A stretch of 64,000 bases of DNA from an uncultured Ignavibacteriales bacterium (GCA_963751355.1 CAVVVS010000077.1:1-64000), one strand, 5' to 3'; numbered from the stretch's first letter, positions 1-64,000 are shown. Program-made: numbers and translations. Notes: generated from the sequence alone by a model not told the origin.

Positions 1-117
1 AACAATTTCATCCTCAATCGATGATCGAATGAGTGTAGGAAATTTTTGCTGAGCTTGTGCAAGCCATGTGCATGATATACAGAAAAATAACAGGAATATT
101 AATTTAACTTTTAACAT
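1..117 (-). CDS. Hypothetical secreted protein, N-terminal fragment that continues beyond the window start
   Basis: The minus-strand ATG at 117-115 opens a frame MLKVKLIFLLFFCISCTWLAQAQQ, a typical signal peptide. The frame runs off the window edge. Confidence 0.3.
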   Translation of the reverse strand, partial: MLKVKLIFLLFFCISCTWLAQAQQKFPTLIRSSIEDEIV

Positions 118-354
118 TTTTTTCGGAATCCTAATGAAATAATAATTATTCGCTTATTACTTCGTTTTTTCATTTAATTCAAATTCGATGGCTACATATC
201 TTGCATATATTTCTGAGAATTTCCATTACTCTGCGGCACTATTGAAAAGTCTATCAGGATTAAGATTAATGAATCAGTTCATAAACCAATATTATTGCTC
301 GGAAGTAATTAATATGTAAAAAAATGATAAAGTCTATTCTCCGTTAAAGTACAA

Positions 355-381
355 AAGACCCGGAATATTTCCGGGCCTCGT
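355..381 (-). terminator. Rho-independent terminator downstream of the OmpA operon
   Basis: GC-rich hairpin GCCCGGAAATATTCCGGGTC on the minus strand followed by TTTTGT, about 30 nt after the stop of 409..1227. Confidence 0.55.
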
Positions 382-408
382 TTAAAAGAATATTTATTAA
401 CCTGCCGG

Positions 409-1227
409 CTATTTGGCAGTACGATCGATGACAATCTCTACACGTCTATTGTTAGCTCTACCTTCTGCGTTGGAATTGTCCGCAACCGGTCTATTTTCAC
501 CGATACCCTGCGCTAGTATCAAATTGCCCGGGTAGCCGCGCGAGATAAGGTACGACCGAACTGCATCAGCACGCCTCTGTGATAAATCCTGGTTATAACT
601 GGAAGAACCCTGTGAATCCGTATAACCCTCAACGGTTAATCTTCGTTCTTTAGTCTCTAAGAGCGCATCGGCAACACGATTCAGCCGATTCTGCGCCGCC
701 GGCAAGAGTTCCGATTTGCTAGAAGCAAAGAGGACACTGCCCGAAAGTGTAATTACCAGTCCGCGTTCTTCTTCCTTAACTGCTGCAAGTTTTGCAAGGT
801 CTGCTTGTGCCTTAGCTGCCCTATTTTCAGCTTCAAGCCGCGCTTTTTGTTCTGCGGCAAGCTGTTCCGAATTGTTCTTCATTATCTCGGTCTGGGTTGT
901 CTGGTATTCTTTGTTTGCCTTGATGACAATCCCTTTTTCAGCAACTGTTATAGCCAGCGCTTCAGCTGTTTTGGCTTTGCGATCTGCTATGTAAGATAGA
1001 TCTTTCGTACGGTATGATTCAGGTTCATCCATGAAAGACTTTTCAGCTATATCAAGTGCCACCTTAGCCTTGTGTACCTCTGCGGGCACTAATTGTGCAG
1101 CCTGCCCTGTGCTGGCTTGTTGATAAGCCTGACGTGCATCGAGAAGCTCTTTTGGAGGAGTACTTGCGGCGCAGCTAACAAGTAGTAAGGCAAATGCGCT
1201 TATAATAAAATATTTAAAAGTTTTCAC
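409..1227 (-). CDS. OmpA-family lipoprotein with an N-terminal coiled-coil and a C-terminal OmpA peptidoglycan-binding domain
   Basis: Lipobox LLLVSCAAS. The C-terminus carries the OmpA_C signature (EGYTDSQGSSSYNQDLSQRRADAVRSYL...NRRVEIVI). Confidence 0.85.
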   Translation of the reverse strand: MKTFKYFIISAFALLLVSCAASTPPKELLDARQAYQQASTGQAAQLVPAEVHKAKVALDIAEKSFMDEPESYRTKDLSYIADRKAKTAEALAITVAEKGIVIKANKEYQTTQTEIMKNNSEQLAAEQKARLEAENRAAKAQADLAKLAAVKEEERGLVITLSGSVLFASSKSELLPAAQNRLNRVADALLETKERRLTVEGYTDSQGSSSYNQDLSQRRADAVRSYLISRGYPGNLILAQGIGENRPVADNSNAEGRANNRRVEIVIDRTAK

Positions 1228-1230
1228 TGG

Positions 1231-1611
1231 TCACTTCCTTTCTTCCGATGACGGGTTTTCTTTTTGGAGATTTTTTACTTTCTCCAATGCTTTTGCGGCT
1301 TCTGTTTTGTCAACTTCACTATGTGAGAGTGCTACAGCAAGTTCGGCATCTGCCTGGGCTCGTAATAGCATTGACTCAGATTGTGCTTTTTCACCATTTG
1401 CCTCATGTGTCGTGGCTTTTACTAACTCCTCTTTTGCCAGTTGTAAATAGAGTGACGCGCTTGGAATATTTGCTGCACCAACCTCCTCGGCAGCACGAAT
1501 TGCCGATGTAGACGCCTCTTTATTAACTACTACCGGTGTGCTTCCGCAGCCTGCAATCACCGCCGCGAAAAGTAAAAAACCGGCTAACATCCCTATCTTC
1601 GTAAGCTTCAT
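1231..1611 (-). CDS. Small helical lipoprotein (DUF4398-like) co-transcribed with the OmpA gene
   Basis: Lipobox IAGCGST. It lies 4 nt upstream of the OmpA gene. The DUF4398 + OmpA pairing is a common arrangement. Confidence 0.55.
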   Translation of the reverse strand: MKLTKIGMLAGFLLFAAVIAGCGSTPVVVNKEASTSAIRAAEEVGAANIPSASLYLQLAKEELVKATTHEANGEKAQSESMLLRAQADAELAVALSHSEVDKTEAAKALEKVKNLQKENPSSEERK

Positions 1612-1660
1612 TGGAATCCTCCTTGTATTTTTTTTATGTAACTATAATTCCCAATTCATA

Positions 1661-1676
1661 TTATGCTATAGCATAA
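1661..1676. promoter_or_regulatory. Perfect 16-bp palindrome TTATGCTATAGCATAA, a candidate operator
   Basis: Read directly from the sequence. It sits between the conserved element at 1721-1765 and the start codon at 1611. Confidence 0.25.
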
Positions 1677-1720
1677 AATTTCTTTTTGAATTTAGTTTAA
1701 TGTATCGATGATTAACTCTG

Positions 1721-1765
1721 GAATCAATCGAGCAAAGGGATGAAAAAGGGACTACATCGTTTGGG
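1721..1765 (-). promoter_or_regulatory. Conserved upstream element, copy 1 (GAATCAATCGAGCAAAGGGATGAAAAAGGGACTACATCGTTTGGG)
   Basis: One of 9 near-identical copies. It lies 110 nt upstream of the start of 1231..1611 (minus strand). Confidence 0.5.
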
Positions 1766-2278
1766 TGAGCCGATACAAGAATTCGCCTATTAAATAGAGA
1801 GTAAAATCTGCGTGTAATAAATCGTTTTTATGCATAATTTAGGACTAAACAGCTAGCAATAAAATATCAGTCGGATGTGACTTTGGGTTCTAATTTTAGT
1901 ATTGCTGCATTACTTCTTAGATTGACTCAATTTGAATTGACATCGAAAGGTAAAAAGAAAATCTGCCCAAAGAATATCATCGTCTGTCATTCGATTTGCA
2001 TTTTTGTCAATCTATTTTTTTACCAATCTTTGGGCAGAAAAGCACCCTCTGTTGAAAGTCTTGACAGCATGGGGCTGGTTTTCTCTAAAAAGGATTAACT
2101 GCATGTATAGATTTCCGGAAAATATTCGGTTATATCTGTGTGTAATGTTATTCCTTCAATATCAGATATGTTTGTGAGAGGATATATATTCCACAATTAG
2201 TCATTTAAAATCAATAGTTCATTAGGATGAAAATAGAGTACATCTTTTGGATTAATTCTGTGCCCGTACTCAGCAATC

Positions 2279-3409
2279 CTATTTTTTCCGGCATTCCCAT
2301 CCTGAATGGTTCTGTTTGTATTTTGATCGGTCAAAATGTGCCGCTCGATAAAATACATCTAATCCAATACTCATCCCGGGCAGTAAGAATTCATGGATAT
2401 CGGCGCAATCGCAGTGCTCAATTGATACCGATGAAGTATGTATCTGTTCTTCCAAATTGGACAACGTATTATTATAAATTCCTATAACTGAATTTACATA
2501 TTTCTCTGTGCGGTTTACATTGTACACAACAACGCTAACAGTGGTTTGGATATTTCTTGTGAGCCGGTCAAATGATTTTTGTGCGAATCTTTTTGCAAAA
2601 GCATGCACATCTCCGTCCTGCAAACTAAGGTCCAGCCGCTGAAGCGAATTGATGTCTAAATAAGACAAATGAAGATTTTCGGGAGAGGCTATGATGGTTC
2701 GTGAAAATGATCCAAGTGTACCTATAGTGTAAGGTGTACCGCCAAAGCAAGTGGACAGTATAATGAGATCAAACTTTGAGGAATCAGTGGTGAAGCCGTG
2801 CAACCCGCTGGCAAGATCACTGACTGTGAATTTCCGATCCGGATACGATTCATCATAGTCCGCACCGCCGAACTCGGGTATTTCGTGGCCGCAGTAGATA
2901 AACATTCTTACCATTTTGTGCATATTAATTCCGTGGTAGCGCCGATACAACTCAACTTCGGGTTCTAATTTTGATAGCTTCTGATCGCGCCAGTACATTT
3001 CATGCACGATGAGCCGTCCGTTCCGGTAATAATAAAACTCTCCGTCTCGAAGAGGAAAAAAGAACAAGAAGTGTCGCAGTGGTTTTTGATGAAAGATGAA
3101 TACTTCGGCGCTGGGGTTTTGCTGTGCAACTCTTATTGCTCTTGCAAGTGCTTCCTCATCTGCCTGGTATTCTTTACCGGTGGTATCATGGAAGGAGTAG
3201 TCGCCGTCTCCGTGGAGGACGAATATCAATGAGTACTGCGGAGCGAAAACACTATCTTTAGCATGCTGAGATTCACTTTGAACAGTAAGATCGGCACTGC
3301 ATGAGGATAGAAAAACAATAAATGCCGCACAACCAAAACTAACCAGGAACTTTAAGTACCTGATGCCTCGTTCGGATTGGTTGTGCGAGTTTAGCATAAG
3401 ATTGTTCAT
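2279..3409 (-). CDS. Lipoprotein, possible clan CD (clostripain/gingipain-like) cysteine peptidase
   Basis: Lipobox FLSSCSA. The motifs hydrophobic-HG (LIFVLHGDGD) and hydrophobic-xC (LIILSTCFGG) resemble the His/Cys dyad of caspase-fold peptidases. The assignment is weak. Confidence 0.4.
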   Translation of the reverse strand: MNNLMLNSHNQSERGIRYLKFLVSFGCAAFIVFLSSCSADLTVQSESQHAKDSVFAPQYSLIFVLHGDGDYSFHDTTGKEYQADEEALARAIRVAQQNPSAEVFIFHQKPLRHFLFFFPLRDGEFYYYRNGRLIVHEMYWRDQKLSKLEPEVELYRRYHGINMHKMVRMFIYCGHEIPEFGGADYDESYPDRKFTVSDLASGLHGFTTDSSKFDLIILSTCFGGTPYTIGTLGSFSRTIIASPENLHLSYLDINSLQRLDLSLQDGDVHAFAKRFAQKSFDRLTRNIQTTVSVVVYNVNRTEKYVNSVIGIYNNTLSNLEEQIHTSSVSIEHCDCADIHEFLLPGMSIGLDVFYRAAHFDRSKYKQNHSGWECRKK

Positions 3410-3422
3410 TCCTAAAGAGATA

Positions 3423-3857
3423 TTATAATAAAAGTACTACCAGGATGATTATCAGAAGTAGAGCAACTAAACTGATAGTTATAGTTTGGGACGCCTGTTC
3501 CATATCCTGTACTACATAATTAGAAAAAGCATTCAGTTGTGCATCCGACACGCGCTCGTATCCATTTTTGCCTCCAAGTTCGTCTTTTTTCTCTTGAAGT
3601 GCGGTTTTGAAATGCTCAATACCTACGAGATCTTCTTTCGAAATCAGTCCTGAGCTTTCTACCTCGTCCAAAGCTCTGGACATGTTCTGAAATGCATCAT
3701 TTAGGATTTTACGCTTCTCGGATACATTCTCTGTTGCTTTTACTTTGTTTGCTGCATCGCTAAAGTATTTTTGAAGCTTATCTTTCCCGCCCGCATTTAC
3801 CGGGAGAGCTATAATAAACATCATAATGATAGATCCGATAACAATTCGTGCTTTCAT
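3423..3857 (-). CDS. Hypothetical secreted protein with a C-terminal hydrophobic anchor
   Basis: N-terminal signal peptide and C-terminal TM segment (LVALLLIIILVVLLL). It lies directly upstream of 2279..3409. Confidence 0.6.
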   Translation of the reverse strand: MKARIVIGSIIMMFIIALPVNAGGKDKLQKYFSDAANKVKATENVSEKRKILNDAFQNMSRALDEVESSGLISKEDLVGIEHFKTALQEKKDELGGKNGYERVSDAQLNAFSNYVVQDMEQASQTITISLVALLLIIILVVLLL

Positions 3858-4105
3858 TGTTGTTCCCTTTCATGGAGTTGAAACAAAATTGATTGATCAT
3901 CCGGTAGCATTGACATTTCGTTTACGATATAGTCTGTATCTCTCTGAACCAAAGTCAAAACATAAAGCATTATTATATGTCCTTCCTCTATAGCTGTTCG
4001 TAAACTATCACACTATTTGAGCAAAATATTTTTTTGCATTGGTGTTATCTTTTAGTTGTCGAGATAATTTATCCTATATAAGCTATCGAATAAATTGCAG
4101 CAAAG

Positions 4106-4148
4106 AAATCGACCAAAGGGATGAAAAAAGGATTACATCCTTTGGGGG
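4106..4148 (-). promoter_or_regulatory. Conserved upstream element, copy 2
   Basis: AAATCGACCAAAGGGATGAAAAAAGGATTACATCCTTTGGGGG, about 250 nt upstream of 3423..3857. Confidence 0.5.
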
Positions 4149-4358
4149 AGCACAACGGTAAAACTTAAGCAAAATGCAATCTTCATAAAGTTATTTAAGA
4201 AAAGCATGGGAAACCCACCACAGGATAATTTGTTTGGGGCGCTAAGCTTCTCAATTTTTCCGGAATGCATTTGTGCGGGATTAATAAAAAAATAATTTCT
4301 ACACACTTAAATTTTATTTAGTATAAAGAAGAGCTTAAGTATACAAAACTATCATAGC

Positions 4359-4967
4359 TTAAGTTTGTGTACGCACACGGCAAGTATAAACAAGAGCAGG
4401 GGGAATGTTGAAGAAAACGAATTCCAAATCGATGCTGATGAAATATTTTTTCAATATCGGTCGCAGAATCATGCCTTTTAAAATCGATAAGGTATGCATA
4501 TACTGGATAAAGATTCCGTCTTCTTTTAGCAAGGGTAAAACCTCATTCCTCAGCAGATCTTCAAATTTTAATGAAGACCAGGGAAGAGTGGAAATGATAC
4601 AATCAACACTCTCGGTTTGTAATCCGAAGCGGTTTAGAAGAACATTCCTGGAATTGAACACATTATTATTAAGAACAAAAACATTACTTTCATCTATATT
4701 TTTCTGAAGCGAATTGTAAAAGTTATTGTTTTTTTCAAAACAAATTAAAGTGCTATCCGGCTTCTTCCTTTTCAGAATCTCCCCGGTAACAGCCCCGCTG
4801 CCGGAACCATATTCTAGTATAATTTCTGCGGAATCGAAGGGGATAGTACTGACTAGACTTTTAATACAAGCAGGGGAATCCGGTGTAACGGATCCGATTT
4901 CTTTGAAGTACCGAACAGATTGATTTAAAAAATTGAAAGCACCAGTCTCTGTTCGTTGTTTTCTCAT
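4359..4967 (-). CDS. Class I SAM-dependent methyltransferase
   Basis: Glycine-rich SAM motif ILEYGSGSGAVTGEI. Confidence 0.6.
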   Translation of the reverse strand: MRKQRTETGAFNFLNQSVRYFKEIGSVTPDSPACIKSLVSTIPFDSAEIILEYGSGSGAVTGEILKRKKPDSTLICFEKNNNFYNSLQKNIDESNVFVLNNNVFNSRNVLLNRFGLQTESVDCIISTLPWSSLKFEDLLRNEVLPLLKEDGIFIQYMHTLSILKGMILRPILKKYFISIDLEFVFFNIPPALVYTCRVRTQT

Positions 4968-5229
4968 TCTTATCTTTCTTTATTATTTTTGACAGGCAAA
5001 TCAATATCACACAAGATCCGGTATAGATAATAATCTTTTATTTATGTATTAAAGGATTACCTGGCTTTTTCTTTAATCTATAAACTGAATATGTTTTCCG
5101 GATTACGCAACCTGTATTTTAATTCTTCAGCTTAATCCGGTATACTTGAAATGAACGCTATTATTGGATATGGTTGATTTGCAGATCCGCTTTTAATGTT
5201 TATTTTAACTTCTAAGCTATGAAGTTTAA

Positions 5230-5254
5230 TGATCAGTATCTTTGATACTGATCA
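5230..5254 (-). terminator. Perfect 11-bp-stem hairpin (TGATCAGTATC-TTT-GATACTGATCA), a probable terminator
   Basis: Lies 18 nt downstream of the stop of 5272..5493 on the minus strand. The U-tail is weak. Confidence 0.4.
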
Positions 5255-5271
5255 ATTCAGCAGCTATCTTG

Positions 5272-5493
5272 TCAAAAATCTTTTCTCTTTCCGGATAGAA
5301 AAATAATTCCACCGATTGCTACCATTGTTATGCCAAAAAACGGCGATCCAAATGCCGTATGCTCTTTAACATTTGTTACCCGAACATTGTCTATACTTAA
5401 TAATTTCCCTTTTGTTATATAATTAAATCCGGTATATAAGGTTATTAATAAACCCGTTATTAGTATGATGAAACCTATTGTTGTTGTTTTCAT
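5272..5493 (-). CDS. Small membrane protein (2 TM)
   Basis: Two hydrophobic helices. It sits in an operon position after 5537..6172. Confidence 0.5.
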   Translation of the reverse strand: MKTTTIGFIILITGLLITLYTGFNYITKGKLLSIDNVRVTNVKEHTAFGSPFFGITMVAIGGIIFLSGKRKDF

Positions 5494-5536
5494 GAATTCT
5501 CCTCTTTTTTCCCCCGTAATATCTTACGCTACATTT

Positions 5537-6172
5537 TTACTTCTTATCTTTAATAATATTATTTCGTACTAATTCATCGATTACAAGATCGGCAATATTT
5601 TTTTGAATATCTTTCCCGGAATTCCGGGCGGGAGTATTACTTATAGCGCCCCAAATTATTCGCCCTTTATTTCGTACGACCCAAACCTCTATTGAATGAC
5701 GGTTAACCATTTCAGAATCAATATATGCCGGGTGCTGAACTTCCTGATAATAAGTGGAATATGAATTCCTGAAGGGATTATATTTTAATTCCGCATCAGA
5801 GCTGATATAGCTCTCCACATAATGCGTTTGCGCTCCTTTATGAAGTACACGGATAACCAGGATTCCATCAAAATCGTTATTATGAATAGTTTGAATAATT
5901 TGATTAGTATCAGGTAATACATTTGGAAATAAAATGTAAGATGATGATGCTTCAACACCATGCTTTGAGAGATCGCCGGCAAAAGCATCCTCCCAAATTC
6001 TTCGTTGAACAGGATTTTTCCTTATCGCAATTACAAGTAGCTTTTTCAAGCGGTAATCATGATTTGATGGATCATTCCATACATCAACAAGTTCGGATGA
6101 AGAACAACTTTCGATCTGTATCATTAAGCAGCATAATGTCACTGCCATGATAAAGTTATTATAAAGTTTCAT
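5537..6172 (-). CDS. Hypothetical lipoprotein
   Basis: Signal peptide with lipobox IESCSSS. No recognisable domain. Confidence 0.6.
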   Translation of the reverse strand: MKLYNNFIMAVTLCCLMIQIESCSSSELVDVWNDPSNHDYRLKKLLVIAIRKNPVQRRIWEDAFAGDLSKHGVEASSSYILFPNVLPDTNQIIQTIHNNDFDGILVIRVLHKGAQTHYVESYISSDAELKYNPFRNSYSTYYQEVQHPAYIDSEMVNRHSIEVWVVRNKGRIIWGAISNTPARNSGKDIQKNIADLVIDELVRNNIIKDKK

Positions 6173-6473
6173 GATCTATCTTCTTTCCTGAACGGGGCAT
6201 ATTTAATTATTAGAACCTCTGCAGAATAAATATTTTACTCTATCGTCACTTCGACCAACGGGAGAAATCTTTCAATTCAAAAAGATTTGCAGCATTGGCC
6301 TACGAATTTCAGGCGATGACTCCTTCGAATCGTCGAATAAACTATTCTGCAGAGAATCTATTCTTTTCCTTATTATTTTAAGTAACACAAATTCATAATA
6401 TTTTAGGTGACATGAGTTAATAAGAAATCGGATATCACATAAACAATTTAAAACTCTCCAGAGATCTAAATTA

Positions 6474-6518
6474 ATTCAATGGAGCAAAGGGATGAAAAAG
6501 GGACTACATTTTATGGGG
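6474..6518 (-). promoter_or_regulatory. Conserved upstream element, copy 3
   Basis: AATTCAATGGAGCAAAGGGATGAAAAAGGGACTACATTTTATGGGG, about 300 nt upstream of 5537..6172. Confidence 0.5.
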
Positions 6519-6879
6519 AAATAGCTTTCTTGCAATGACCGGATTTTAGCAGAGGATTAAACAGAGAAAAAAAATATTTCCCTTGTTAGATTAAATACTC
6601 ACATTATTCTTACTTGTTCAAATATCGTCTTTTCTTCATAAATTTCCTTTTTCCTCTTTTTGTCGATCCCTTGAGAAAGACACTTCCGGAATAATTTAAG
6701 CAGGAACATAGTCTACGTAAAAAGATAGAACTACAATTTAGAAACAATACTTAATTTTCTTTTTTTACATTCACAATACTGTTGGAAAAATTCGGAATTA
6801 CATGACAAGTAGTTTTTATCGCTTTATGAAAAATGAGTTATATAACTTTTTATTTCCTTTAACATGATTAATAACTAAT

Positions 6880-6906
6880 AGAAGCGGCACGTTTAGTGCC
6901 GCTTCT
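6880..6906 (-). terminator. Rho-independent terminator for the OmpA-TSP3 operon
   Basis: Perfect 11-bp stem AGAAGCGGCAC-GTTTA-GTGCCGCTTCT, 30 nt downstream of the stop at 6935. Confidence 0.6.
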
Positions 6907-6934
6907 ACAAATGAGATTTATAACGATAAAAGAA

Positions 6935-8341
6935 TTACTTACCTTTTGAGATTAAATTTATCTCCACTCTTCTGTTCATAGCTCTTCCTTCAGATGTTGC
7001 GTTTGTAGCGATTGGATTTTCTTCACCATATGCTACTATTTTTAAACTACTTCTTTCAACGCCTTTGCGTGTAAGGTAGTCTACAACTGATTGAGCTCTT
7101 TCCCGTGAAAGATTCATATTATATCTTTTCGAACCTTTGCTATCTGTATAACCGGCGATTTCCCATTTGTAGTCAGGATGTGACTTCATAGTACTAATGA
7201 GATTATCAAGAGCGGTATAAGCACTGGGCAGCAGGGCTGACTTATTAAATTCAAAATTCGTATCGCCGCTAAGTACTAACGACTTTATTTCAACAGGTTT
7301 TGTGATTACAACAGTATCCTTCTTGATAGGACATCCTTCGGCATCTACCTGGGTTCCGGTTGGTGTATTAGGACATTTATCCAGATAGTCCGGAACACCA
7401 TCACCATCGGAATCAAGCGGACATCCGTTGGCATCTACCTTTACCCCTGCAGCCGTTTTAGAGCATTTATCGAGATAATCCGGGACACCGTCACCATCGG
7501 AATCAAGCGGACATCCGTTGGCATCTACTTTTACCCCTGCTGGTGTATTAAGGCATTTATCCAGATAATCCGGAACACCGTCACCGTCGGAATCAAGCGG
7601 ACATCCGTTATTATCTACTTTAACTCCTGTAGGAGTATTTGGGCAGTCATCTTTGGAATCTGGAATACCGTCACCGTCGGAATCCTTATCCCTGCCGAAG
7701 TAATAAGATATACCCGCAGTAATAGAGTACAGCATATCATTATTGGAACCGGACTTAATATCATCCCAATAATCTGTTTTCCCCATTATTATTCCACCAT
7801 TAACATTAATACTCATGTTTTTTGATATAATGAATCGTACGCCTACATCGCCATTAAAACCCATCGAATATTTGGTATAATTTCCGGCAACATTATTCGG
7901 CAACTGATTTCCGTCAGCGTCTTTTGGATCAAACCAAACATTGGAAAGTCCTACACCTATCCAGGGATATATATTATCATCTAACGAAAGAGCATAAAAA
8001 ATACCGCCGCCCCAAATATCAAATTTTGTTGAAAATTCATTTGTTGGATTCATAACAGTAGCTGGATTGCCTTTGCCTGCAATAAATCCCGTCTGTCCGA
8101 ATATTCTTAACCCAATATTTCCGGAACCGGTGGAGGGAAGATAGTATTCCAGGGATGCTTTACCGGTGTATTTAATTTTGGTATTTGAATAATCGGTAAG
8201 TCCGAATGTTATTCCACCTTCAGCTGTAAGGCCGAATACATTTGACATAGAATTTTGCTTTGGAATTTGAACCTCATCTTGCGCCATATTAAATTGAGTA
8301 AACCCCAAAAGTATTATCCAAATCAATGTAAATAGTTTCAT
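6935..8341 (-). CDS. OmpA-family outer membrane protein with an N-terminal beta-barrel, 4 thrombospondin type-3 (calcium-binding) repeats and a C-terminal OmpA domain
   Basis: Repeated DSDGDGVPDYLDKC units. C-terminal OmpA signature (AGYTDSKGSKRYNMNLSRERAQSV...NRRVEI). N-terminal signal peptide. Confidence 0.85.
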   Translation of the reverse strand: MKLFTLIWIILLGFTQFNMAQDEVQIPKQNSMSNVFGLTAEGGITFGLTDYSNTKIKYTGKASLEYYLPSTGSGNIGLRIFGQTGFIAGKGNPATVMNPTNEFSTKFDIWGGGIFYALSLDDNIYPWIGVGLSNVWFDPKDADGNQLPNNVAGNYTKYSMGFNGDVGVRFIISKNMSINVNGGIIMGKTDYWDDIKSGSNNDMLYSITAGISYYFGRDKDSDGDGIPDSKDDCPNTPTGVKVDNNGCPLDSDGDGVPDYLDKCLNTPAGVKVDANGCPLDSDGDGVPDYLDKCSKTAAGVKVDANGCPLDSDGDGVPDYLDKCPNTPTGTQVDAEGCPIKKDTVVITKPVEIKSLVLSGDTNFEFNKSALLPSAYTALDNLISTMKSHPDYKWEIAGYTDSKGSKRYNMNLSRERAQSVVDYLTRKGVERSSLKIVAYGEENPIATNATSEGRAMNRRVEINLISKGK

Positions 8342-8383
8342 TTAGATCTCCTTTTTTTTATAATTAAATACGATTATATCTTT

Positions 8384-8881
8384 TTATTGAAAGAAATATC
8401 TTATACCCAGACCGGCATCAAGCCCTAACCCTGTAAGCGGAGTAAGCTGAAATACCGGCACTAACTCGACGAATACATCTATCGGTGTTGAATGCGGAAA
8501 CCATGCTATGCCAAAAACACCTCTTATACCTATTGAAGCATCATAACCTCCGCCGCTGTTAAACCTTCCGCCTATTCCATAATAGAGAGGAAATCTTTCT
8601 GTTGCATTTATGGCATCGAATGAGTGCCAGAGATAATCCATGTGAAAATGGACTCGGTTTTGCCTATCGTAGTGACCTTCGTAATGGATACGATCTCCAC
8701 CAACGGACAAGCCAAGCCCGAAATCAAATGCATTTATCTTTGATGTCCAGAGTTTTGCACTCAACCCTGTCGGTTCTCCTAAAATAAGACCAAGCCCAAA
8801 TCCGTGATCCTGCGCCGCACTTGGTTTCGCAAATACAGCCATTATAACCAATACCATACAAAAAATAAGATTCTTATTCAT
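8384..8881 (-). CDS. Secreted glycine-rich protein, possible small outer-membrane beta-barrel
   Basis: Signal peptide, alternating Gly/aromatic pattern, C-terminal ...YFFQ. It lies 43 nt upstream of the OmpA-TSP3 gene. Confidence 0.55.
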   Translation of the reverse strand: MNKNLIFCMVLVIMAVFAKPSAAQDHGFGLGLILGEPTGLSAKLWTSKINAFDFGLGLSVGGDRIHYEGHYDRQNRVHFHMDYLWHSFDAINATERFPLYYGIGGRFNSGGGYDASIGIRGVFGIAWFPHSTPIDVFVELVPVFQLTPLTGLGLDAGLGIRYFFQ

Positions 8882-9027
8882 TAGTAAAATCCCTTTTATT
8901 AATTTCTATTTATTCCTATGTTGATTTGAGCATTCCTAAATCACTATGTCGTTTTCCAATAATGATTTTGCCAGCAATACAATCACTTTTTTCGTTCACA
9001 TAATAAGCTACATGAAGAAGCAAGGTA

Positions 9028-9070
9028 AATCAATCGGTCAAAAGGATGAAAAAGTAGTTAATCCTATAGA
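9028..9070 (-). promoter_or_regulatory. Conserved upstream element, copy 4 (diverged)
   Basis: AAATCAATCGGTCAAAAGGATGAAAAAGTAGTTAATCCTATAG, about 150 nt upstream of 8384..8881. Confidence 0.45.
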
Positions 9071-9289
9071 TCTATAACTACTTGTCTTTAACGAAAAAAT
9101 TTTGTGCCTTATGTATCCCTTTCTGTGGAAAAAATATTTAATAAAAGATTGATGGACGAGACTTCGCCCATGCGACAATGTCGCACCATGAATGCATGCG
9201 GTTTTACGCAATCATGATCCAAGAATATTTTGAATCATAAAATAAAATAAGATTGATGGTATTATACATTGCGTAAAAGGCTGCGATAA

Positions 9290-9415
9290 TTATTGATTGA
9301 GGATCCCCTGGTCTTTTTTCCCATATTTCTTTTCTCTTTTAGCTTCCTTTTTTTCTTTCATGGTTTTTGCCGGTTCTTTTTTAGAACCCTTTTTAGTATC
9401 ATGACTTTTGCTCAT
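9290..9415 (-). CDS. Small lysine-rich protein (41 aa), not present in the ORF track
   Basis: Minus-strand ORF MSKSHDTKKGSKKEPAKTMKEKKEAKREKKYGKKDQGILNQ. A GAGGT Shine-Dalgarno sits 8 nt upstream of the ATG. Confidence 0.35.
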   Translation of the reverse strand: MSKSHDTKKGSKKEPAKTMKEKKEAKREKKYGKKDQGILNQ

Positions 9416-9521
9416 TTTATTACCTCATTTGATGAATTATTAAATACACTTACCTGAACAGGAAATTAAACAACTCCGCAGATCCATTTCATAAATCGAC
9501 CATTAAGTTCACTTAAAATTT

Positions 9522-10208
9522 TCAATCTGCTATTGAAATATCTTTAGCAATCTTTTTCAGAGTTTCGTTTGAGTAAGAATAGTTTGCAACTTCCAAACGT
9601 GTATGCAATAGAAGCTTTTCCATTATATTATGAATATGGCTCTTAACCGTAAAAGTTGAAATGGACAGAGTTTGTGCAATCTCTTTGTTACTTAGTCCAT
9701 TGCCTATTAATCCGATAATCTCCCGCTCCCGTTTCGTCATACGAGTAGCTTCTTTCAACTTAACTCTACCGCCTTTAAGTGCATGCTCAACTATTTTTGA
9801 AAATAGCGATTCGGAAAAATTATTCGGAAGTACACTTTTACCTTCGGAAACTTCATGTATTGTGATAAGAAATTCATCGGGTGATGCATCTTTTAAAATA
9901 AAACCGGATGCACCGGCTTTGACAAATTGATTTATATCTTTCTGCACGGGTGCAAGATCCATCACAATTACCTTTGCATAGGGAAAATCCTTTTTTACGA
10001 CTTCTATCACGGTAAAACTATTTTGGTTGCGTAATCCCAAATCCAGAAGAATAATATCCGGCATTAATTTCTGTATTTTTAGAATGGTGTCCGCACTATT
10101 TCCGGATAACGAAATTACTTTTATATCTTTCTGCTTTTTAAGCATCGCAATAATTCCGTCGCGGAGCAGCCGGTTATCTTCGATTAAAAGCAATTTAATT
10201 TTTTTCAT
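9522..10208 (-). CDS. NarL/FixJ-family response regulator (REC + LuxR-type HTH), orphan
   Basis: REC domain with LLDLGL phospho-acceptor Asp. C-terminal LuxR HTH (REREIIGLIGNGLSNKEIAQTLSISTFTVKSHIHNIMEKL). No histidine kinase nearby. Confidence 0.85.
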   Translation of the reverse strand: MKKIKLLLIEDNRLLRDGIIAMLKKQKDIKVISLSGNSADTILKIQKLMPDIILLDLGLRNQNSFTVIEVVKKDFPYAKVIVMDLAPVQKDINQFVKAGASGFILKDASPDEFLITIHEVSEGKSVLPNNFSESLFSKIVEHALKGGRVKLKEATRMTKREREIIGLIGNGLSNKEIAQTLSISTFTVKSHIHNIMEKLLLHTRLEVANYSYSNETLKKIAKDISIAD

Positions 10209-10237
10209 AAAAAAAATCTATAGAATGATATACAAAA

Positions 10238-10280
10238 TTTCAATCGGGCAATAGAATGAAAAAGGATCTAGCTCTTTTGG
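10238..10280 (-). promoter_or_regulatory. Conserved upstream element, copy 5 (diverged), 30 nt upstream of the response regulator start
   Basis: TTTCAATCGGGCAATAGAATGAAAAAGGATCTAGCTCTTTTGG. Confidence 0.4.
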
Positions 10281-10577
10281 ACGAATAAATAATCAATCCC
10301 TAGTCACAATTTTGTTTATTCGCCAATTTTAAATGAATGAAACACTTTCCGAATTTATTTTAAGATTTAAGTAATTAGAACAAAAACGGACTAACCCGGG
10401 AGAGGCGGAAAGCCGTTTAATCAATCTCAGCGAGGCGCAGCCAATGGCAAAATAAAAGAATGAATGCATGCGGCTTCATGCAGTCAAATTTCAAGAATAT
10501 TTTGACAAAAAAACAATAATATGATTGCAGTTACTTTTTTATAAAATCTTTATTAAAAAAGATTTGAAAACCGCATT

Positions 10578-11480
10578 TCATTTGGTATCCAAAATAATAG
10601 GCAGCCCGTCTTTCCCGCTCCCAATAATTATAACCTTCGCATTGTTTGACTCCGCAATTTTCAAGGTTGCTTCAATCCCTTTCCAGCGAAGTAATTGTTC
10701 GCTGATGCCTGCAGCAACAATCGTCTGAAAATCGGCAATACCCTTTGCTTCAATTCGTTTCCGGTCAGCCTCTTGTTTTTCTTTAGTGAGGATGAATTCC
10801 ATCCTTTGGCTTTCCTGATCAGCTCGTTGCTTTTGCTCAATTGCCTCAGTTAGTTGTACCGGCAAAGCCACATTCCGTATGGGTGTATTCTCAATAGTAA
10901 CGCCCCGGGGAGCAACAGTTTTAGCCAGTTCTTCCTGAATAGCCGAGCCGAGCTGTTCCCTTTCGGTTGAATACAAAGCACTTGCCTGGAAACTTGCTGT
11001 TACTGAGCGGCTGATGGAACGAAACTGGGGAATGAGAATGATGGTTTCATAATCACCCCCGGCAACCGTTTTATAGACGCGAGCTGCGGAATCCGGGTTG
11101 AGCCTGTAAAGCGCACTTACTTCCAAACCGATTGTGAGACCTTCACGGGAAAGAACCTGCATAGTTTCTTTATGTTCTTTAGTCTGGATTGAATATTTTA
11201 TTACTCTTGCAAGCGGATTAACGATATTGATTCCCGAAGGTAGGGGCTTATCCGATACAATACCAAAAAAATCTACAACACCGACATGACCGGCGGGAAC
11301 CTGTGTGAAACACTGAAGCAACGCAATAATTCCGAAAAAACCCGCAACAAAAATGCTAACTTTACCAGCCGTATGAAATGCTATATTGTTTTGATTTATT
11401 TTCTTTTTTGTACCCATCCATACTAATATGGCAATTACGGCAATTAACAGTGATAAAATAAATATCATTCTAACCCCCAT
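10578..11480 (-). CDS. SPFH/band-7 (prohibitin/HflC-like) membrane protein
   Basis: N-terminal TM, SPFH core (QVPAGHVGVVDFFG...) and a C-terminal coiled-coil. Confidence 0.8.
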   Translation of the reverse strand: MGVRMIFILSLLIAVIAILVWMGTKKKINQNNIAFHTAGKVSIFVAGFFGIIALLQCFTQVPAGHVGVVDFFGIVSDKPLPSGINIVNPLARVIKYSIQTKEHKETMQVLSREGLTIGLEVSALYRLNPDSAARVYKTVAGGDYETIILIPQFRSISRSVTASFQASALYSTEREQLGSAIQEELAKTVAPRGVTIENTPIRNVALPVQLTEAIEQKQRADQESQRMEFILTKEKQEADRKRIEAKGIADFQTIVAAGISEQLLRWKGIEATLKIAESNNAKVIIIGSGKDGLPIILDTK

Positions 11481-11536
11481 TTAAAATTAATGTGCATTAT
11501 TAATTGCAATTTAAGATGCAACTAATTGGAATTGGT

Positions 11537-11582
11537 AATCAATCTATCAAAAGGATGAAAAATGGTCTAATGCTCAATTGGA
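11537..11582 (-). promoter_or_regulatory. Conserved upstream element, copy 6 (diverged)
   Basis: TAATCAATCTATCAAAAGGATGAAAAATGGTCTAATGCTCAATTGG, about 60 nt upstream of the SPFH gene. Confidence 0.4.
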
Positions 11583-11775
11583 ATAAAAAAACGATGCTTC
11601 CTATCTCGAGATTATTAGCTTTTCTGCAAAATAGTTTATTTATCATCTCGAAGAACTCATCGACTGAGATCTGCGCGCCTATGATGCAAATTTTTTAGAA
11701 TTGTGAAATTTCTCCCTTCGATAGAAATGACAATTAAGTAAAATATTTATTTCGCATAGATTCTAGTATAAATAT

Positions 11776-13257
11776 TTAATTAATGTTGTTTGAAACCTTC
11801 CGGAAATGATAACCATAGATAGAGAACATAATAGCGAGTGAAAAGAGTTTAGGCTTTATGAATAAAGACCAGAAGAAGAGTTTCCAGTAATAAAGTCTTT
11901 CCTTTCCGACGATACCTAATTTTAAAATTGATTTCATTAACGCTTGTATATAACTAGAATTTATATGGAATATTTTCTTTTTCTTAGGGTCAAAGTCTTT
12001 TAGAAAACTAGTAACGCGTTCATAATAATATTTGGGTGAATATATAGTATCCAGTATTTTTTTGTACCCTTCCATCAATAGTTCCGAGTTCATTTTTGGA
12101 ATAAAATTAATGGAAAAATCAGTATTGTTGCCTGTAAAATCGTTAAGCAGTCTTCCTTCCTTCTCCAATCGTTTATGAAGCTTGGTCCCTGCCGGGGCAT
12201 TTAACAGTCCTACCATTGCGGTAACTATTCCGCTTTTCTGAATAAATGCTGTAAGCTTTTCAAATATCGAAGCCGGATCATTGTCAAACCCAACAATAAA
12301 TCCTCCCTGAACTTCCAATCCGAATTGCTGAATCTTCTTTATGCTTAAGAGTAAATCGCGATTTCTGTTTTGTGTTTTGTTACATTCAAGTAAACTTTCT
12401 TCATTAGGTGATTCGATTCCGATGAATACAGCTTCAAACCCGGCTTTAACCATCAGCCGCATAAGCTCTTCATCATCGGCAAGATTAATTGAAGCCTCGG
12501 TGTTCAAGTAAAAAGGACTTTTCCTTTTTTCCATCCATTCTGCAATTGCCGGTAGAATTTCCTTTTTCAGCTTCGATTTATTCCCGATAAAATTATCATC
12601 TACAAAAAAGACAGGACCTTTCCACCCGCTAAAATACAATTGATCCAACTCGGCGATGACCTGCTCTTTGGTTTTGGTTCGTGGTTTTCTTCCGTAAAGA
12701 ACGGTTATATCGCAAAAATCACAGTCATAGGGACAGCCTCTTGAGTATTGAATATTCATTGACGAATAATCATTCATTGAAATTAGATCCCAGCTGGGCA
12801 GCGGGGTAGCGGCAATATCAGCCCATTGATCCGTAGTATAAATATGTTCCGGCTTTCCGGCATTCAAATCATTAATAAATTGTGGGAGAGTTATTTCGGC
12901 TTCTTTTAGTACCAAATAATCAACATTATCATAGTTTTCACTGAGGCTGGTAAAATGCGGTCCGCCTGCTACAATTTTTGTATTTAGTTCATTACATCTT
13001 CGTATCACCTCATTTGCCGATTGACTTTGAACGGACATGGCACTGATAAAAACATAATCAGCCCATAAGATATCATCATCTTTCAGTTCGGTTGTATTTA
13101 AATCAATAAGCTTTTTGTTAAAACCGGAAGGCAGTATAGATGCAATTGTTAATAATCCCAACGGCGGAAAACTTGCTTTTTTTGAAACAAATTTGAGCGC
13201 ATGTTTAAAGCTCCAAAAGGTGTCGGGGTAAACAGGGTATACTAAAAGGATATTCAT
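11776..13257 (-). CDS. B12-binding-domain radical SAM protein (DUF4070-type C-terminus)
   Basis: N-terminal B12-binding-like region (ILLVYPVYPDTFWSF...PPLGLLTIA). CxxxCxxC motif (CPYDCDFC). Confidence 0.8.
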   Translation of the reverse strand: MNILLVYPVYPDTFWSFKHALKFVSKKASFPPLGLLTIASILPSGFNKKLIDLNTTELKDDDILWADYVFISAMSVQSQSANEVIRRCNELNTKIVAGGPHFTSLSENYDNVDYLVLKEAEITLPQFINDLNAGKPEHIYTTDQWADIAATPLPSWDLISMNDYSSMNIQYSRGCPYDCDFCDITVLYGRKPRTKTKEQVIAELDQLYFSGWKGPVFFVDDNFIGNKSKLKKEILPAIAEWMEKRKSPFYLNTEASINLADDEELMRLMVKAGFEAVFIGIESPNEESLLECNKTQNRNRDLLLSIKKIQQFGLEVQGGFIVGFDNDPASIFEKLTAFIQKSGIVTAMVGLLNAPAGTKLHKRLEKEGRLLNDFTGNNTDFSINFIPKMNSELLMEGYKKILDTIYSPKYYYERVTSFLKDFDPKKKKIFHINSSYIQALMKSILKLGIVGKERLYYWKLFFWSLFIKPKLFSLAIMFSIYGYHFRKVSNNIN

Positions 13258-13290
13258 TAATTAACTCTTTAAGTCGTTATAAATATTTTC

Positions 13291-14835
13291 CTAAACAGCA
13301 ATTCGTTCGGCTATTGTTTTTAGATAAGCATTCTGATCATGGAATATTGCCCCTTCAGGAAGCCAATCCCACAGCGGTCCCAGTTCATTTTGAATAATGT
13401 CTTTATAGAATTGAGGAAGTTCGGTCGTTTGCTGTTCAAAATAGTCCCGGAATTTTGTATCTGAATTAAGCTGTGAAAGTATTTTTTTATTATATGCAAC
13501 TCTGCCGAAACCTTCCTCGGATATTGCGCGCACAACATTCATCCATCTAGGAATGAATGCTTTTGTTGCAATCAACCGTTTCATAATTGCGGCCCATGAA
13601 AAAGTATGTTCACCTAAGCTGATAGTATGAGCATAAAACTCCTGCCACGAATAATTTTTCGGTTTCACATTCATAGCATGATTATTATCCAGGAAATGAA
13701 ACGGGAACGGAAGTACCCGGTTTGATTCTTGATACTCGAGGTTTAGCGGCGCTGCCCTTCCGAATGCGGATAATAATGAATAGCCGGGAAATGCCCCGGG
13801 GGTCATATCTACGAATTTTTTAGTAAGTTCAAACGGCTCTTCGCCTTTGTCGGCGTCGAGTCCCAAAACAAAATTAGTTTGAACATACGGAATATATCGT
13901 AAGATCATGTTAACCTGTTCCGCGATCTGTTTAACCTTATCCATCCCGGTCGTACTTCCCGTTTTTGATTTGTTCCCGAGATCATACCACGATTCAATGC
14001 CCGGCAGCATGGCGCCGAACCCATTTCGTTTAAGCCGTTTTACATGAGGTTCGGACAGCAAGGATAAACTACTTTCTGCGATAAAATCTATGCTATTCAT
14101 GGGTACAACCTCCTCTATTGCATCCATGTATTCGTTAAACCGGATTCCAAAGTTCGGGTCATGCCATCCTACAAGAGGGCGTTTGAACTTTGTAAGCAGA
14201 AACGATAAGTCTTCCTTCAAAACATCAAAGTCAAGCGGCTGATACGCTACAGTTGAGTCAATACAGAAACTGCAGGTGTAAGGGCATCCTAAACTGCCGA
14301 GCATAGGGACCATTTTTATTAGCGGAGCCTTTTTGAGTGTCGGTTCAATAAATTTCCATCTCTCCTTAACCCCGGGAATTGATAAAGGGTGGTTTTGAGC
14401 CGTAAGATGCAGACCCGTGGGTCGGTGGGGTGAACAATCGTGCAAAATTTCATGAATAATATTTTTATCCGTAAACCCTGCAACATAATCGAAATATTTT
14501 ACCGAATCCTCCGGGTAGCAGCGTGCATGAGGTCCTCCCAACACAGTAACCGCACCGTGAGACCGAAGGAGATTACTTAAAGCATAAGCTGTTTGTGCTG
14601 CTTCGGTAAACGCACATATAAAAATTAAATCGGCATTCTGCGGCAGTTCTTTTATTAGATCCTCTTTGCCTGTATAACAAATATAGGTGACGTTATGACC
14701 CTCTTCTTCACACCACACTCCTACAACTTGCGGCATTATACTTGCAAAGTTCGCATTCATTATGCGCGCAAATAATTTTTTGTTAGGCTTTTTTGAAACA
14801 AGGTCTATTATTCCTACCTGAAGTTTGCGACTCAT
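13291..14835 (-). CDS. B12-binding-domain radical SAM protein
   Basis: CxxxCxxC motif (CPYTCSFC). Same architecture as its neighbour. The two are in tandem with a 33-nt gap. Confidence 0.8.
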   Translation of the reverse strand: MSRKLQVGIIDLVSKKPNKKLFARIMNANFASIMPQVVGVWCEEEGHNVTYICYTGKEDLIKELPQNADLIFICAFTEAAQTAYALSNLLRSHGAVTVLGGPHARCYPEDSVKYFDYVAGFTDKNIIHEILHDCSPHRPTGLHLTAQNHPLSIPGVKERWKFIEPTLKKAPLIKMVPMLGSLGCPYTCSFCIDSTVAYQPLDFDVLKEDLSFLLTKFKRPLVGWHDPNFGIRFNEYMDAIEEVVPMNSIDFIAESSLSLLSEPHVKRLKRNGFGAMLPGIESWYDLGNKSKTGSTTGMDKVKQIAEQVNMILRYIPYVQTNFVLGLDADKGEEPFELTKKFVDMTPGAFPGYSLLSAFGRAAPLNLEYQESNRVLPFPFHFLDNNHAMNVKPKNYSWQEFYAHTISLGEHTFSWAAIMKRLIATKAFIPRWMNVVRAISEEGFGRVAYNKKILSQLNSDTKFRDYFEQQTTELPQFYKDIIQNELGPLWDWLPEGAIFHDQNAYLKTIAERIAV

Positions 14836-15078
14836 GTAAAACCCTATTTTTACTCATCTATATATTAACGACTTTTACACCAAGTGTTATAAATTACTTT
14901 TTGTAATCCTGAATATTGCCGAAGGTATGCCCATGGGTAATCAAAATCACTTTTCATGAGTACAAGATTCAACAAGATTTTTGCAAAACATTGGTTATCA
15001 ATATAGATTATTTGAACGGATATTGTCCGTTGAACTATGCTGCTGTTATCAGTCAGCTTTAATTGTCAATAAGATATA

Positions 15079-15135
15079 AAAATCTCATTCGATATAAATG
15101 GTTCAAACGGATGAAAAAGGGATTAATCCTAAAGG
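15079..15135 (-). promoter_or_regulatory. Conserved upstream element, copy 7, about 270 nt upstream of the radical SAM pair
   Basis: AAATCTCATTCGAT..CAAACGGATGAAAAAGGGATTAATCCTAAAGG, with a 12-nt insertion in the 5' box. Confidence 0.45.
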
Positions 15136-15472
15136 ATGATAATTTTTGCTGCACCATTTTCCAAATCCTTTGTATAGATTGGTTTGATTATTGCGATAAT
15201 AGCGCCATATGTTGTACCGAATTTAATATTTTTCGTTTAAAATTATTAATTTATAACTCGGTGAAACCGGAACTGAATGAAAGAATAGAGTTTTGTTTTT
15301 ATGCAATTTCTATTACAATTTAAGCAGGTATACGTCCATGCCGCCGCAGCTTTCTCGATATCAAAAAAATATCCAACATTTTTCTAAGAATTTCAGTATA
15401 AAGAAGTTAATTGCATTTTACCGCTCTGTCTGTTCCATGTTTTCTGTTAAATATGTTATTAGACCTTCTAGA

Positions 15473-15850
15473 TTATTTTTTGTGATTCATTTTGTAGCCC
15501 GACATCTTCATTGGTTTTGTACTGTCACCCATCATGCTGAGGGCTTTTGGAGTCACATCGTTTATACTTGTTTTTTGATCTACCATACTCGAAACTATGG
15601 AATTCATCTCAGGATTATCCATTATTGATCTTCCGAGCTTAGTCATTTCTATTTTGTTGCCGGTTGTTTTATCCAACAACATTGCCATCATCATACTCCG
15701 CAATTCGGAATCTGACGATATTTTAGTCATCCATTCTTTAGTCTGAGCATTTATTTCTGTTTTGTCATTATTGCTTTTGACCTGTGCAATTAATGGTATA
15801 GACATTAATGCTAAGAATAATATTAAATATTTCATTTTTCTGCCTGTCAT
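15473..15850 (-). CDS. Secreted methionine-rich protein, possible metal-binding (copper?) periplasmic protein
   Basis: The likely true start is MKYLILFLALMSIPLIAQ at 15835. There are multiple Met clusters (MMMAML, SMMGDS, KPMKMSGYKMNH). Confidence 0.5.
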   Translation of the reverse strand: MTGRKMKYLILFLALMSIPLIAQVKSNNDKTEINAQTKEWMTKISSDSELRSMMMAMLLDKTTGNKIEMTKLGRSIMDNPEMNSIVSSMVDQKTSINDVTPKALSMMGDSTKPMKMSGYKMNHKK

Positions 15851-15950
15851 TTTTTATGGCTATATAAAATTCAAATTAATTTTGAGGGAATTTCGTAGGG
15901 ATCTGCATAAACTTTCAAATAATTATTTCCTGTTTATAATGAAGACGGAT

Positions 15951-16139
15951 CTATTCCAGTTTATCAATCATTGTAATAACTTCTGTTTTAGTTTTTGATA
16001 ATTTTTCCTGTAACTTCGTCAATAGGTCGCGTTCATCGCCGTTGTTTAATTTTAAATCGTCTGCCGTTATTGTTGGATATGCAAGTCTAATTTTTTCTTT
16101 AAGAGCAAGCCAATTCCCTTTATTATTTATCTGGTACAT
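15951..16139 (-). CDS. Small hypothetical protein (62 aa)
   Basis: ORF-track entry that lies 65 nt downstream of element copy 8. Confidence 0.4.
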   Translation of the reverse strand: MYQINNKGNWLALKEKIRLAYPTITADDLKLNNGDERDLLTKLQEKLSKTKTEVITMIDKLE

Positions 16140-16189
16140 ATTAGAGCCTCTTTTTGGTTATTAAGTATTAATATATTACGGAGAAAGGG

Positions 16190-16241
16190 AAAGTAAGTAA
16201 ATAGGGCAAAGGGATGAAAAAGGGACTAATCCTTTTATTGG
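16190..16241 (-). promoter_or_regulatory. Conserved upstream element, copy 8 (best consensus match)
   Basis: AAGTAAATAGGGCAAAGGGATGAAAAAGGGACTAATCCTTTTATTGG. Confidence 0.5.
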
Positions 16242-16379
16242 ATGTGTCATGTTACGCAGCAATGTTTATAATATTATTCTATTATCTCGATAACATCGCA
16301 GCACAGAATAGTTGCCTGTGCCGCGAAACTAAATTATGCCGGTCATTACTCAACATGACCGAGTAGATAAATATAATAG

Positions 16380-16850
16380 TTATTTCGATTGAATCTTTTT
16401 AGCCATTTTATCTTTTTCAAAAGATATTGCGATACAAACATTTCTTACGGATTCATTAGTTGAATTATTAGCCGCTTCATAAATTGCATGATCACCAATA
16501 TCTGAATGAAGTTCATCCAGTGCAATGGCTGCAGTTATGCGTAATTGGACACCTAATTTTTCATTTTTTACGATGTCCATCAAAGGTTTAACAAATGTAC
16601 TAAATGAGTTGTCGGGGAAAATCTGCTCAAGTTCCCAGAGTGTTTGCACTGATGATAATTTTACGTTTGTAGAACCATCCTGTAAATGTTGTAAAAGCAT
16701 TTTTTCTGTATTTTTCAAATTCTTCTTTAAAGTTTCAGAATTATGTTGTTCCGAAAAACGCGTTGGTCTATCCTGTGCAAAAGATAATGTACTCGCAAAG
16801 AAGAAAAGTAATGACATTGAAAGAACTAATGAGAATATGTGATTTTTCAT
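16380..16850 (-). CDS. Secreted HEAT/armadillo-like repeat protein
   Basis: Signal peptide and helical repeat-like segments (LRITAAIALDEL, VRNVCIAI). Confidence 0.5.
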   Translation of the reverse strand: MKNHIFSLVLSMSLLFFFASTLSFAQDRPTRFSEQHNSETLKKNLKNTEKMLLQHLQDGSTNVKLSSVQTLWELEQIFPDNSFSTFVKPLMDIVKNEKLGVQLRITAAIALDELHSDIGDHAIYEAANNSTNESVRNVCIAISFEKDKMAKKIQSK

Positions 16851-16985
16851 TTTAGTAACCCCTTATGTTTATTAATAATTAATTTGTTTTATTAGCCGGT
16901 CTAATTTTTTTTACAGAGATATGCAAACTGGCTGCATACTTATGGTTTTTAATTTAGGTGATTAATGTTAATAATAATGGAAAGT

Positions 16986-17036
16986 AAATGATTGATCAAT
17001 AGTACAAAGGGATGAAAAAGGGATTAATCCTCTTGC
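16986..17036 (-). promoter_or_regulatory. Conserved upstream element, copy 9, which overlaps the last 4 codons and the stop of response regulator 17024..17755
   Basis: AAGTAAATGATTGATCAATAGTACAAAGGGATGAAAAAGGGATTAATCCTCTTGC, about 150 nt upstream of 16380..16850. Confidence 0.5.
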
Positions 17037-17755
17037 TCTATGTTTGATGAAAAAGAGTGAGTAGTACCATTAAAATCTTTAGAAGAATGAGCATATTTAG
17101 CAATCTGTACCCTCGTGTGAAGCGCAAGTTTTTCAAGTATGTTATGGATATGACTTTTTATTGTGAATGTTGATAAATGCAGCTTTTGTGCAATTTCTTT
17201 ATTAGTTAAACCATCGGAAACTAAGTCTATCACTTGTCGTTCCCGTTTTGTCATCCTTACGGATCCAATTATCTTTGAAGTATTTGAATCATTTAATGCC
17301 TGAATAACTATCTGGGAAAAAAGTGATTCCGTTAAATTTGGCGGCAGCACCTTAGCTCCGCCTGCAACAGATCTAATTGTTCGAAGAAAATCATCTACAG
17401 TTGCATCTTTGAGGATGAAGCCGGAAACCCCGGCTTTTACAAACATCAATACATCTTCCTGTATAGGGACAAGATCCATCACTATAATTTTTGTGTTATG
17501 AAAATCTTTTTTTATTACTTTTACAAGTTGTAAACTATTTTGATTGCGTAGGCCGAGATCAAGAAGTACAATATGTGGTTCAAATTTACGGATGTATTCC
17601 TGTGCTTTTATACAATCACCAAAAGCAGCCACTGCTTTTAGATCATGTTGTTCCGCAATCATTGCCGATATGCCATCTCGTAAAAGCCGGTTATCTTCGA
17701 CAATTAGTATGGATATCTTTTTTGATTTATTCATTACCCCCTTAAGGAAATACAA
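17024..17755 (-). CDS. NarL/FixJ-family response regulator, a paralog of 9522..10208, orphan
   Basis: Roughly 55% identical to the other response regulator over the REC + LuxR HTH domains. The true start is probably MNKSKKISILIVEDN. Confidence 0.85.
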   Translation of the reverse strand: MYFLKGVMNKSKKISILIVEDNRLLRDGISAMIAEQHDLKAVAAFGDCIKAQEYIRKFEPHIVLLDLGLRNQNSLQLVKVIKKDFHNTKIIVMDLVPIQEDVLMFVKAGVSGFILKDATVDDFLRTIRSVAGGAKVLPPNLTESLFSQIVIQALNDSNTSKIIGSVRMTKRERQVIDLVSDGLTNKEIAQKLHLSTFTIKSHIHNILEKLALHTRVQIAKYAHSSKDFNGTTHSFSSNIEQED

Positions 17756-18416
17756 TTATTAATATATGTAATTTATTATGATGATTCAAATTATATTATG
17801 CAAGCTAATTGATTCAAATAATTATTTAAACGATCATTCATCCTAAATGATGCACGAATATTATGTAAAAGGTAAAAATTCTTAAATCACCTAATTGAAG
17901 AATATTAAAAGTTAGTTGAAAAAATACTGCGGATGAAAATAGAATATTTGCCAAAATAATAACCGAAATAAATTGTCGTTTTGCCTGTCCGGAATTAACC
18001 ATTTCTTTTATTATTGTAAGAATCAGTAGTAATATATAATCTATAATTGCTTAAGTAAGATAGTTTTAACATTAGATATTGTTTTACATGAGTTAACGGA
18101 ATAATTAAAAACATTAATTTAACCTAATTTTAAATTAACCATCTAAGGCTTTAAACCCAAATAAGTTCCGAATTCCACAGCAAGTCTCGACAAGTCGGGA
18201 AATTTTCACTAATTTTATTTATGCAAATTAATATCATTTGTCATGTTGACCTGCCCAGGGAGGGAAAATTTTCAAAATTGTTCGAATCATAAACCTTGAG
18301 ATTCTTCAACACCTAAGCCGGGTTAGAGGGACAAAAGTAAATCATTTCTCTTTTCACGAGTGACTTGAGTTATTAATCAAATAATCGAATTAAATAGATG
18401 AAATAAAATTAATAAC

Positions 18417-19100
18417 ATGGATTTGTATAACAAAAAAGATAAAAGTTTACCCCAGAAGATTCTTCTTATTAGTCTTGAAATATTAATCTTATGGATTAGT
18501 TACATGATCCTATTTTCGGATGTATATAACAAAATATTTACTTCACAAAATCATGTGCAGGGAAATCATGTAAGGCATATTATTTTATTTGTTCTTAATT
18601 TAGTAGTGTTTTTCCGGATAAGTATTACCATATTTTATCTAATTAAGAGACATATTCCATGGGAAGAAGCGTTTAGTGTTCCGTTTGCATTTGCAGTCTA
18701 TTATATAGGGTTTGCATTACTCGGGTATAAGACACAAAAGAGCATTGATTTTATAGATATTGTCGCGATTATTCTGTTCATCTGCGGCTCATTATTGAAT
18801 ACCGGATCCGAATTAATGCGTGACAAATGGAAGAAAAACCCCGAACATAAAGGGCAGTTATATACCGCCGGGCTTTTTAAATATTCGATGCATATTAATT
18901 TTTTCGGTGATATTATTTGGGTATTAGCTTATGCCGTTATAACAAGAAATTGGTATGCAGGCATTATTCCATTGCTCCTGTTTTTCTTCTTTGCATTTTA
19001 CAATATTCCCAAACTGGACAAATACTTGGCTGAAAAATACAAACAACAATTTGAAGAATACCGGGATAATACAAAAAAACTTGTCCCGTTTATTTATTAA
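18417..19100 (+). CDS. Membrane methyltransferase of the ICMT/DUF1295/NnrU family
   Basis: Multi-TM protein with the C-terminal motif GLFKYSMHINFFGD, which matches GLYxYSRHPNYFG. Confidence 0.6.
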   Translation: MDLYNKKDKSLPQKILLISLEILILWISYMILFSDVYNKIFTSQNHVQGNHVRHIILFVLNLVVFFRISITIFYLIKRHIPWEEAFSVPFAFAVYYIGFALLGYKTQKSIDFIDIVAIILFICGSLLNTGSELMRDKWKKNPEHKGQLYTAGLFKYSMHINFFGDIIWVLAYAVITRNWYAGIIPLLLFFFFAFYNIPKLDKYLAEKYKQQFEEYRDNTKKLVPFIY

Positions 19101-19188
19101 CTATTTTTACACACAAAATGGAAAGTAATACATATTGTCATTCCTTTCGTCCCGCTGAATGGTGACACTTTCAAAACCGAAATAAAAT

Positions 19189-19656
19189 ATGATTAAACTG
19201 ATAAAAACCAATTCTAAAAATAAAGATTTTGTAAAACTAGTAAATTATCTTGACAAAGAATTACAGAGGAGAGACGGAGATGAGCATGCGTTTTTCGCTC
19301 AGTTCAACAAGATTGATAAAATAAAAAATGTTTTAGTAGCATATGAAAATAAAAAACCGGTTGGATGCGGGGCAATAAAAAAATATAATAAAAATACTAT
19401 GGAGATAAAGAGAGTATTCGTACTGCCGGAATCCCGGGGGAAAGGTATTGCTACGAATATTTTATTTGAATTGGAAAATTGGACAAGAGAGCTGAATTTT
19501 AATCAGTGTATATTAGAAACCGGTGAAAATCAACCCGAAGCAATTGCTCTTTATAAAAAAAACGAGTATAAAATCATTCCAAACTATGGACAATATAAAG
19601 GCATAGAAAGAAGTGTCTGTTTTCAAAAGATAATTAAAAAAGAAAATAAAGATTAA
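19189..19656 (+). CDS. GNAT family N-acetyltransferase
   Basis: Acetyl-CoA binding motif RGKGIATNIL. Confidence 0.75.
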   Translation: MIKLIKTNSKNKDFVKLVNYLDKELQRRDGDEHAFFAQFNKIDKIKNVLVAYENKKPVGCGAIKKYNKNTMEIKRVFVLPESRGKGIATNILFELENWTRELNFNQCILETGENQPEAIALYKKNEYKIIPNYGQYKGIERSVCFQKIIKKENKD

Positions 19657-19703
19657 AGGATTCGGTAGATGATTTCTTCGAGCGGGGAGATTCAATTAGT
19701 TAA

Positions 19704-20486
19704 TTGAACATTGAAACAATAGTTGAAAAGAGAAAATTGGAAAATTATTTCGATAAACAATTTGAGTTAAGATATTTCGAGATGAATAAATCCGGAGAAG
19801 CTTCACCGACCACAATCTTAACTTTACTGGAAGAAACCGCAGCAGATCACTGCTATTCGATAAATAATAGTTTGTATGATCTTGAAAAACAAAATGCCGG
19901 ATGGATATTGCGATCCGGAGTTTTGCAAATGGACCGCTATCCCGTTTATAAAGAAAAGATTATTATTAGAACATGGCTGTCGGGTTATTCTGCTATTAAA
20001 GGATTTAGGGAAAACTTAATTTATGATGAACACGACAATATAATTGGCAAGGCTAAAGGCTTATGGGTTTTCTTCGATATTAACAGAAGGAGACCAATTC
20101 GAATATATGATGAAATAAGAGAGAAATGGTCGTCCTGTAATGAAGAAAGTATTCGTATTGATATTACAAAAAAGATAGAGGCAATTGACTCTGCAAATTA
20201 TATGCATGAATTTAATATAAAACGATTCGATACAGACATGAATAAACATGTGAACAATATTAGATATTTACAATGGGTAATCGAGTCAATTCCTGAAGAT
20301 ATAGTTAATAATTATTACTTGCATTCTATCAACGGACGTTTTATTGCAGAAGCACAATATGGGGACACAATCTTGTCCCTGACCAATGAGGACGATAATG
20401 ATAATTCTTTTATTCATACCATAAAGGTTAAAAGCAGTAATAAGGTTTGTGCTACCGCAAAAACCGTATGGAAGAAAATAGCATGA
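19704..20486 (+). CDS. Acyl-ACP thioesterase (double hotdog)
   Basis: Conserved DMNKHVNNIRYLQW motif of PF01643. The start is uncertain (TTG at 19704 or a downstream ATG). Confidence 0.7.
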   Translation: MNIETIVEKRKLENYFDKQFELRYFEMNKSGEASPTTILTLLEETAADHCYSINNSLYDLEKQNAGWILRSGVLQMDRYPVYKEKIIIRTWLSGYSAIKGFRENLIYDEHDNIIGKAKGLWVFFDINRRRPIRIYDEIREKWSSCNEESIRIDITKKIEAIDSANYMHEFNIKRFDTDMNKHVNNIRYLQWVIESIPEDIVNNYYLHSINGRFIAEAQYGDTILSLTNEDDNDNSFIHTIKVKSSNKVCATAKTVWKKIA

Positions 20487-20610
20487 ACATGCAATTTTGC
20501 TTGTAAAAATAATAGGCAAAACCGTAGTAAATTCAAAGGCTGCTGTCCGCATCAACATTAGTGTAAACTGATAGTAAAATGCAGCAGAGTTTCTTATTTT
20601 TCAAATATTA

Positions 20611-21189
20611 TTGTTGGGTGCAATAACAAAAAACGTCATGACAAAAATAATTGAACTAAAAACCGAAAGATTATCATTACAACCGATCAGAATTCGTAAT
20701 GCCAAAGATATTTTTGAGTATCGTTCGGATTCAATGACAAATAAATTTCAAGGCTGGATTCCGAAGACCTTAAGCGATGTAACTGAATTCATCGGGAAAG
20801 TATCATCAAATATTAACATCCCTGATACATGGTTTCAGTTTGTTATTATCCTTAATGAAAACAATAAATTGATTGGGGACATTGGAATTCATTTTTTAGA
20901 TATTGAAAATAAACAAGTTGAAATCGGATGTACATTAAACAAATTTTTTCAAGGAAAAGGATTTGCGACTGAAGCGTTGAAACGGATAATTACTTATTTG
21001 TTTAATGATTTAAATAAGCACAGAATTATAGCGTCAATTGACCCGCGAAATTTAAGTTCTATTAAATTGGTTGAAAGATTGGGATTCCGTAAAGAAGCTC
21101 ACTTTGAGGAAAGTCTCATGATAAACGGGAAATGGGTTGATGATTTAGTTTACGCTGTTCTAAAAAAGGAATGGGGAGAAATATCTTAA
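20611..21189 (+). CDS. GNAT family N-acetyltransferase (RimJ/RimL-like)
   Basis: FQGKGFATEALKRII motif. Length and layout are typical of RimL-type GNATs. Confidence 0.75.
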   Translation: MLGAITKNVMTKIIELKTERLSLQPIRIRNAKDIFEYRSDSMTNKFQGWIPKTLSDVTEFIGKVSSNINIPDTWFQFVIILNENNKLIGDIGIHFLDIENKQVEIGCTLNKFFQGKGFATEALKRIITYLFNDLNKHRIIASIDPRNLSSIKLVERLGFRKEAHFEESLMINGKWVDDLVYAVLKKEWGEIS

Positions 21190-21836
21190 AGAATTAACAG
21201 TGAAGAATTTTGACTACTCTAAAATGAAAATTAAAAGCCAAATGTTGGATCTGTTAAAATTAAATATTTATAGTAGATGACCAATAAAAATCGGCGGCGA
21301 ATAAAATATTGAATTTGTGTGGATTTATTTGTAATTAAAATATTTTTAGAACTATTTTTTATGATTAGTTGTTAATTCTATAACATGTACGGTTTTTTGC
21401 CAAAATTATGTATTGGACTTAAAAGTACCCAATTACAAATTATTTCCGTAAATTTATAAGAGCAGCTTTTAATAAAAAATATTAAATATACTTGCTTAAT
21501 GGTAATAATTTACGAATAGGTATATTTAATCGTTCTCAGGACTTATTGGAAAATCAGAAAAATCAGGGGAAATTTATGCCTTCAAAAAAATATAATTTCG
21601 GAATCATCCGTTAAAAACTTACCATCCGTTTCGAAATTATTTTCTATAACAATTTAATCTCTATCTTAAACAACGGAATTGAATCAGCTGTACTGAAATT
21701 TTAATAGTAGTTCTGTAGTAAAAAAGATGAGAATGATTTTTAATGTTAGCAGTAATAATTTTTATTTTCGGTGAAAATACCGAAAGAACATTTTTATAAC
21801 GTACCTTATAAATAGCTTAACTATAAAGTATGATAA

Positions 21837-23186
21837 ATGGGGATTGAAATGTTCAAAAAAAATCTAATTATAATTTTAATATGTCTTTTCACAAGTAGCA
21901 TTCCGGCACAGAGGGATAAAAAAATTATCTATTTAAGCTGGGAAAATGTTGTGGACATTTCTTTAAAAGATAATCTTGCTTTAAAATCCAAACTCCTTGA
22001 ATATAATTCACAGAATCTCGAAAAATGGAAATCAATTACTTCATTTCTGCCTACTTTAAGCTACCAGGGTGTAGCAGTAAGAAATCTTGAACTGCCCGTT
22101 TTTATTTTTATGGGGCAGCAGTTTGTTGTCGGTACAAATTATTCATTTCAACATTCTCTTAATTTAAGTTTACCCATTTTCGTGGGGGGAATGAGGTGGT
22201 TTAATTTAAGTGCACAAAGTAGCTTAAAAAAATCTTTGAGTGAAGAATTGAAAGGGCAGGAATCAAAGACCGTTTTAAACGCATTGCAGTCTTATTACGC
22301 CATAATGCTGACAGACGAATTAATGAAAACAGCAGATGAAGCGGTTTCGGTAGCAAGGGGAAATTTAGAGCAGGTTGAAAAACATTATAAGGCAGGAACG
22401 GCAACCGAGCTTGATCTTAAGCGGGCAAAAGCACAGTATTACTCAACCTTACCCCAATTGGCAGCAGCCGGCTCCAATCGGTTGTTATCATATCAAAGAT
22501 TAAAAACGATATTAACTATTCCTTTACAAGATTCATTAGTTGTTACCGATTCATTAACTTCAAGAAATTTTTTGGGTGACTATTCATCATACAAATTAGA
22601 GTCTTTAAAAAAATTAGCTTTTGAAAAAAGAAATGATTTAAAATCACTTTCACACAAACTTGATGCTACGGACGAAGGTGAAAAAATTGCACTCGCTCAA
22701 TTTTCTCCTGTAATCACCGTATCTGCAGATGTAATTCATCAAGCGCAAATGGATAGGTCAAATGTTTCGTGGAATGATTATATAAGATCAAAATCTATAG
22801 CGCTTTCCATTTACTGGCCGATTTTTGAAGGCGGAAGAAAAATAGTGGATTATCAACTTGCTAAAATAAAAACGGATCAAATGGAATTGGCGCTTGTACA
22901 GGCTAAAGACGGAGCTTCACTGGATGTGGAAGACAAATATTATACTTACAAAGAGGTAATAAAAAGTTTGAACAGCCTGCAGCAGGCAATGGAACAGTCA
23001 AAAGAAAGTATGAGGATTTCTACATTAATGTATAACAATGGAATGAGTACACAGCTTGATGTATTGAATGCGCAACTTCTTTACACCAAAAGCAAATCGG
23101 ATTATCTGATGGGAATTTTTAATTATAATATAAGTCAGTTGCAACTTCTCTATTCAATAGGGCTGATGAATAAAATTTGGAAATAA
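21837..23186 (+). CDS. TolC-family outer membrane efflux protein
   Basis: Signal peptide. Two-repeat helical/beta architecture. First gene of a TolC-MFP-RND operon. Confidence 0.8.
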   Translation: MGIEMFKKNLIIILICLFTSSIPAQRDKKIIYLSWENVVDISLKDNLALKSKLLEYNSQNLEKWKSITSFLPTLSYQGVAVRNLELPVFIFMGQQFVVGTNYSFQHSLNLSLPIFVGGMRWFNLSAQSSLKKSLSEELKGQESKTVLNALQSYYAIMLTDELMKTADEAVSVARGNLEQVEKHYKAGTATELDLKRAKAQYYSTLPQLAAAGSNRLLSYQRLKTILTIPLQDSLVVTDSLTSRNFLGDYSSYKLESLKKLAFEKRNDLKSLSHKLDATDEGEKIALAQFSPVITVSADVIHQAQMDRSNVSWNDYIRSKSIALSIYWPIFEGGRKIVDYQLAKIKTDQMELALVQAKDGASLDVEDKYYTYKEVIKSLNSLQQAMEQSKESMRISTLMYNNGMSTQLDVLNAQLLYTKSKSDYLMGIFNYNISQLQLLYSIGLMNKIWK

Positions 23187-23203
23187 GATTTTCGGGGGAG
23201 GAA

Positions 23204-24310
23204 ATGAGTAAAAATTTACCAGCATTATTAATAATAACTTTATTGTTTTTTTCCGCATGTACAAAGAATGAAGAAGTAAAGGAAGAAAAATTAATCCCTG
23301 TTAATATTTATAAAGTTCAGCCGGATAATATATCGAGCTATATTAAATTGACCGGAAGTGTAACAGGCGAAAACGATGTTGTAGTTTATAGTAAAATAAG
23401 TGAAAAGCTGGATAAGATTAACGTTAAACCGGGGCAGTATGTAAGTAGCGGAGAGGTACTTGCCGTTCAATATAATACTGTTTTCAAGCAGTCGGTTGAA
23501 TTAGCTAAAGCAGCCGTAAAAACGGCAAAAGCTCAATACGAACTAATTAGTCAGGATTATGAAAGAATGAATGAACTTTTTAAACAGAAAGCCGTAAGTC
23601 CCCAGCAGTACGATCAAATTAAAACACAAAAAGAAACTGCAGAAGCAGGCCTGGAACAGGCAGAACTGCAGCTGGAACAAGCAAATGAAAATTTCCAAAA
23701 TAGTTTTATAAAAGCCCCGTTTGCGGGTGTAGTAGGCGCTGTGTTTTTTGAACAGAACCAAATGATACCGGCAGGACAACCTGTGGTGCAGGTGGTAAGC
23801 CCGAATGATATGAAATCTAAATTGCAGGTTTCCAGTAAAGACGTCTCGTTTATCTCTGTCGGACAGCCGGTAGAAATTAATTTCCCGTCCATTAATGGGA
23901 AAAAATATAAAGGAAAAGTCGTAAACATAAATCATGCGATAAACCGGGTTTCTAATCTTCTTGAAATTGAAGTTCAAATAACTAATCCGGATAAAAATAT
24001 TAGATCAGGAATTTTCGGTGAGTTTTTAATTGAAACATCGACTAAAAAAGGAGTGATGGTTTTACCGGAAAATGCATTGATGCAGCAAACCGAAATTGTA
24101 GTGGACAAAAAGACGGGAATTCAAAAGACAGTTAAGAAACATTTTGTGTTTGCTGTTGAAAACGGAACTGCAAAATTAAAAGAAGTTAAAACCGGGATAA
24201 ACAGCGACGGCAGAATTGAGATAAAGAATGGATTAAAAAAATCAGACACGGTCATCGTTATCGGTCAAAATGTTGTCCGCGAAGGTCAAAAAGTTAAGAT
24301 AGTTGAGTAA
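23204..24310 (+). CDS. RND efflux periplasmic adaptor (membrane fusion protein)
   Basis: Lipobox FFSAC, coiled-coil hairpin and beta-barrel domains. GGAGG Shine-Dalgarno upstream of the ATG at 23204. The ORF-track start at 23177 is probably too early. Confidence 0.8.
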   Translation: MSKNLPALLIITLLFFSACTKNEEVKEEKLIPVNIYKVQPDNISSYIKLTGSVTGENDVVVYSKISEKLDKINVKPGQYVSSGEVLAVQYNTVFKQSVELAKAAVKTAKAQYELISQDYERMNELFKQKAVSPQQYDQIKTQKETAEAGLEQAELQLEQANENFQNSFIKAPFAGVVGAVFFEQNQMIPAGQPVVQVVSPNDMKSKLQVSSKDVSFISVGQPVEINFPSINGKKYKGKVVNINHAINRVSNLLEIEVQITNPDKNIRSGIFGEFLIETSTKKGVMVLPENALMQQTEIVVDKKTGIQKTVKKHFVFAVENGTAKLKEVKTGINSDGRIEIKNGLKKSDTVIVIGQNVVREGQKVKIVE

Positions 24311-24330
24311 GAGGGAATAAGGGGGCAAGT

Positions 24331-27300
24331 ATGATATTAACAAAATTTTCTCTAAGGCGGCAAATAACGCTGCTGATGATTTATAGTATCATTCTCGGAT
24401 TTAGTTTCTTTTCTGTTTCACAATTGAAGATAGATTTTTTCCCGGATATTCAATTCCCTTATGCAGGAATAATTACAAGTTACACCGGAGTAGGTCCCGA
24501 GGACATAGAGAATCTCATAACACGTCCTATGGAAGAAGCGGTATCTTCGGTGAAGAATATAGAAAAGGTAAATTCTCAATCATTTCAGGGCGCTTCTATA
24601 ATTACACTTGAGTTTAAATACGGTACGGATATGGAACAAGCCGATGCCGATATCAGAAAAAATATAGATTTTATTAGAGATTATTTACCACCGGACGCGA
24701 ACGAACCTTTGACTTTCATTTTCGATCCTTCTCTGCAGCCGATAATATTTTTGACTTTAAGCTCCCAGTATTTAGGTCCCGCAGAATTACGCAGGCTATC
24801 TGAAAAAACTATTGAACCATTGCTCGAAAGAGTGGAAGGTGTGGCATCTGTTCAAACACAAGGGGGTTTGCAGAGACAAATAAACGTAAACTTAAACCCG
24901 GTATTACTTGCCTCGTACGGATTGTCCCCGGCAGATGTTAACCGGGCTGTACAATCAGGGGGCGGTATTCAACCTGGAGGAACAATAGAAACCGGTATTA
25001 AAAATTATAACCTCCGGATCTTCAGCGAATATCACTCTCTTGAGCAAATTAAAAATACCATTGTTACAATGAAAGGATTGCAGCCTGTTTACGTAAAAGA
25101 CGTTGCCGATGTAATAGACGGTTACAAGGAATCTACTTCGGAAGTCAGAGCAGATTACGGAGAGGGTATTACCTTGATGATTTTCAAACAATCCGATGCA
25201 AATACTGTCTTGACCAGCCGCAATGTAAAAAAAACTTTTCCGTCCATCATGGATAGATTGCCGGAAGGAACTAAACTTGGTTTACTATGGGATCAATCGG
25301 ATTTTATTCTTAGGTCTATTAATAATCTTCGCAACACCGCATTAATCGCTTTTGTAATGGCATTCCTTGTTATCTATTTTTTTCTCAGGAATTGGCGCGG
25401 AAGTTTTATTGTCGGGATATCAATCCCTGTTGCGGTAGTTGCAACATTCGCAGCTTTATATGCAGCAGATTTAACATTAAATATTATTTCAATGGCAGGT
25501 CTCGCCCTTGCAGTGGGCATGCTTGTGGACAATTCAATAGTAGTGCTGGAAAATATCTATCGGCACAGGGAATTGGGTGAAGGTAAACTGGATGCAGCCG
25601 ATAAGGGCGCGTCCGAGGTTGGAATGGCAATTACTGCTTCGACGCTTACGACAATCAGCGTTTTTCTCCCGGTTCTCTTTGTTCCCGATATTACGGGACA
25701 ATTGTTTAAGGATATGGTTTTGACTATAACTTTCAGCCTGGTTGTTTCTTTACTTATTGCTTTAACGCTCGTTCCATTAATATCTTCTCATATTCTAAAA
25801 GTAACAAAAAATCAAAATATTGGTGGAACCGGAAATAAACCTAAAAAAACAGGCTGGTTTAATAACTTAAAAATGAAAGTGGGAGATGGACTGGATAAAT
25901 TTTCCGCCCGTTATTCAAAAATTCTGCATTGGTCATTATTCCATAAAAAAGTTGTATTGATTACCGTCTTTCTTTTATTTGTCGCATCGTTGTTTGTTGC
26001 ATCGTTTTTGGGCGGGGAGTTTCTGCCCAAAACTGATCAGGGTTTTATAAATCTTGTAATTGAATCACCCGCTGGTAATCCTATTGAAAGGACAAGAGTA
26101 TATGCTTATGAACTGGAGGACATTTTTAAAGATGTCATCAAGAAAGAAGAATTAGAATCGGTTTCTATATTTTTCGGTAACAGGGAGGGGATCGGTGCGT
26201 TTGGTACTAATGCCAGCACCATTGAAGTATTTTTGCGGTTAAAACCGATCGAACAAAGAAAACGGTCGCAATTTGAAATACAAAATTTACTTCGGCAGCG
26301 ACTGGATAATATTGCCGGTATTACTTATTTCTTCCAGGAAGGGGGATCTTTCACCAATGAAAAAGACATCGAGGTAAAAGTAGTCGGATTTGATATCGAT
26401 GGTGCCAAATCAATCGCAAATCAATTAAAAGAAAAAATGGAAAAAATTCCCGGTTTAGTCGACATCTCGATGAATGTAAAAGCAACTACGCCCGAACTTC
26501 AAATTCACTTAAATAAGGATGTAATGAATGATCTTAAGCTGTCCACGCTTCAAGTCGCGGCAAATATTTCAACTGCAATACAGGGACAGGTGGTTTCACA
26601 ATATCGTGAAAAAGAAGATGAATATGATGTGCGGGTGCAATTTGCCAAAGAATATCGAAATCAAAAGGAAGCATTAAGCCAGATGCAAATAGCCTTGCCG
26701 GCAGGCCAGATGGTCCGGTTAAATGATATCGCCCGGATTGAAGAAGAAGAATCGTCTCCTACAATTTTCAGGGAAAATCAGAGCCGGTTTATTTCTGTAG
26801 GATGCGGATTATCGGGTATAGATCTTTCCGCAGCAGTTGATAAAATTAATAGCATTATTGATGAAACTCCGATTCCTTCTGAATACCAGGTTATTATCGG
26901 GGGCACGGCTGAAGATCAGCAGGAAGCATTCTTTTATCTTACGCTCGCATTTATCGCGGCAATTCTGCTGGTATACATGATAATGGCTTCTCAATTTGAA
27001 TCCCTTGTTGATCCGTTGATAATTATGTTCACTGTCCCTCTTTCTATAATAGGTGTCTTCTTTTTCTTACTTATAACCGGAACATCATTAAGCGTTATGG
27101 CTTTGATCGGATTAGTAATGATGGTTGGTATTGCGGTCAATAACGGAATAGTTCTAGTAGATTTTATAAATCAACTGCGGGCTCGCGGATTAGGTCTTTA
27201 CGAAGCTGTGGAACAAGGAAGTAAAGCACGGCTCCGTCCCGTATTAATGACCGCCTTAACTACAATACTCGCAATGGTTCCTCTTGCAATTGAGCTCGGT

Positions 27301-27465
27301 TCCGGATCCGAAACATGGTCCCCGTTAGCACGTGCGGTTATCGGCGGACTTTCGGCAACAACGGTTTTAACTTTAATTATAATACCTATCCTTTATGTTT
27401 TGTTTGAAAGATTAAATGATAGAATTAAGAATTTTTACAGAAGAATATTCGTTAGGGAGGGTTGA
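24331..27465 (+). CDS. RND efflux permease (AcrB/CzcA-like, 12 TM)
   Basis: 1044 aa with typical AcrB TM and porter domain organisation. Confidence 0.9.
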   Translation: MILTKFSLRRQITLLMIYSIILGFSFFSVSQLKIDFFPDIQFPYAGIITSYTGVGPEDIENLITRPMEEAVSSVKNIEKVNSQSFQGASIITLEFKYGTDMEQADADIRKNIDFIRDYLPPDANEPLTFIFDPSLQPIIFLTLSSQYLGPAELRRLSEKTIEPLLERVEGVASVQTQGGLQRQINVNLNPVLLASYGLSPADVNRAVQSGGGIQPGGTIETGIKNYNLRIFSEYHSLEQIKNTIVTMKGLQPVYVKDVADVIDGYKESTSEVRADYGEGITLMIFKQSDANTVLTSRNVKKTFPSIMDRLPEGTKLGLLWDQSDFILRSINNLRNTALIAFVMAFLVIYFFLRNWRGSFIVGISIPVAVVATFAALYAADLTLNIISMAGLALAVGMLVDNSIVVLENIYRHRELGEGKLDAADKGASEVGMAITASTLTTISVFLPVLFVPDITGQLFKDMVLTITFSLVVSLLIALTLVPLISSHILKVTKNQNIGGTGNKPKKTGWFNNLKMKVGDGLDKFSARYSKILHWSLFHKKVVLITVFLLFVASLFVASFLGGEFLPKTDQGFINLVIESPAGNPIERTRVYAYELEDIFKDVIKKEELESVSIFFGNREGIGAFGTNASTIEVFLRLKPIEQRKRSQFEIQNLLRQRLDNIAGITYFFQEGGSFTNEKDIEVKVVGFDIDGAKSIANQLKEKMEKIPGLVDISMNVKATTPELQIHLNKDVMNDLKLSTLQVAANISTAIQGQVVSQYREKEDEYDVRVQFAKEYRNQKEALSQMQIALPAGQMVRLNDIARIEEEESSPTIFRENQSRFISVGCGLSGIDLSAAVDKINSIIDETPIPSEYQVIIGGTAEDQQEAFFYLTLAFIAAILLVYMIMASQFESLVDPLIIMFTVPLSIIGVFFFLLITGTSLSVMALIGLVMMVGIAVNNGIVLVDFINQLRARGLGLYEAVEQGSKARLRPVLMTALTTILAMVPLAIELGSGSETWSPLARAVIGGLSATTVLTLIIIPILYVLFERLNDRIKNFYRRIFVREG

Positions 27466-27695
27466 TTGACAGGTGTAAGGATTCTGTAAGAGTTTGAAAT
27501 TTATAATATAATATTCGCACACTAAATTAAAGATTAGAACATGAGAATAAATTTATTTTATTTTGTAATAATTTTTTACATACCGCCATTAATTTATCCG
27601 CAGGAATATTTACTTTACCTTGTTCGCAAACTTACCAATGTTAAATTAATCCTATTAGTCGGAGAATAATGAAAAATAAAAAGAGAATATGATAA

Positions 27696-28085
27696 ATGAA
27701 TGACGAAAAAAACCATGTGAAAAGAAAAGATAATGAACTACCATTTGCAGTAACAAAAAAAGGAATGCGTTATCATCATATAGGAATTCCTACCGAAGAG
27801 CGAAAACCAAACGAAAAATATTTGGACGGTTACAAATTTTATGTCTCGGGATTTGATACAAGCGAATACGGAATTGAATGGATGCGATTTGAACCTGATA
27901 GCCCGGTGGCGGAAATAATAAAAAGAATTCCGCATGTAGCATTTGAAGTAGATAATCTCGAAACGGCGATTGAAGGTAAAAAATTAATAGGGGAAATAAG
28001 TTCGCCGTCAAAAGGAGTTCGTGTTGCTATGATTTTGGAAAACGGTGTTCCGGTAGAGTTTTTGGAGTTTGATAAACCGTTGTAG
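27696..28085 (+). CDS. VOC (glyoxalase/bleomycin-resistance fold) family protein
   Basis: HHIGIPTEE start of the beta-alpha-beta-beta-beta module and a second module IPHVAFEVDNLE. Confidence 0.5.
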   Translation: MNDEKNHVKRKDNELPFAVTKKGMRYHHIGIPTEERKPNEKYLDGYKFYVSGFDTSEYGIEWMRFEPDSPVAEIIKRIPHVAFEVDNLETAIEGKKLIGEISSPSKGVRVAMILENGVPVEFLEFDKPL

Positions 28086-28136
28086 ACATGAGGGAATAAT
28101 TGCATTTTCTCAAATACAGATATGTTGATTAGGGAC

Positions 28137-28160
28137 ATCTGCGGGGACGCAGACTTGCGC
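28137..28160. repeat. Hairpin repeat element copy A (ATCTGCGGGGACGCAGACTTGCGC)
   Basis: 22/24 nt identical to 43164-43187. 6-7 bp GC stem with a 4-nt loop. Confidence 0.5.
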
Positions 28161-28264
28161 ATACGAAATCCTTTAGTAAATTAAAAATGAAATTCCGAAT
28201 GGTAAATAAATATTACATGAAGACTTCCGGAGAGAAACAGCACTAATAAAAAATTTGGGCAGTC

Positions 28265-28909
28265 ATGACATACGATAAAACTTATACCGAAGTAAAACAT
28301 GTATTCGGCACCGGACCTGAAAGGACGTTGGTAAGGTTTGTAAATAAAATTGATAAAACAAAACCGGTTTTGGATATTGGAGCCGGGCAGGGACGCAATG
28401 CAGTATATCTTGCCGCAGAAGGATTCTCTGTCGACGCCATTGATCCTTCAAGTATTGCGGTAAAAACAATCTCGAAAATATCAAAAGGAAAAAAATATAA
28501 TATTGCGGCTTATCAAGCTAGCTTCGATGATTTTACCCCACAGCAGCTGCCCTATTCCGCAATTTTTATTTATGGTTTAATACAGATATTGGATTGGAAG
28601 TCCATTGATTTACTTGTAAATAAAGTTAACGAATGGACAAAAAAAGACAGTTTAATTTTTGTAACGTCTTTTTCAACAAAAGACGCCACGTTTAAAAAAT
28701 ACAGCAAAGAATGGAATAAAACGGGGAAAAATTCATTTAGTGATGATGAGGGTGATTGCAGAACATTTTTAATGCAGAATGAAATAGTCACATTTTTTAA
28801 GAATCATCGTATCCTCTACCATTGGGAAGGACTAGGTTCGAAACACCGGCACGGTAACAGTCCGGTGCAGGAGCATGCAATGATAGAATTAGTCGCACAA
28901 AAAAATTAA
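28265..28909 (+). CDS. Class I SAM-dependent methyltransferase (TehB-like)
   Basis: LDIGAGQGRNAVYLAAEGFSVDAIDPS. Confidence 0.65.
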   Translation: MTYDKTYTEVKHVFGTGPERTLVRFVNKIDKTKPVLDIGAGQGRNAVYLAAEGFSVDAIDPSSIAVKTISKISKGKKYNIAAYQASFDDFTPQQLPYSAIFIYGLIQILDWKSIDLLVNKVNEWTKKDSLIFVTSFSTKDATFKKYSKEWNKTGKNSFSDDEGDCRTFLMQNEIVTFFKNHRILYHWEGLGSKHRHGNSPVQEHAMIELVAQKN

Positions 28910-28973
28910 CACGTGAATTTGAATCATAATCATGATTACTCCGCTTTTTATCTTACCCCAAAAACTTTCCTTA

Positions 28974-29272
28974 TTTAAAGAATTTCCCATTTTTTATTTG
29001 CTATAATCAATTAAAAAATATAGTTTTATAAATGTTTTGTATAATTGGGGTACGCCTATATGATTTTTGCATGTCGATATTTCTAATTATGCTTCATGCC
29101 CAAATTTGTATGATAACAATTTTAATTGATTACTAATACATCTCAAAATTCCCGACAGCTGAGTTTAGTGCTGAAGCAATTTAGAATTTTTCTCGTTTGA
29201 GGAATATTTCCTCTATATAAGTAATGATCTTAAAGGTAATTGAGAACTTAATACTATGTTAGGCATTAGCAA
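28974..29272 (+). repeat. Direct repeat copy 1 (about 300 bp including a 47-bp insertion), containing the promoter and ATG of 29256..30182
   Basis: About 95% identical to 32224-32478. It includes TTTTTATTTGCTATAATCAATTAAAAAATATAG...AATACTATGTTA. Confidence 0.85.
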
Positions 29273-30182
29273 AGAAAGAATATTAGTGAGTAAAAGAACT
29301 CATATTATATTAATTTCAATATTTATATCTTTATCGACTTTTTCTACTATTTACTCACAAAAAAAAGATTTTTTCCCATTATCAGTCGGCAATGAAGTAC
29401 ATTATTCATATTTTGTAGAGTATGCATCATATAAGAGCCCTCTTTATCCAGCAGAAAGTCATGATGATTTTAGTAAAGATAGCGGAGAAGTAGCTTATAA
29501 ATTTATAGATTCAACTCTTCTAAATGATACCACAGTAGTATGGACTATCCGTGAAATTCGCGATTTATTTTCATTTCAGTGGCATCTAGATTCTTTAGGT
29601 GTGAGGGATACAGTTACTTATAAAAAAATAGATAGTGCAGAATATCCATTGTATGAATATACTTCTGGATTACATGGTTTATATGCTTATATGCTTGTAT
29701 TCAATTTTTCTGGTAAAGTATATAGATATTCTGATACTGTTGCAGACAGTATTGTTTATAATTTACAATCAGTCCCTTATACTTTTGTAAAAAACATTGG
29801 GCTAACAAAAATATTGTATTCAAACTCTTTCGTAGGTAATTTTTCCTATGAAAATTATACTAAGAAAATTACACTTATAAGAGATATTACAAATATAGAT
29901 TCAAGAAACATTAAACAATATCGCTATTACTTGCGACAAAATTATCCTAATCCGTTTAATCCAACGACTACAATTGAATATTCAATTCCCAAAACAAGTT
30001 TTGTTAGCATAGAAGTATACGACTTCTTAGGAAAGAAGGTTGCCGCATTGGTAAATGAAGTAAAAAAAGAAGGAGATTATAAAGTAAAATTTAATGCATC
30101 ATTTCTTTCAAGTGGGATATATTTCTACAGAATGCAAGCTGGAAATTTTGTTGAGACTAAAAAATTAATTTTATTGAAATAG
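29256..30182 (+). CDS. Secreted protein with a T9SS (Por) C-terminal sorting domain
   Basis: The C-terminus YPNPFNPTTTIEYSIP...GIYFYRMQAG matches the TIGR04183 CTD. N-terminal signal peptide. Confidence 0.8.
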   Translation: MLGISKERILVSKRTHIILISIFISLSTFSTIYSQKKDFFPLSVGNEVHYSYFVEYASYKSPLYPAESHDDFSKDSGEVAYKFIDSTLLNDTTVVWTIREIRDLFSFQWHLDSLGVRDTVTYKKIDSAEYPLYEYTSGLHGLYAYMLVFNFSGKVYRYSDTVADSIVYNLQSVPYTFVKNIGLTKILYSNSFVGNFSYENYTKKITLIRDITNIDSRNIKQYRYYLRQNYPNPFNPTTTIEYSIPKTSFVSIEVYDFLGKKVAALVNEVKKEGDYKVKFNASFLSSGIYFYRMQAGNFVETKKLILLK

Positions 30183-30303
30183 TATCAAATGCATAACCAT
30201 CGGCTCGTGTGCCTTGAAGCAGCTATAGACAGCGCCAAAAATTTGTATGAAAAAAGAGGGGCAATGTTTCCGGAAATGAATATATAATGATATTTTCCCC
30301 TCT

Positions 30304-30654
30304 CTAATTCATCGGTTTTATTTTACCGGTCACATCAATTAAAACCGGGTAGCCTTCCAGTGTTTTGGGAATTTTTTTCTCCAGTGCCTTTGATTTTTTT
30401 TCAACCATTACTTTAATGCATGGTTTCCCGTCGTCTGTCTCGCCCTGGTAAATACCCACAACACCGGCTATTGACATTATTTCATTTGAGTGTTTTTCAA
30501 TAACTTCTTTTATTGAAGGTTTGGTCATTGGATTTTTTTCGTTATTATTTTTTGTTGAACTGCACTGCCAAGTATTTAGAGGGAGAAATAATATGAAAAA
30601 TATTAATAGGATACTTTTTAGCTTTTTGAACAGTATAAAATAATTTTTCCCCAT
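30304..30654 (-). CDS. Free-standing paralog of the protease N-terminal pro-region (lipoprotein)
   Basis: Residues about 50-126 align with residues about 50-125 of 30734..31960 (…GVVGI.QG.TDDGKPCIKV…GKIKPM versus …GVIGTAIGLDENGKPAILV…GEIKPM). The likely start is the ATG at 30654 (MGKNYF...), not the GTG at 30684. Confidence 0.6.
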   Translation of the reverse strand: MGKNYFILFKKLKSILLIFFILFLPLNTWQCSSTKNNNEKNPMTKPSIKEVIEKHSNEIMSIAGVVGIYQGETDDGKPCIKVMVEKKSKALEKKIPKTLEGYPVLIDVTGKIKPMN

Positions 30655-30684
30655 AAAGTTTTTAACAAATTCTAAAATAAACAC

Positions 30685-30709
30685 AACCCGCCTCTATCCG
30701 AAGCGGGTT
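30685..30709 (-). terminator. Rho-independent terminator after the protease gene
   Basis: Minus-strand hairpin AACCCGC-(11 nt)-GCGGGTT followed by GTGTTTATTTT, 25 nt after the stop at 30734. Confidence 0.55.
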
Positions 30710-30733
30710 ATATAAAATGATAAATCTTATTAT

Positions 30734-31960
30734 CTATTTACCGACCATTGTAAAAGTTCCGCCCAGGTGGCTGGAATAATAATTCAAAACATCATTAATA
30801 GGATTAGCAATTGCAGCGGTTTTGCTGCCTGCGAAAAGCAAACCAACTGCTTTAGGATTTGAACTGACATTTTCAACCATCAAAGAACCTGAATCACCGG
30901 AATTTAAGAATTTACTTCCTTTATTACCCACTACAATTTGACCGGTATAAGTTTGAGTAAAAGCAGTTGAACCACCGCACTCGTCTTCGTAGGAAACACT
31001 TACGGTAGCATTCAATCCAATTACCTTGCTGGTGCTTAATCCGGTTGTTCTTCCGCTTTTTTTAACCGGTTGGTTTATATAAGCAGCTGCGGTGGATTTG
31101 GAAATTGTACCTATCTCCAATATCGAACCGGAAGCATCAACCATACCCGGTATAATCTGAGCAATACCGGCATCAACATTTACAGAACTTCTTGTACTTG
31201 CGTTTGTAAGACTTCCGCCACCGGCAATTAAATTACCAACCTCTTGTGCATTCGTCGGATCACAATTTATATCTACTAAACCCGGCTGAATGACAGGATC
31301 ACCCGCAGTTGCTACTTTATTATTTCCGCCGGGTACAATGTCGCCGTATAAAACATGAAAATTACTTAAAATATAATCATTTGTTCCATCGGTAATTAAA
31401 GAACCTAGAGTTCCGCTGCAGCAATAACCGTTTGCAGCATCATATTCCCATCCACCCGATGTTCCTAATTGAATCGGCGGAGTTTGAATTGCGGTGTGGC
31501 TTACTGCAGGACCTGTATTTCCGCCGCCGCCTTTACCGCCGCCGCCGCCCGGTTTTCCTTTAGCGAGCTGCATCGGTTTTATTTCACCCGATACATAAAC
31601 TTTTACGGGCACATTTTCGAGTTGAGTCGGGATTGGTGCAGGCTGACCTTTAGCTAATGCTTGTGCTAAAATATCGGTTTTGGTTAAAACCAGAATTGCC
31701 GGTTTACCGTTTTCATCTAAGCCGATTGCAGTACCTATTACACCCTGTTTCTGCATTAATTCCGGTGTATACTTCTTCTGTACAGGTACTAAAGCTTTAA
31801 TTTGAGGATTATTCATCGACAATACAGCCTGCTGCTCGGAACTAACCGGATTATTGCTTTTTGTTGGATTGCCGCAGCTTACCCATATAATAGTAAAAAC
31901 GGCTATCAAAAAAGATGAGATTAAAATTTTTCTATAGCGGTAAAAAAACGAATGCTTCAT
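30734..31960 (-). CDS. Secreted S1-family (alpha-lytic/streptogrisin-like) serine protease with an N-terminal pro-region and a Gly-rich linker
   Basis: Lipobox VSCGN. Catalytic-triad-like motifs ILSNFHVL (His), GDSGS (Ser) and CCSGTLG. Poly-Gly linker (GKPGGGGGKGGGGN). Confidence 0.6.
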   Translation of the reverse strand: MKHSFFYRYRKILISSFLIAVFTIIWVSCGNPTKSNNPVSSEQQAVLSMNNPQIKALVPVQKKYTPELMQKQGVIGTAIGLDENGKPAILVLTKTDILAQALAKGQPAPIPTQLENVPVKVYVSGEIKPMQLAKGKPGGGGGKGGGGNTGPAVSHTAIQTPPIQLGTSGGWEYDAANGYCCSGTLGSLITDGTNDYILSNFHVLYGDIVPGGNNKVATAGDPVIQPGLVDINCDPTNAQEVGNLIAGGGSLTNASTRSSVNVDAGIAQIIPGMVDASGSILEIGTISKSTAAAYINQPVKKSGRTTGLSTSKVIGLNATVSVSYEDECGGSTAFTQTYTGQIVVGNKGSKFLNSGDSGSLMVENVSSNPKAVGLLFAGSKTAAIANPINDVLNYYSSHLGGTFTMVGK

Positions 31961-32223
31961 ATGTAGCCCCCGGAAAATTAGTTGATAAATTTTACAATTG
32001 TGTAGAATGAATAATAATTGTTCGATATTATTGAATTTTTTTTATTAAAGCAAGCATTTTATTTACTGGAGTGACGTGCATAATAATAGATGAGTTTTAA
32101 AAACTCTGCAGAAAAACTTTTACTTTCCGGGCGGCGGTTAATTTATAACAAAAATAATTATAAGAATTGTTTCAGAATTGATAGAATTTTTACATACCGG
32201 CATTTTTAAAGAGTTAATATATG

Positions 32224-32478
32224 CTTTAAAAATTCTCACTTTTTATTTGCTATAATCAATTAAAAAATATAGTTTTATAAATGTTTTGTATAATTGGGGT
32301 ACGCCTATATGATTTTTGCATGTCGATATTTCTAATTATGCTTTAAGCCCAAAATTCCCGACAGCTGAGTTTAGTGCTGAAGCAATTTAGAATTTTTCTT
32401 GTTTGAGAAATATTTCTTCTATATAAGGAATGATTTTAAAGGTAATTGAGAACTTAATACTATGTTATGTTTACTAAA
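32224..32478 (+). repeat. Direct repeat copy 2, located immediately upstream of 32491..34410
   Basis: See copy 1. It lacks the 47-bp segment and retains a vestigial ATGTTA start. Confidence 0.85.
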
Positions 32479-32490
32479 AGGTAACAGAAT

Positions 32491-34410
32491 ATGAAAAGAT
32501 TATTTTCTCCACCATATGAAGAATTAGAAAATCTGAGAACTAAGTTAGAACCTGGTGAAAAGGCTGTCATTAAATTTTTTCATAAACACTTACCTGATTC
32601 TTGGGAAATATATATCCAGCCCCATCTAAACGGATTACGTCCTGACTTAGTATTATTGAACCCTAAAATTGGTATTGCAGTATATGAAATAAAAGACTGG
32701 GATTTAAACTCTCTTAACTATTATATCAAAGAAAAAGATGATACTGCTCCAGAACTCTGGGCATCAAAAAATGGGAAACACTTCTCATTACAGAAAGAAA
32801 ATCCTATTGAAAAAATATTCAGATACAAACAAGAAATATTCGATTTATATTGTCCAAGGATTGATAACAAGGCTGGATATGCAGTAATAACAGCGGGTGT
32901 AATTTTTCCGTTTGCTGATGAAAAGAAGTTAAAAGGACTTTTTAATCTTTCTCGAGCCTACAGAAAAATGGATAAATTTGAAAATTATTATCCTTTGATA
33001 GGTCAACAAACTTTTGATGGAAATAATATTAAATCGGTTTTTTCTGCTTCTACATATTCATCCTCTAAATATATGAACATTAATCTGGCAAAAGATTTAA
33101 GAAATTGGCTCATTGAACCTGATTTTGCAGCAACACAAAGGATATCGGTTGAAAATGATTTAGATAAAGAACAAAGGAAATATGTAGTTGGAAATGATGC
33201 AAGAACTAAATCTGGTTTCAGACGAATTAAAGGACCTGCTGGCTCCGGAAAATCACTAGTACTAGGAGCTAGAGCATCTCAACTAATTTCAGAAGGTAAA
33301 AAGGTGCTTGTTGTAACCTTCAATATTACTTTGCTACATTATTTAATGGACATAGCAGTTCGCTACCCACACGGTAGTGCAAACACTCGTGAGGATATAA
33401 CTTGGTTAAATTTTCATTTCTTATGTAAAAGAATTTGCTTGGAAAGTGGTTTTGAAAAAGAATATAAAGAACTTTGGAAAAACAATTTTGATTTAGAAGA
33501 TGTATTTCTTGACCCTAGTTTTTCAAGTGATAATTTTACAAATAATACCTTGACAAATGAATTGCCTGTATTAGTTGACAGAATATTATCTAATCATCCT
33601 AACAATTTTTTGAATAAATATGACGCTATCCTTGTAGATGAGGGACAAGACTTTTTACCTCATTGGTGGGCAATTCTTCGAAAACTTTGTAAAACTGATG
33701 GTGAAAAGTTACTTGTAGCCGATTCAACACAAGATATTTATGGAACAGCAAAATCCTGGACGGATCAAGCAATGGATGGGGCTGGATTTCGTGGTGGTTT
33801 TGCTGAATTGAAAATAAGTTATAGAATGCCTCCTAAATTAATATTACTAGCAAGGGATTTTGCAGAAAAATTTCTTCCTAAAGATTCTATTGATTTGCCA
33901 TTAGCACCACAAATTGAATTGGAACTATACCCTTGCAAACTTAAGTGGATTCAAACAACAAAAGAATTGTCTGAAGAAATTTGCAAAGAAGAAATTCTAA
34001 AAATGGCACAATCGGCTGATCCTATTTTATTATCGATACCCGATATTACTTTTTTGACAAACAGTTTAACATTTGGGAAAAAGGTTTCAGAAAAATTAGA
34101 AAAATATAATGTGAATGTATTGCACACTTTTGGTGATGATAGCCAAGATACTAGAAGAAGAAAAATAGGTTTTTATATGGGTGATGCAAAAATCAAAGCT
34201 ACTACTCTTCATAGTTTTAAAGGTTGGGAAAGTAGAGCCATTGTTATTTATTTGGGTCACAAGTATGACATTAAATCTATGTTTCTTGCTTATACTGGTA
34301 TGACAAGATTAAAGAGACATTTAGAATCAAGTTTTTTAACTATAGTCTGTGCAATACCTGAATTAAAATCTTATGGAAATTTGTGGGATGAATTTGAAAT
34401 ACGAACGTAA
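32491..34410 (+). CDS. NERD-domain nuclease fused to a UvrD/SF1-like helicase-ATPase (standalone)
   Basis: N-terminal NERD (KAVIKFFHKHL...YIQPHLNGLRPDLVLLNPKIGIAVYEIKDW). Walker A (GPAGSGKS), Walker B (ILVDEGQDF) and UvrD_C-like (TLHSFKGWE). Confidence 0.7.
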   Translation: MKRLFSPPYEELENLRTKLEPGEKAVIKFFHKHLPDSWEIYIQPHLNGLRPDLVLLNPKIGIAVYEIKDWDLNSLNYYIKEKDDTAPELWASKNGKHFSLQKENPIEKIFRYKQEIFDLYCPRIDNKAGYAVITAGVIFPFADEKKLKGLFNLSRAYRKMDKFENYYPLIGQQTFDGNNIKSVFSASTYSSSKYMNINLAKDLRNWLIEPDFAATQRISVENDLDKEQRKYVVGNDARTKSGFRRIKGPAGSGKSLVLGARASQLISEGKKVLVVTFNITLLHYLMDIAVRYPHGSANTREDITWLNFHFLCKRICLESGFEKEYKELWKNNFDLEDVFLDPSFSSDNFTNNTLTNELPVLVDRILSNHPNNFLNKYDAILVDEGQDFLPHWWAILRKLCKTDGEKLLVADSTQDIYGTAKSWTDQAMDGAGFRGGFAELKISYRMPPKLILLARDFAEKFLPKDSIDLPLAPQIELELYPCKLKWIQTTKELSEEICKEEILKMAQSADPILLSIPDITFLTNSLTFGKKVSEKLEKYNVNVLHTFGDDSQDTRRRKIGFYMGDAKIKATTLHSFKGWESRAIVIYLGHKYDIKSMFLAYTGMTRLKRHLESSFLTIVCAIPELKSYGNLWDEFEIRT

Positions 34411-34633
34411 ACATAATAACCGGCTCAACCAACCGCACTTTCGAGCTCGGCGAATTTAGGGGGTGAGATAAGCCAAATAAAAATTGCACTAAGTTATATA
34501 TTTATTATTTAGAAATGGCAATGATATTAATTACTAGAATACCACCTAAATTTTTAGATTAGTCATTCTGTTAATAAATAAAATTAATTCATTTTTCAAT
34601 TTCCGAAATAAAATTATAAAAATAGGGGTAATC

Positions 34634-35185
34634 ATGAATCCAATAAACAAAATTTTTATTGCTTTGTATTTATTTTTGACTCTTGTTCCAATATTGCCGA
34701 CTAACGGAATTAGCTATGCACAAGAAGTAAAATCATCAACCGCAGAACGTGACACGCTATTATCTGTTGCCCGGCAGTATATTCATAATGTAAGATTTTG
34801 TGCATTGATCACTATCGATAGTTCCGGGTATCCTCATGCAAGAACAATGGATCCATTTCAGCCGGATGAAAACATGATCGTTTGGTTTGGTACAAATCGC
34901 AATAGCAGAAAAGTAAAGGAAATCCGAAATAATCCAAATGTAACTCTTTATTATACGGGCAATAAAGGAGAAGGCTATGTGTCAATCATTGGTACTGCCG
35001 GTCTAGTTGATGATCCAAAGATAAAAGATAGTCTATGGAAAGATGAATGGGCGAAGCTTTACAAGGATCAAAAACAAAACTATCTTCTTATTAAAGTAGT
35101 TCCTAAGAAACTTGAGATACTTAATTTAAGGCATGGTATCGCAGGTAATAAAGAAACATGGGAAACACCGTTTGTTAGTTTTTAA
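34634..35185 (+). CDS. Pyridoxamine 5'-phosphate oxidase-like FMN-binding split-barrel protein (GSP26-like) with a signal peptide
   Basis: FCALITIDSSGYPHARTMDPF...IVWFGTNRNSRKVKEIRNNPNVTLYY. Confidence 0.6.
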   Translation: MNPINKIFIALYLFLTLVPILPTNGISYAQEVKSSTAERDTLLSVARQYIHNVRFCALITIDSSGYPHARTMDPFQPDENMIVWFGTNRNSRKVKEIRNNPNVTLYYTGNKGEGYVSIIGTAGLVDDPKIKDSLWKDEWAKLYKDQKQNYLLIKVVPKKLEILNLRHGIAGNKETWETPFVSF

Positions 35186-35320
35186 ATATGAATATCCGCG
35201 AAAAATTATTTTAAGTTTCGTTTATAATTTTTTGTAATAATTATTTAATCGTCAGTTGCACATCATCTTAAACGAAATATTGTTGGACACTCAAAAATTA
35301 AGCAAATAACAGCATAAATT

Positions 35321-36052
35321 ATGGAATGGTTTAAAGACCTGTATGATGATTTTAGGATGAGCAACGGCTTCGGTGGCATCTCCGGTGAAGAGACACGGAA
35401 AGATGTTGACTTCATTTGTGATGTACTTGAATTAAAGGAAGGTGCTAAAGTGCTGGATCTGTTTTGCGGAACCGGAAGGCATTCTATAGAGCTTTCAAAA
35501 AGGGGACACCTGGTAACCGGGATTGAATTAAATCCGGACTATTTGAATTTAGGAAAGAAATTAAGCAAAGGAACAGGAACTATTCCAAAATTCGTTCAAG
35601 GTGATGTCCGTTATATAAACTTTGGCGAAGGATACGATGCGGTTATAATTATGTATAACAGTTTCGGATATTTTAGCGACAGCGAAGAAAAATTAATTTT
35701 AAAGAAAATTTTTAATTCCTTGAAACCGGGAGGAAGATTGCTGATTGAAATATTAAACAGGGATTGGATATTGAAAAATTATAAAGAAATTCAGGAAACG
35801 GTTATTCAAGGTATACGGGTGGTTGAGAAACGGGAGTTTGATATTTTAACCAGCAGGAACAATTTTGTTATTAAAAGATATGAGGAAGACGGAGTTGTTA
35901 CTAAAAAAGGTTCATGGAGATTATATTCCGCCCACGAAATAAAAAATATGCTTGAAGAAATCGGGTTTATGTTTATAGATGGGTATTCAAGCCTAGAAAA
36001 AGAACCCTTGATGAAAGATACAAGGTTAATGAAACTGGTTTTCGAGAAGTGA
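35321..36052 (+). CDS. Class I SAM-dependent methyltransferase
   Basis: VLDLFCGTGRHSIELSKRGHLVTGIELNPDY. Confidence 0.7.
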   Translation: MEWFKDLYDDFRMSNGFGGISGEETRKDVDFICDVLELKEGAKVLDLFCGTGRHSIELSKRGHLVTGIELNPDYLNLGKKLSKGTGTIPKFVQGDVRYINFGEGYDAVIIMYNSFGYFSDSEEKLILKKIFNSLKPGGRLLIEILNRDWILKNYKEIQETVIQGIRVVEKREFDILTSRNNFVIKRYEEDGVVTKKGSWRLYSAHEIKNMLEEIGFMFIDGYSSLEKEPLMKDTRLMKLVFEK

Positions 36053-36086
36053 AGATGTAAACTAAATTACCATCAAAGGATTTTGT

Positions 36087-36524
36087 GTGAATCTTAAGTC
36101 TTCATCAAAGGTAGGATATATTATCGCAGTTTTGTCACTGGTAGTTCTTGTCATCAGAAGATCAATTATTGCGAATGGAACTGCCGGAATATTAGCTCAA
36201 ATCCTTGCAGTTCTGCTTATGATTTGGGCAAGATTTACTTTTGGTCGCCGCAGTTTTTATGTGTCTGCAAATCCTACAGAAGGTAAATTGATGACATCCG
36301 GTCCCTACCATTACCTCCGTCATCCCATATACGCAGCCGTATTATATTTTATTTGGGCAGGCATACTTTCTCATATTTCATTAATAAATGTACTGATTGG
36401 TTTAGCAGTAACAGCCGGATTAATAATTCGAATTTTCGCTGAAGAGCATTTGGTAGCAGAAAAATATCCGGAATATGCCGAGTATAAAATTGGTACCAAA
36501 CGGATAATCCCGTTTTTGTGGTGA
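36087..36524 (+). CDS. ICMT-family membrane methyltransferase
   Basis: SGPYHYLRHPIYAAVLYFIWAG motif. GTG start. Confidence 0.6.
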   Translation: MNLKSSSKVGYIIAVLSLVVLVIRRSIIANGTAGILAQILAVLLMIWARFTFGRRSFYVSANPTEGKLMTSGPYHYLRHPIYAAVLYFIWAGILSHISLINVLIGLAVTAGLIIRIFAEEHLVAEKYPEYAEYKIGTKRIIPFLW

Positions 36525-36875
36525 GAGTATTAATTCGTTAAAGCAATATAATCCATCCAGGTAACTTTGAGTTTAACTTGCTATAATCGTTTAAATTATA
36601 TAATTTTAACATTGCTACGATAATTCGGGAATGAAAATCTACTTTATACCTATCGACAATTTTTTTATATAATCACTTAGAATATTAAAATAATATTAAT
36701 GGCTTCCGCCGTTTATGAGTACAAAAATAATTTGTTGCATTATTGAAAAAACTCAGATCGAAATTGAATGTATCTTTAAAATTATTGTCCAACTTTTCAC
36801 TTGACAAATGTTCTGAAGTGATTCTCTCAAACAAAACTATTTATCTTTGTAACCATTCAAAGTCCAGGGGCATTT

Positions 36876-37466
36876 ATGAATCGTAATTCTGTAAAAATTG
36901 TTTTATTTATTTGCATTCTTGTCTCACCAAATATTTTTTCACAAGCTATATTCCATCCTCTTACAGGAGGTTTTGGTTATAATTACAGCTACTCAGTTTT
37001 GAGTCAGTTTGAAATGCAAACACATACATTCGATGCTTCACTCGGGCAGCAGGAGTTTTTTGTGAGTTATGCAATCGGTCAGTCGGAAAAAACAAAGATT
37101 AATGGTTATGGCATCGGATTCACTTTTTATCATATGAATCTTAAGAAAAGAATCTATCCGTCTTTCTCTGTATTGTTTGTGGGCTCTGATGGATCTTTCG
37201 GATTAGGCTTTGGTATTTCGCTCGCAGCAACTATTTTTAAAGATAAAACCATGAGCATACTGCCTCAAATAGAGGGTAGTTTGGCGATGATAAATGTAAA
37301 AAACGGAGATGTCTTGGACGGCGGTTCAGGTTCTTTCGAAGGCGGGTTAAATTTTGGTTTTAATATTAGTGAGATTACAATCTTAACGGTATCCCCATCT
37401 TTAACATTTTCTTCACCGACATCGTTCTTTACAATGTCTTTTGGTCTGATAATTACACCGCCGTAG
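36876..37466 (+). CDS. Secreted Gly-rich protein, possible outer-membrane beta-barrel
   Basis: Signal peptide and alternating amphipathic beta pattern. Confidence 0.45.
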   Translation: MNRNSVKIVLFICILVSPNIFSQAIFHPLTGGFGYNYSYSVLSQFEMQTHTFDASLGQQEFFVSYAIGQSEKTKINGYGIGFTFYHMNLKKRIYPSFSVLFVGSDGSFGLGFGISLAATIFKDKTMSILPQIEGSLAMINVKNGDVLDGGSGSFEGGLNFGFNISEITILTVSPSLTFSSPTSFFTMSFGLIITPP

Positions 37467-37714
37467 AATGAAAAGGACGTTAGAAAGTGATTCCTTTTTT
37501 TGCGATCCTTCATACTCTAAAGAAAAGAGAAGCGTAGTTAATTTTATCGTCTTCAGAGGAATATGGGAGTTCGTATAACTGAATGATATAGATGAAGCAA
37601 AGCCTGATTAATAAACCTTAAATTTCTTATGATTTCATTATTCTGATTGTAGTTCTTTATATACACAATCTCTTTACTAAACATTTTTGTAGAAAGAGAA
37701 TTCCAATCATATTT

Positions 37715-38699
37715 TTACCAGTAATGATGAACAAGCTTGCGTATTTTTCCCAAGTATAATTTTTCAACTGCATTCATTGTTCCCTCGCTGAGCGGAGGCA
37801 ATTCTGCAGATTTAATGTTTTCTTCCACTTGAGATGAGCGCTTGCCTCCGGGGATTGCACATGTAACTTCCGGAAACATCAATATCCAGCGCAATGCAAA
37901 TTGAGCCAATGTCATTCCTTCCGGTACAAGTTTTTTAAGTCCTTCGACAGCTTCGAGTCCGGTTTGATAATCAACTCCCGAAAATGTCTCACCTTTATCA
38001 AAGGCTTCACCATGCCGGTTAAATTTCCGGTGATCATCATCTGTAAAAGTTGATTGCGAAGTAAATTTTCCTGTGAGCATTCCCGAAGAAAGCGGCACTC
38101 TTGCAAGTATACCGATATCTTTGCGGGCTGCTTCTTTTAAAGAATAATTCTTTTGGTCGCTGCCGGAATATGTTAAATATGATTTGAACTGTTTTCACAT
38201 TAGGAAATTCGATTGCTTTTAATGCTTCTTCTACCTTTTGTACGCTTACACCATAGTTAAGAAGCTTACCCTGTTTTACAAGATCATCCAGGACACCGAA
38301 TGTTTCCGGCATATAATACACTTCCGTCGGCGGACAGTGAAGCTGTAGCAAATCGATTGCTTCTGTTTCTAAATTTTTAAGACTTCTTTCCACGAATGTT
38401 GTGATGTTTTCGCGATTGTAGCCTTCTGCTGTGTGTGGATCAAGTCTTCTGCCTGCTTTAGTAGCAATATAAAAATTTTCTTTTCGTTCTTTGCGCAGTT
38501 TAGCTAAAAGGCGTTCGCTTCTCCCATCGCCGTAAACATCAGCGGTATCGAAAAAATTAACACCGTGGTCAAGCGCTGCATGAAGCGCATCCATCGATTC
38601 CTTATCTGAAACATTTCCCCAGCTTCCCCCAATTGCCCAGCTTCCGAAACTGACTGCCGATACTTTCCAGCCGGTTCGCCCTAATTTACGGTATTCCAT
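37715..38699 (-). pseudogene. Aldo/keto reductase interrupted by a frameshift (two overlapping ORFs, 38037..38699 and 37715..38098)
   Basis: The N-terminal ORF carries AKR motifs (GSWAIGG, DTADVYGDGRSE, LLQLHCPP). The C-terminal ORF carries the AKR C-terminus (PLSSGMLTGKF...AQFALRWIL). The frames shift around 38100-38190. Confidence 0.6.
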
Positions 38700-38889
38700 C
38701 CTTATCTCCTTGAAGAATTCGTTGAAATGATTTTTCGATTAAAAGTTTTTAAATTCAAAATTATGCAATAGATAATAAAATTGAATCTTTTAATCAACCT
38801 TCGGAATTACTATATCTTCTGCATCTTGCTTTAATTATTGAGAATGTATAGGTTGAATGAGTGTTATTATTTTATTCGATTAATTACTT

Positions 38890-40887
38890 TTGAGAAGAAC
38901 CATGAAATCAATAAAAAAATTTTTAATACTCTCTCTAATTTTAACTACCGGCTCAATTTATTCCCAGACACAAAGACGAACTTTTCATTTAAAAGATTTG
39001 CGCAGCTTAGTTAGGCTTTCAAGCCCCCGCATCAGCCCGGATGGAAATCATATCGCTGTTATTGTTTCACGTCCCGATTGGAAAAAAGACAAAAGCACGC
39101 AGGAAATCGATCTCGTAAACACTAAAGACGCAACGAAGCGAAGCTTAACTTATAAGAGAGAAGGTATTTCCGAATTACGATGGTCACCCAATGGCAATAG
39201 ACTAGCATTCATTTCAAAAGATACCGATTCTAAAAAAACACAAATTTATGTGATGCCTTTGAACGGCGGAGATGCTGTGAAGATTACGGATTCGAAGACA
39301 GGTGTAAAAGAATATTCGTGGAGTCCGGACGGAAAGAAAATAGCTTTTGTTGCACAGGATACCGTGCCAAATCCTAAAGCCATAAAGCATCACGAAGATG
39401 CATTTAAAGTGACCGATAATAATTATATGGTTCGTGCTGCCGTGCAGCCCTGGCATTTGTGGATTGTATCTTCTGAAGGCGGTAAAGCTAAAAAGCTTAC
39501 GAAAGGTACTAACAGTATTTGTACGGATCAAGAAACAATTTCACCGTTAGCCTGGAATCCTAACGGCAGTGCAATTACATTTCAGCGCTTTCCCGATGTT
39601 TGGGAAGGCAACTCATGGCATTCTACAATAGTTGAAGTTGATACTAACAATGGAAAGGTTAAAACGGTGATTAGCGACGAAGGATCGGGAAGACCTGATT
39701 ACGCACCTGAAAGCACTATCCTTGCGTTTATGCGTCCGCGAAATGGAGATCAGAATAACGGCAATGCAGTGTATGTTAAAATGAACGGGAAGATAACAGA
39801 CATAACCGATAACCTTGCGCGCAATATAAATAGCTACACATGGCTGCCTGATGGTAAATCTATGTTGCTGACCGGTGAAAAAGGAACAAAGACTGTAATC
39901 TGGCATCAGATGGTTGACGGCCATTCTGTGCTGATTGACCTTGAAAATGTAAACCCCGGCAACGGGAGTATTAGTATTTCGAAAAGCGGTATAATTGCAT
40001 TTACCGGAACTACTCCAACTTATCCATCTGAATTGTATGTATTGTCCTCGCTAAACGGCAAACCAAAACGACTCACAAATTATAATGAGTTCGTGGATAG
40101 TCTCAAATTAAGTAAAACCGAAAGTATTTCATGGAATGGTCCTGATGGATTTTATGAAGACGGTGTGCTGAATTATCCTGTTGACTACAAGCAAGGAGAA
40201 AAATATCCGCTGGTTTTAGTTATTCACGGAGGACCGGAAGGAGCTTCTACTGTGCACTTTTCTCCACTTCCTCAATTGTTAGCTGCACAGGGTTTCTTTG
40301 TCTTCCAGCCTAATTACAGGGGCAGTATAAATCTCGGCGATAAATATCAACATGCAATCTTCAGAAATACCGGTGAAGGACCGGGAAAAGATGTTATGGC
40401 AGGTCTGAAAAAGATAGAAGATCTTGGAGTAATTGATACAAACAGAATTGGTATATCGGGATGGTCATATGGCGGTTATATGACTTCGTGGCTTAACGGA
40501 TATTACCCAAATAAGTGGAAAGCTGCGGTTGAAGGGGCAGCGCTTAATGATTGGGTTATGGATTATACTATTGCTTATTATCAAACTGATGATCTTTACT
40601 TCTTCGGCGGTTCACCCTGGGTAAAAAAGTACTGGAAAATATGGCGAGAGCAGTCACCGATTATTTTCGCTCAAAATGTTAAAGCGCCCACTTTAATTAT
40701 GGGTGATGCCGGTGATCCTAATGTTCCTATTGTTAACAGCTACGAGATGTATCATGCCCTGCGCGATAACGGAGTTCATACAGAATTTTATGTTTATCCT
40801 GCAGATACACATTTCCCGCATGATATTGTTAGGACGACGGATATTTTTAAGAGATGGATCAATTGGATGGTTAAATATTTGAAGTGA
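38890..40887 (+). CDS. S9-family serine peptidase (prolyl oligopeptidase/dipeptidyl-peptidase-like) with an N-terminal beta-propeller
   Basis: GWSYGGYM nucleophile elbow in a C-terminal alpha/beta hydrolase. TolB-like propeller repeats. Signal peptide. Confidence 0.8.
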   Translation: MRRTMKSIKKFLILSLILTTGSIYSQTQRRTFHLKDLRSLVRLSSPRISPDGNHIAVIVSRPDWKKDKSTQEIDLVNTKDATKRSLTYKREGISELRWSPNGNRLAFISKDTDSKKTQIYVMPLNGGDAVKITDSKTGVKEYSWSPDGKKIAFVAQDTVPNPKAIKHHEDAFKVTDNNYMVRAAVQPWHLWIVSSEGGKAKKLTKGTNSICTDQETISPLAWNPNGSAITFQRFPDVWEGNSWHSTIVEVDTNNGKVKTVISDEGSGRPDYAPESTILAFMRPRNGDQNNGNAVYVKMNGKITDITDNLARNINSYTWLPDGKSMLLTGEKGTKTVIWHQMVDGHSVLIDLENVNPGNGSISISKSGIIAFTGTTPTYPSELYVLSSLNGKPKRLTNYNEFVDSLKLSKTESISWNGPDGFYEDGVLNYPVDYKQGEKYPLVLVIHGGPEGASTVHFSPLPQLLAAQGFFVFQPNYRGSINLGDKYQHAIFRNTGEGPGKDVMAGLKKIEDLGVIDTNRIGISGWSYGGYMTSWLNGYYPNKWKAAVEGAALNDWVMDYTIAYYQTDDLYFFGGSPWVKKYWKIWREQSPIIFAQNVKAPTLIMGDAGDPNVPIVNSYEMYHALRDNGVHTEFYVYPADTHFPHDIVRTTDIFKRWINWMVKYLK

Positions 40888-40896
40888 AGCATGTTT

Positions 40897-43047
40897 TTAT
40901 TTGTGAGTATAAAGTATTCTTAAAATGTGAAGATCATCATAAGAAACTTCTTGGTTTAATTTTTCGTATATCGGACTAAGTTTCATTGTGCCTTCTTCAT
41001 CAAGCTCTTTGAATACTTTATCCCATTGCTCTTTCGGCAGTGAAATATTTTCATATAAACCGTCAAGTCTAATGCTAAATCCTTCATTCGCATATCTTGC
41101 GATGTGACCTATTATCGTACCCTTTGTTACTTTATACTCCTCGGCTAATTTAGTGATAGAATTTCCATTATTGAATGATTCACTTACAATTACATAACGG
41201 CGCTTTGTTCCGTCATTCTTTCTTGTACTACCTTTGTTGGAGCTTATTCTGTGAATACTTTTCGTTGTGCAATATTTCCTTATTATATCGATGAATTTCT
41301 CTCCGTAAGTTTGATATTTTGCATGTCCAACGCCGCTGATGTTTAAAAAGCTTAATTTATCAGTCGGGTATTTTGCAGCCATTTCAGTTAATGTTCTATC
41401 GGAAAAAACAATGTAAGCCGGAATACTTTTAGCATCGGCAATTTCTTTTCTCTTTGCGCGCAGAATATCGAATAATTCATGATCATAAGATAGATCCTGA
41501 TGTTTGGCTTTCACAGTCGAGGCTTTATGTTCTTCTACAATCCCGAAGACTTTTGTATTATGCAACAAAACATCTATTGCCTTCGGTTTAAGTTTTAAAC
41601 TGCCGAACTCAATATCACGGAACAAAAGTTCTTTGCTTACTAACTGCCTTGAAAGCATCTGCCATTGTTTTTTATTGAACTCTTTTCCAACGTCATAAAC
41701 CGAAAGATTTTGATGACCGTTTGAAAAAATTCTATCGGAATTACTTCCCAGTAGAATATCGATGATATAATTAGCACCGAATATTTCACCGGTTCTTTTA
41801 ACGGTGGATAAAAATTTTTGTGCAGGAATTGTAATATCAATTTTATCTTCATTTTCTGTTGTGCAGTTATCGCACATTCCACAGTTATCGGTGTGGAACT
41901 TTTCTCCGAAATAATTAATCAGCGGTATACGCCGGCATAATTCTGATTCAGCATATTTTACCATTGCATCCAGGTGTACAATAGCTGATGTTCTTTCAAC
42001 TTCATCTTCTTTCTGAGCGATGAAGTAATTTATTTTTGAGATATCAGAATAACTAAATAGAAGAAGGCAATCGGCTCTCAAACCATCTCTGCCTGCTCTT
42101 CCGATTTCCTGATAATATGATTCAATATTTTTAGGTAAATCGTGATGTAGTACAAAACGTACATTTGATTTATTTATTCCCATTCCGAACGCGATTGTTG
42201 CAACAATAATGTCAACCTTATCCTTAATGAATAAATCCTGGTTGTCGTTTCTTTCCTGGTCCGAAAGTCCGGCGTGATAAGGCCTGGTTGAGAATCCAAG
42301 GTTTGAAAGATCTTCACTTAAATCATCAACCTGTCTTCGTGAGAAACAATAAATTATGCCGGATTGATTTTTATGCTCATTTAAGAAACCAACTGTTTGT
42401 TGAAAGGAATTTTGTTTTGGAAGTATTTGAAGAAAAAGACTCTTACGGTCAAAGCTTGCTACAAATCTCTTCGGGGATTCCATATTCAAATTTTTTATTA
42501 TGTCATCCTGAACCCGGGGTGTTGCAGTTGCGGTAAGACCGATACAAGCAGCCGAGGGAAATTTCTGTCTCAGTTTGCCGAGCAGCCTGTAATCTTTCCT
42601 AAAATCGTGTCCCCATTCGGATATGCAGTGAGCTTCATCGATAGTGATGCAATCGATACGAACTTTTGAGAATAGTTCTACAATATCTTCCCTGGCAGTA
42701 GATTCCGGTGCAAGGTAGAGAAGCTTAGCATCACCTTTAATTACACTCTCCAAGTTGTGCTGGTATTCTTCCGGGGATAGAGAACTGTTTAACAATGCCG
42801 CGCTCGCTCCATTTTGTTGAAGCTGCTCAACCTGATCTTTCATTAATGAAATTAAAGGAGAAATCACTAGCGTTAATCCATCAAAAATAAGAGCCGGAAT
42901 TTGATAACATAATGATTTACCTCCGCCTGTCGGCATCACAACCAGGGAATCCTTTTTGTTTAATACATTTTCAATTATTTCCTTTTGTAAAGGCCGAAAT
43001 GAATCATATCCGAAGACGCTTTTTAAAATTGTTTGAGCTTTGTTCAT
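40897..43047 (-). CDS. recQ: ATP-dependent DNA helicase RecQ
   Basis: DEAH box (TIDEAHCISEWGHDFR), RecQ zinc-binding and HRDC regions. 716 aa with a C-terminal extension. Confidence 0.85.
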   Translation of the reverse strand: MNKAQTILKSVFGYDSFRPLQKEIIENVLNKKDSLVVMPTGGGKSLCYQIPALIFDGLTLVISPLISLMKDQVEQLQQNGASAALLNSSLSPEEYQHNLESVIKGDAKLLYLAPESTAREDIVELFSKVRIDCITIDEAHCISEWGHDFRKDYRLLGKLRQKFPSAACIGLTATATPRVQDDIIKNLNMESPKRFVASFDRKSLFLQILPKQNSFQQTVGFLNEHKNQSGIIYCFSRRQVDDLSEDLSNLGFSTRPYHAGLSDQERNDNQDLFIKDKVDIIVATIAFGMGINKSNVRFVLHHDLPKNIESYYQEIGRAGRDGLRADCLLLFSYSDISKINYFIAQKEDEVERTSAIVHLDAMVKYAESELCRRIPLINYFGEKFHTDNCGMCDNCTTENEDKIDITIPAQKFLSTVKRTGEIFGANYIIDILLGSNSDRIFSNGHQNLSVYDVGKEFNKKQWQMLSRQLVSKELLFRDIEFGSLKLKPKAIDVLLHNTKVFGIVEEHKASTVKAKHQDLSYDHELFDILRAKRKEIADAKSIPAYIVFSDRTLTEMAAKYPTDKLSFLNISGVGHAKYQTYGEKFIDIIRKYCTTKSIHRISSNKGSTRKNDGTKRRYVIVSESFNNGNSITKLAEEYKVTKGTIIGHIARYANEGFSIRLDGLYENISLPKEQWDKVFKELDEEGTMKLSPIYEKLNQEVSYDDLHILRILYTHK

Positions 43048-43163
43048 GTTTAAGATGATTTTATCATATGGAATTTTTACTAATTTAAAATAAATATTTT
43101 ATTTGTAAAATATTTTTATAAAATCTTTGACAGCTAAAACTACATGGTTAAAACTAAGGAGAC

Positions 43164-43187
43164 GTCTGCGAGGACGCAGACTTGCGC
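43164..43187. repeat. Hairpin repeat element copy B (GTCTGCGAGGACGCAGACTTGCGC)
   Basis: Matches 28137-28160. Lies between a convergent/tandem gene pair, 117 nt upstream of the recQ start. Confidence 0.5.
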
Positions 43188-43485
43188 TGCTTTATTTTAT
43201 GATTAAAGAGGAAAATAAGGGATATTTGAATTGACTCAGTCTTTCACAATTTATTATATCTTTTATTCGTAACATTTTTATATAAAGATCGATGCTCACC
43301 CGGGCGTCCTCGTCGGAAGTTTGTGTATTATATATTCTAAAAACTTCAGGTTTTCATCCCATTGAAGGATTTGTTTTGATATTATTTGCCTTATGTTGGC
43401 AGGATTATTCAATAATATTCAACCGTAACATTATTCTTCAAATATTAATAAACCAATATTGTAACAATCCTAAATCTAGTAAGAT

Positions 43486-44496
43486 TTATTTCTTACTTAA
43501 TATCAGCACACCAAAAATTTTGAAATTATTACCTTTTGAATTAGTTTTATTTATCATTGTGCTTGTGTAAATATCATGGGTGTTTTCATTCAGCGTCATT
43601 GTCCTTGCACCCTGCATAGTTTCAACTTTATAAGCAACTCTAAAATTTTGCGGTGATTCCTCGCTGATGACCGTTAAGGTACCGTCCCAGCATGAGGCGA
43701 ATGCTAAATTATCGGACGGATCAAAACAGCAGCCGTCAACACCTTTACCGATAGGGAGGTGAGTAATTACCTTTCCCGTATTTGCATCAACGATTACCAT
43801 CATGTTATTTCTGCAGCCTGAGAAAAGTATATTGTTCTTGCGATCTATTGCCAGACCGGAAGGGTTTGTTCCGGGAGTTACAGACCATTTTGCAATTTCT
43901 TTAAGAGTTACCGGATTGAATTCTTCTATTGCATTTTTGTCTTCCAGGTTAACAAACATTTTTCCTTTTTCATTAGATACCGCAAATTCGGGACGTCCAT
44001 CAAGAGAAATGGTTCCTGCAACTTTGCCTGTTTTTGCTTCAATAGCAGTGGCATTGCCGCTTCCCCCGTTAAATGTGAAAATCCTTTTTGAGAAAGGATC
44101 ATAAACTATAGCATCGGGTCCTTTACCGGTAACCGGAACATCCTTAATTTTCTTTAGCGTTTTAAGATTAAAAATGGTAACAGTATTATTTCCCCCATTG
44201 CTAATAAATCCTTTTTCGAATTCATCAACAGTTGCAACTCCATGAGAATGATTGAGTCCCTTTATTTCACCAATTAAAATATTGGTTGAAAGATTGACTA
44301 CATTGACCATATTACTGTGAGATATAAATAATTTATTATTCAAAGTATCCACCGATAAATAATCCCATCTATGTCCTCCACCTATATCTATTTTCCCTTT
44401 AACATGATATTTGGATGATTGCGGAAATAAGATAATGGGCAAAAAGAGTATCACAATTAGAGAAATGAAAATAAGATATCTGGTGGTATGCTTCAT
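43486..44496 (-). CDS. YVTN-family (YncE-like) beta-propeller repeat protein, secreted
   Basis: Signal peptide and about 40-residue repeats characteristic of YVTN propellers. Confidence 0.6.
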   Translation of the reverse strand: MKHTTRYLIFISLIVILFLPIILFPQSSKYHVKGKIDIGGGHRWDYLSVDTLNNKLFISHSNMVNVVNLSTNILIGEIKGLNHSHGVATVDEFEKGFISNGGNNTVTIFNLKTLKKIKDVPVTGKGPDAIVYDPFSKRIFTFNGGSGNATAIEAKTGKVAGTISLDGRPEFAVSNEKGKMFVNLEDKNAIEEFNPVTLKEIAKWSVTPGTNPSGLAIDRKNNILFSGCRNNMMVIVDANTGKVITHLPIGKGVDGCCFDPSDNLAFASCWDGTLTVISEESPQNFRVAYKVETMQGARTMTLNENTHDIYTSTMINKTNSKGNNFKIFGVLILSKK

Positions 44497-44725
44497 AGTA
44501 ATTCTCCGGTTTAGGATGAATAATTTAGTACTGGTCTTTTAGAACGAAATGACTTTTACACCTACTTCTTAAAGGATAATAATTTTTTATCTTTCACTTA
44601 GTGATTTCCAATACTTCAAATCGATTGAAAGTCCAATCTGTCTTGTTTAACTTTATCATTCACTAAAAAATTGTTCCCCCTAATTATAATAATTAAATTG
44701 ATTATAAATTTAGAAATGAAATCAT

Positions 44726-45280
44726 ATGAAAATATCAAATATTAAACATCCCTGGCATTCAGTTGATGTAGGAGAAAATGCACCTAAATTCGTAAAAGGA
44801 ATAATTGAGATTCCGAAAGGTTCTAAAGCAAAATACGAACTGGATAAGGATAGTGGCTTGTTGAGGTTGGACAGAGTTCTCTTTTCGGCAGTCCATTATC
44901 CTGCAAATTATGGGTTTATTCCTCAAACATTAGCCGATGATAATGATCCTCTGGATATTCTTGTGATTTGTTCAATTGATGTTGATCCTCTATGTATAAT
45001 TGAATCAAAGGTAATCGGTGTAATGCACATGATTGATAATAATCAAAGGGACGAAAAAATAATTGCAGTTGCCAAAGATGATATGGCGGTCAATTATATC
45101 AATTCTCTTTCCGAGCTCCCGCCGCACACCATGGTGGAGCTGAAAAGATTTTTCCAGGATTACAAAAAATTAGAACACAAACATGTGGAAGTAAATGAAT
45201 TCCTGGAAAAAGAAAATGCTTATAAAATAATTGAAGAAAGTCTTAAGAGATACAATCAAAAATACATGGATAGTGTATAA
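44726..45280 (+). CDS. ppa: Inorganic pyrophosphatase (family I)
   Basis: HPWHSV...IEIPKGSKAKYELDKDSG...DPLDILV signature. Confidence 0.85.
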   Translation: MKISNIKHPWHSVDVGENAPKFVKGIIEIPKGSKAKYELDKDSGLLRLDRVLFSAVHYPANYGFIPQTLADDNDPLDILVICSIDVDPLCIIESKVIGVMHMIDNNQRDEKIIAVAKDDMAVNYINSLSELPPHTMVELKRFFQDYKKLEHKHVEVNEFLEKENAYKIIEESLKRYNQKYMDSV

Positions 45281-45565
45281 GGTTATAAAGGTATATGGGA
45301 TCATATTACATAAGATATTTAAAGTCTTTCTAAGTTGATAATATCATTGTCCAACTTCTAAAATCTGTAATCGTTGGTCTTCAATCTTAAATCCGCGTAA
45401 TCTCGCTAAACTTTTGATTACAGATTTCGAATTAACGAATTAAGATTTTCGATTTGTTAACACGCATACCTTTACCTTTATAACATTATATATATGTTTT
45501 TTTGCATTATCATTCAATTACCATGGATCTAAAATTTGTTGAATAAATTTCATACTCTCCATACC

Positions 45566-46978
45566 TTAATAATCAAGCTCTTTTCCATTACTTTCTGCCC
45601 TGGTGAGAATTTCCGGCGACTCATTGAAGGTTAATAATTTTACTTTTTCAGGTTGATTCTGAAGGGTTTTTACAATTATGTAGCTGGCAATCGACCAGGT
45701 CTGTCTGCTTCTAGCTTCTTTACCAACCAGTCTACTATGAATACCGTCATAATATTCGGGGTAATTATCCCTAGATAATCTTGCTTCCGCCAGTTGAATT
45801 ATTTTAGATAAATGATCGGTATTGTTCATTTTGATGGAAGCAGCCGACAGATACCACATCAAAAACGGCCAGCTTCCGCCGTTGTGATATGACCACGGTA
45901 CATTCTTGGGATCGTGTCCCGTAATAAGTTCCCAATCTCTATTCATCAATGCAGGATAACATAATTTTAACGGCATTTCACCGATTAATTCTTTTTCCCG
46001 GTTTAAAATTAATTTTAAAATAGCATTTGATTGTTTTTTATCTGCGAGTGAGTTAATTATCATTAATAAATTTCCTGCGGTGAAAAATCTGAAATCCATT
46101 CGCGAAGGACCGACATTACCCACAAAATAACCGTCGTCATCAGCTAGCCAGTTAAAAATCCAAAGGGGGATTGACTCGGGGAAAATATTAAATTGATTCA
46201 ATGCGTTCTCTTTGTACTGTTCTATCTTAAATCTGTAAATTTCATTCAGCTTATTAAAATCCAGCCAAAAGTATTTTCTTATATGATAGACCAAATGACC
46301 GAGCCTTCTATCTATATTTTCGAAATAAACATTATTATCATCGTTTTCAGCCAGTAATTCTTTAGCGCAAAGCAATGCCGTATAAAATAGAGCCTGGATT
46401 TCAAGCGGATAACCATAAACTCCCATTCGCCTGTCAATCATAAACGATCCGTCCGGCACGAGCAGGGTGGGAAACATATCAAATCTATTAGTTAAAGAAA
46501 GTTGAAGTATTGATTTTATTGCCTGCTGACATTTATCACTATGAGCATAATCCCAATCATTTGTTTTCTTAACATATACCCTTAAAATGTAAAGCCACCA
46601 GAAAACAGAATCGACCGGAGCAACTCTGGCAATTGCTTTTTCACCGTAATCCGGAACCAGCTTTTTCCCTTTGGGACCGGAACTTACTTTGAAACTCGCG
46701 GGCATCAATCCTTTTGCGGGTAAAAAACAATCCATTTCACTTACTGTGCTTTGCAGTGTTAATGTAACATCAAGAAAATTTTTAACGATATCATGATTCC
46801 CATTGAGCAAAAATGCAAAGGCTGAAACAGCAAAATCCCTCATAAATATTTGGTCATAATTTAAAGCTTTAGTCGATTTGTCAACTGCTGCCAAAGTACC
46901 AATCGGTTTACCCTGGTACTCTACAATTGAATTTTCCAATAATTGCTGAGCTTCTTTCAGTAATTTGGTGTTCTCCAT
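45566..46978 (-). CDS. GH100 alkaline/neutral invertase-like glycoside hydrolase
   Basis: IGTLAAVDKSTKALNYDQIFMRDFAVSAFAFLLNG matches the conserved GH100 N-terminal block. Confidence 0.65.
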   Translation of the reverse strand: MENTKLLKEAQQLLENSIVEYQGKPIGTLAAVDKSTKALNYDQIFMRDFAVSAFAFLLNGNHDIVKNFLDVTLTLQSTVSEMDCFLPAKGLMPASFKVSSGPKGKKLVPDYGEKAIARVAPVDSVFWWLYILRVYVKKTNDWDYAHSDKCQQAIKSILQLSLTNRFDMFPTLLVPDGSFMIDRRMGVYGYPLEIQALFYTALLCAKELLAENDDNNVYFENIDRRLGHLVYHIRKYFWLDFNKLNEIYRFKIEQYKENALNQFNIFPESIPLWIFNWLADDDGYFVGNVGPSRMDFRFFTAGNLLMIINSLADKKQSNAILKLILNREKELIGEMPLKLCYPALMNRDWELITGHDPKNVPWSYHNGGSWPFLMWYLSAASIKMNNTDHLSKIIQLAEARLSRDNYPEYYDGIHSRLVGKEARSRQTWSIASYIIVKTLQNQPEKVKLLTFNESPEILTRAESNGKELDY

Positions 46979-47088
46979 AGAATGTCTCTTCCATTTTATT
47001 TATTAAATTTATTATCCTTCCGCCGAACAAAAGAAATGAATTGATATTTGAATAAGTTTACATCAACGCCGAATTGATATTTGGTCGT

Positions 47089-47946
47089 TTAACCTCCGGT
47101 TGCAAAACCGGGATATAATGTCATCCCGCCGTCTACAAAAATACTGGTTCCGTTTATATAATCTGCTTGATCCGATGCGAGCCATGCGGCGGCTCTTCCA
47201 ATATCATCAACTTCACCGATTCTGCGATACGGGATTAATTCCATTAATTTATCGTATGCTTCTTGTGTACTCCAAACACTCGTGTTGATAGGGGTTCTAA
47301 TTGCACCCGGACAAATGCTGTTTACTCTAATTCTGTAAGGAGCTACTTCCTGGGCAATACTTTTCATCAGCATCATAACTCCGCCTTTCGATGCTGCATA
47401 GTTTGCATGTCCTGCCCAGGGGATAACTTCATGTACAGAACTAATGTGGATAATTTTTCCTGCCGCACAAGAGATCTCTTTTTTAACTCCTCTTCTTTTA
47501 AATTCTTTTACGGCTTCACGAGCACATAAAAATTGTCCGGTCAGATTAACACTAATAACTTTGTTCCATTTTTCTAATGTCATTTGCTCAAATGGGGAAT
47601 CTCTCTGCAAACCGGCATTATTTATTAAAATGTCAATTGTCCCGAACTCTTTAATGGTTTTTTCGAACATTTTAATAACTTCATCTTCGCTGCTAACGTC
47701 TGCTTTGTAAGCAAACGAATTAACTCCCTCTTTTTTTAATTCTTCAACAAGTCCATTAGCGGAGTCGGGATTAACAACATAATTAACAACTACATCCGCT
47801 CCCGCTTTTGCCAGTTCAATTGCTATTCCTTTTCCAATCCCGGAGTTTGCCCCTGTAACCAATGCTTTCTGACCGGGTAGAATTTTGGGGGTTCTACTAT
47901 CCGGAGATTCGACTTCGGGTAAATTATTATCCTTTTCACCTGACAT
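47089..47946 (-). CDS. SDR family oxidoreductase
   Basis: TGANSGIGKG cofactor motif and YAASK catalytic motif. Confidence 0.8.
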   Translation of the reverse strand: MSGEKDNNLPEVESPDSRTPKILPGQKALVTGANSGIGKGIAIELAKAGADVVVNYVVNPDSANGLVEELKKEGVNSFAYKADVSSEDEVIKMFEKTIKEFGTIDILINNAGLQRDSPFEQMTLEKWNKVISVNLTGQFLCAREAVKEFKRRGVKKEISCAAGKIIHISSVHEVIPWAGHANYAASKGGVMMLMKSIAQEVAPYRIRVNSICPGAIRTPINTSVWSTQEAYDKLMELIPYRRIGEVDDIGRAAAWLASDQADYINGTSIFVDGGMTLYPGFATGG

Positions 47947-48159
47947 AATAACCTCACAATATCTTTATACTTAGACCAAAATGATTTAATTTATTCAAAT
48001 TAAAAAAATATACTACTTTTGATGTAAACTACTTTACTAAACGAATTAAATGTTAAAGGAATCACAATATATAATTACCACTTTTCAAAAATGACTTATT
48101 GACAGAAAATTTGTATTCTTAAATTCCATTTTTTAATTGTAAAATTCAGCGGATGCAAA

Positions 48160-49377
48160 ATGAAAAAATTATTTATTATTTTAATTTTACTGATTTTTGT
48201 TGCCGGGTGTACCAACAGAAACGTTCCGGTTAATGAAGTAGAAAACTACATATCACAAGCAAAACAAAAATTTGCTCCCGATAAAAGAACTGCATTGTTC
48301 GACATAACAGCTTTATTAGATAACGGTAAAATGAACTTATCGGGCGAAACAAATTTACCAAAAGCAAAAGCCTGGCTATTGAAAAATTTAAAAGAAAAAA
48401 ACATCGAAGTTATTGATAATATTGAAATACTGCCTTCAAAGGATCTTGGTGATTCAACCTATGCTTTTATTCATAACTCCGTGGCAAATTTGAGGACTAT
48501 TCCACATGATTACGGTGAGATGGCAACGCAAGCTTTAATGGGAACACCGCTTCGTGTTCTGGAGCGAAATAAAAAAGGCGATTGGTACCGGGTTCAAACA
48601 CCGGATAATTATATCGCCTGGATAGAACATTCTTACATTACAAGAATTACCAAAGATAATTTGAACGAATGGAAAAAAAGTAATAAAGTTATTTACAATA
48701 ATGTATACGGTTTTGCTTACTCCAAACCGGATAAAAAATCGGATATATTTTCTGATTTAGTGGAAGGCGATATTTTTCATGTGTTATCAAAGGAAGGCAG
48801 ATTTTATAAGGCTAAATATCCCGACGGAAGAATTGCTTATGTTCCAACAGATGAATGCAGAAATTATGGCGATTGGTTAAACGATACTACAATTACTTTT
48901 AAGAGATTATTTTCCACGGCTAAAATGTTTACAGGAATTCCTTATTTGTGGGGAGGTACATCACCAAAAGCATTTGACTGCAGCGGATTTACAAAAACCG
49001 TTTATTTCCTCCACGGTATTCTTTTGGCAAGAGATGCTTCACAGCAGGTGAATACAGGTGAACCGGTAAATGCACAAAACGGATTTGATAATATGAAACC
49101 CGGGGATCTGTTGTTCTTCGGACGAAAAGCTACCGGCAGCACAAAAGAGCACATTACTCATGTCGGGATGTATATCGGTAATGAAGAATTTATCAATTCT
49201 GCGGCGCATTATGCCGGAAGAGTTTTAATAACCAGCCTTGATAAATCCAGTCCGTTGTTTAATCAATACAGGTACGATACATTCATTCGGGCAAAGAGAA
49301 TTTTAACATCGGTTGGAAAGAATGGAATTGAGCGAATCCGAGATGATTCGCTTTATAATAGAATTCCATTGAGGTAA
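48160..49377 (+). CDS. NlpC/P60 (C40) peptidoglycan peptidase lipoprotein with SH3-like domains
   Basis: Lipobox VAGCTN. Catalytic Cys in DCSGFTKTVY and His in HVGMYIG. Confidence 0.75.
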   Translation: MKKLFIILILLIFVAGCTNRNVPVNEVENYISQAKQKFAPDKRTALFDITALLDNGKMNLSGETNLPKAKAWLLKNLKEKNIEVIDNIEILPSKDLGDSTYAFIHNSVANLRTIPHDYGEMATQALMGTPLRVLERNKKGDWYRVQTPDNYIAWIEHSYITRITKDNLNEWKKSNKVIYNNVYGFAYSKPDKKSDIFSDLVEGDIFHVLSKEGRFYKAKYPDGRIAYVPTDECRNYGDWLNDTTITFKRLFSTAKMFTGIPYLWGGTSPKAFDCSGFTKTVYFLHGILLARDASQQVNTGEPVNAQNGFDNMKPGDLLFFGRKATGSTKEHITHVGMYIGNEEFINSAAHYAGRVLITSLDKSSPLFNQYRYDTFIRAKRILTSVGKNGIERIRDDSLYNRIPLR

Positions 49378-49570
49378 ACTATCTGTCATCTGAAAACTTT
49401 TAGTTAAACAAAATAATAAATTCCATGGAAGTTACGAACCATTTCGTGACTCGTTGAGGACTTGGTATAAGATAGAACCGGATGTCATGGAGTGGTCCTT
49501 GACATACTTGAATTCATATATTAAAAAACTAAATATATGGGCGTTGCAAATCTGAAGTCCCTATCATTAA

Positions 49571-49587
49571 GACGCATGCGATGCGTC
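49571..49587. terminator. Perfect hairpin GACGCAT-GCG-ATGCGTC between convergent genes
   Basis: Followed on the plus strand by TCTACGTTTTATT. It directly abuts the stop of 49589..50917. Confidence 0.4.
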
Positions 49588-49588
49588 T

Positions 49589-50917
49589 CTACGTTTTATT
49601 GTATCTCCCTGCTCGAGGCAGATTTTCTAATTTCAAAACACCGCGCGGACAAACAGCGGCACATACTCCGCAGCCCACACATGATGAACGAATAATATTT
49701 TGTTTTCTTTGTGCGTACCATTTTATATCAATTCCCATCTCACAATATGTGGAGCAATTACCGCATGAAATACACTGATCGCCGTTTGTGGTGATCCTGA
49801 AACGGGAAAAGAATTTCTGCTGCATTCCTAAAATGGCAGCCATGGGACAGCCGAACCGGCACCAAACCCTGTTTCCTAAAATCGGATAAAATCCCACTCC
49901 CACAATGCCGGAAAACACTGCACCAATTATAAATCCGTATGCCGATGCAAAAGCTGCTGAAAGAGAACCAAGTAAGGTACCGTGTGTGGCGGAATTTAAC
50001 CAGAGTAGAGCAGTTGTAATTATAACGAATACAAGAACGGAATGAATCGACCATCTTTCAAACTTCCAGACTTTTAATGATTTGTTCGAAAGGTGCCTGA
50101 AAGGATCACCTGCGGTTTCCGCTAAGCCTCCGCACCCGCAGACCCATGAGCAGTACCATCTTTTACCGAAGAAATAAGTGAGAATGGGAGTGGCAATGAA
50201 CGTCATTGCGGCACCCCAAAATACCATGAAATATCCGAGAGCTGCGAAGTTGGACGTTAAAGTACTAATATGACTCGGAAATAAATAATTATATTTCAAA
50301 GGCCAGAAATATGTAAAATAATATTCGGGCTTATTTAATCTTTCCAGGAAAGCCGGTATTAAAAATGCAAAACCCAATTGAAAAAACATTACGGAAAAGG
50401 TTCTTATTAAATGATACTTGTTGTGCCTGTATTTGATCAACATTTTGACGCCCATTATTAAAATAGCCGTCGTATAAAAAGAACCGTACAAAAACCATTT
50501 GTCTGCAGGTTTATTTCTCAACAAGTGACTAACCGGATCAACCATTTTAATCCAGTTTTGAATAAGTCCGGGAAACCAATATAAAATTATATAAAATCCT
50601 GTGATTATTATTCCGAAGAACCAGGCAGGCATGCCGCGTGAAGTAAGGGTATTAAAAAATAATTTATCATTCTTTATTCCGGGTGGTGCTTCTTTTAATT
50701 GCTGAATGAAATAGGTAAGTGCTCCGGCGGTTATTAAACCAAAACTTAGTAGAAGAAGCAGAATGGGAAATTGTCCGGAAACACCGGTCAGACCAATCAA
50801 AAGGAAGAGTACACCGACAGCAAATATTCCCAATCCCACTTTTTTTATAAATGTTATTTTATCATTATGTTGATAAACTTGAAATGGTTGAAGTTGTATT
50901 GTATTCATATAAATCAA
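49589..50917 (-). CDS. Polytopic membrane protein with multiple 4Fe-4S ferredoxin motifs (NapH/MauN/NosR-like polyferredoxin)
   Basis: Multiple TM helices, followed by the cysteine clusters CSWVCGCGG, CISCGNCSTYC and CVGCGVCAAVCP. Confidence 0.6.
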   Translation of the reverse strand: MIYMNTIQLQPFQVYQHNDKITFIKKVGLGIFAVGVLFLLIGLTGVSGQFPILLLLLSFGLITAGALTYFIQQLKEAPPGIKNDKLFFNTLTSRGMPAWFFGIIITGFYIILYWFPGLIQNWIKMVDPVSHLLRNKPADKWFLYGSFYTTAILIMGVKMLIKYRHNKYHLIRTFSVMFFQLGFAFLIPAFLERLNKPEYYFTYFWPLKYNYLFPSHISTLTSNFAALGYFMVFWGAAMTFIATPILTYFFGKRWYCSWVCGCGGLAETAGDPFRHLSNKSLKVWKFERWSIHSVLVFVIITTALLWLNSATHGTLLGSLSAAFASAYGFIIGAVFSGIVGVGFYPILGNRVWCRFGCPMAAILGMQQKFFSRFRITTNGDQCISCGNCSTYCEMGIDIKWYAQRKQNIIRSSCVGCGVCAAVCPRGVLKLENLPRAGRYNKT

Positions 50918-51017
50918 TATTTTTTAATTTGCGTTAATCAGTTTAATCCGTGCCTGCCCGCCTAAGGCGATGTCATCTGTGTGCTATTTCTTGTCAAATA
51001 ATTTTCATATCATTAAC

Positions 51018-52346
51018 TCACGAAAACATTTTCAGTAAATTAGACCTTCGCTTCAAGACAATATTCTTCCCGGGATTTTCATTATTATACTTTTCCACGA
51101 TTTCTACTTCATGCTTAGTATAAAATTCGGGATCGAAATTTGCCTCTCTTAAATTTTCCATTACATAATCGATTGACTTTTTCTGCAAAATCCATCTTTC
51201 GCAAACTTTATGACGCAGTCTCATTCCAAAGACATTAAATCCTTTAACATGCCGGCTTAATGAATCAAAAACTATCCGGATGCATTTTTTCCCGCCTGGA
51301 TGTTCCCAGTAAAATGATTCTTCACCTTCCCGCGGAACGTTACTAACAAATCCGTAGGTTTGATACTCGATATCGAGAAACTTTGCCGAGTTGTACCACA
51401 CACCGCGTTCGTATTTTGTTTTGTTACCGAGAATATTCTGTGCTAAAACTTCGCCCTGCATTTTTCCTGTGTACCAGAGTTGTTCTATTGCATGTCTTTC
51501 GCGTTCGGGATAGATAATTTCCGCACAATCTCCTGCAGAGTAAACATCCGGAATATTCGTTTCCAGATACTCATTAACCAATATACCGCGGTTGATTTTT
51601 ATATTTGTATTTTTAACCAGATCAATATTTGGATGAACACCGGGTGTAAGTCCCACAAACTGACAGGGAATTTCTTCACCGTTTTCAGTAATTACGGATT
51701 TTACCCTGCCGTTTTCTCCGGGAAGAATTTCCTTTAATTGGGTATTTAATTTTAAATCGAAGCCGTGTTCCAGTATATGTCTGCTAACAATTACAGCTTC
51801 TTCCTGCGGCAGAATATTATTCCAATAATAATTTTCTCTGACCAAAAATGTAATATGTATGTTGCGCGAGTGGAGCATTTCTGCCAATTCAATTCCAATT
51901 AAACCGCCGCCCACGATTACTGCATGAGTAATGTTTTTAGTATTATCCTCCAGCAAATCCAGATCCGGTTTTGAATATAAACCTTGAACACCCGGCAGAT
52001 CCTGTCCTTTCCATCCGAATTTATTTGTTTGTGAACCCGTTGCAACCACAAGTTTATCGTAAGTAATTGAAGTGTTGTTATCCAGATTTATTTTTTTTGA
52101 ACCGGTATCTATTGAAGTAACAAATGCGTGTACAAGTTTAATTCTATTCTTTTGCCAGAACCAGTCTTCATACGGTTTAATGTTTTCAAATTTCATGTGC
52201 CCCATGTAAACATACATTAGAGCAGTTCTCGAAAAAAAGTGTTCTGTTTCAGAAGAGATAACGGTAATTTTCATATCGCTTTTTTTTCGGACGTGGCGGG
52301 CACAGGTTATCCCTGTTATCCCGTTCCCGATTATTACAAGATGCAT
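51018..52346 (-). CDS. FAD/NAD(P)-dependent pyridine nucleotide-disulfide family oxidoreductase
   Basis: N-terminal GxGxxG (VIIGNGITG), a second Rossmann motif (VIVGGGLIGIE) and an extra C-terminal domain. Confidence 0.7.
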   Translation of the reverse strand: MHLVIIGNGITGITCARHVRKKSDMKITVISSETEHFFSRTALMYVYMGHMKFENIKPYEDWFWQKNRIKLVHAFVTSIDTGSKKINLDNNTSITYDKLVVATGSQTNKFGWKGQDLPGVQGLYSKPDLDLLEDNTKNITHAVIVGGGLIGIELAEMLHSRNIHITFLVRENYYWNNILPQEEAVIVSRHILEHGFDLKLNTQLKEILPGENGRVKSVITENGEEIPCQFVGLTPGVHPNIDLVKNTNIKINRGILVNEYLETNIPDVYSAGDCAEIIYPERERHAIEQLWYTGKMQGEVLAQNILGNKTKYERGVWYNSAKFLDIEYQTYGFVSNVPREGEESFYWEHPGGKKCIRIVFDSLSRHVKGFNVFGMRLRHKVCERWILQKKSIDYVMENLREANFDPEFYTKHEVEIVEKYNNENPGKNIVLKRRSNLLKMFS

Positions 52347-52803
52347 AAAGATTCTCCGGCAAAATTGTGGGAAGAAAATTACATTACAAACTTCAGGTAA
52401 AAAAGTAAGAAATCAATTTAAAAATGAATGTCGCCTAAATGACATAACCATAAAAAATAAAGTATTGTATCAGTAATGTAAATTAAAAAATTGAAAGATT
52501 ACAAATTAAAAGATTGAACATTGAGAGATCATATATCATTTTAATTTTTGTCTCTTATTTTAGTTCATTCCTCAGCTGGAAAAATAAAGTTGATAAAAGA
52601 ATTGATAAGTAAATCTATGTTGAAGATTAAGAATATACAATCATTCAATTAAATACTCATTGTAATTGCATACTGTATATTGCCAATTACCTGTTTAGTG
52701 TAATACTTTTATTGGAATAACAATCCTTCAAACCTGTTGCCTATTCCCAAATGAATGGATAAATTAATTAGAGGGATATAAAAAATTTCCAACATATAAA
52801 AGG

Positions 52804-54888
52804 GTGCGGCAATTGACTTTCAAACGCATAGTTCCCTGGTTCCTTTTCATAATTGTTTTTATCCTGCTGTACTACACTTCTTATCCTTCATTGGGGTGGT
52901 GGGACAGCGGCGCTTATGCTTCCAACGCATTCAATTTTAGTATTCCTTCTCCTGGCGGATCGATTCTTTATGTTTTACTGGGAAGAGTCTTTACAATGCT
53001 TTTCTTTTTTTTACCTGCAATTAAGGCGATAACACTTGTTAGTATTATTTCGACAGCCTTGGCATCTGTTTTCATGTACTACACATTTCTGATGATTTTT
53101 GATAATTTACAATTGAAAACTTCTGATTCGCTAAAGGTTATTTCATCATTTTTCACTGCTCTTGCACTCCCTTTTTTATACAGTATTTGGATTGAGTCGA
53201 ACGTATCTAGAGTTTATGTTCTAGGATTATTAATAACGAGTATTCTAGTTTACTGTTCAATAAAGATCTGGTTCTCTGAAAATGAAAAAGAGAAAGTAAG
53301 ACTAATCTTTTTAACAGCATTTTTAATCGGCATTGATTTTTCAGCTCACCGTTTAAATACTCCGTTTATTCCGGTTGTTTTACTTCTTTTAATTTTTTCT
53401 CTAAGAAAAGAATTAACAAGCATTAGATTTTGGATTATTCTTGCGGGCATGTATTTGGCAGGTTTATCGCTTAATCTATTTATACTGATTCGCTCTCCGC
53501 TACATCCGCCGGTTTCAATGGACGATGTACAAAATTTTTCGCAGTTGTTTGCTTGGATAAATATGAAACGTTTCGGGCAGTCCAACTTCTCTATACTATT
53601 TGATCGAAGGGCTCCGTTTTGGAGTTACCAGATTGATTATATGTACCTTCGTTATTTCGGTTGGAATTTTTTGGGTACCAACGGGGGCGGAATATTTGGT
53701 TCATTGTACCTATCATATCTTCCGTTTCTTTTGGGAATAATCGGGTTTGTATACAGCTTAATAAAAAGATTTAAACTCTGGATTTTAATTTTTATCACTT
53801 TTTTCTTCTTTTCATTCGGATTAGTTTTCTATTCCAATATTCAAGAGGGATTTCATCATATAAGAGAAATTGACCGTTTGTTTATCCCATCGTTTTTTGT
53901 TTTTATGCTCTGGGTGGGATTAGGACTTTACTTTTTGTTTATAATGATTAAAGTCGTATTACAGAAAGTAAATTTTAAAAGAAGTACAGCTTTCATAATT
54001 ACAATTGTATTCGGATTTACTATTCTTCCTTTAAATCTTATTTCAACAAATTGGTGGAAATGTAACAGACACGGCTATTATTTCCCTTATGATTTTGCAT
54101 ATAACCTTTTGATTAGCTGCAAAAAAAATGCGGTTCTTTTTACAAACGGAGATAACGATACTTTTCCTTTGTGGTGCCTTCAAAGCGTTGATGATGTTCG
54201 TACCGATATAGCCGTAATTAACGTAGGATTAATGAATACAAATTTTTATGTCGAACAGCTGCAAAGGAAATACAAACTGTTTCCGGAAAATTCTGATATA
54301 TTAAATCCTGAAGAATTTAGACCCTCACTTCTCGATTCAGCTATGGAAATTAAAATTTATGGGAAAGATTCAGTTGGACAAAAAAAATATCGGGATACTT
54401 TAAGAGTTCAATTTAACGGAAGGAGTTTCGGGAAAAAGCATGGATTACTTCCGCAGGATAAAGCTTTAATTACTTTTCTGGAAAATAACGGCTGGAAGAA
54501 ACCTGTTTATTTCGCATCGACGGTGTACCAGGGAAATCTGGTTGGTTTATCGAATTACATTGGGACGGCCGGGATGGTCGGAAAATTAACACCTGTTAAA
54601 GGAGATTCAATTTTAGCAGTGCAATTGGAAGACAATCTGCTAAAAAAATATCAATATAGAAATTTCAATAATCCTAATGTTTATGTTGATAGAGTGACGA
54701 AATCTTTATTTAATAATTATAGAAATGAATTTGTGCTTTTAGCAAGATATTATTTACAAAAAGGTAACAAAGAAGATGCATTAAAAGTACTTGATATAAT
54801 GCAAGCTAAACTGCCTGATTGGATATTTACTAAAGAGCAAAATCGATATATAGATAATTTTAAGAAATCATTTATCAATAAAAAATAA
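52804..54888 (+). CDS. DUF2723-family GT-C-like membrane protein (PMT/ArnT-like)
   Basis: N-terminal WWDSGAYASNAF...PSPGGSILY block, which resembles the DUF2723 WD.GE...HPPGYPL motif. About 11 TM helices plus a soluble C-terminus. Confidence 0.5.
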   Translation: MRQLTFKRIVPWFLFIIVFILLYYTSYPSLGWWDSGAYASNAFNFSIPSPGGSILYVLLGRVFTMLFFFLPAIKAITLVSIISTALASVFMYYTFLMIFDNLQLKTSDSLKVISSFFTALALPFLYSIWIESNVSRVYVLGLLITSILVYCSIKIWFSENEKEKVRLIFLTAFLIGIDFSAHRLNTPFIPVVLLLLIFSLRKELTSIRFWIILAGMYLAGLSLNLFILIRSPLHPPVSMDDVQNFSQLFAWINMKRFGQSNFSILFDRRAPFWSYQIDYMYLRYFGWNFLGTNGGGIFGSLYLSYLPFLLGIIGFVYSLIKRFKLWILIFITFFFFSFGLVFYSNIQEGFHHIREIDRLFIPSFFVFMLWVGLGLYFLFIMIKVVLQKVNFKRSTAFIITIVFGFTILPLNLISTNWWKCNRHGYYFPYDFAYNLLISCKKNAVLFTNGDNDTFPLWCLQSVDDVRTDIAVINVGLMNTNFYVEQLQRKYKLFPENSDILNPEEFRPSLLDSAMEIKIYGKDSVGQKKYRDTLRVQFNGRSFGKKHGLLPQDKALITFLENNGWKKPVYFASTVYQGNLVGLSNYIGTAGMVGKLTPVKGDSILAVQLEDNLLKKYQYRNFNNPNVYVDRVTKSLFNNYRNEFVLLARYYLQKGNKEDALKVLDIMQAKLPDWIFTKEQNRYIDNFKKSFINKK

Positions 54889-54890
54889 TC

Positions 54891-56075
54891 TCATTTTCTT
54901 ATAATTCGATACCTTAACCTTTGCATCCAAACAGGCGGTTCTTTAGAAGCAATATCAATTCCTACTGCAATGACTAAAACCGCACCGCGAACAACCAATT
55001 GTATCCAATTAGGTAAACTCGTATAATCCATTCCCTGTATTACGGTAGCCATCACCAGTCCGCCAAGAAAAGTACCTAGAATAGTTCCTCTTCCGCCCAT
55101 CAGACTTGTCCCGCCGATTACAACTGCAGCTATCGCATAAAGCTCATAAAACTCGCCGGCATTTTTTGTTGAGCCCTGATTCTGCGCCATCCAGAGAACG
55201 CCTGCGATGCCTGCCAATAAACCCATTATAGCAAATGATGCAACGATGTTTCTTTCTACTTTTATTCCGGATAATCTTGCAGCTTCCGTATTTCCGCCTA
55301 TTGCATAAATGCGCCTTCCGAGTTTTGTGTACTTTGCAGCAATGAAAAGCAAAACAAACACGATAACCATTATTAATGTTTGATAAGGAATTCCTCTGTA
55401 TTGTCCGACTTTATAGACAAAGCCCAAAATTATCAAAGAAAGAAGAGCAATTTTTAATAAGGTAACCGGCTGGGAATCGGTTGGAAGATTTAAACTTTTC
55501 TTTTTTATTTTTCCCCTGATGATAAATACAGCCACAACAGCACACGAAACAATTCCAATTATCCATCCCCAGGAAGGGGAGATATAATTAAAACCTAAAG
55601 AAGTTACCCAGCTTTTATCGGGTATCCGAGGATCGTATGCACTTACCTGCTGCGTGATTCCGCGGAATATAAATAAACCGCCAAGTGTAACTATGAATGA
55701 GGGAATTCGGAAATAAGCAGTAAGTATTCCCTGGAAAAATCCTAGAAACGTTCCGATTGCAAGAGCAATTGGAACAGCAATATAACCGGGCAGTCCTAGA
55801 CCGAAATCAGTATTCATCATTAATGCGCATGAAGCAGCAACCAGTCCAAGTAATGAGCCGACCGAAAGGTCAATATTCCCGGATATTATAATCAATGTCA
55901 TTCCGCCGGCAAGAATAGTCCAGCTGACCATATCCCTGCTGAGTTTGGCGATGCTTTCACCGCTGAAATAAAAACCGCCTACTTCCAGGCGGAAGAATAT
56001 CCACATTACAATTAATATCATGAACATGGAAAGCATACGGAAATTAATTTTAACACCTTTATTTATTTGCTTCAT
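54891..56075 (-). CDS. xylH: Sugar ABC transporter permease (XylH/RbsC family)
   Basis: About 10 TM helices in operon with the ATPase. The stop and the ATPase start overlap (ATGA). Confidence 0.6.
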   Translation of the reverse strand: MKQINKGVKINFRMLSMFMILIVMWIFFRLEVGGFYFSGESIAKLSRDMVSWTILAGGMTLIIISGNIDLSVGSLLGLVAASCALMMNTDFGLGLPGYIAVPIALAIGTFLGFFQGILTAYFRIPSFIVTLGGLFIFRGITQQVSAYDPRIPDKSWVTSLGFNYISPSWGWIIGIVSCAVVAVFIIRGKIKKKSLNLPTDSQPVTLLKIALLSLIILGFVYKVGQYRGIPYQTLIMVIVFVLLFIAAKYTKLGRRIYAIGGNTEAARLSGIKVERNIVASFAIMGLLAGIAGVLWMAQNQGSTKNAGEFYELYAIAAVVIGGTSLMGGRGTILGTFLGGLVMATVIQGMDYTSLPNWIQLVVRGAVLVIAVGIDIASKEPPVWMQRLRYRIIRK

Positions 56076-57598
56076 GTAGCAATCTCCATAATTTTTTCCT
56101 GTGTTGCTTCTTCCCCGGAAAATTCTCCGCTGATTTTTCCTCGTCTCAGTACAATTATTCTGTCACAAATTCCCAGTATTTCCGGTAATTCGCTGGAAAC
56201 AGCAATGATACATACTCCTTGTTTTTTCAATTCGTTAATTAGCTGATAAATCTCAACTTTAGCCCCGACGTCAATTCCCCTGGTCGGTTCATCAAGAAAT
56301 AAAATTTTTGGTTTGTTCAACAGCCATTTACCCAAAACTATCTTTTGCTGATTACCGCCGGATAAAGTTTCCGAAAGTACATTTAAGGAAACCGCGCGAA
56401 TTGAAAGTTGATCGAATATTTCTTTGCACTCCTTATATTCTTTATGTGTATCGATGAAACCTTTATTTTCGAAATAATCGAGTTTAACCATTGACAAATT
56501 TTCTAAAATAGGCAGACCAAGTACCAGACCCATGTTTTTGCGGTCTTCCGGTACAAGCGCAATACCGGACCTAATCGCATCCGGAGGATACTTCAACTTG
56601 CTCTTTTTATTCTCTAAAAAAATTTCACCCGATTTCATCATCCCCGGCGGATCACCAAAAATAGATAATAACAATTCCGATCTGCCTGCTCCCATTAATC
56701 CTGAAATACCAAGTACTTCGCCTTCTTTTGCAGAAAATGAAACATCATCCAGAATCAATCGACCTTTAATGACGGGATCTTCAACAGTTAAATTTTTTAC
56801 CTCTAAAACGACTTTACCGGGAGAGGATTTGATACGGGGGTACATATCTGTTAATTCTCTGCCGACCATATATTTAATTAAATCATGTTTGTTTAAATTA
56901 TTAACGTCATCGGTCGCAATACTTTTACCATCGCGTAATACGGTTACTCTATCCGCAATTTGAAAAACTTCATCCAGTTTGTGAGAGATGTATATCATAG
57001 CAGTGCCGCTGTCACGAAGCTTTTTCATTATGGAAAATAAAAGTTCTGTCTCCGTTTCCGAAAGGGCAGCAGTTGGTTCATCAAGGACGAGTATGCTGCT
57101 TTTTTTTCGAAGTGCTTTGGCAATTTCCACAAGCTGCTGCTCGCCAATCCCCAGGTTACTTACTTCTTCTTTTACATCAATATTAAATCCATACTTATCA
57201 ACAAGTGACTGCGACGAGCCGTAAATAAAATTCCAATCGATTAAACCAAACTGAGATGGCTCATCTCCCAAATAAATATTTTCGGCTGCTGATAAATAGT
57301 TAACCAACGCCAATTCCTGGTGGATTACAGAAATACCGGCTTTTTCCGAATCAAGAACATTTTTAAAAACAGATTCTTCTCCGTTTTGAAATATTTTTCC
57401 TGAATATTGACCGTGCGGATAAACGCCTCCGAGAATTTTCATAAGAGTCGATTTGCCTGCACCGTTTTCTCCAACCAGTGCGTGTATCTCATTAGGTAAA
57501 ACAGAGAAAGATACTTTATCAAGTGCTCGAACCCCGGGGAATTCTTTAGAGATATCCTTCATTTCAAGAAGGGGAAGATTTGAGGGAGACTCTAACAT
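56072..57598 (-). CDS. xylG: Sugar ABC transporter ATP-binding protein (duplicated ABC domains, XylG/RbsA family)
   Basis: Two sets of Walker A/LSGG motifs (GENGAGKST / LSGGNQQK). Confidence 0.7.
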   Translation of the reverse strand: MLESPSNLPLLEMKDISKEFPGVRALDKVSFSVLPNEIHALVGENGAGKSTLMKILGGVYPHGQYSGKIFQNGEESVFKNVLDSEKAGISVIHQELALVNYLSAAENIYLGDEPSQFGLIDWNFIYGSSQSLVDKYGFNIDVKEEVSNLGIGEQQLVEIAKALRKKSSILVLDEPTAALSETETELLFSIMKKLRDSGTAMIYISHKLDEVFQIADRVTVLRDGKSIATDDVNNLNKHDLIKYMVGRELTDMYPRIKSSPGKVVLEVKNLTVEDPVIKGRLILDDVSFSAKEGEVLGISGLMGAGRSELLLSIFGDPPGMMKSGEIFLENKKSKLKYPPDAIRSGIALVPEDRKNMGLVLGLPILENLSMVKLDYFENKGFIDTHKEYKECKEIFDQLSIRAVSLNVLSETLSGGNQQKIVLGKWLLNKPKILFLDEPTRGIDVGAKVEIYQLINELKKQGVCIIAVSSELPEILGICDRIIVLRRGKISGEFSGEEATQEKIMEIAT

Positions 57599-57627
57599 TT
57601 ATAATTCCAGTTCATATTAGTTATGGC

Positions 57628-58755
57628 TCAATGGTTTGTACTATCCGGATTAACCTCCGGCCACTGATCTTTGGGAATATTTGCATACACGTTTTTTAAC
57701 TTATGCCAACCATCTATAACAACAGTATTAATCAGGTTTTCTTTATTCACCAAAATTGGGGTAAGAAAGATTGAGGGCACTTCCTTGTAACCGTTATTTA
57801 TGTGCTGTACTTTATAACCAAGAGATTTTATAATTTCTTCCGGCTTTTCACCCTTTGCCATTCTTACAATGATTTCGGCAGAAGTTTCGGCAAGTTTTTT
57901 GATTGGTTTATAAACCGTAACAGTTTGAGTCCCTTCGGCAATTCTTTGACAAGCAGTTAACTCGGCATCCTGTCCGGATACCGCAACTTTTCCCTGAAGA
58001 TTTTCAGCCATGAGTGCGGCTACAACACCGCCTGCGGTTGCATCATTTGAGGCTACAATTGCATCAACTCTTTTTCCTTCGGCTTTAAATTTTGTAAGAA
58101 GATTACTTATTTTTCGCCGTGCTTCTTCTCTATCCCAATTATCCAAGAAAGGATCTGCTAAAATATTAATCTTTTTACCAGTTTTTTGTTCGTACTCTTT
58201 TATCGCTCGCAATTGACCTTGCCTCAAAAGTTTTGCATTGTTATCCGAGGAAGCACCTCCCAACAAAATATAATTTCCTTGCGGAACCTTTTGCAGAATT
58301 CCTTCTGCCTGTAGATAACCAACTTTTTCATTGTCGAAAGTAACATATACATCTAAGTCACAATCTACTATCAGGCGATCGTATGCAAGAACCGGTACTT
58401 TATTTTCGTGTGCGATTTTAATAATTCGTGCGGCTGTTTTGAGATTTTTCGGAATTACTACAAGTCCGTTTACACCCTGCGTTATAAAGTTGCTTGCCTG
58501 GTCGTTTTGCCGGTTTTGATCGCCGTCTGCAACAGCTCTCAATACTTCCGCATCTAAAGAGTTAGCTTTATTGGTAAAGTACGTTTCATCCCTTTTCCAT
58601 CTATCCAGGTTAAAGGTTTCCATTAAAAGACCGATTTTAACAGAATACTTTTTCTTAGTTTGCTCTTTTGAATTTTTATTACTGCAGTGGAAATTTACGA
58701 GTCCGATAATACCGGTTAATACAACCAGGATTAAACTTATTTTGAGTTTACGCAA
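57628..58755 (-). CDS. xylF: D-xylose-type ABC transporter substrate-binding lipoprotein
   Basis: Strong block similarity to XylF (YDRLI.D.D.D.YV.FDNEKVG, DAIVASNDATAGG, SGQDAEL, GTQTVTVYKPI). Confidence 0.65.
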   Translation of the reverse strand: MRKLKISLILVVLTGIIGLVNFHCSNKNSKEQTKKKYSVKIGLLMETFNLDRWKRDETYFTNKANSLDAEVLRAVADGDQNRQNDQASNFITQGVNGLVVIPKNLKTAARIIKIAHENKVPVLAYDRLIVDCDLDVYVTFDNEKVGYLQAEGILQKVPQGNYILLGGASSDNNAKLLRQGQLRAIKEYEQKTGKKINILADPFLDNWDREEARRKISNLLTKFKAEGKRVDAIVASNDATAGGVVAALMAENLQGKVAVSGQDAELTACQRIAEGTQTVTVYKPIKKLAETSAEIIVRMAKGEKPEEIIKSLGYKVQHINNGYKEVPSIFLTPILVNKENLINTVVIDGWHKLKNVYANIPKDQWPEVNPDSTNH

Positions 58756-58915
58756 AACATACCTCCGGTGCGGGTGCTTAAATAATATTGGTTACAAATT
58801 TATAAAAAAGTGTATAAAATACAATATTTAATTTAGGAACCTGTGTTTGCAGCACTTTGGATATAATATGTGATGATTAAGGACTCAAGATTAAAAATCA
58901 TTTACTCTAAAAAGC

Positions 58916-60076
58916 TTAGTAAACACAAGAACGTGCCTGATCCGCAAAAGCTTTAACCAGTTCAACATCGGCATCAAAAAAATGATCCGAAGGAGAAAGA
59001 ATAAAACCCCCTCCTTCACCGGCTTCCTCAAAATATTTGTTCACGGCTTTTCGTGTTTCATCCGGCGTACAATCATTAAAGAAGTGATATTGATCGAATC
59101 CGCCGATCATGCATACCCGGTCTCCGATTCTTTTTTTTGCCTCCTTCAGATTCGTGTCGCCACCCATTTCTGGCGGTGTGAATGTTTCCATTGCATCGGG
59201 CCCCATATCAGCGAGCTTTTCAAGAATCGGCATCATTCCGCCGCATGTATGATAAACAACTTTTTGTCCGGCTTCGTGAGCAATATTAATTAATTCGGAA
59301 TCATAAGGAGCAACAAACTCTTCGAAAATAGCGGGTGAGATAACTGTTGTAGAAGCATCGCCGCCTCCATGTTCAATTATATCGTATTTAGCTCCTTTAA
59401 GCGATTGTATAAAAATTTTTTTCTTTTCAAAAAGAATTTTTAATAATGAGTGAACCCATTCCGGATCTTCAAAAGTCGCCATTATTAAATTTTCAATTCC
59501 ATAAAGCACTGCGGCATCCTGCCAGCAGCCCGACTGTCCGTAAACATCAAAGAAACTAATAAAGCCGCGAATTAAACCTCTATCACCATATGCTTCAGCC
59601 TGTTTGTTGATTTCTTGTACATCACATTTCGGAGATATAGCGTATTCGGCAATTATATCAATGTCAGTTTTGTTCTTAATTAATCTTTCCGAAACCCAGG
59701 ATGTGTATTCATTACTTTGCAGACTCATGTTAAGAGTTTTTTTCGGAGTGATAAAATTATAACGAATGGTTTCATAAGTATCGCTCGGAACTTGTTCGGA
59801 TTTTATTCTCCAGTTGTCCGATGATATTCTCCTGGCTTCAAGGTATCCTGGTACATGATCGGGATCATAATATTCACCTTTACTTTCATCCGGTTTATAA
59901 GCCTGTATCCAGTTGATGGGATCCAAACCAAAGTAATCAAAAAATTCCTGGTTGGAAATTCCGTTCATATATTTTTTTAGAAAGTAGGGCATAACATGAT
60001 GTGTTGTGACAGGAAGCCTGTCGGGAATTTCGTTGTTTAAAACTGCTAAAAATCTTTGCTTTGATGTCATTGACAT
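58916..60076 (-). CDS. Uroporphyrinogen-decarboxylase (URO-D) family protein, a putative corrinoid-dependent methyltransferase (MtaA/MtvB-like)
   Basis: N-terminal block TSKQRFLAVLNNEIPDRLPV. Length of about 385 aa. Confidence 0.55.
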   Translation of the reverse strand: MSMTSKQRFLAVLNNEIPDRLPVTTHHVMPYFLKKYMNGISNQEFFDYFGLDPINWIQAYKPDESKGEYYDPDHVPGYLEARRISSDNWRIKSEQVPSDTYETIRYNFITPKKTLNMSLQSNEYTSWVSERLIKNKTDIDIIAEYAISPKCDVQEINKQAEAYGDRGLIRGFISFFDVYGQSGCWQDAAVLYGIENLIMATFEDPEWVHSLLKILFEKKKIFIQSLKGAKYDIIEHGGGDASTTVISPAIFEEFVAPYDSELINIAHEAGQKVVYHTCGGMMPILEKLADMGPDAMETFTPPEMGGDTNLKEAKKRIGDRVCMIGGFDQYHFFNDCTPDETRKAVNKYFEEAGEGGGFILSPSDHFFDADVELVKAFADQARSCVY

Positions 60077-60091
60077 TTGATTCTCTCTGTT

Positions 60092-60634
60092 TTAGTCTAT
60101 AACCGGGATTCGTTTTATATTCGGATCTGTCCAGATATCTTTTTCATCGATACTTTTCGAAGAAAATTCAGAAACAACCGCACCGTTGTCGCCTGCTTGA
60201 AACCAGTGTAATGTGTTGGGGGGAATAGTAAACTGCTCACCCGGTTTCAGTATTTTTTCATTCCACACAGTGAAGTAATTCTTGTACTTTGGCGGAATTT
60301 CGGCTTTGGGATTATCACATGGTTTTCCTTGTATATAAAGATAAACTTCCCCCCACCTGCATCTGAATGTTTCTTGTTTACCAATGTTTGTACTATTAAT
60401 AGGAGGATGTCTATGCTCGGGACATGTTTGCCGCGGAAAGAGCACTAATTCCTTTGCGCAGTATTTATCATTATTTTCATATATAACAAGCTGCAATCCC
60501 ATTGTTTCTATATCATCTAAACCGAAATCGGCAACCTCCAAATTTTCTTTTTCTTTGGCGGTTAAAATAATATTAGCTTTCTTCAAGTACTCTGCCGTTC
60601 GTTCTCTAATTTTTTTAACATCTTCTAATTTCAT
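60092..60634 (-). CDS. Cupin-fold D-lyxose/D-mannose-type sugar isomerase
   Basis: Motifs KELVLFPRQTCPEHRHPP, GEVYLYIQG and FTIPPNTLHWFQAG are typical of D-lyxose ketol-isomerase. Confidence 0.55.
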   Translation of the reverse strand: MKLEDVKKIRERTAEYLKKANIILTAKEKENLEVADFGLDDIETMGLQLVIYENNDKYCAKELVLFPRQTCPEHRHPPINSTNIGKQETFRCRWGEVYLYIQGKPCDNPKAEIPPKYKNYFTVWNEKILKPGEQFTIPPNTLHWFQAGDNGAVVSEFSSKSIDEKDIWTDPNIKRIPVID

Positions 60635-60659
60635 TTTATCCTCCTTAAAATCTCTATAC

Positions 60660-61079
60660 TTAAAAAATAACTCCGGATTGAAGAATTACATTACAAAAAG
60701 GTGTAGCTTCACCAGTTCTTAAAAACATCATGTTATTGCTTTCTCTAGTCAGTATTTTAAAATCATCGTGAGGAATTTTTTTTAATTCCAAATCCGGGAA
60801 TAATTCTCTTACCTTTAAAAAAATAAAGTTACTCTTTTCTTCGAGCTCATTCGCAACGGTTACCTCTTCTATTTCCAGTTCATTAATCAGGGCTTTTAAT
60901 GTATCAATCAGTTTAGGAATTCCGGGCACAAGAGAAATGTCGACAACCTCAGAACCGAAAGGGAGGGGAAAACCACAATCGCATACTACAAGTTTATCAG
61001 TATGTCCGAGCCTTGCAAGCATGCCAGATAATTTATGATTTAATATACCGTTCTTTTTCATAACACTTCCTTTTTCCAA
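60660..61079 (-). CDS. rbsD: D-ribose pyranase (RbsD/FucU family)
   Basis: ILNHKLSGMLARLGHTDKLVVCDCGFPLP matches the RbsD N-terminal block. Confidence 0.7.
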   Translation of the reverse strand: MEKGSVMKKNGILNHKLSGMLARLGHTDKLVVCDCGFPLPFGSEVVDISLVPGIPKLIDTLKALINELEIEEVTVANELEEKSNFIFLKVRELFPDLELKKIPHDDFKILTRESNNMMFLRTGEATPFCNVILQSGVIF

Positions 61080-62002
61080 TTAGTGTTAGTATTAAATAAA
61101 TTATTAATCTCTTCTCTGAACGGAGCGGAAGATTGTGCTCCTAATTTTCTAACTGAGATTGCAGCCGCAGCATTAGCAAATTTTACAGCCTTTATGATAT
61201 CCATTCCCTCCGAAAGTCCAACTGCAAGTGCTCCGTTGAAAACGTCTCCTGCAGCGGTAGTATCAACCGCTTCCGTTTTATACGAAGGAATAAAATTAGA
61301 AAAATTTCGATTTGCTACATAAGCTCCTTTTTCGCCCAATGTAATAATTACAGAGTCTATCCCTTTCTCTAATAAAAAATGAGCAGCTTCTATAATTGAA
61401 TTGTCATTCGTTATTTTTAATCCCGTTAAAATTTCAGTTTCTGTTTCATTTGGGGTAATAACGGAAATGTTTTTTAAAAAATCGTCGCTTAGTTTTTGAG
61501 CAGGTGCCGGGTTGAAAATGATTTTAACATTTGCTTGATTCGCAATCTTTGCTGCATACTCAACCGTTGCAACCGGTATTTCCAATTGCATTAAAAGTAT
61601 TTCGGAACTTAAAATATCTGCCTTAGTATTTTCAATATGTTGGGGCATCAATTGATAATTAGCACCTGGAGCTACTGCTATACTATTTTCACCGGAAGAT
61701 CCGACAAAAATTAATGCAACTCCGGAAGGAGCAGAATCGTTTTTTACAATATTGTCAATATTGATTTCTTCATCGAGAAAATTTTTTAATGCTTTCTCAC
61801 CGAACATATCATTCCCGACACAAGTTATAAAATTTACACTACCTCCCGCTCTGGCAGCGGCTACTGCCTGGTTAGCACCCTTGCCGCCCGCGGCAGAAAA
61901 AAATTCTCCCCCGATAATTGTTTCGCCCGGTTTCGGGATTTTTAATGTTTTAACTACCATATCGGTATTTGAACTACCGATAACCGTAATTTTTTTCGAC
62001 AT
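61058..62002 (-). CDS. rbsK: Ribokinase (PfkB family)
   Basis: GGKGANQAVAAARAG and DTTAAGDVFNGALAV motifs. Confidence 0.75.
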   Translation of the reverse strand: MSKKITVIGSSNTDMVVKTLKIPKPGETIIGGEFFSAAGGKGANQAVAAARAGGSVNFITCVGNDMFGEKALKNFLDEEINIDNIVKNDSAPSGVALIFVGSSGENSIAVAPGANYQLMPQHIENTKADILSSEILLMQLEIPVATVEYAAKIANQANVKIIFNPAPAQKLSDDFLKNISVITPNETETEILTGLKITNDNSIIEAAHFLLEKGIDSVIITLGEKGAYVANRNFSNFIPSYKTEAVDTTAAGDVFNGALAVGLSEGMDIIKAVKFANAAAAISVRKLGAQSSAPFREEINNLFNTNTNWKKEVL

Positions 62003-62017
62003 AATAAACTTGTGCTG

Positions 62018-62737
62018 TTATTTTACTTTTTTGCGTTTGTAACAAAATTCTATATCACACAAAGAGCATTCATAATCTTCTTTTTTCACATCCGGTCCCA
62101 ATCCTATAAAGCCGCTGATTGATTTTATCGGTATCATCAGTGCACTTTCGGTTAGTTTTATCCCGCAAAAATTTTCCGGTAAAAAAGAAAAAAGTTTGTG
62201 CTGTTCTTTAACCGACCATCCGCAATACCCCGGGCTGTATCTGTTGGTAATATTCCATTTTTTATCTTTTACTTCTTCAAGCAAGTAATTTTCAAGAATA
62301 TCACCGGCTCGTTCCACTATCTCCGAACCAATGGTATCAATTACATATCCCTTCAGCATTTCTCCCTGGGTCATTAATTGGCTAGACCATTCCGTAATTT
62401 TAGGTCCGGCTGTCGCAGTAAAAATTGCAATTGTAATTGATTTTCGAAGTCTTCTTGTAATTATAGGAGCAGTTTCAAAGTTGGTGGAACAACATGATAA
62501 AAACCGTTTTTCTGCTTTGAAATTTTCCGGGGGGAGAATAGTAAATCCTGCATGGATATCGGCATAATCAGGAATAAAATCTATTATCGAATCAATCTCT
62601 TCATAAACAGGCATTGGAGCCTGATCCGGTTTATATCCCATTGCCTTAACAACATCTTCAGGTGTAAGCGAGATTTCATTTAAACTAATATTGTATTCGT
62701 AGGTATTTTTTTTCACTGAATCTTTCCCGGTTAACAT
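62018..62737 (-). CDS. Stand-alone MetH-activation-domain-like protein (PF02965-like), a putative corrinoid reactivation/SAM-binding component
   Basis: NRYSPGYCGW...LFSFL...GIKLTESALMIPIKSISGFIGLG resembles the RYSFGYPACP...LTESFAMWPAASVSG block of the methionine synthase reactivation domain. Confidence 0.45.
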   Translation of the reverse strand: MLTGKDSVKKNTYEYNISLNEISLTPEDVVKAMGYKPDQAPMPVYEEIDSIIDFIPDYADIHAGFTILPPENFKAEKRFLSCCSTNFETAPIITRRLRKSITIAIFTATAGPKITEWSSQLMTQGEMLKGYVIDTIGSEIVERAGDILENYLLEEVKDKKWNITNRYSPGYCGWSVKEQHKLFSFLPENFCGIKLTESALMIPIKSISGFIGLGPDVKKEDYECSLCDIEFCYKRKKVK

Positions 62738-62873
62738 TTTACTCCCGGATTAATATGTATCATTTAGCTAATGACCGATATTACAAAAATAATCTTTATC
62801 TTATTCTTAATCATATTAAACTCAAGTAAGATTTGGATTAAGAGCAAGTTTAAGATTGTCTATTCAAGATGTC

Positions 62874-63545
62874 TTAAGAAGCATACACAGAGTTAATATA
62901 TTCCAAAGCACCCTGAGGATTGGATGAGTATGCATTCGCTCCTATCTTTTCAGCAAAATCCTGGCTTATCGGCGCACCCCCAATAATTATATTTACTTCA
63001 GGATGCACTTCCTTTATTCGTTTCACGATTGCCGCCATATTCTGCATTGTGGTGGTTAGCAGGGCACTCATACCTATAAACTTAAGTGAATTTTCTTCAA
63101 TTGCTTTTATGAATTTATCTGCGCTAACATCCACTCCGAGATCAATAACATTCCATCCGCCTCCTTCAATTACCATACCTACTAACTTTTTACCTATGTC
63201 GTGAAGATCCCCGGTGACGGTACCCAAGGCGATGGATTCTTTATGTTTTATATTGCCGGACTGAAAATGCGGTCTCAGCAGAATCATTGCACTGCTCATT
63301 GCTTTTGCTGAAATAAGTACGTCGGGCACAAATATTATATTATCTCTAAACTTTTCACCGACTACCTTCATTCCTTTCATCAACCCGTTATTTAAAATCT
63401 CATTTGGCATGATTCCGATATCAAGAGCTTTTTGAGTCAATTCCACTGCACCATCCTGCCCTTTCATGTCCGGAGGGAAAGGGGATTGCAGGTTTACCTT
63501 ACCGCGCTCTATACATTCTGCTAATTTTGATAATAATTCTTCCAT
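62874..63545 (-). CDS. Corrinoid (cobalamin-binding) protein, MtaC/MtbC-like
   Basis: B12-binding cap followed by a Rossmann-like domain with the DxHxxG motif (GDLHDIGKKLV). Confidence 0.8.
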   Translation of the reverse strand: MEELLSKLAECIERGKVNLQSPFPPDMKGQDGAVELTQKALDIGIMPNEILNNGLMKGMKVVGEKFRDNIIFVPDVLISAKAMSSAMILLRPHFQSGNIKHKESIALGTVTGDLHDIGKKLVGMVIEGGGWNVIDLGVDVSADKFIKAIEENSLKFIGMSALLTTTMQNMAAIVKRIKEVHPEVNIIIGGAPISQDFAEKIGANAYSSNPQGALEYINSVYAS

Positions 63546-63809
63546 TAAATATTAACCTTTATTACCCGAGTTTAAATTAAAGAATTTTGCATCGTTTTAT
63601 GTTAACGTTAACATAAAAATAGCTCCAAAAAATAATTTGTGCAAATTAATTGTAAAAAGTTTTCATTAAATCTGCATACACTAACTTCAATTAAGCCGGT
63701 AATTTTAATTTTGCCCCAAAAATAAATGTAAATAACATTCAATTTTGGAAACATTTAGAAGATTTTTATAAAAGATTAATTATTTAAAAAAATAAGTTTG
63801 AAACTTATT

Positions 63810-64000
63810 TTAAATTTTTGCTTGGGTATTTTTTCTTTTCCAATATAAATAAACCGGAACTCCGATTCCAAGTAAAATGATTCCTGCAATTGCTTGTTCA
63901 GGTTTCTCTATGAGTGTGTTTATTACAAACCAAACAGCTGTTAGAATAAAAAATAATGGGACAAAAGGATATCCTGGAGTTTTATATTTGCGATCAGCTC
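63810..64000 (-). CDS. C-terminal fragment of a membrane protein (possibly a transporter) that extends beyond the window end
   Basis: Open minus-strand frame ending ...ILLGIGVPVYLYWKRKNTQAKI* at 63810. Confidence 0.3.
   Translation of the reverse strand, partial: ADRKYKTPGYPFVPLFFILTAVWFVINTLIEKPEQAIAGIILLGIGVPVYLYWKRKNTQAKI

Follow-up and report, generated by a model that had tools for sequence, protein, structure and literature searches.

Gene content and control region of the operon

The window analysed here, a 64,000-nucleotide stretch of DNA from an uncultured Ignavibacteriales bacterium, carries nine closely packed genes on the minus strand, running from 63545 to 54891 (Table 1). The seven genes that the first-pass annotation had named are all found where it placed them on that strand, and their identities are backed by profile searches.

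Table 1. Features of the sugar and methyl-transfer operon, listed in the direction of transcription
Feature	Position	Strand	Match or motif
Promoter-like site: TTTACA and TATTTT, 16 nt apart, a short way upstream of the palindrome	63629..63656	-	
Perfect 24-nt palindrome, candidate LacI-family operator	63595..63618		halves TTTTATGTTAAC and GTTAACATAAAA, core TGTTAACGTTAACA
Corrinoid (cobalamin-binding) methyl-carrier protein, 223 aa	62874..63545	-	PF02310, PF02607, His-on motif GDLHDIG
TM0269/MetH-activation-domain-like protein, 239 aa	62018..62737	-	PF02965, PDB 1j6r
Ribokinase (PfkB family), 314 aa	61058..62002	-	TIGR02152, NF008353
RbsD-type D-ribose pyranase, 139 aa	60660..61079	-	PF05025, NF008761
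Cupin D-lyxose/D-mannose-family isomerase, 180 aa	60092..60634	-	7nzo, 2y0o
Divergent URO-D-superfamily protein (subfamily s0), 386 aa, candidate MT-I	58916..60076	-	PF01208
xylF-like sugar-binding protein of ABC importer	57628..58755	-	PF13407 (175 bits)
xylG/gguA-like ATPase of ABC importer	56072..57598	-	NF010069
gguB-like permease of ABC importer, last operon gene	54891..56075	-	PF02653, NF040906
Converging gene after the permease gene	52804-54888	+	

In the order of transcription, the genes are separated by 136 and 15 nt, an overlap, 25, 15, 160 and 29 nt, and finally a 4-nt overlap. The overlap of rbsK and rbsD is 22 nt if rbsD starts at a TTG codon, and an ATGA if it starts at the methionine where its Pfam match begins; the latter, an ATG at 61061 that overlaps the rbsK stop codon, is the probable start. 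No terminator-like site was found on the minus strand in the 136- and 160-nt gaps, and the RNA of these two larger gaps folds no better than shuffled sequence (z = -0.5 and +0.5). A gene that ends at 63810, upstream of the operon, looks like the C-terminal end of an amino-acid permease (PF13906 below its cut-off, E = 1e-4) and is followed by a 265-nt promoter and operator region. The promoter-like site in this region is a consensus match only (9/12) and is no evidence of function. The palindrome has two 12-nt arms that are 100% complementary with no spacer, and it is the single exact site in the 64 kb.

Since the spacing is tight, the gaps are free of terminator-like sites, and a single promoter-like site and operator lie upstream, the corrinoid module and the sugar genes are best regarded as one unit. 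This agrees with the earlier claim of one operon, which had been argued from the spacing and the rbsD/rbsK overlap. A LacI-type palindrome, TGTTAnCGnTAACA, lies ahead of the cassette here, and 12 other loci have it too, with up to 2 mismatches and 20-320 nt before the first gene of the cassette. In these loci, which belong to Ignavibacteriota, Calditrichota, Neomarinimicrobiota and MAGs labelled Bacteroidetes, it stands ahead of the corrinoid gene or of an FGGY or PfkB gene that heads the cassette.

Both RbsK and RbsD pass the equivalog cut-offs for ribose. The ribokinase scored 377.6 bits with TIGR02152 (cut-off 299.65) and 371.9 bits with NF008353 (cut-off 341), while RbsD scored 135.9 bits with NF008761 (cut-off 93) and 123.6 bits with PF05025, the match starting from residue 7. 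The isomerase is 68% identical over 176 residues to the D-lyxose isomerase of Thermofilum (7nzo, E = 9e-83), an enzyme reported to have high specificity for D-lyxose (PMC8378251), and also matches 2y0o (E = 1e-60). By these matches, the isomerase suggests an aldose of D-lyxose or D-mannose configuration, and the kinase and pyranase suggest ribose. The importer is related to the xylose system, but its binding protein and ATPase fall short of the xylose equivalogs: the former scored 335.5 bits with the xylF model TIGR02634 (cut-off 389.55) and the latter 669.4 bits with the xylG model NF010069 (cut-off 699). The permease scored 281.6 bits with NF040906, below its cut-off. Compared with rbs/xyl pentose operons, the locus shares RbsD and RbsK above equivalog cut-offs and a xylFGH/ggu-like importer, but it has four extra genes (isomerase, URO-D, corrinoid and activation), and its binding protein and ATPase stay below the xylose cut-offs. 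No glycosidase or aromatic-catabolism gene was found in the window operon. We found no indication that the substrates are O-methyl pentoses or sugars derived from 4-O-methyl-glucuronoxylan, as had been suggested.

The methyl-transfer proteins

The presence of a corrinoid protein with a DxHxxG motif and of a PF02965-like protein was confirmed by profile searches. The corrinoid protein matched PF02310 (85.6 bits) and PF02607 (64.2 bits), and its DxHxxG motif reads GDLHDIG; its best NCBIfam models are MtgC, pyl_corrinoid, MtbC and MtaC, all below equivalog cut-offs. The activation protein scored 35.7 bits with PF02965 (cut-off 25), over the C-terminal part of the domain only, and matches T. maritima TM0269 (PDB 1j6r, E = 2e-8). 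Among 26 orthologues of this protein, N-R-x-S-P-G-Y-C172-x-W and C224-x2-C227-x4-C232 are conserved in at least 95%, and N-R-Y-S-P-G-Y is kept in at least 80-95%. R-x-x-x-G-Y is the SAM-binding motif of the MetH activation module. By homology, the activation protein is a candidate for SAM-dependent reductive reactivation of the corrinoid protein, and reactivation is predicted to be MetH-like (PF02965).

The URO-D-family protein belongs to the URO-D/MtaA-type TIM-barrel superfamily and matches PF01208 with 89 bits in its C-terminal half only. Of the proteins with solved structures, the methyltransferase MtaA is nearest to it in sequence and is also the only one matched by a profile of its family. 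The protein reached the cut-off of no curated model, scoring 61.7 with PRK06252 (cut-off 244), 60.2 with MtaA_Meth (cut-off 400) and 56.2 with the mtaA_cmuA model TIGR01463 (cut-off 235.4). As PF01208 is matched and homologues are labelled 'uroporphyrinogen decarboxylase' in some sources, the protein could be taken for a genuine HemE of haem synthesis, an identity that would have overturned the original proposal. That identity is effectively refuted. The score with the hemE model TIGR01464 is 16.5 bits (E = 0.003) against a cut-off of 302.95, the PF01208 match is half-length, the neighbours are sugar and corrinoid genes with no haem genes nearby, and the N-terminus reads DRLPVTTHHVMPYF at the position of the Arg-rich motif that HemE carries there. 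These comparisons place the protein in the methyltransferase branch of the superfamily, not with HemE.

The Zn site of MtaA, which we take to be His-x-Cys ... Cys, is retained in part. H276-T-C278 aligns with H-I-C of 4ay7, and the H-x-C and Glu positions are kept in alignment with the metal-site region of MtaA, but S-P-S-D364-H365 stands where the last Cys would be, so that the full MtaA site is not present; in related loci, a single paralogue subfamily, s4, keeps S-G-C-D. No other gene of the operon is methyltransferase-like, and the window holds no second URO-D gene. Since the corrinoid protein and its reactivator would otherwise have no partner, the URO-D protein is the candidate for that role.

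As the first-pass annotation had stated, the window lacks a pterin-binding MT-II: PF00809 was found neither among the 19 window genes scanned nor in seven Pfam-annotated related loci. A RACE/RamA-type ATP-dependent activator was likewise absent from these 19 genes and seven loci, and the PF02965 protein occupies its place. The expectation that MT-II and RACE genes lie just past position 64000 found no support, as the upstream gene is permease-like, a 265-nt regulatory gap intervenes, and neither occurs in the seven related loci. A homologue of the homocysteine module PF02574 was not found in the window; such modules occur in 7/81 related loci and also in a further cluster, L092. A homocysteine-type module (PF02574) would be a likelier methyl acceptor than a pterin-type MT-II.

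Recurrence of the gene arrangement in other species

In a one-genome-per-species collection, at least 555 stretches from several phyla encode a relative of the URO-D protein, and family members are 64-78% identical across phyla. Linkage was counted over 81 non-duplicate species loci with a URO-D orthologue. Near the orthologue, we found the lyxose isomerase in 34/81, the corrinoid protein in 33/81, the activation protein in 25/81 and a PfkB kinase in 19/81; sugar genes are present in 62/81. The order corrinoid, activation, PfkB kinase, (RbsD), lyxose isomerase, URO-D is seen in about 20 species. Glycoside hydrolases, sugar transporters and extra URO-D paralogues are also recurrent neighbours and, in the Pfam-annotated loci, the paralogues lie beside GH31, GH2-malectin, GH38, GH3, GH78-like and GH116 genes. 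The pairing of methyl-transfer and sugar genes, whose conservation the first-pass annotation had proposed to check, thus extends to dozens of species of several phyla, which argues that the arrangement is beyond chance.

In 23 of the 41 loci with at least 5 kb on each side, neither a corrinoid nor an activation gene lies within 10 kb, so corrinoid dependence may not extend to the whole family. It is conceivable, if quite improbable, that the URO-D protein is a metal-dependent TIM-barrel sugar enzyme, an isomerase, epimerase or decarboxylase feeding the lyxose isomerase, and that the corrinoid and activation genes serve a separate function and share the operon in some lineages. In that case, about 18 other well-covered loci, like the window, would have corrinoid and activation proteins without a methyltransferase partner, and the corrinoid gene directly adjoins the URO-D orthologue in five loci, within about 100 nt in four (L015, L023, L028, L029) and about 130 nt in the fifth (L033). 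Moreover, the sequence profiles match MtaA and not HemE, and the known non-HemE members of the URO-D fold are, to our knowledge, all methyltransferases.

Behind a regulator with GntR and sugar-binding domains, the L092 cluster has three URO-D genes and genes for a corrinoid protein and an activation protein (58% and 45% identical to those of the window), PF02574 and CobW. This gene set suggests that the module works as a MetH-like relay.

Proposed corrinoid-dependent O-demethylation of an imported sugar

As the genes form one unit, the gene order recurs, and the URO-D protein is not HemE, the most economical reading is that the operon encodes a corrinoid-dependent O-demethylase for an imported methylated sugar, to which we give a probability of about one half. 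This retains the core of the original proposal, but neither the MT-II and RACE beyond the window nor the substrates it had named.

From the gene identities established by homology, the operon-like layout, the conserved linkage and the conserved operator, we infer the chemical steps, the nature of the substrate and the acceptor as follows. The xylFGH-like ABC system would import an O-methylated aldose. The URO-D protein, as a Zn-dependent MT-I, would bind the sugar, and corrinoid Co(I) would attack the methyl ether to give methyl-Co(III) and the free sugar. The free aldose could then be converted by the D-lyxose-type isomerase and/or RbsD and be phosphorylated by the ribokinase. The corrinoid protein would hand the methyl group to an acceptor encoded outside the operon, most likely a PF02574 homocysteine-type methyltransferase or the cell's own MetH, yielding methionine. 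After oxidation to Co(II), the TM0269-like protein would restore the cofactor by SAM-dependent reductive methylation, as in methionine synthase. A LacI-type repressor acting on the palindrome would make the whole unit sugar-inducible.

Several points count against sugar O-demethylation, among them the lack of a methyl-acceptor module in the window and the 23 loci with no corrinoid or activation gene close by. An aliphatic methyl ether is a chemically more demanding target for Co(I) than the aryl methyl ethers of known URO-D-type O-demethylases, and the URO-D protein has Asp-His in place of the Cys that is the third Zn ligand in MtaA. The isomerase indicates D-lyxose, while the kinase and pyranase indicate D-ribose, and we know of neither as a common methylated sugar. 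Identity as high as 64-78% across phyla would also be in keeping with a universal substrate.

The O-demethylases of acetogens and Desulfitobacterium, composed of MT-I, a corrinoid protein, a pterin-type MT-II and RACE, resemble the present system in the URO-D-fold MT-I candidate, the MtaC-type DxHxxG protein and the presumed chemistry of Co(I) attack on a methyl ether. Of their components, the corrinoid protein is found here, whereas the PF00809 MT-II and RACE are not; the activation protein is of MetH type, and acetogenesis is not known from the phyla that host the system. With sugar uptake and catabolism as the context, the ether would be aliphatic, that of a sugar, rather than aromatic as in those enzymes. 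The donor could nevertheless be an aryl methyl ether, with methoxylated plant phenolic glycosides (flavonoid, lignan or lignin-carbohydrate fragments) being demethylated while neighbouring glycoside hydrolases remove the glycone and the sugar genes consume the freed sugars. The characterised URO-D-type O-demethylases all use phenyl methyl ethers (PMC10418091, PMC3727330), and the GH78-type rhamnosidase and GH3 neighbours are typical of rutinoside deglycosylation. However, we consider an aryl donor unlikely: the window operon has a monosaccharide-type binding protein and neither a glycosidase nor an aromatic-catabolism gene, the D-lyxose isomerase is the tightest partner, the GH38, GH31, GH63-like and malectin-GH2 neighbours are non-flavonoid enzymes, and 0/81 orthologue loci carry an acetogen label.

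MetH, including the split T. maritima form (TM0268 and TM0269), shares with the operon a cobalamin module and a separate activation protein (PF02965) with R-x-x-x-G-Y, and a PF02574 module joins in L092 and the 7/81 related loci. The differences are that a URO-D-family methyl-donor module replaces the pterin-binding domain, that a conserved Cys-x2-Cys-x4-Cys tail is added to the activation protein, and that the homocysteine module is absent from the window. The system could also be mainly a MetH-like, methionine-forming relay, whose donor would be a thioether or another small methyl donor, e.g. the methylthio-sugar 5-methylthioribose, with the sugar part handled by the ribose genes. In line with this are the RbsD and RbsK scores above the ribose cut-offs, the occurrence of PF02574, the H-x-C motif, which is typical of thiol-handling members, and the proposed role of related URO-D clusters in methyl-sulfur or methyl-selenide metabolism (PMC10418091). 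Such a relay is nonetheless rather improbable, as the uptake system and glycoside hydrolases indicate an external carbohydrate, the thiol-type Zn site lacks its last Cys, methionine-salvage genes were not found nearby, and the lyxose isomerase would be left without a role.

Two other bacterial systems are comparable in part with the sugar O-demethylase proposed here. In type 1 mlp clusters, genes for MtaA-like URO-D proteins stand together with one for a corrinoid protein, and a folate methyltransferase is missing (Kountz and Balskus, PMC10418091). They need Mlp2, Mlp3 and a Ram/RACE activase and occur mostly in Firmicutes, and their description mentions neither sugars nor the activation domain (PMC10418091). 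In contrast, the present operon has a single URO-D gene of a probably different subfamily, no RACE protein, a PF02965 activator and sugar genes. The glycine betaine/methionine synthase system MtgBCD of marine bacteria is a similar modular relay, with substrate demethylation and methionine synthesis sharing one corrinoid protein (PMC12478193), but there the donor enzyme belongs to the MttB family and acts on glycine betaine, where the window has a URO-D protein in a sugar operon.

In the literature, we found no prior report of corrinoid-dependent, oxygen-free sugar O-demethylation. The sole sugar O-demethylase that we found described is the O2-requiring P450 of marine Bacteroidetes acting on 6-O-methyl-D-galactose (PMC6292453). 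Its role, removal of a sugar methyl ether for catabolism, is like the one proposed here, but the enzyme is unrelated, working by O2-dependent hydroxylation with release of formaldehyde, whereas the system in the window would run oxygen-free. If this is true, methyl groups would be stripped from sugars without oxygen and the methyl group would be conserved.

Organisation of the operon

Between 63545 and 54891, the minus strand has nine genes, which profile searches identified as encoding a corrinoid protein, a protein with a methionine-synthase activation domain (the activation protein), sugar enzymes, a URO-D-family protein and an ABC importer. By these profile matches and the structure matches (7nzo, 1j6r), the gene identities, order and coordinates of the first-pass annotation are correct. 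Its view that the genes form one operon is also borne out. The intergenic distances are small (136, 15, an overlap, 25, 15, 160 and 29 nt and a 4-nt overlap), no terminator-like site was predicted in the 136-nt and 160-nt gaps, where the RNA folds no better than shuffled sequences, and a promoter-like site and a palindrome precede the first gene. A terminator-like hairpin with a T-rich tail occurs within the 3' coding end of the URO-D gene, some 70 nt short of the stop codon; as the conserved segment GGGFILSPSDHFF is encoded there, the hairpin is probably a by-product of coding. Rfam families, the cobalamin riboswitch included, gave no match in 54500-64000 up to E = 1. Convergent with the end of the operon is a gene for a 694-aa membrane protein; further on, a 4Fe-4S dicluster membrane protein gene lies beside one for a pyridine-nucleotide-disulphide oxidoreductase.

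A spacer of 265 nt separates the corrinoid gene from the upstream gene ending at 63810, the last 62 residues of which resemble the C-terminus of an amino-acid permease (PF13906, E = 1e-4, below cut-off). This spacer contains the promoter-like site and, just downstream of it, a perfect palindrome of 24 nt, built around the core TGTTAACGTTAACA and present in exact copy once in the whole 64-kb window. Palindromes of this size, A/T-rich and with CG at the centre, are typical of LacI-family operators. Judged by its sequence, TGTTAnCGnTAACA would be a LacI-type palindrome and a candidate operator of the corrinoid/sugar cassette. With up to two mismatches, the motif recurs in 12 other distinct loci from several phyla, at 20-320 nt upstream of the first cassette gene, which is either the corrinoid gene or an FGGY/PfkB gene. 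The 1.38 Mb searched contains 28 matches, nearly all at cassette-upstream positions, compared with about 4 expected by chance on our own estimate, which assumes equal base frequencies. We looked for a LacI-type regulator gene beside the palindrome and cassette and found none; two candidates, in the related loci L040 and L061, were rejected as secreted sugar-binding proteins.

Features of the window and of related loci (labels beginning with L)
Feature	Location	Strand	Description
Corrinoid protein	62874-63545	minus	223 aa; PF02607 and PF02310; motif GDLHDIG; best NCBIfam models MtgC/MtbC/MtaC
Activation protein	62018-62737	minus	239 aa; PF02965, 35.7 bits, C-terminal part of methionine-synthase activation domain
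Ribokinase		minus	TIGR02152, 377.6 bits, above cut-off
RbsD pyranase		minus	NF008761, above cut-off
Cupin		minus	180 aa; 68% identical to Thermofilum D-lyxose isomerase 7nzo, E = 9e-83
URO-D-family protein	58916-60076	minus	386 aa; PF01208, 89 bits, C-terminal half only
Binding protein	57628-58755	minus	xylose/multiple-sugar ABC importer relative, just below equivalog cut-off
ATPase		minus	as for the binding protein
Permease		minus	as for the binding protein
Palindrome	63595-63618		candidate operator
Terminator-like hairpin	58988-59018	minus	
Membrane protein	52804-54888	plus	TMEM260-like O-mannosyltransferase domain (PF11028)
Pyridine-nucleotide-disulphide oxidoreductase	51018-52346	minus	
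4Fe-4S dicluster membrane protein	49589-50917	minus	
GH100 invertase	45566-46978	minus	PF12899, 658 bits
Palindrome in related loci	L001 8021; L003 2066; L007 7569; L008 7134; L020 6314; L028 5483; L029 9170; L040 4990; L061 6265; L069 4311; L070 6404 and 7776		
Recurrent gene order	L007, L008, L010, L013, L014, L017, L019, L022, L026, L027, L059, L088, L089		examples
L092 operon	2541-10714		GntR/sugar-binding-domain regulator, URO-D, URO-D, corrinoid, URO-D + thioredoxin-like fusion, PF02574, CobW GTPase, activation protein
PhyH genes	L005 11198-12019; L087 11202-12011; L028 4641-5504; L029 8328-9191		
Further URO-D subfamilies	L001 11185-19411; L087 5154-14283; L088 16739-17776; L089 13899-18719		

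The URO-D-family protein, the activator and the methyl acceptor

The first-pass annotation had named a true HemE identity of the URO-D protein as grounds against its reading. The hemE model gives 16.5 bits where the cut-off is 303, so this identity is rejected and we regard it as next to impossible. Another possibility is that the protein is no methyltransferase at all, which we think improbable. Its best models are those of MtaA/CmuA methyltransferases, but the scores reach about one quarter of their cut-offs; among solved structures, MtaA of Methanosarcina mazei is the sole match of the family profile (E = 1e-6). H276-T-C278 lines up with H-I-C of MtaA, and every family member keeps E297 and D364-H365, the latter at the place of the last MtaA cysteine; going by the MtaA structure, these positions would be metal ligands. 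The protein differs from MtaA/MtbA in model scores and in the last Zn ligand. In the predicted structure, an extra five-strand beta segment (about residues 84-130) stands in the N-terminal half of the barrel, where paralogue subfamilies are gapped in the alignment, and may serve as a lid or docking surface. A uronate decarboxylase yielding D-lyxose was also considered and rejected; it is chemically implausible for the URO-D fold and leaves the corrinoid genes unexplained.

The activation protein matches TM0269 of T. maritima (1j6r, E = 2e-8), the separate reactivation partner of the split methionine synthase of that organism, and it is the constant partner of the corrinoid protein in related loci. 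N-R-x-S-P-G-Y-C-x-W, which includes the SAM-binding motif R-x-x-x-G-Y of MetH, is kept in 26 orthologues. Four cysteines (C172, C224, C227 and C232) are conserved in at least 95% of these 26, and the C-terminal C-x2-C-x4-C tail is absent from TM0269. This pattern would suggest a metal or Fe-S site, possibly for electron input.

The first-pass annotation had also considered that a pterin-type acceptor methyltransferase (MT-II) and a RACE activator might lie beyond 64000. This is unsupported, as the gene ending at 63810 is permease-like and none of the seven Pfam-annotated loci has PF00809 or RACE. A different acceptor is suggested by L092, an operon on a 7.3-Mb contig found through its activation-protein homologue, whose corrinoid protein is 58% identical to that of the window. 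Judged by gene content, it is a putative complete methionine-synthase-like relay with URO-D proteins in place of the MetH pterin module. No second URO-D, PF02574 or other partner gene was found in the window; as PF02574 is lacking, the acceptor has to be either the MetH of the cell or the product of a gene located elsewhere. A PF02574 homocysteine S-methyltransferase gene is near the URO-D orthologue in 7 of 81 related loci. It has also to be considered that the methyl donor is a thioether such as methylthioribose and that methionine synthesis is the main purpose of the system, an explanation we find unlikely.

Conservation and spread in related genomes

ORFs called in related loci were scored for similarity to the proteins of the window and to families of recurrent neighbours. 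Among 81 non-duplicate loci with a URO-D orthologue, neighbours include lyxose isomerase (34), corrinoid protein (33), activation protein (25) and ribokinase-like PfkB (19), and the isomerase is immediately upstream of the orthologue in 26 of the 74 loci with enough sequence. Conservation of the arrangement in related genomes, which the first-pass annotation had proposed to check, extends over several phyla: the order corrinoid, activation, PfkB, (RbsD), isomerase, URO-D recurs in Ignavibacteriota, Calditrichota and MAGs labelled Bacteroidetes. Corrinoid and URO-D genes are at most about 100 nt apart in L015, L023, L028 and L029, and about 130 nt apart in L033.

Sugar genes are present in 62 of the 81 loci. 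Other recurrent neighbours are GH38, GH2 with malectin domain, GH31, GH3, GH78-like and GH116 hydrolases, SSF and MFS transporters and FGGY kinase. At least five further URO-D subfamilies occur in related loci, often adjoining a glycoside hydrolase gene (GH31, GH2-malectin, GH38, GH3 or GH78-like). All score best to MtaA/CmuA models, and the full MtaA-type H-x-C ... C motif is kept by one alone, subfamily s4. The pairing with hydrolases gives the impression that each released sugar has its own methyltransferase. Where loci are larger, some paralogues lie several kb away from the corrinoid gene, the product of which they presumably share. That aryl methyl ethers of phenolic glycosides are the methyl donor is a minority possibility, though somewhat less remote to us than a thioether; aryl methyl ether demethylation is the established chemistry of the URO-D fold.

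The orthologue is flanked by 5 kb or more on either side in 41 loci. In 23 of them, neither a corrinoid nor an activation gene lies within 10 kb, and the orthologue adjoins MFS or SSF transporters or lyxose isomerase; the corrinoid protein may be encoded elsewhere in these genomes. Loci from Aminicenantes and Eubacteriales MAGs (L037, L047, L053, L063, L044) likewise have no nearby corrinoid gene, and the neighbours of their orthologue are L-rhamnose isomerase, a double class II aldolase, aldehyde:ferredoxin oxidoreductase, an NHL-repeat protein and an SSF transporter. A PhyH-family Fe(II)/2-oxoglutarate dioxygenase gene adjoins the orthologue or is divergent from the corrinoid gene in 10 of the 81 loci; its product could be an alternative demethylase that depends on O2, or else hydroxylate the same substrate.

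A search of word-indexed proteins gave 3436 homologues at E <= 1e-10, and identity is 69% or higher for each of the best 120. In a scan of one genome per species, at least 555 stretches encode a relative, a family size sufficient for ecological relevance. The MAGs behind the best 80 of these (64-78% identical) are labelled Ignavibacteriota, Melioribacteraceae, Bacteroidota, Calditrichota, Aminicenantes/Acidobacteriota, Anaerolineae, Phycisphaerae, Verrucomicrobia, Eubacteriales, Neomarinimicrobiota and others; the top hits are from Melioribacter and Ignavibacteriales MAGs, on which the affiliation of the window rests. Clustering at 50% identity leaves the clade as essentially a single cluster: in such a library just one full-length representative exceeds 50% (P0246, 61%), and the sister clades reach 36-45%.

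Proposed sugar O-demethylation and known systems

Sugars whose methyl ethers block ordinary sugar enzymes occur in the wall polysaccharides of algae and plants, in methylated N-glycans and in polysaccharides of bacteria. Methylated sugars are considered recalcitrant in the gut and in sea water, and the sole sugar O-demethylase that we found in the literature, for 6-O-methyl-galactose, is an O2-dependent P450 (PMC6292453). We argue, with a probability of about one half, that the operon serves corrinoid-dependent O-demethylation of an imported methylated sugar, all the chemistry of which we infer, next to the homology, layout, linkage and shared operator that we observe. A methylated aldose would be taken up and, through the action of the URO-D protein, lose its methyl group to Co(I) of the corrinoid protein. 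Catabolism of the demethylated sugar would begin with the isomerase and/or RbsD and ribokinase. A thiol acceptor, probably homocysteine, would receive the methyl group, and the activation protein would rescue the oxidised cofactor with SAM.

Hints of the substrate diverge. Going by the isomerase, whose Thermofilum relative 7nzo is reported to have high specificity for D-lyxose (PMC8378251), the sugar would be configured like D-lyxose or D-mannose; going by the kinase and pyranase, it would be ribose. GH38, GH31, GH63-like and malectin-GH2 enzymes of related loci would suit methylated mannose- or glucose-containing glycans.

The proposed system has the working principle of three- and four-component corrinoid methyltransferases and a modular logic similar to that of MtgBCD (PMC12478193). 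In contrast to acetogen O-demethylases, it has neither a pterin MT-II nor RACE, and unlike MetH it has neither a pterin nor a homocysteine module in the window. It is also distinct from type 1 mlp clusters (PMC10418091), as it lacks RACE and has a single, different URO-D protein. No report of corrinoid-dependent sugar demethylation was found in the full-text library searched, which leaves out most subscription-journal papers, so that prior work is possible. We tentatively suggest that this URO-D-fold family, whose sister subfamilies often lie beside a glycoside hydrolase, could be the first O2-independent sugar O-demethylase. Its members would share a corrinoid protein and a MetH-type reactivator, pass methyl groups to homocysteine and be at work where sediments, peat and soils are anoxic.

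If true, this would explain the use of methylated sugars by anaerobes and facultative anaerobes, make methylated glycans a source of both carbon and methionine, and add to the vitamin B12 demand in sediment and soil communities. It would also add aliphatic ethers to the aryl ethers on which URO-D-type methyltransferases act, and provide new demethylating and methylating biocatalysts. The system is widespread and conserved, and gives the question of methylated sugar use without O2 an answer open to direct test.

The window, from an Ignavibacteria-like genome, also encodes a full-length GH100 alkaline/neutral invertase, an enzyme family best known from plants and cyanobacteria.
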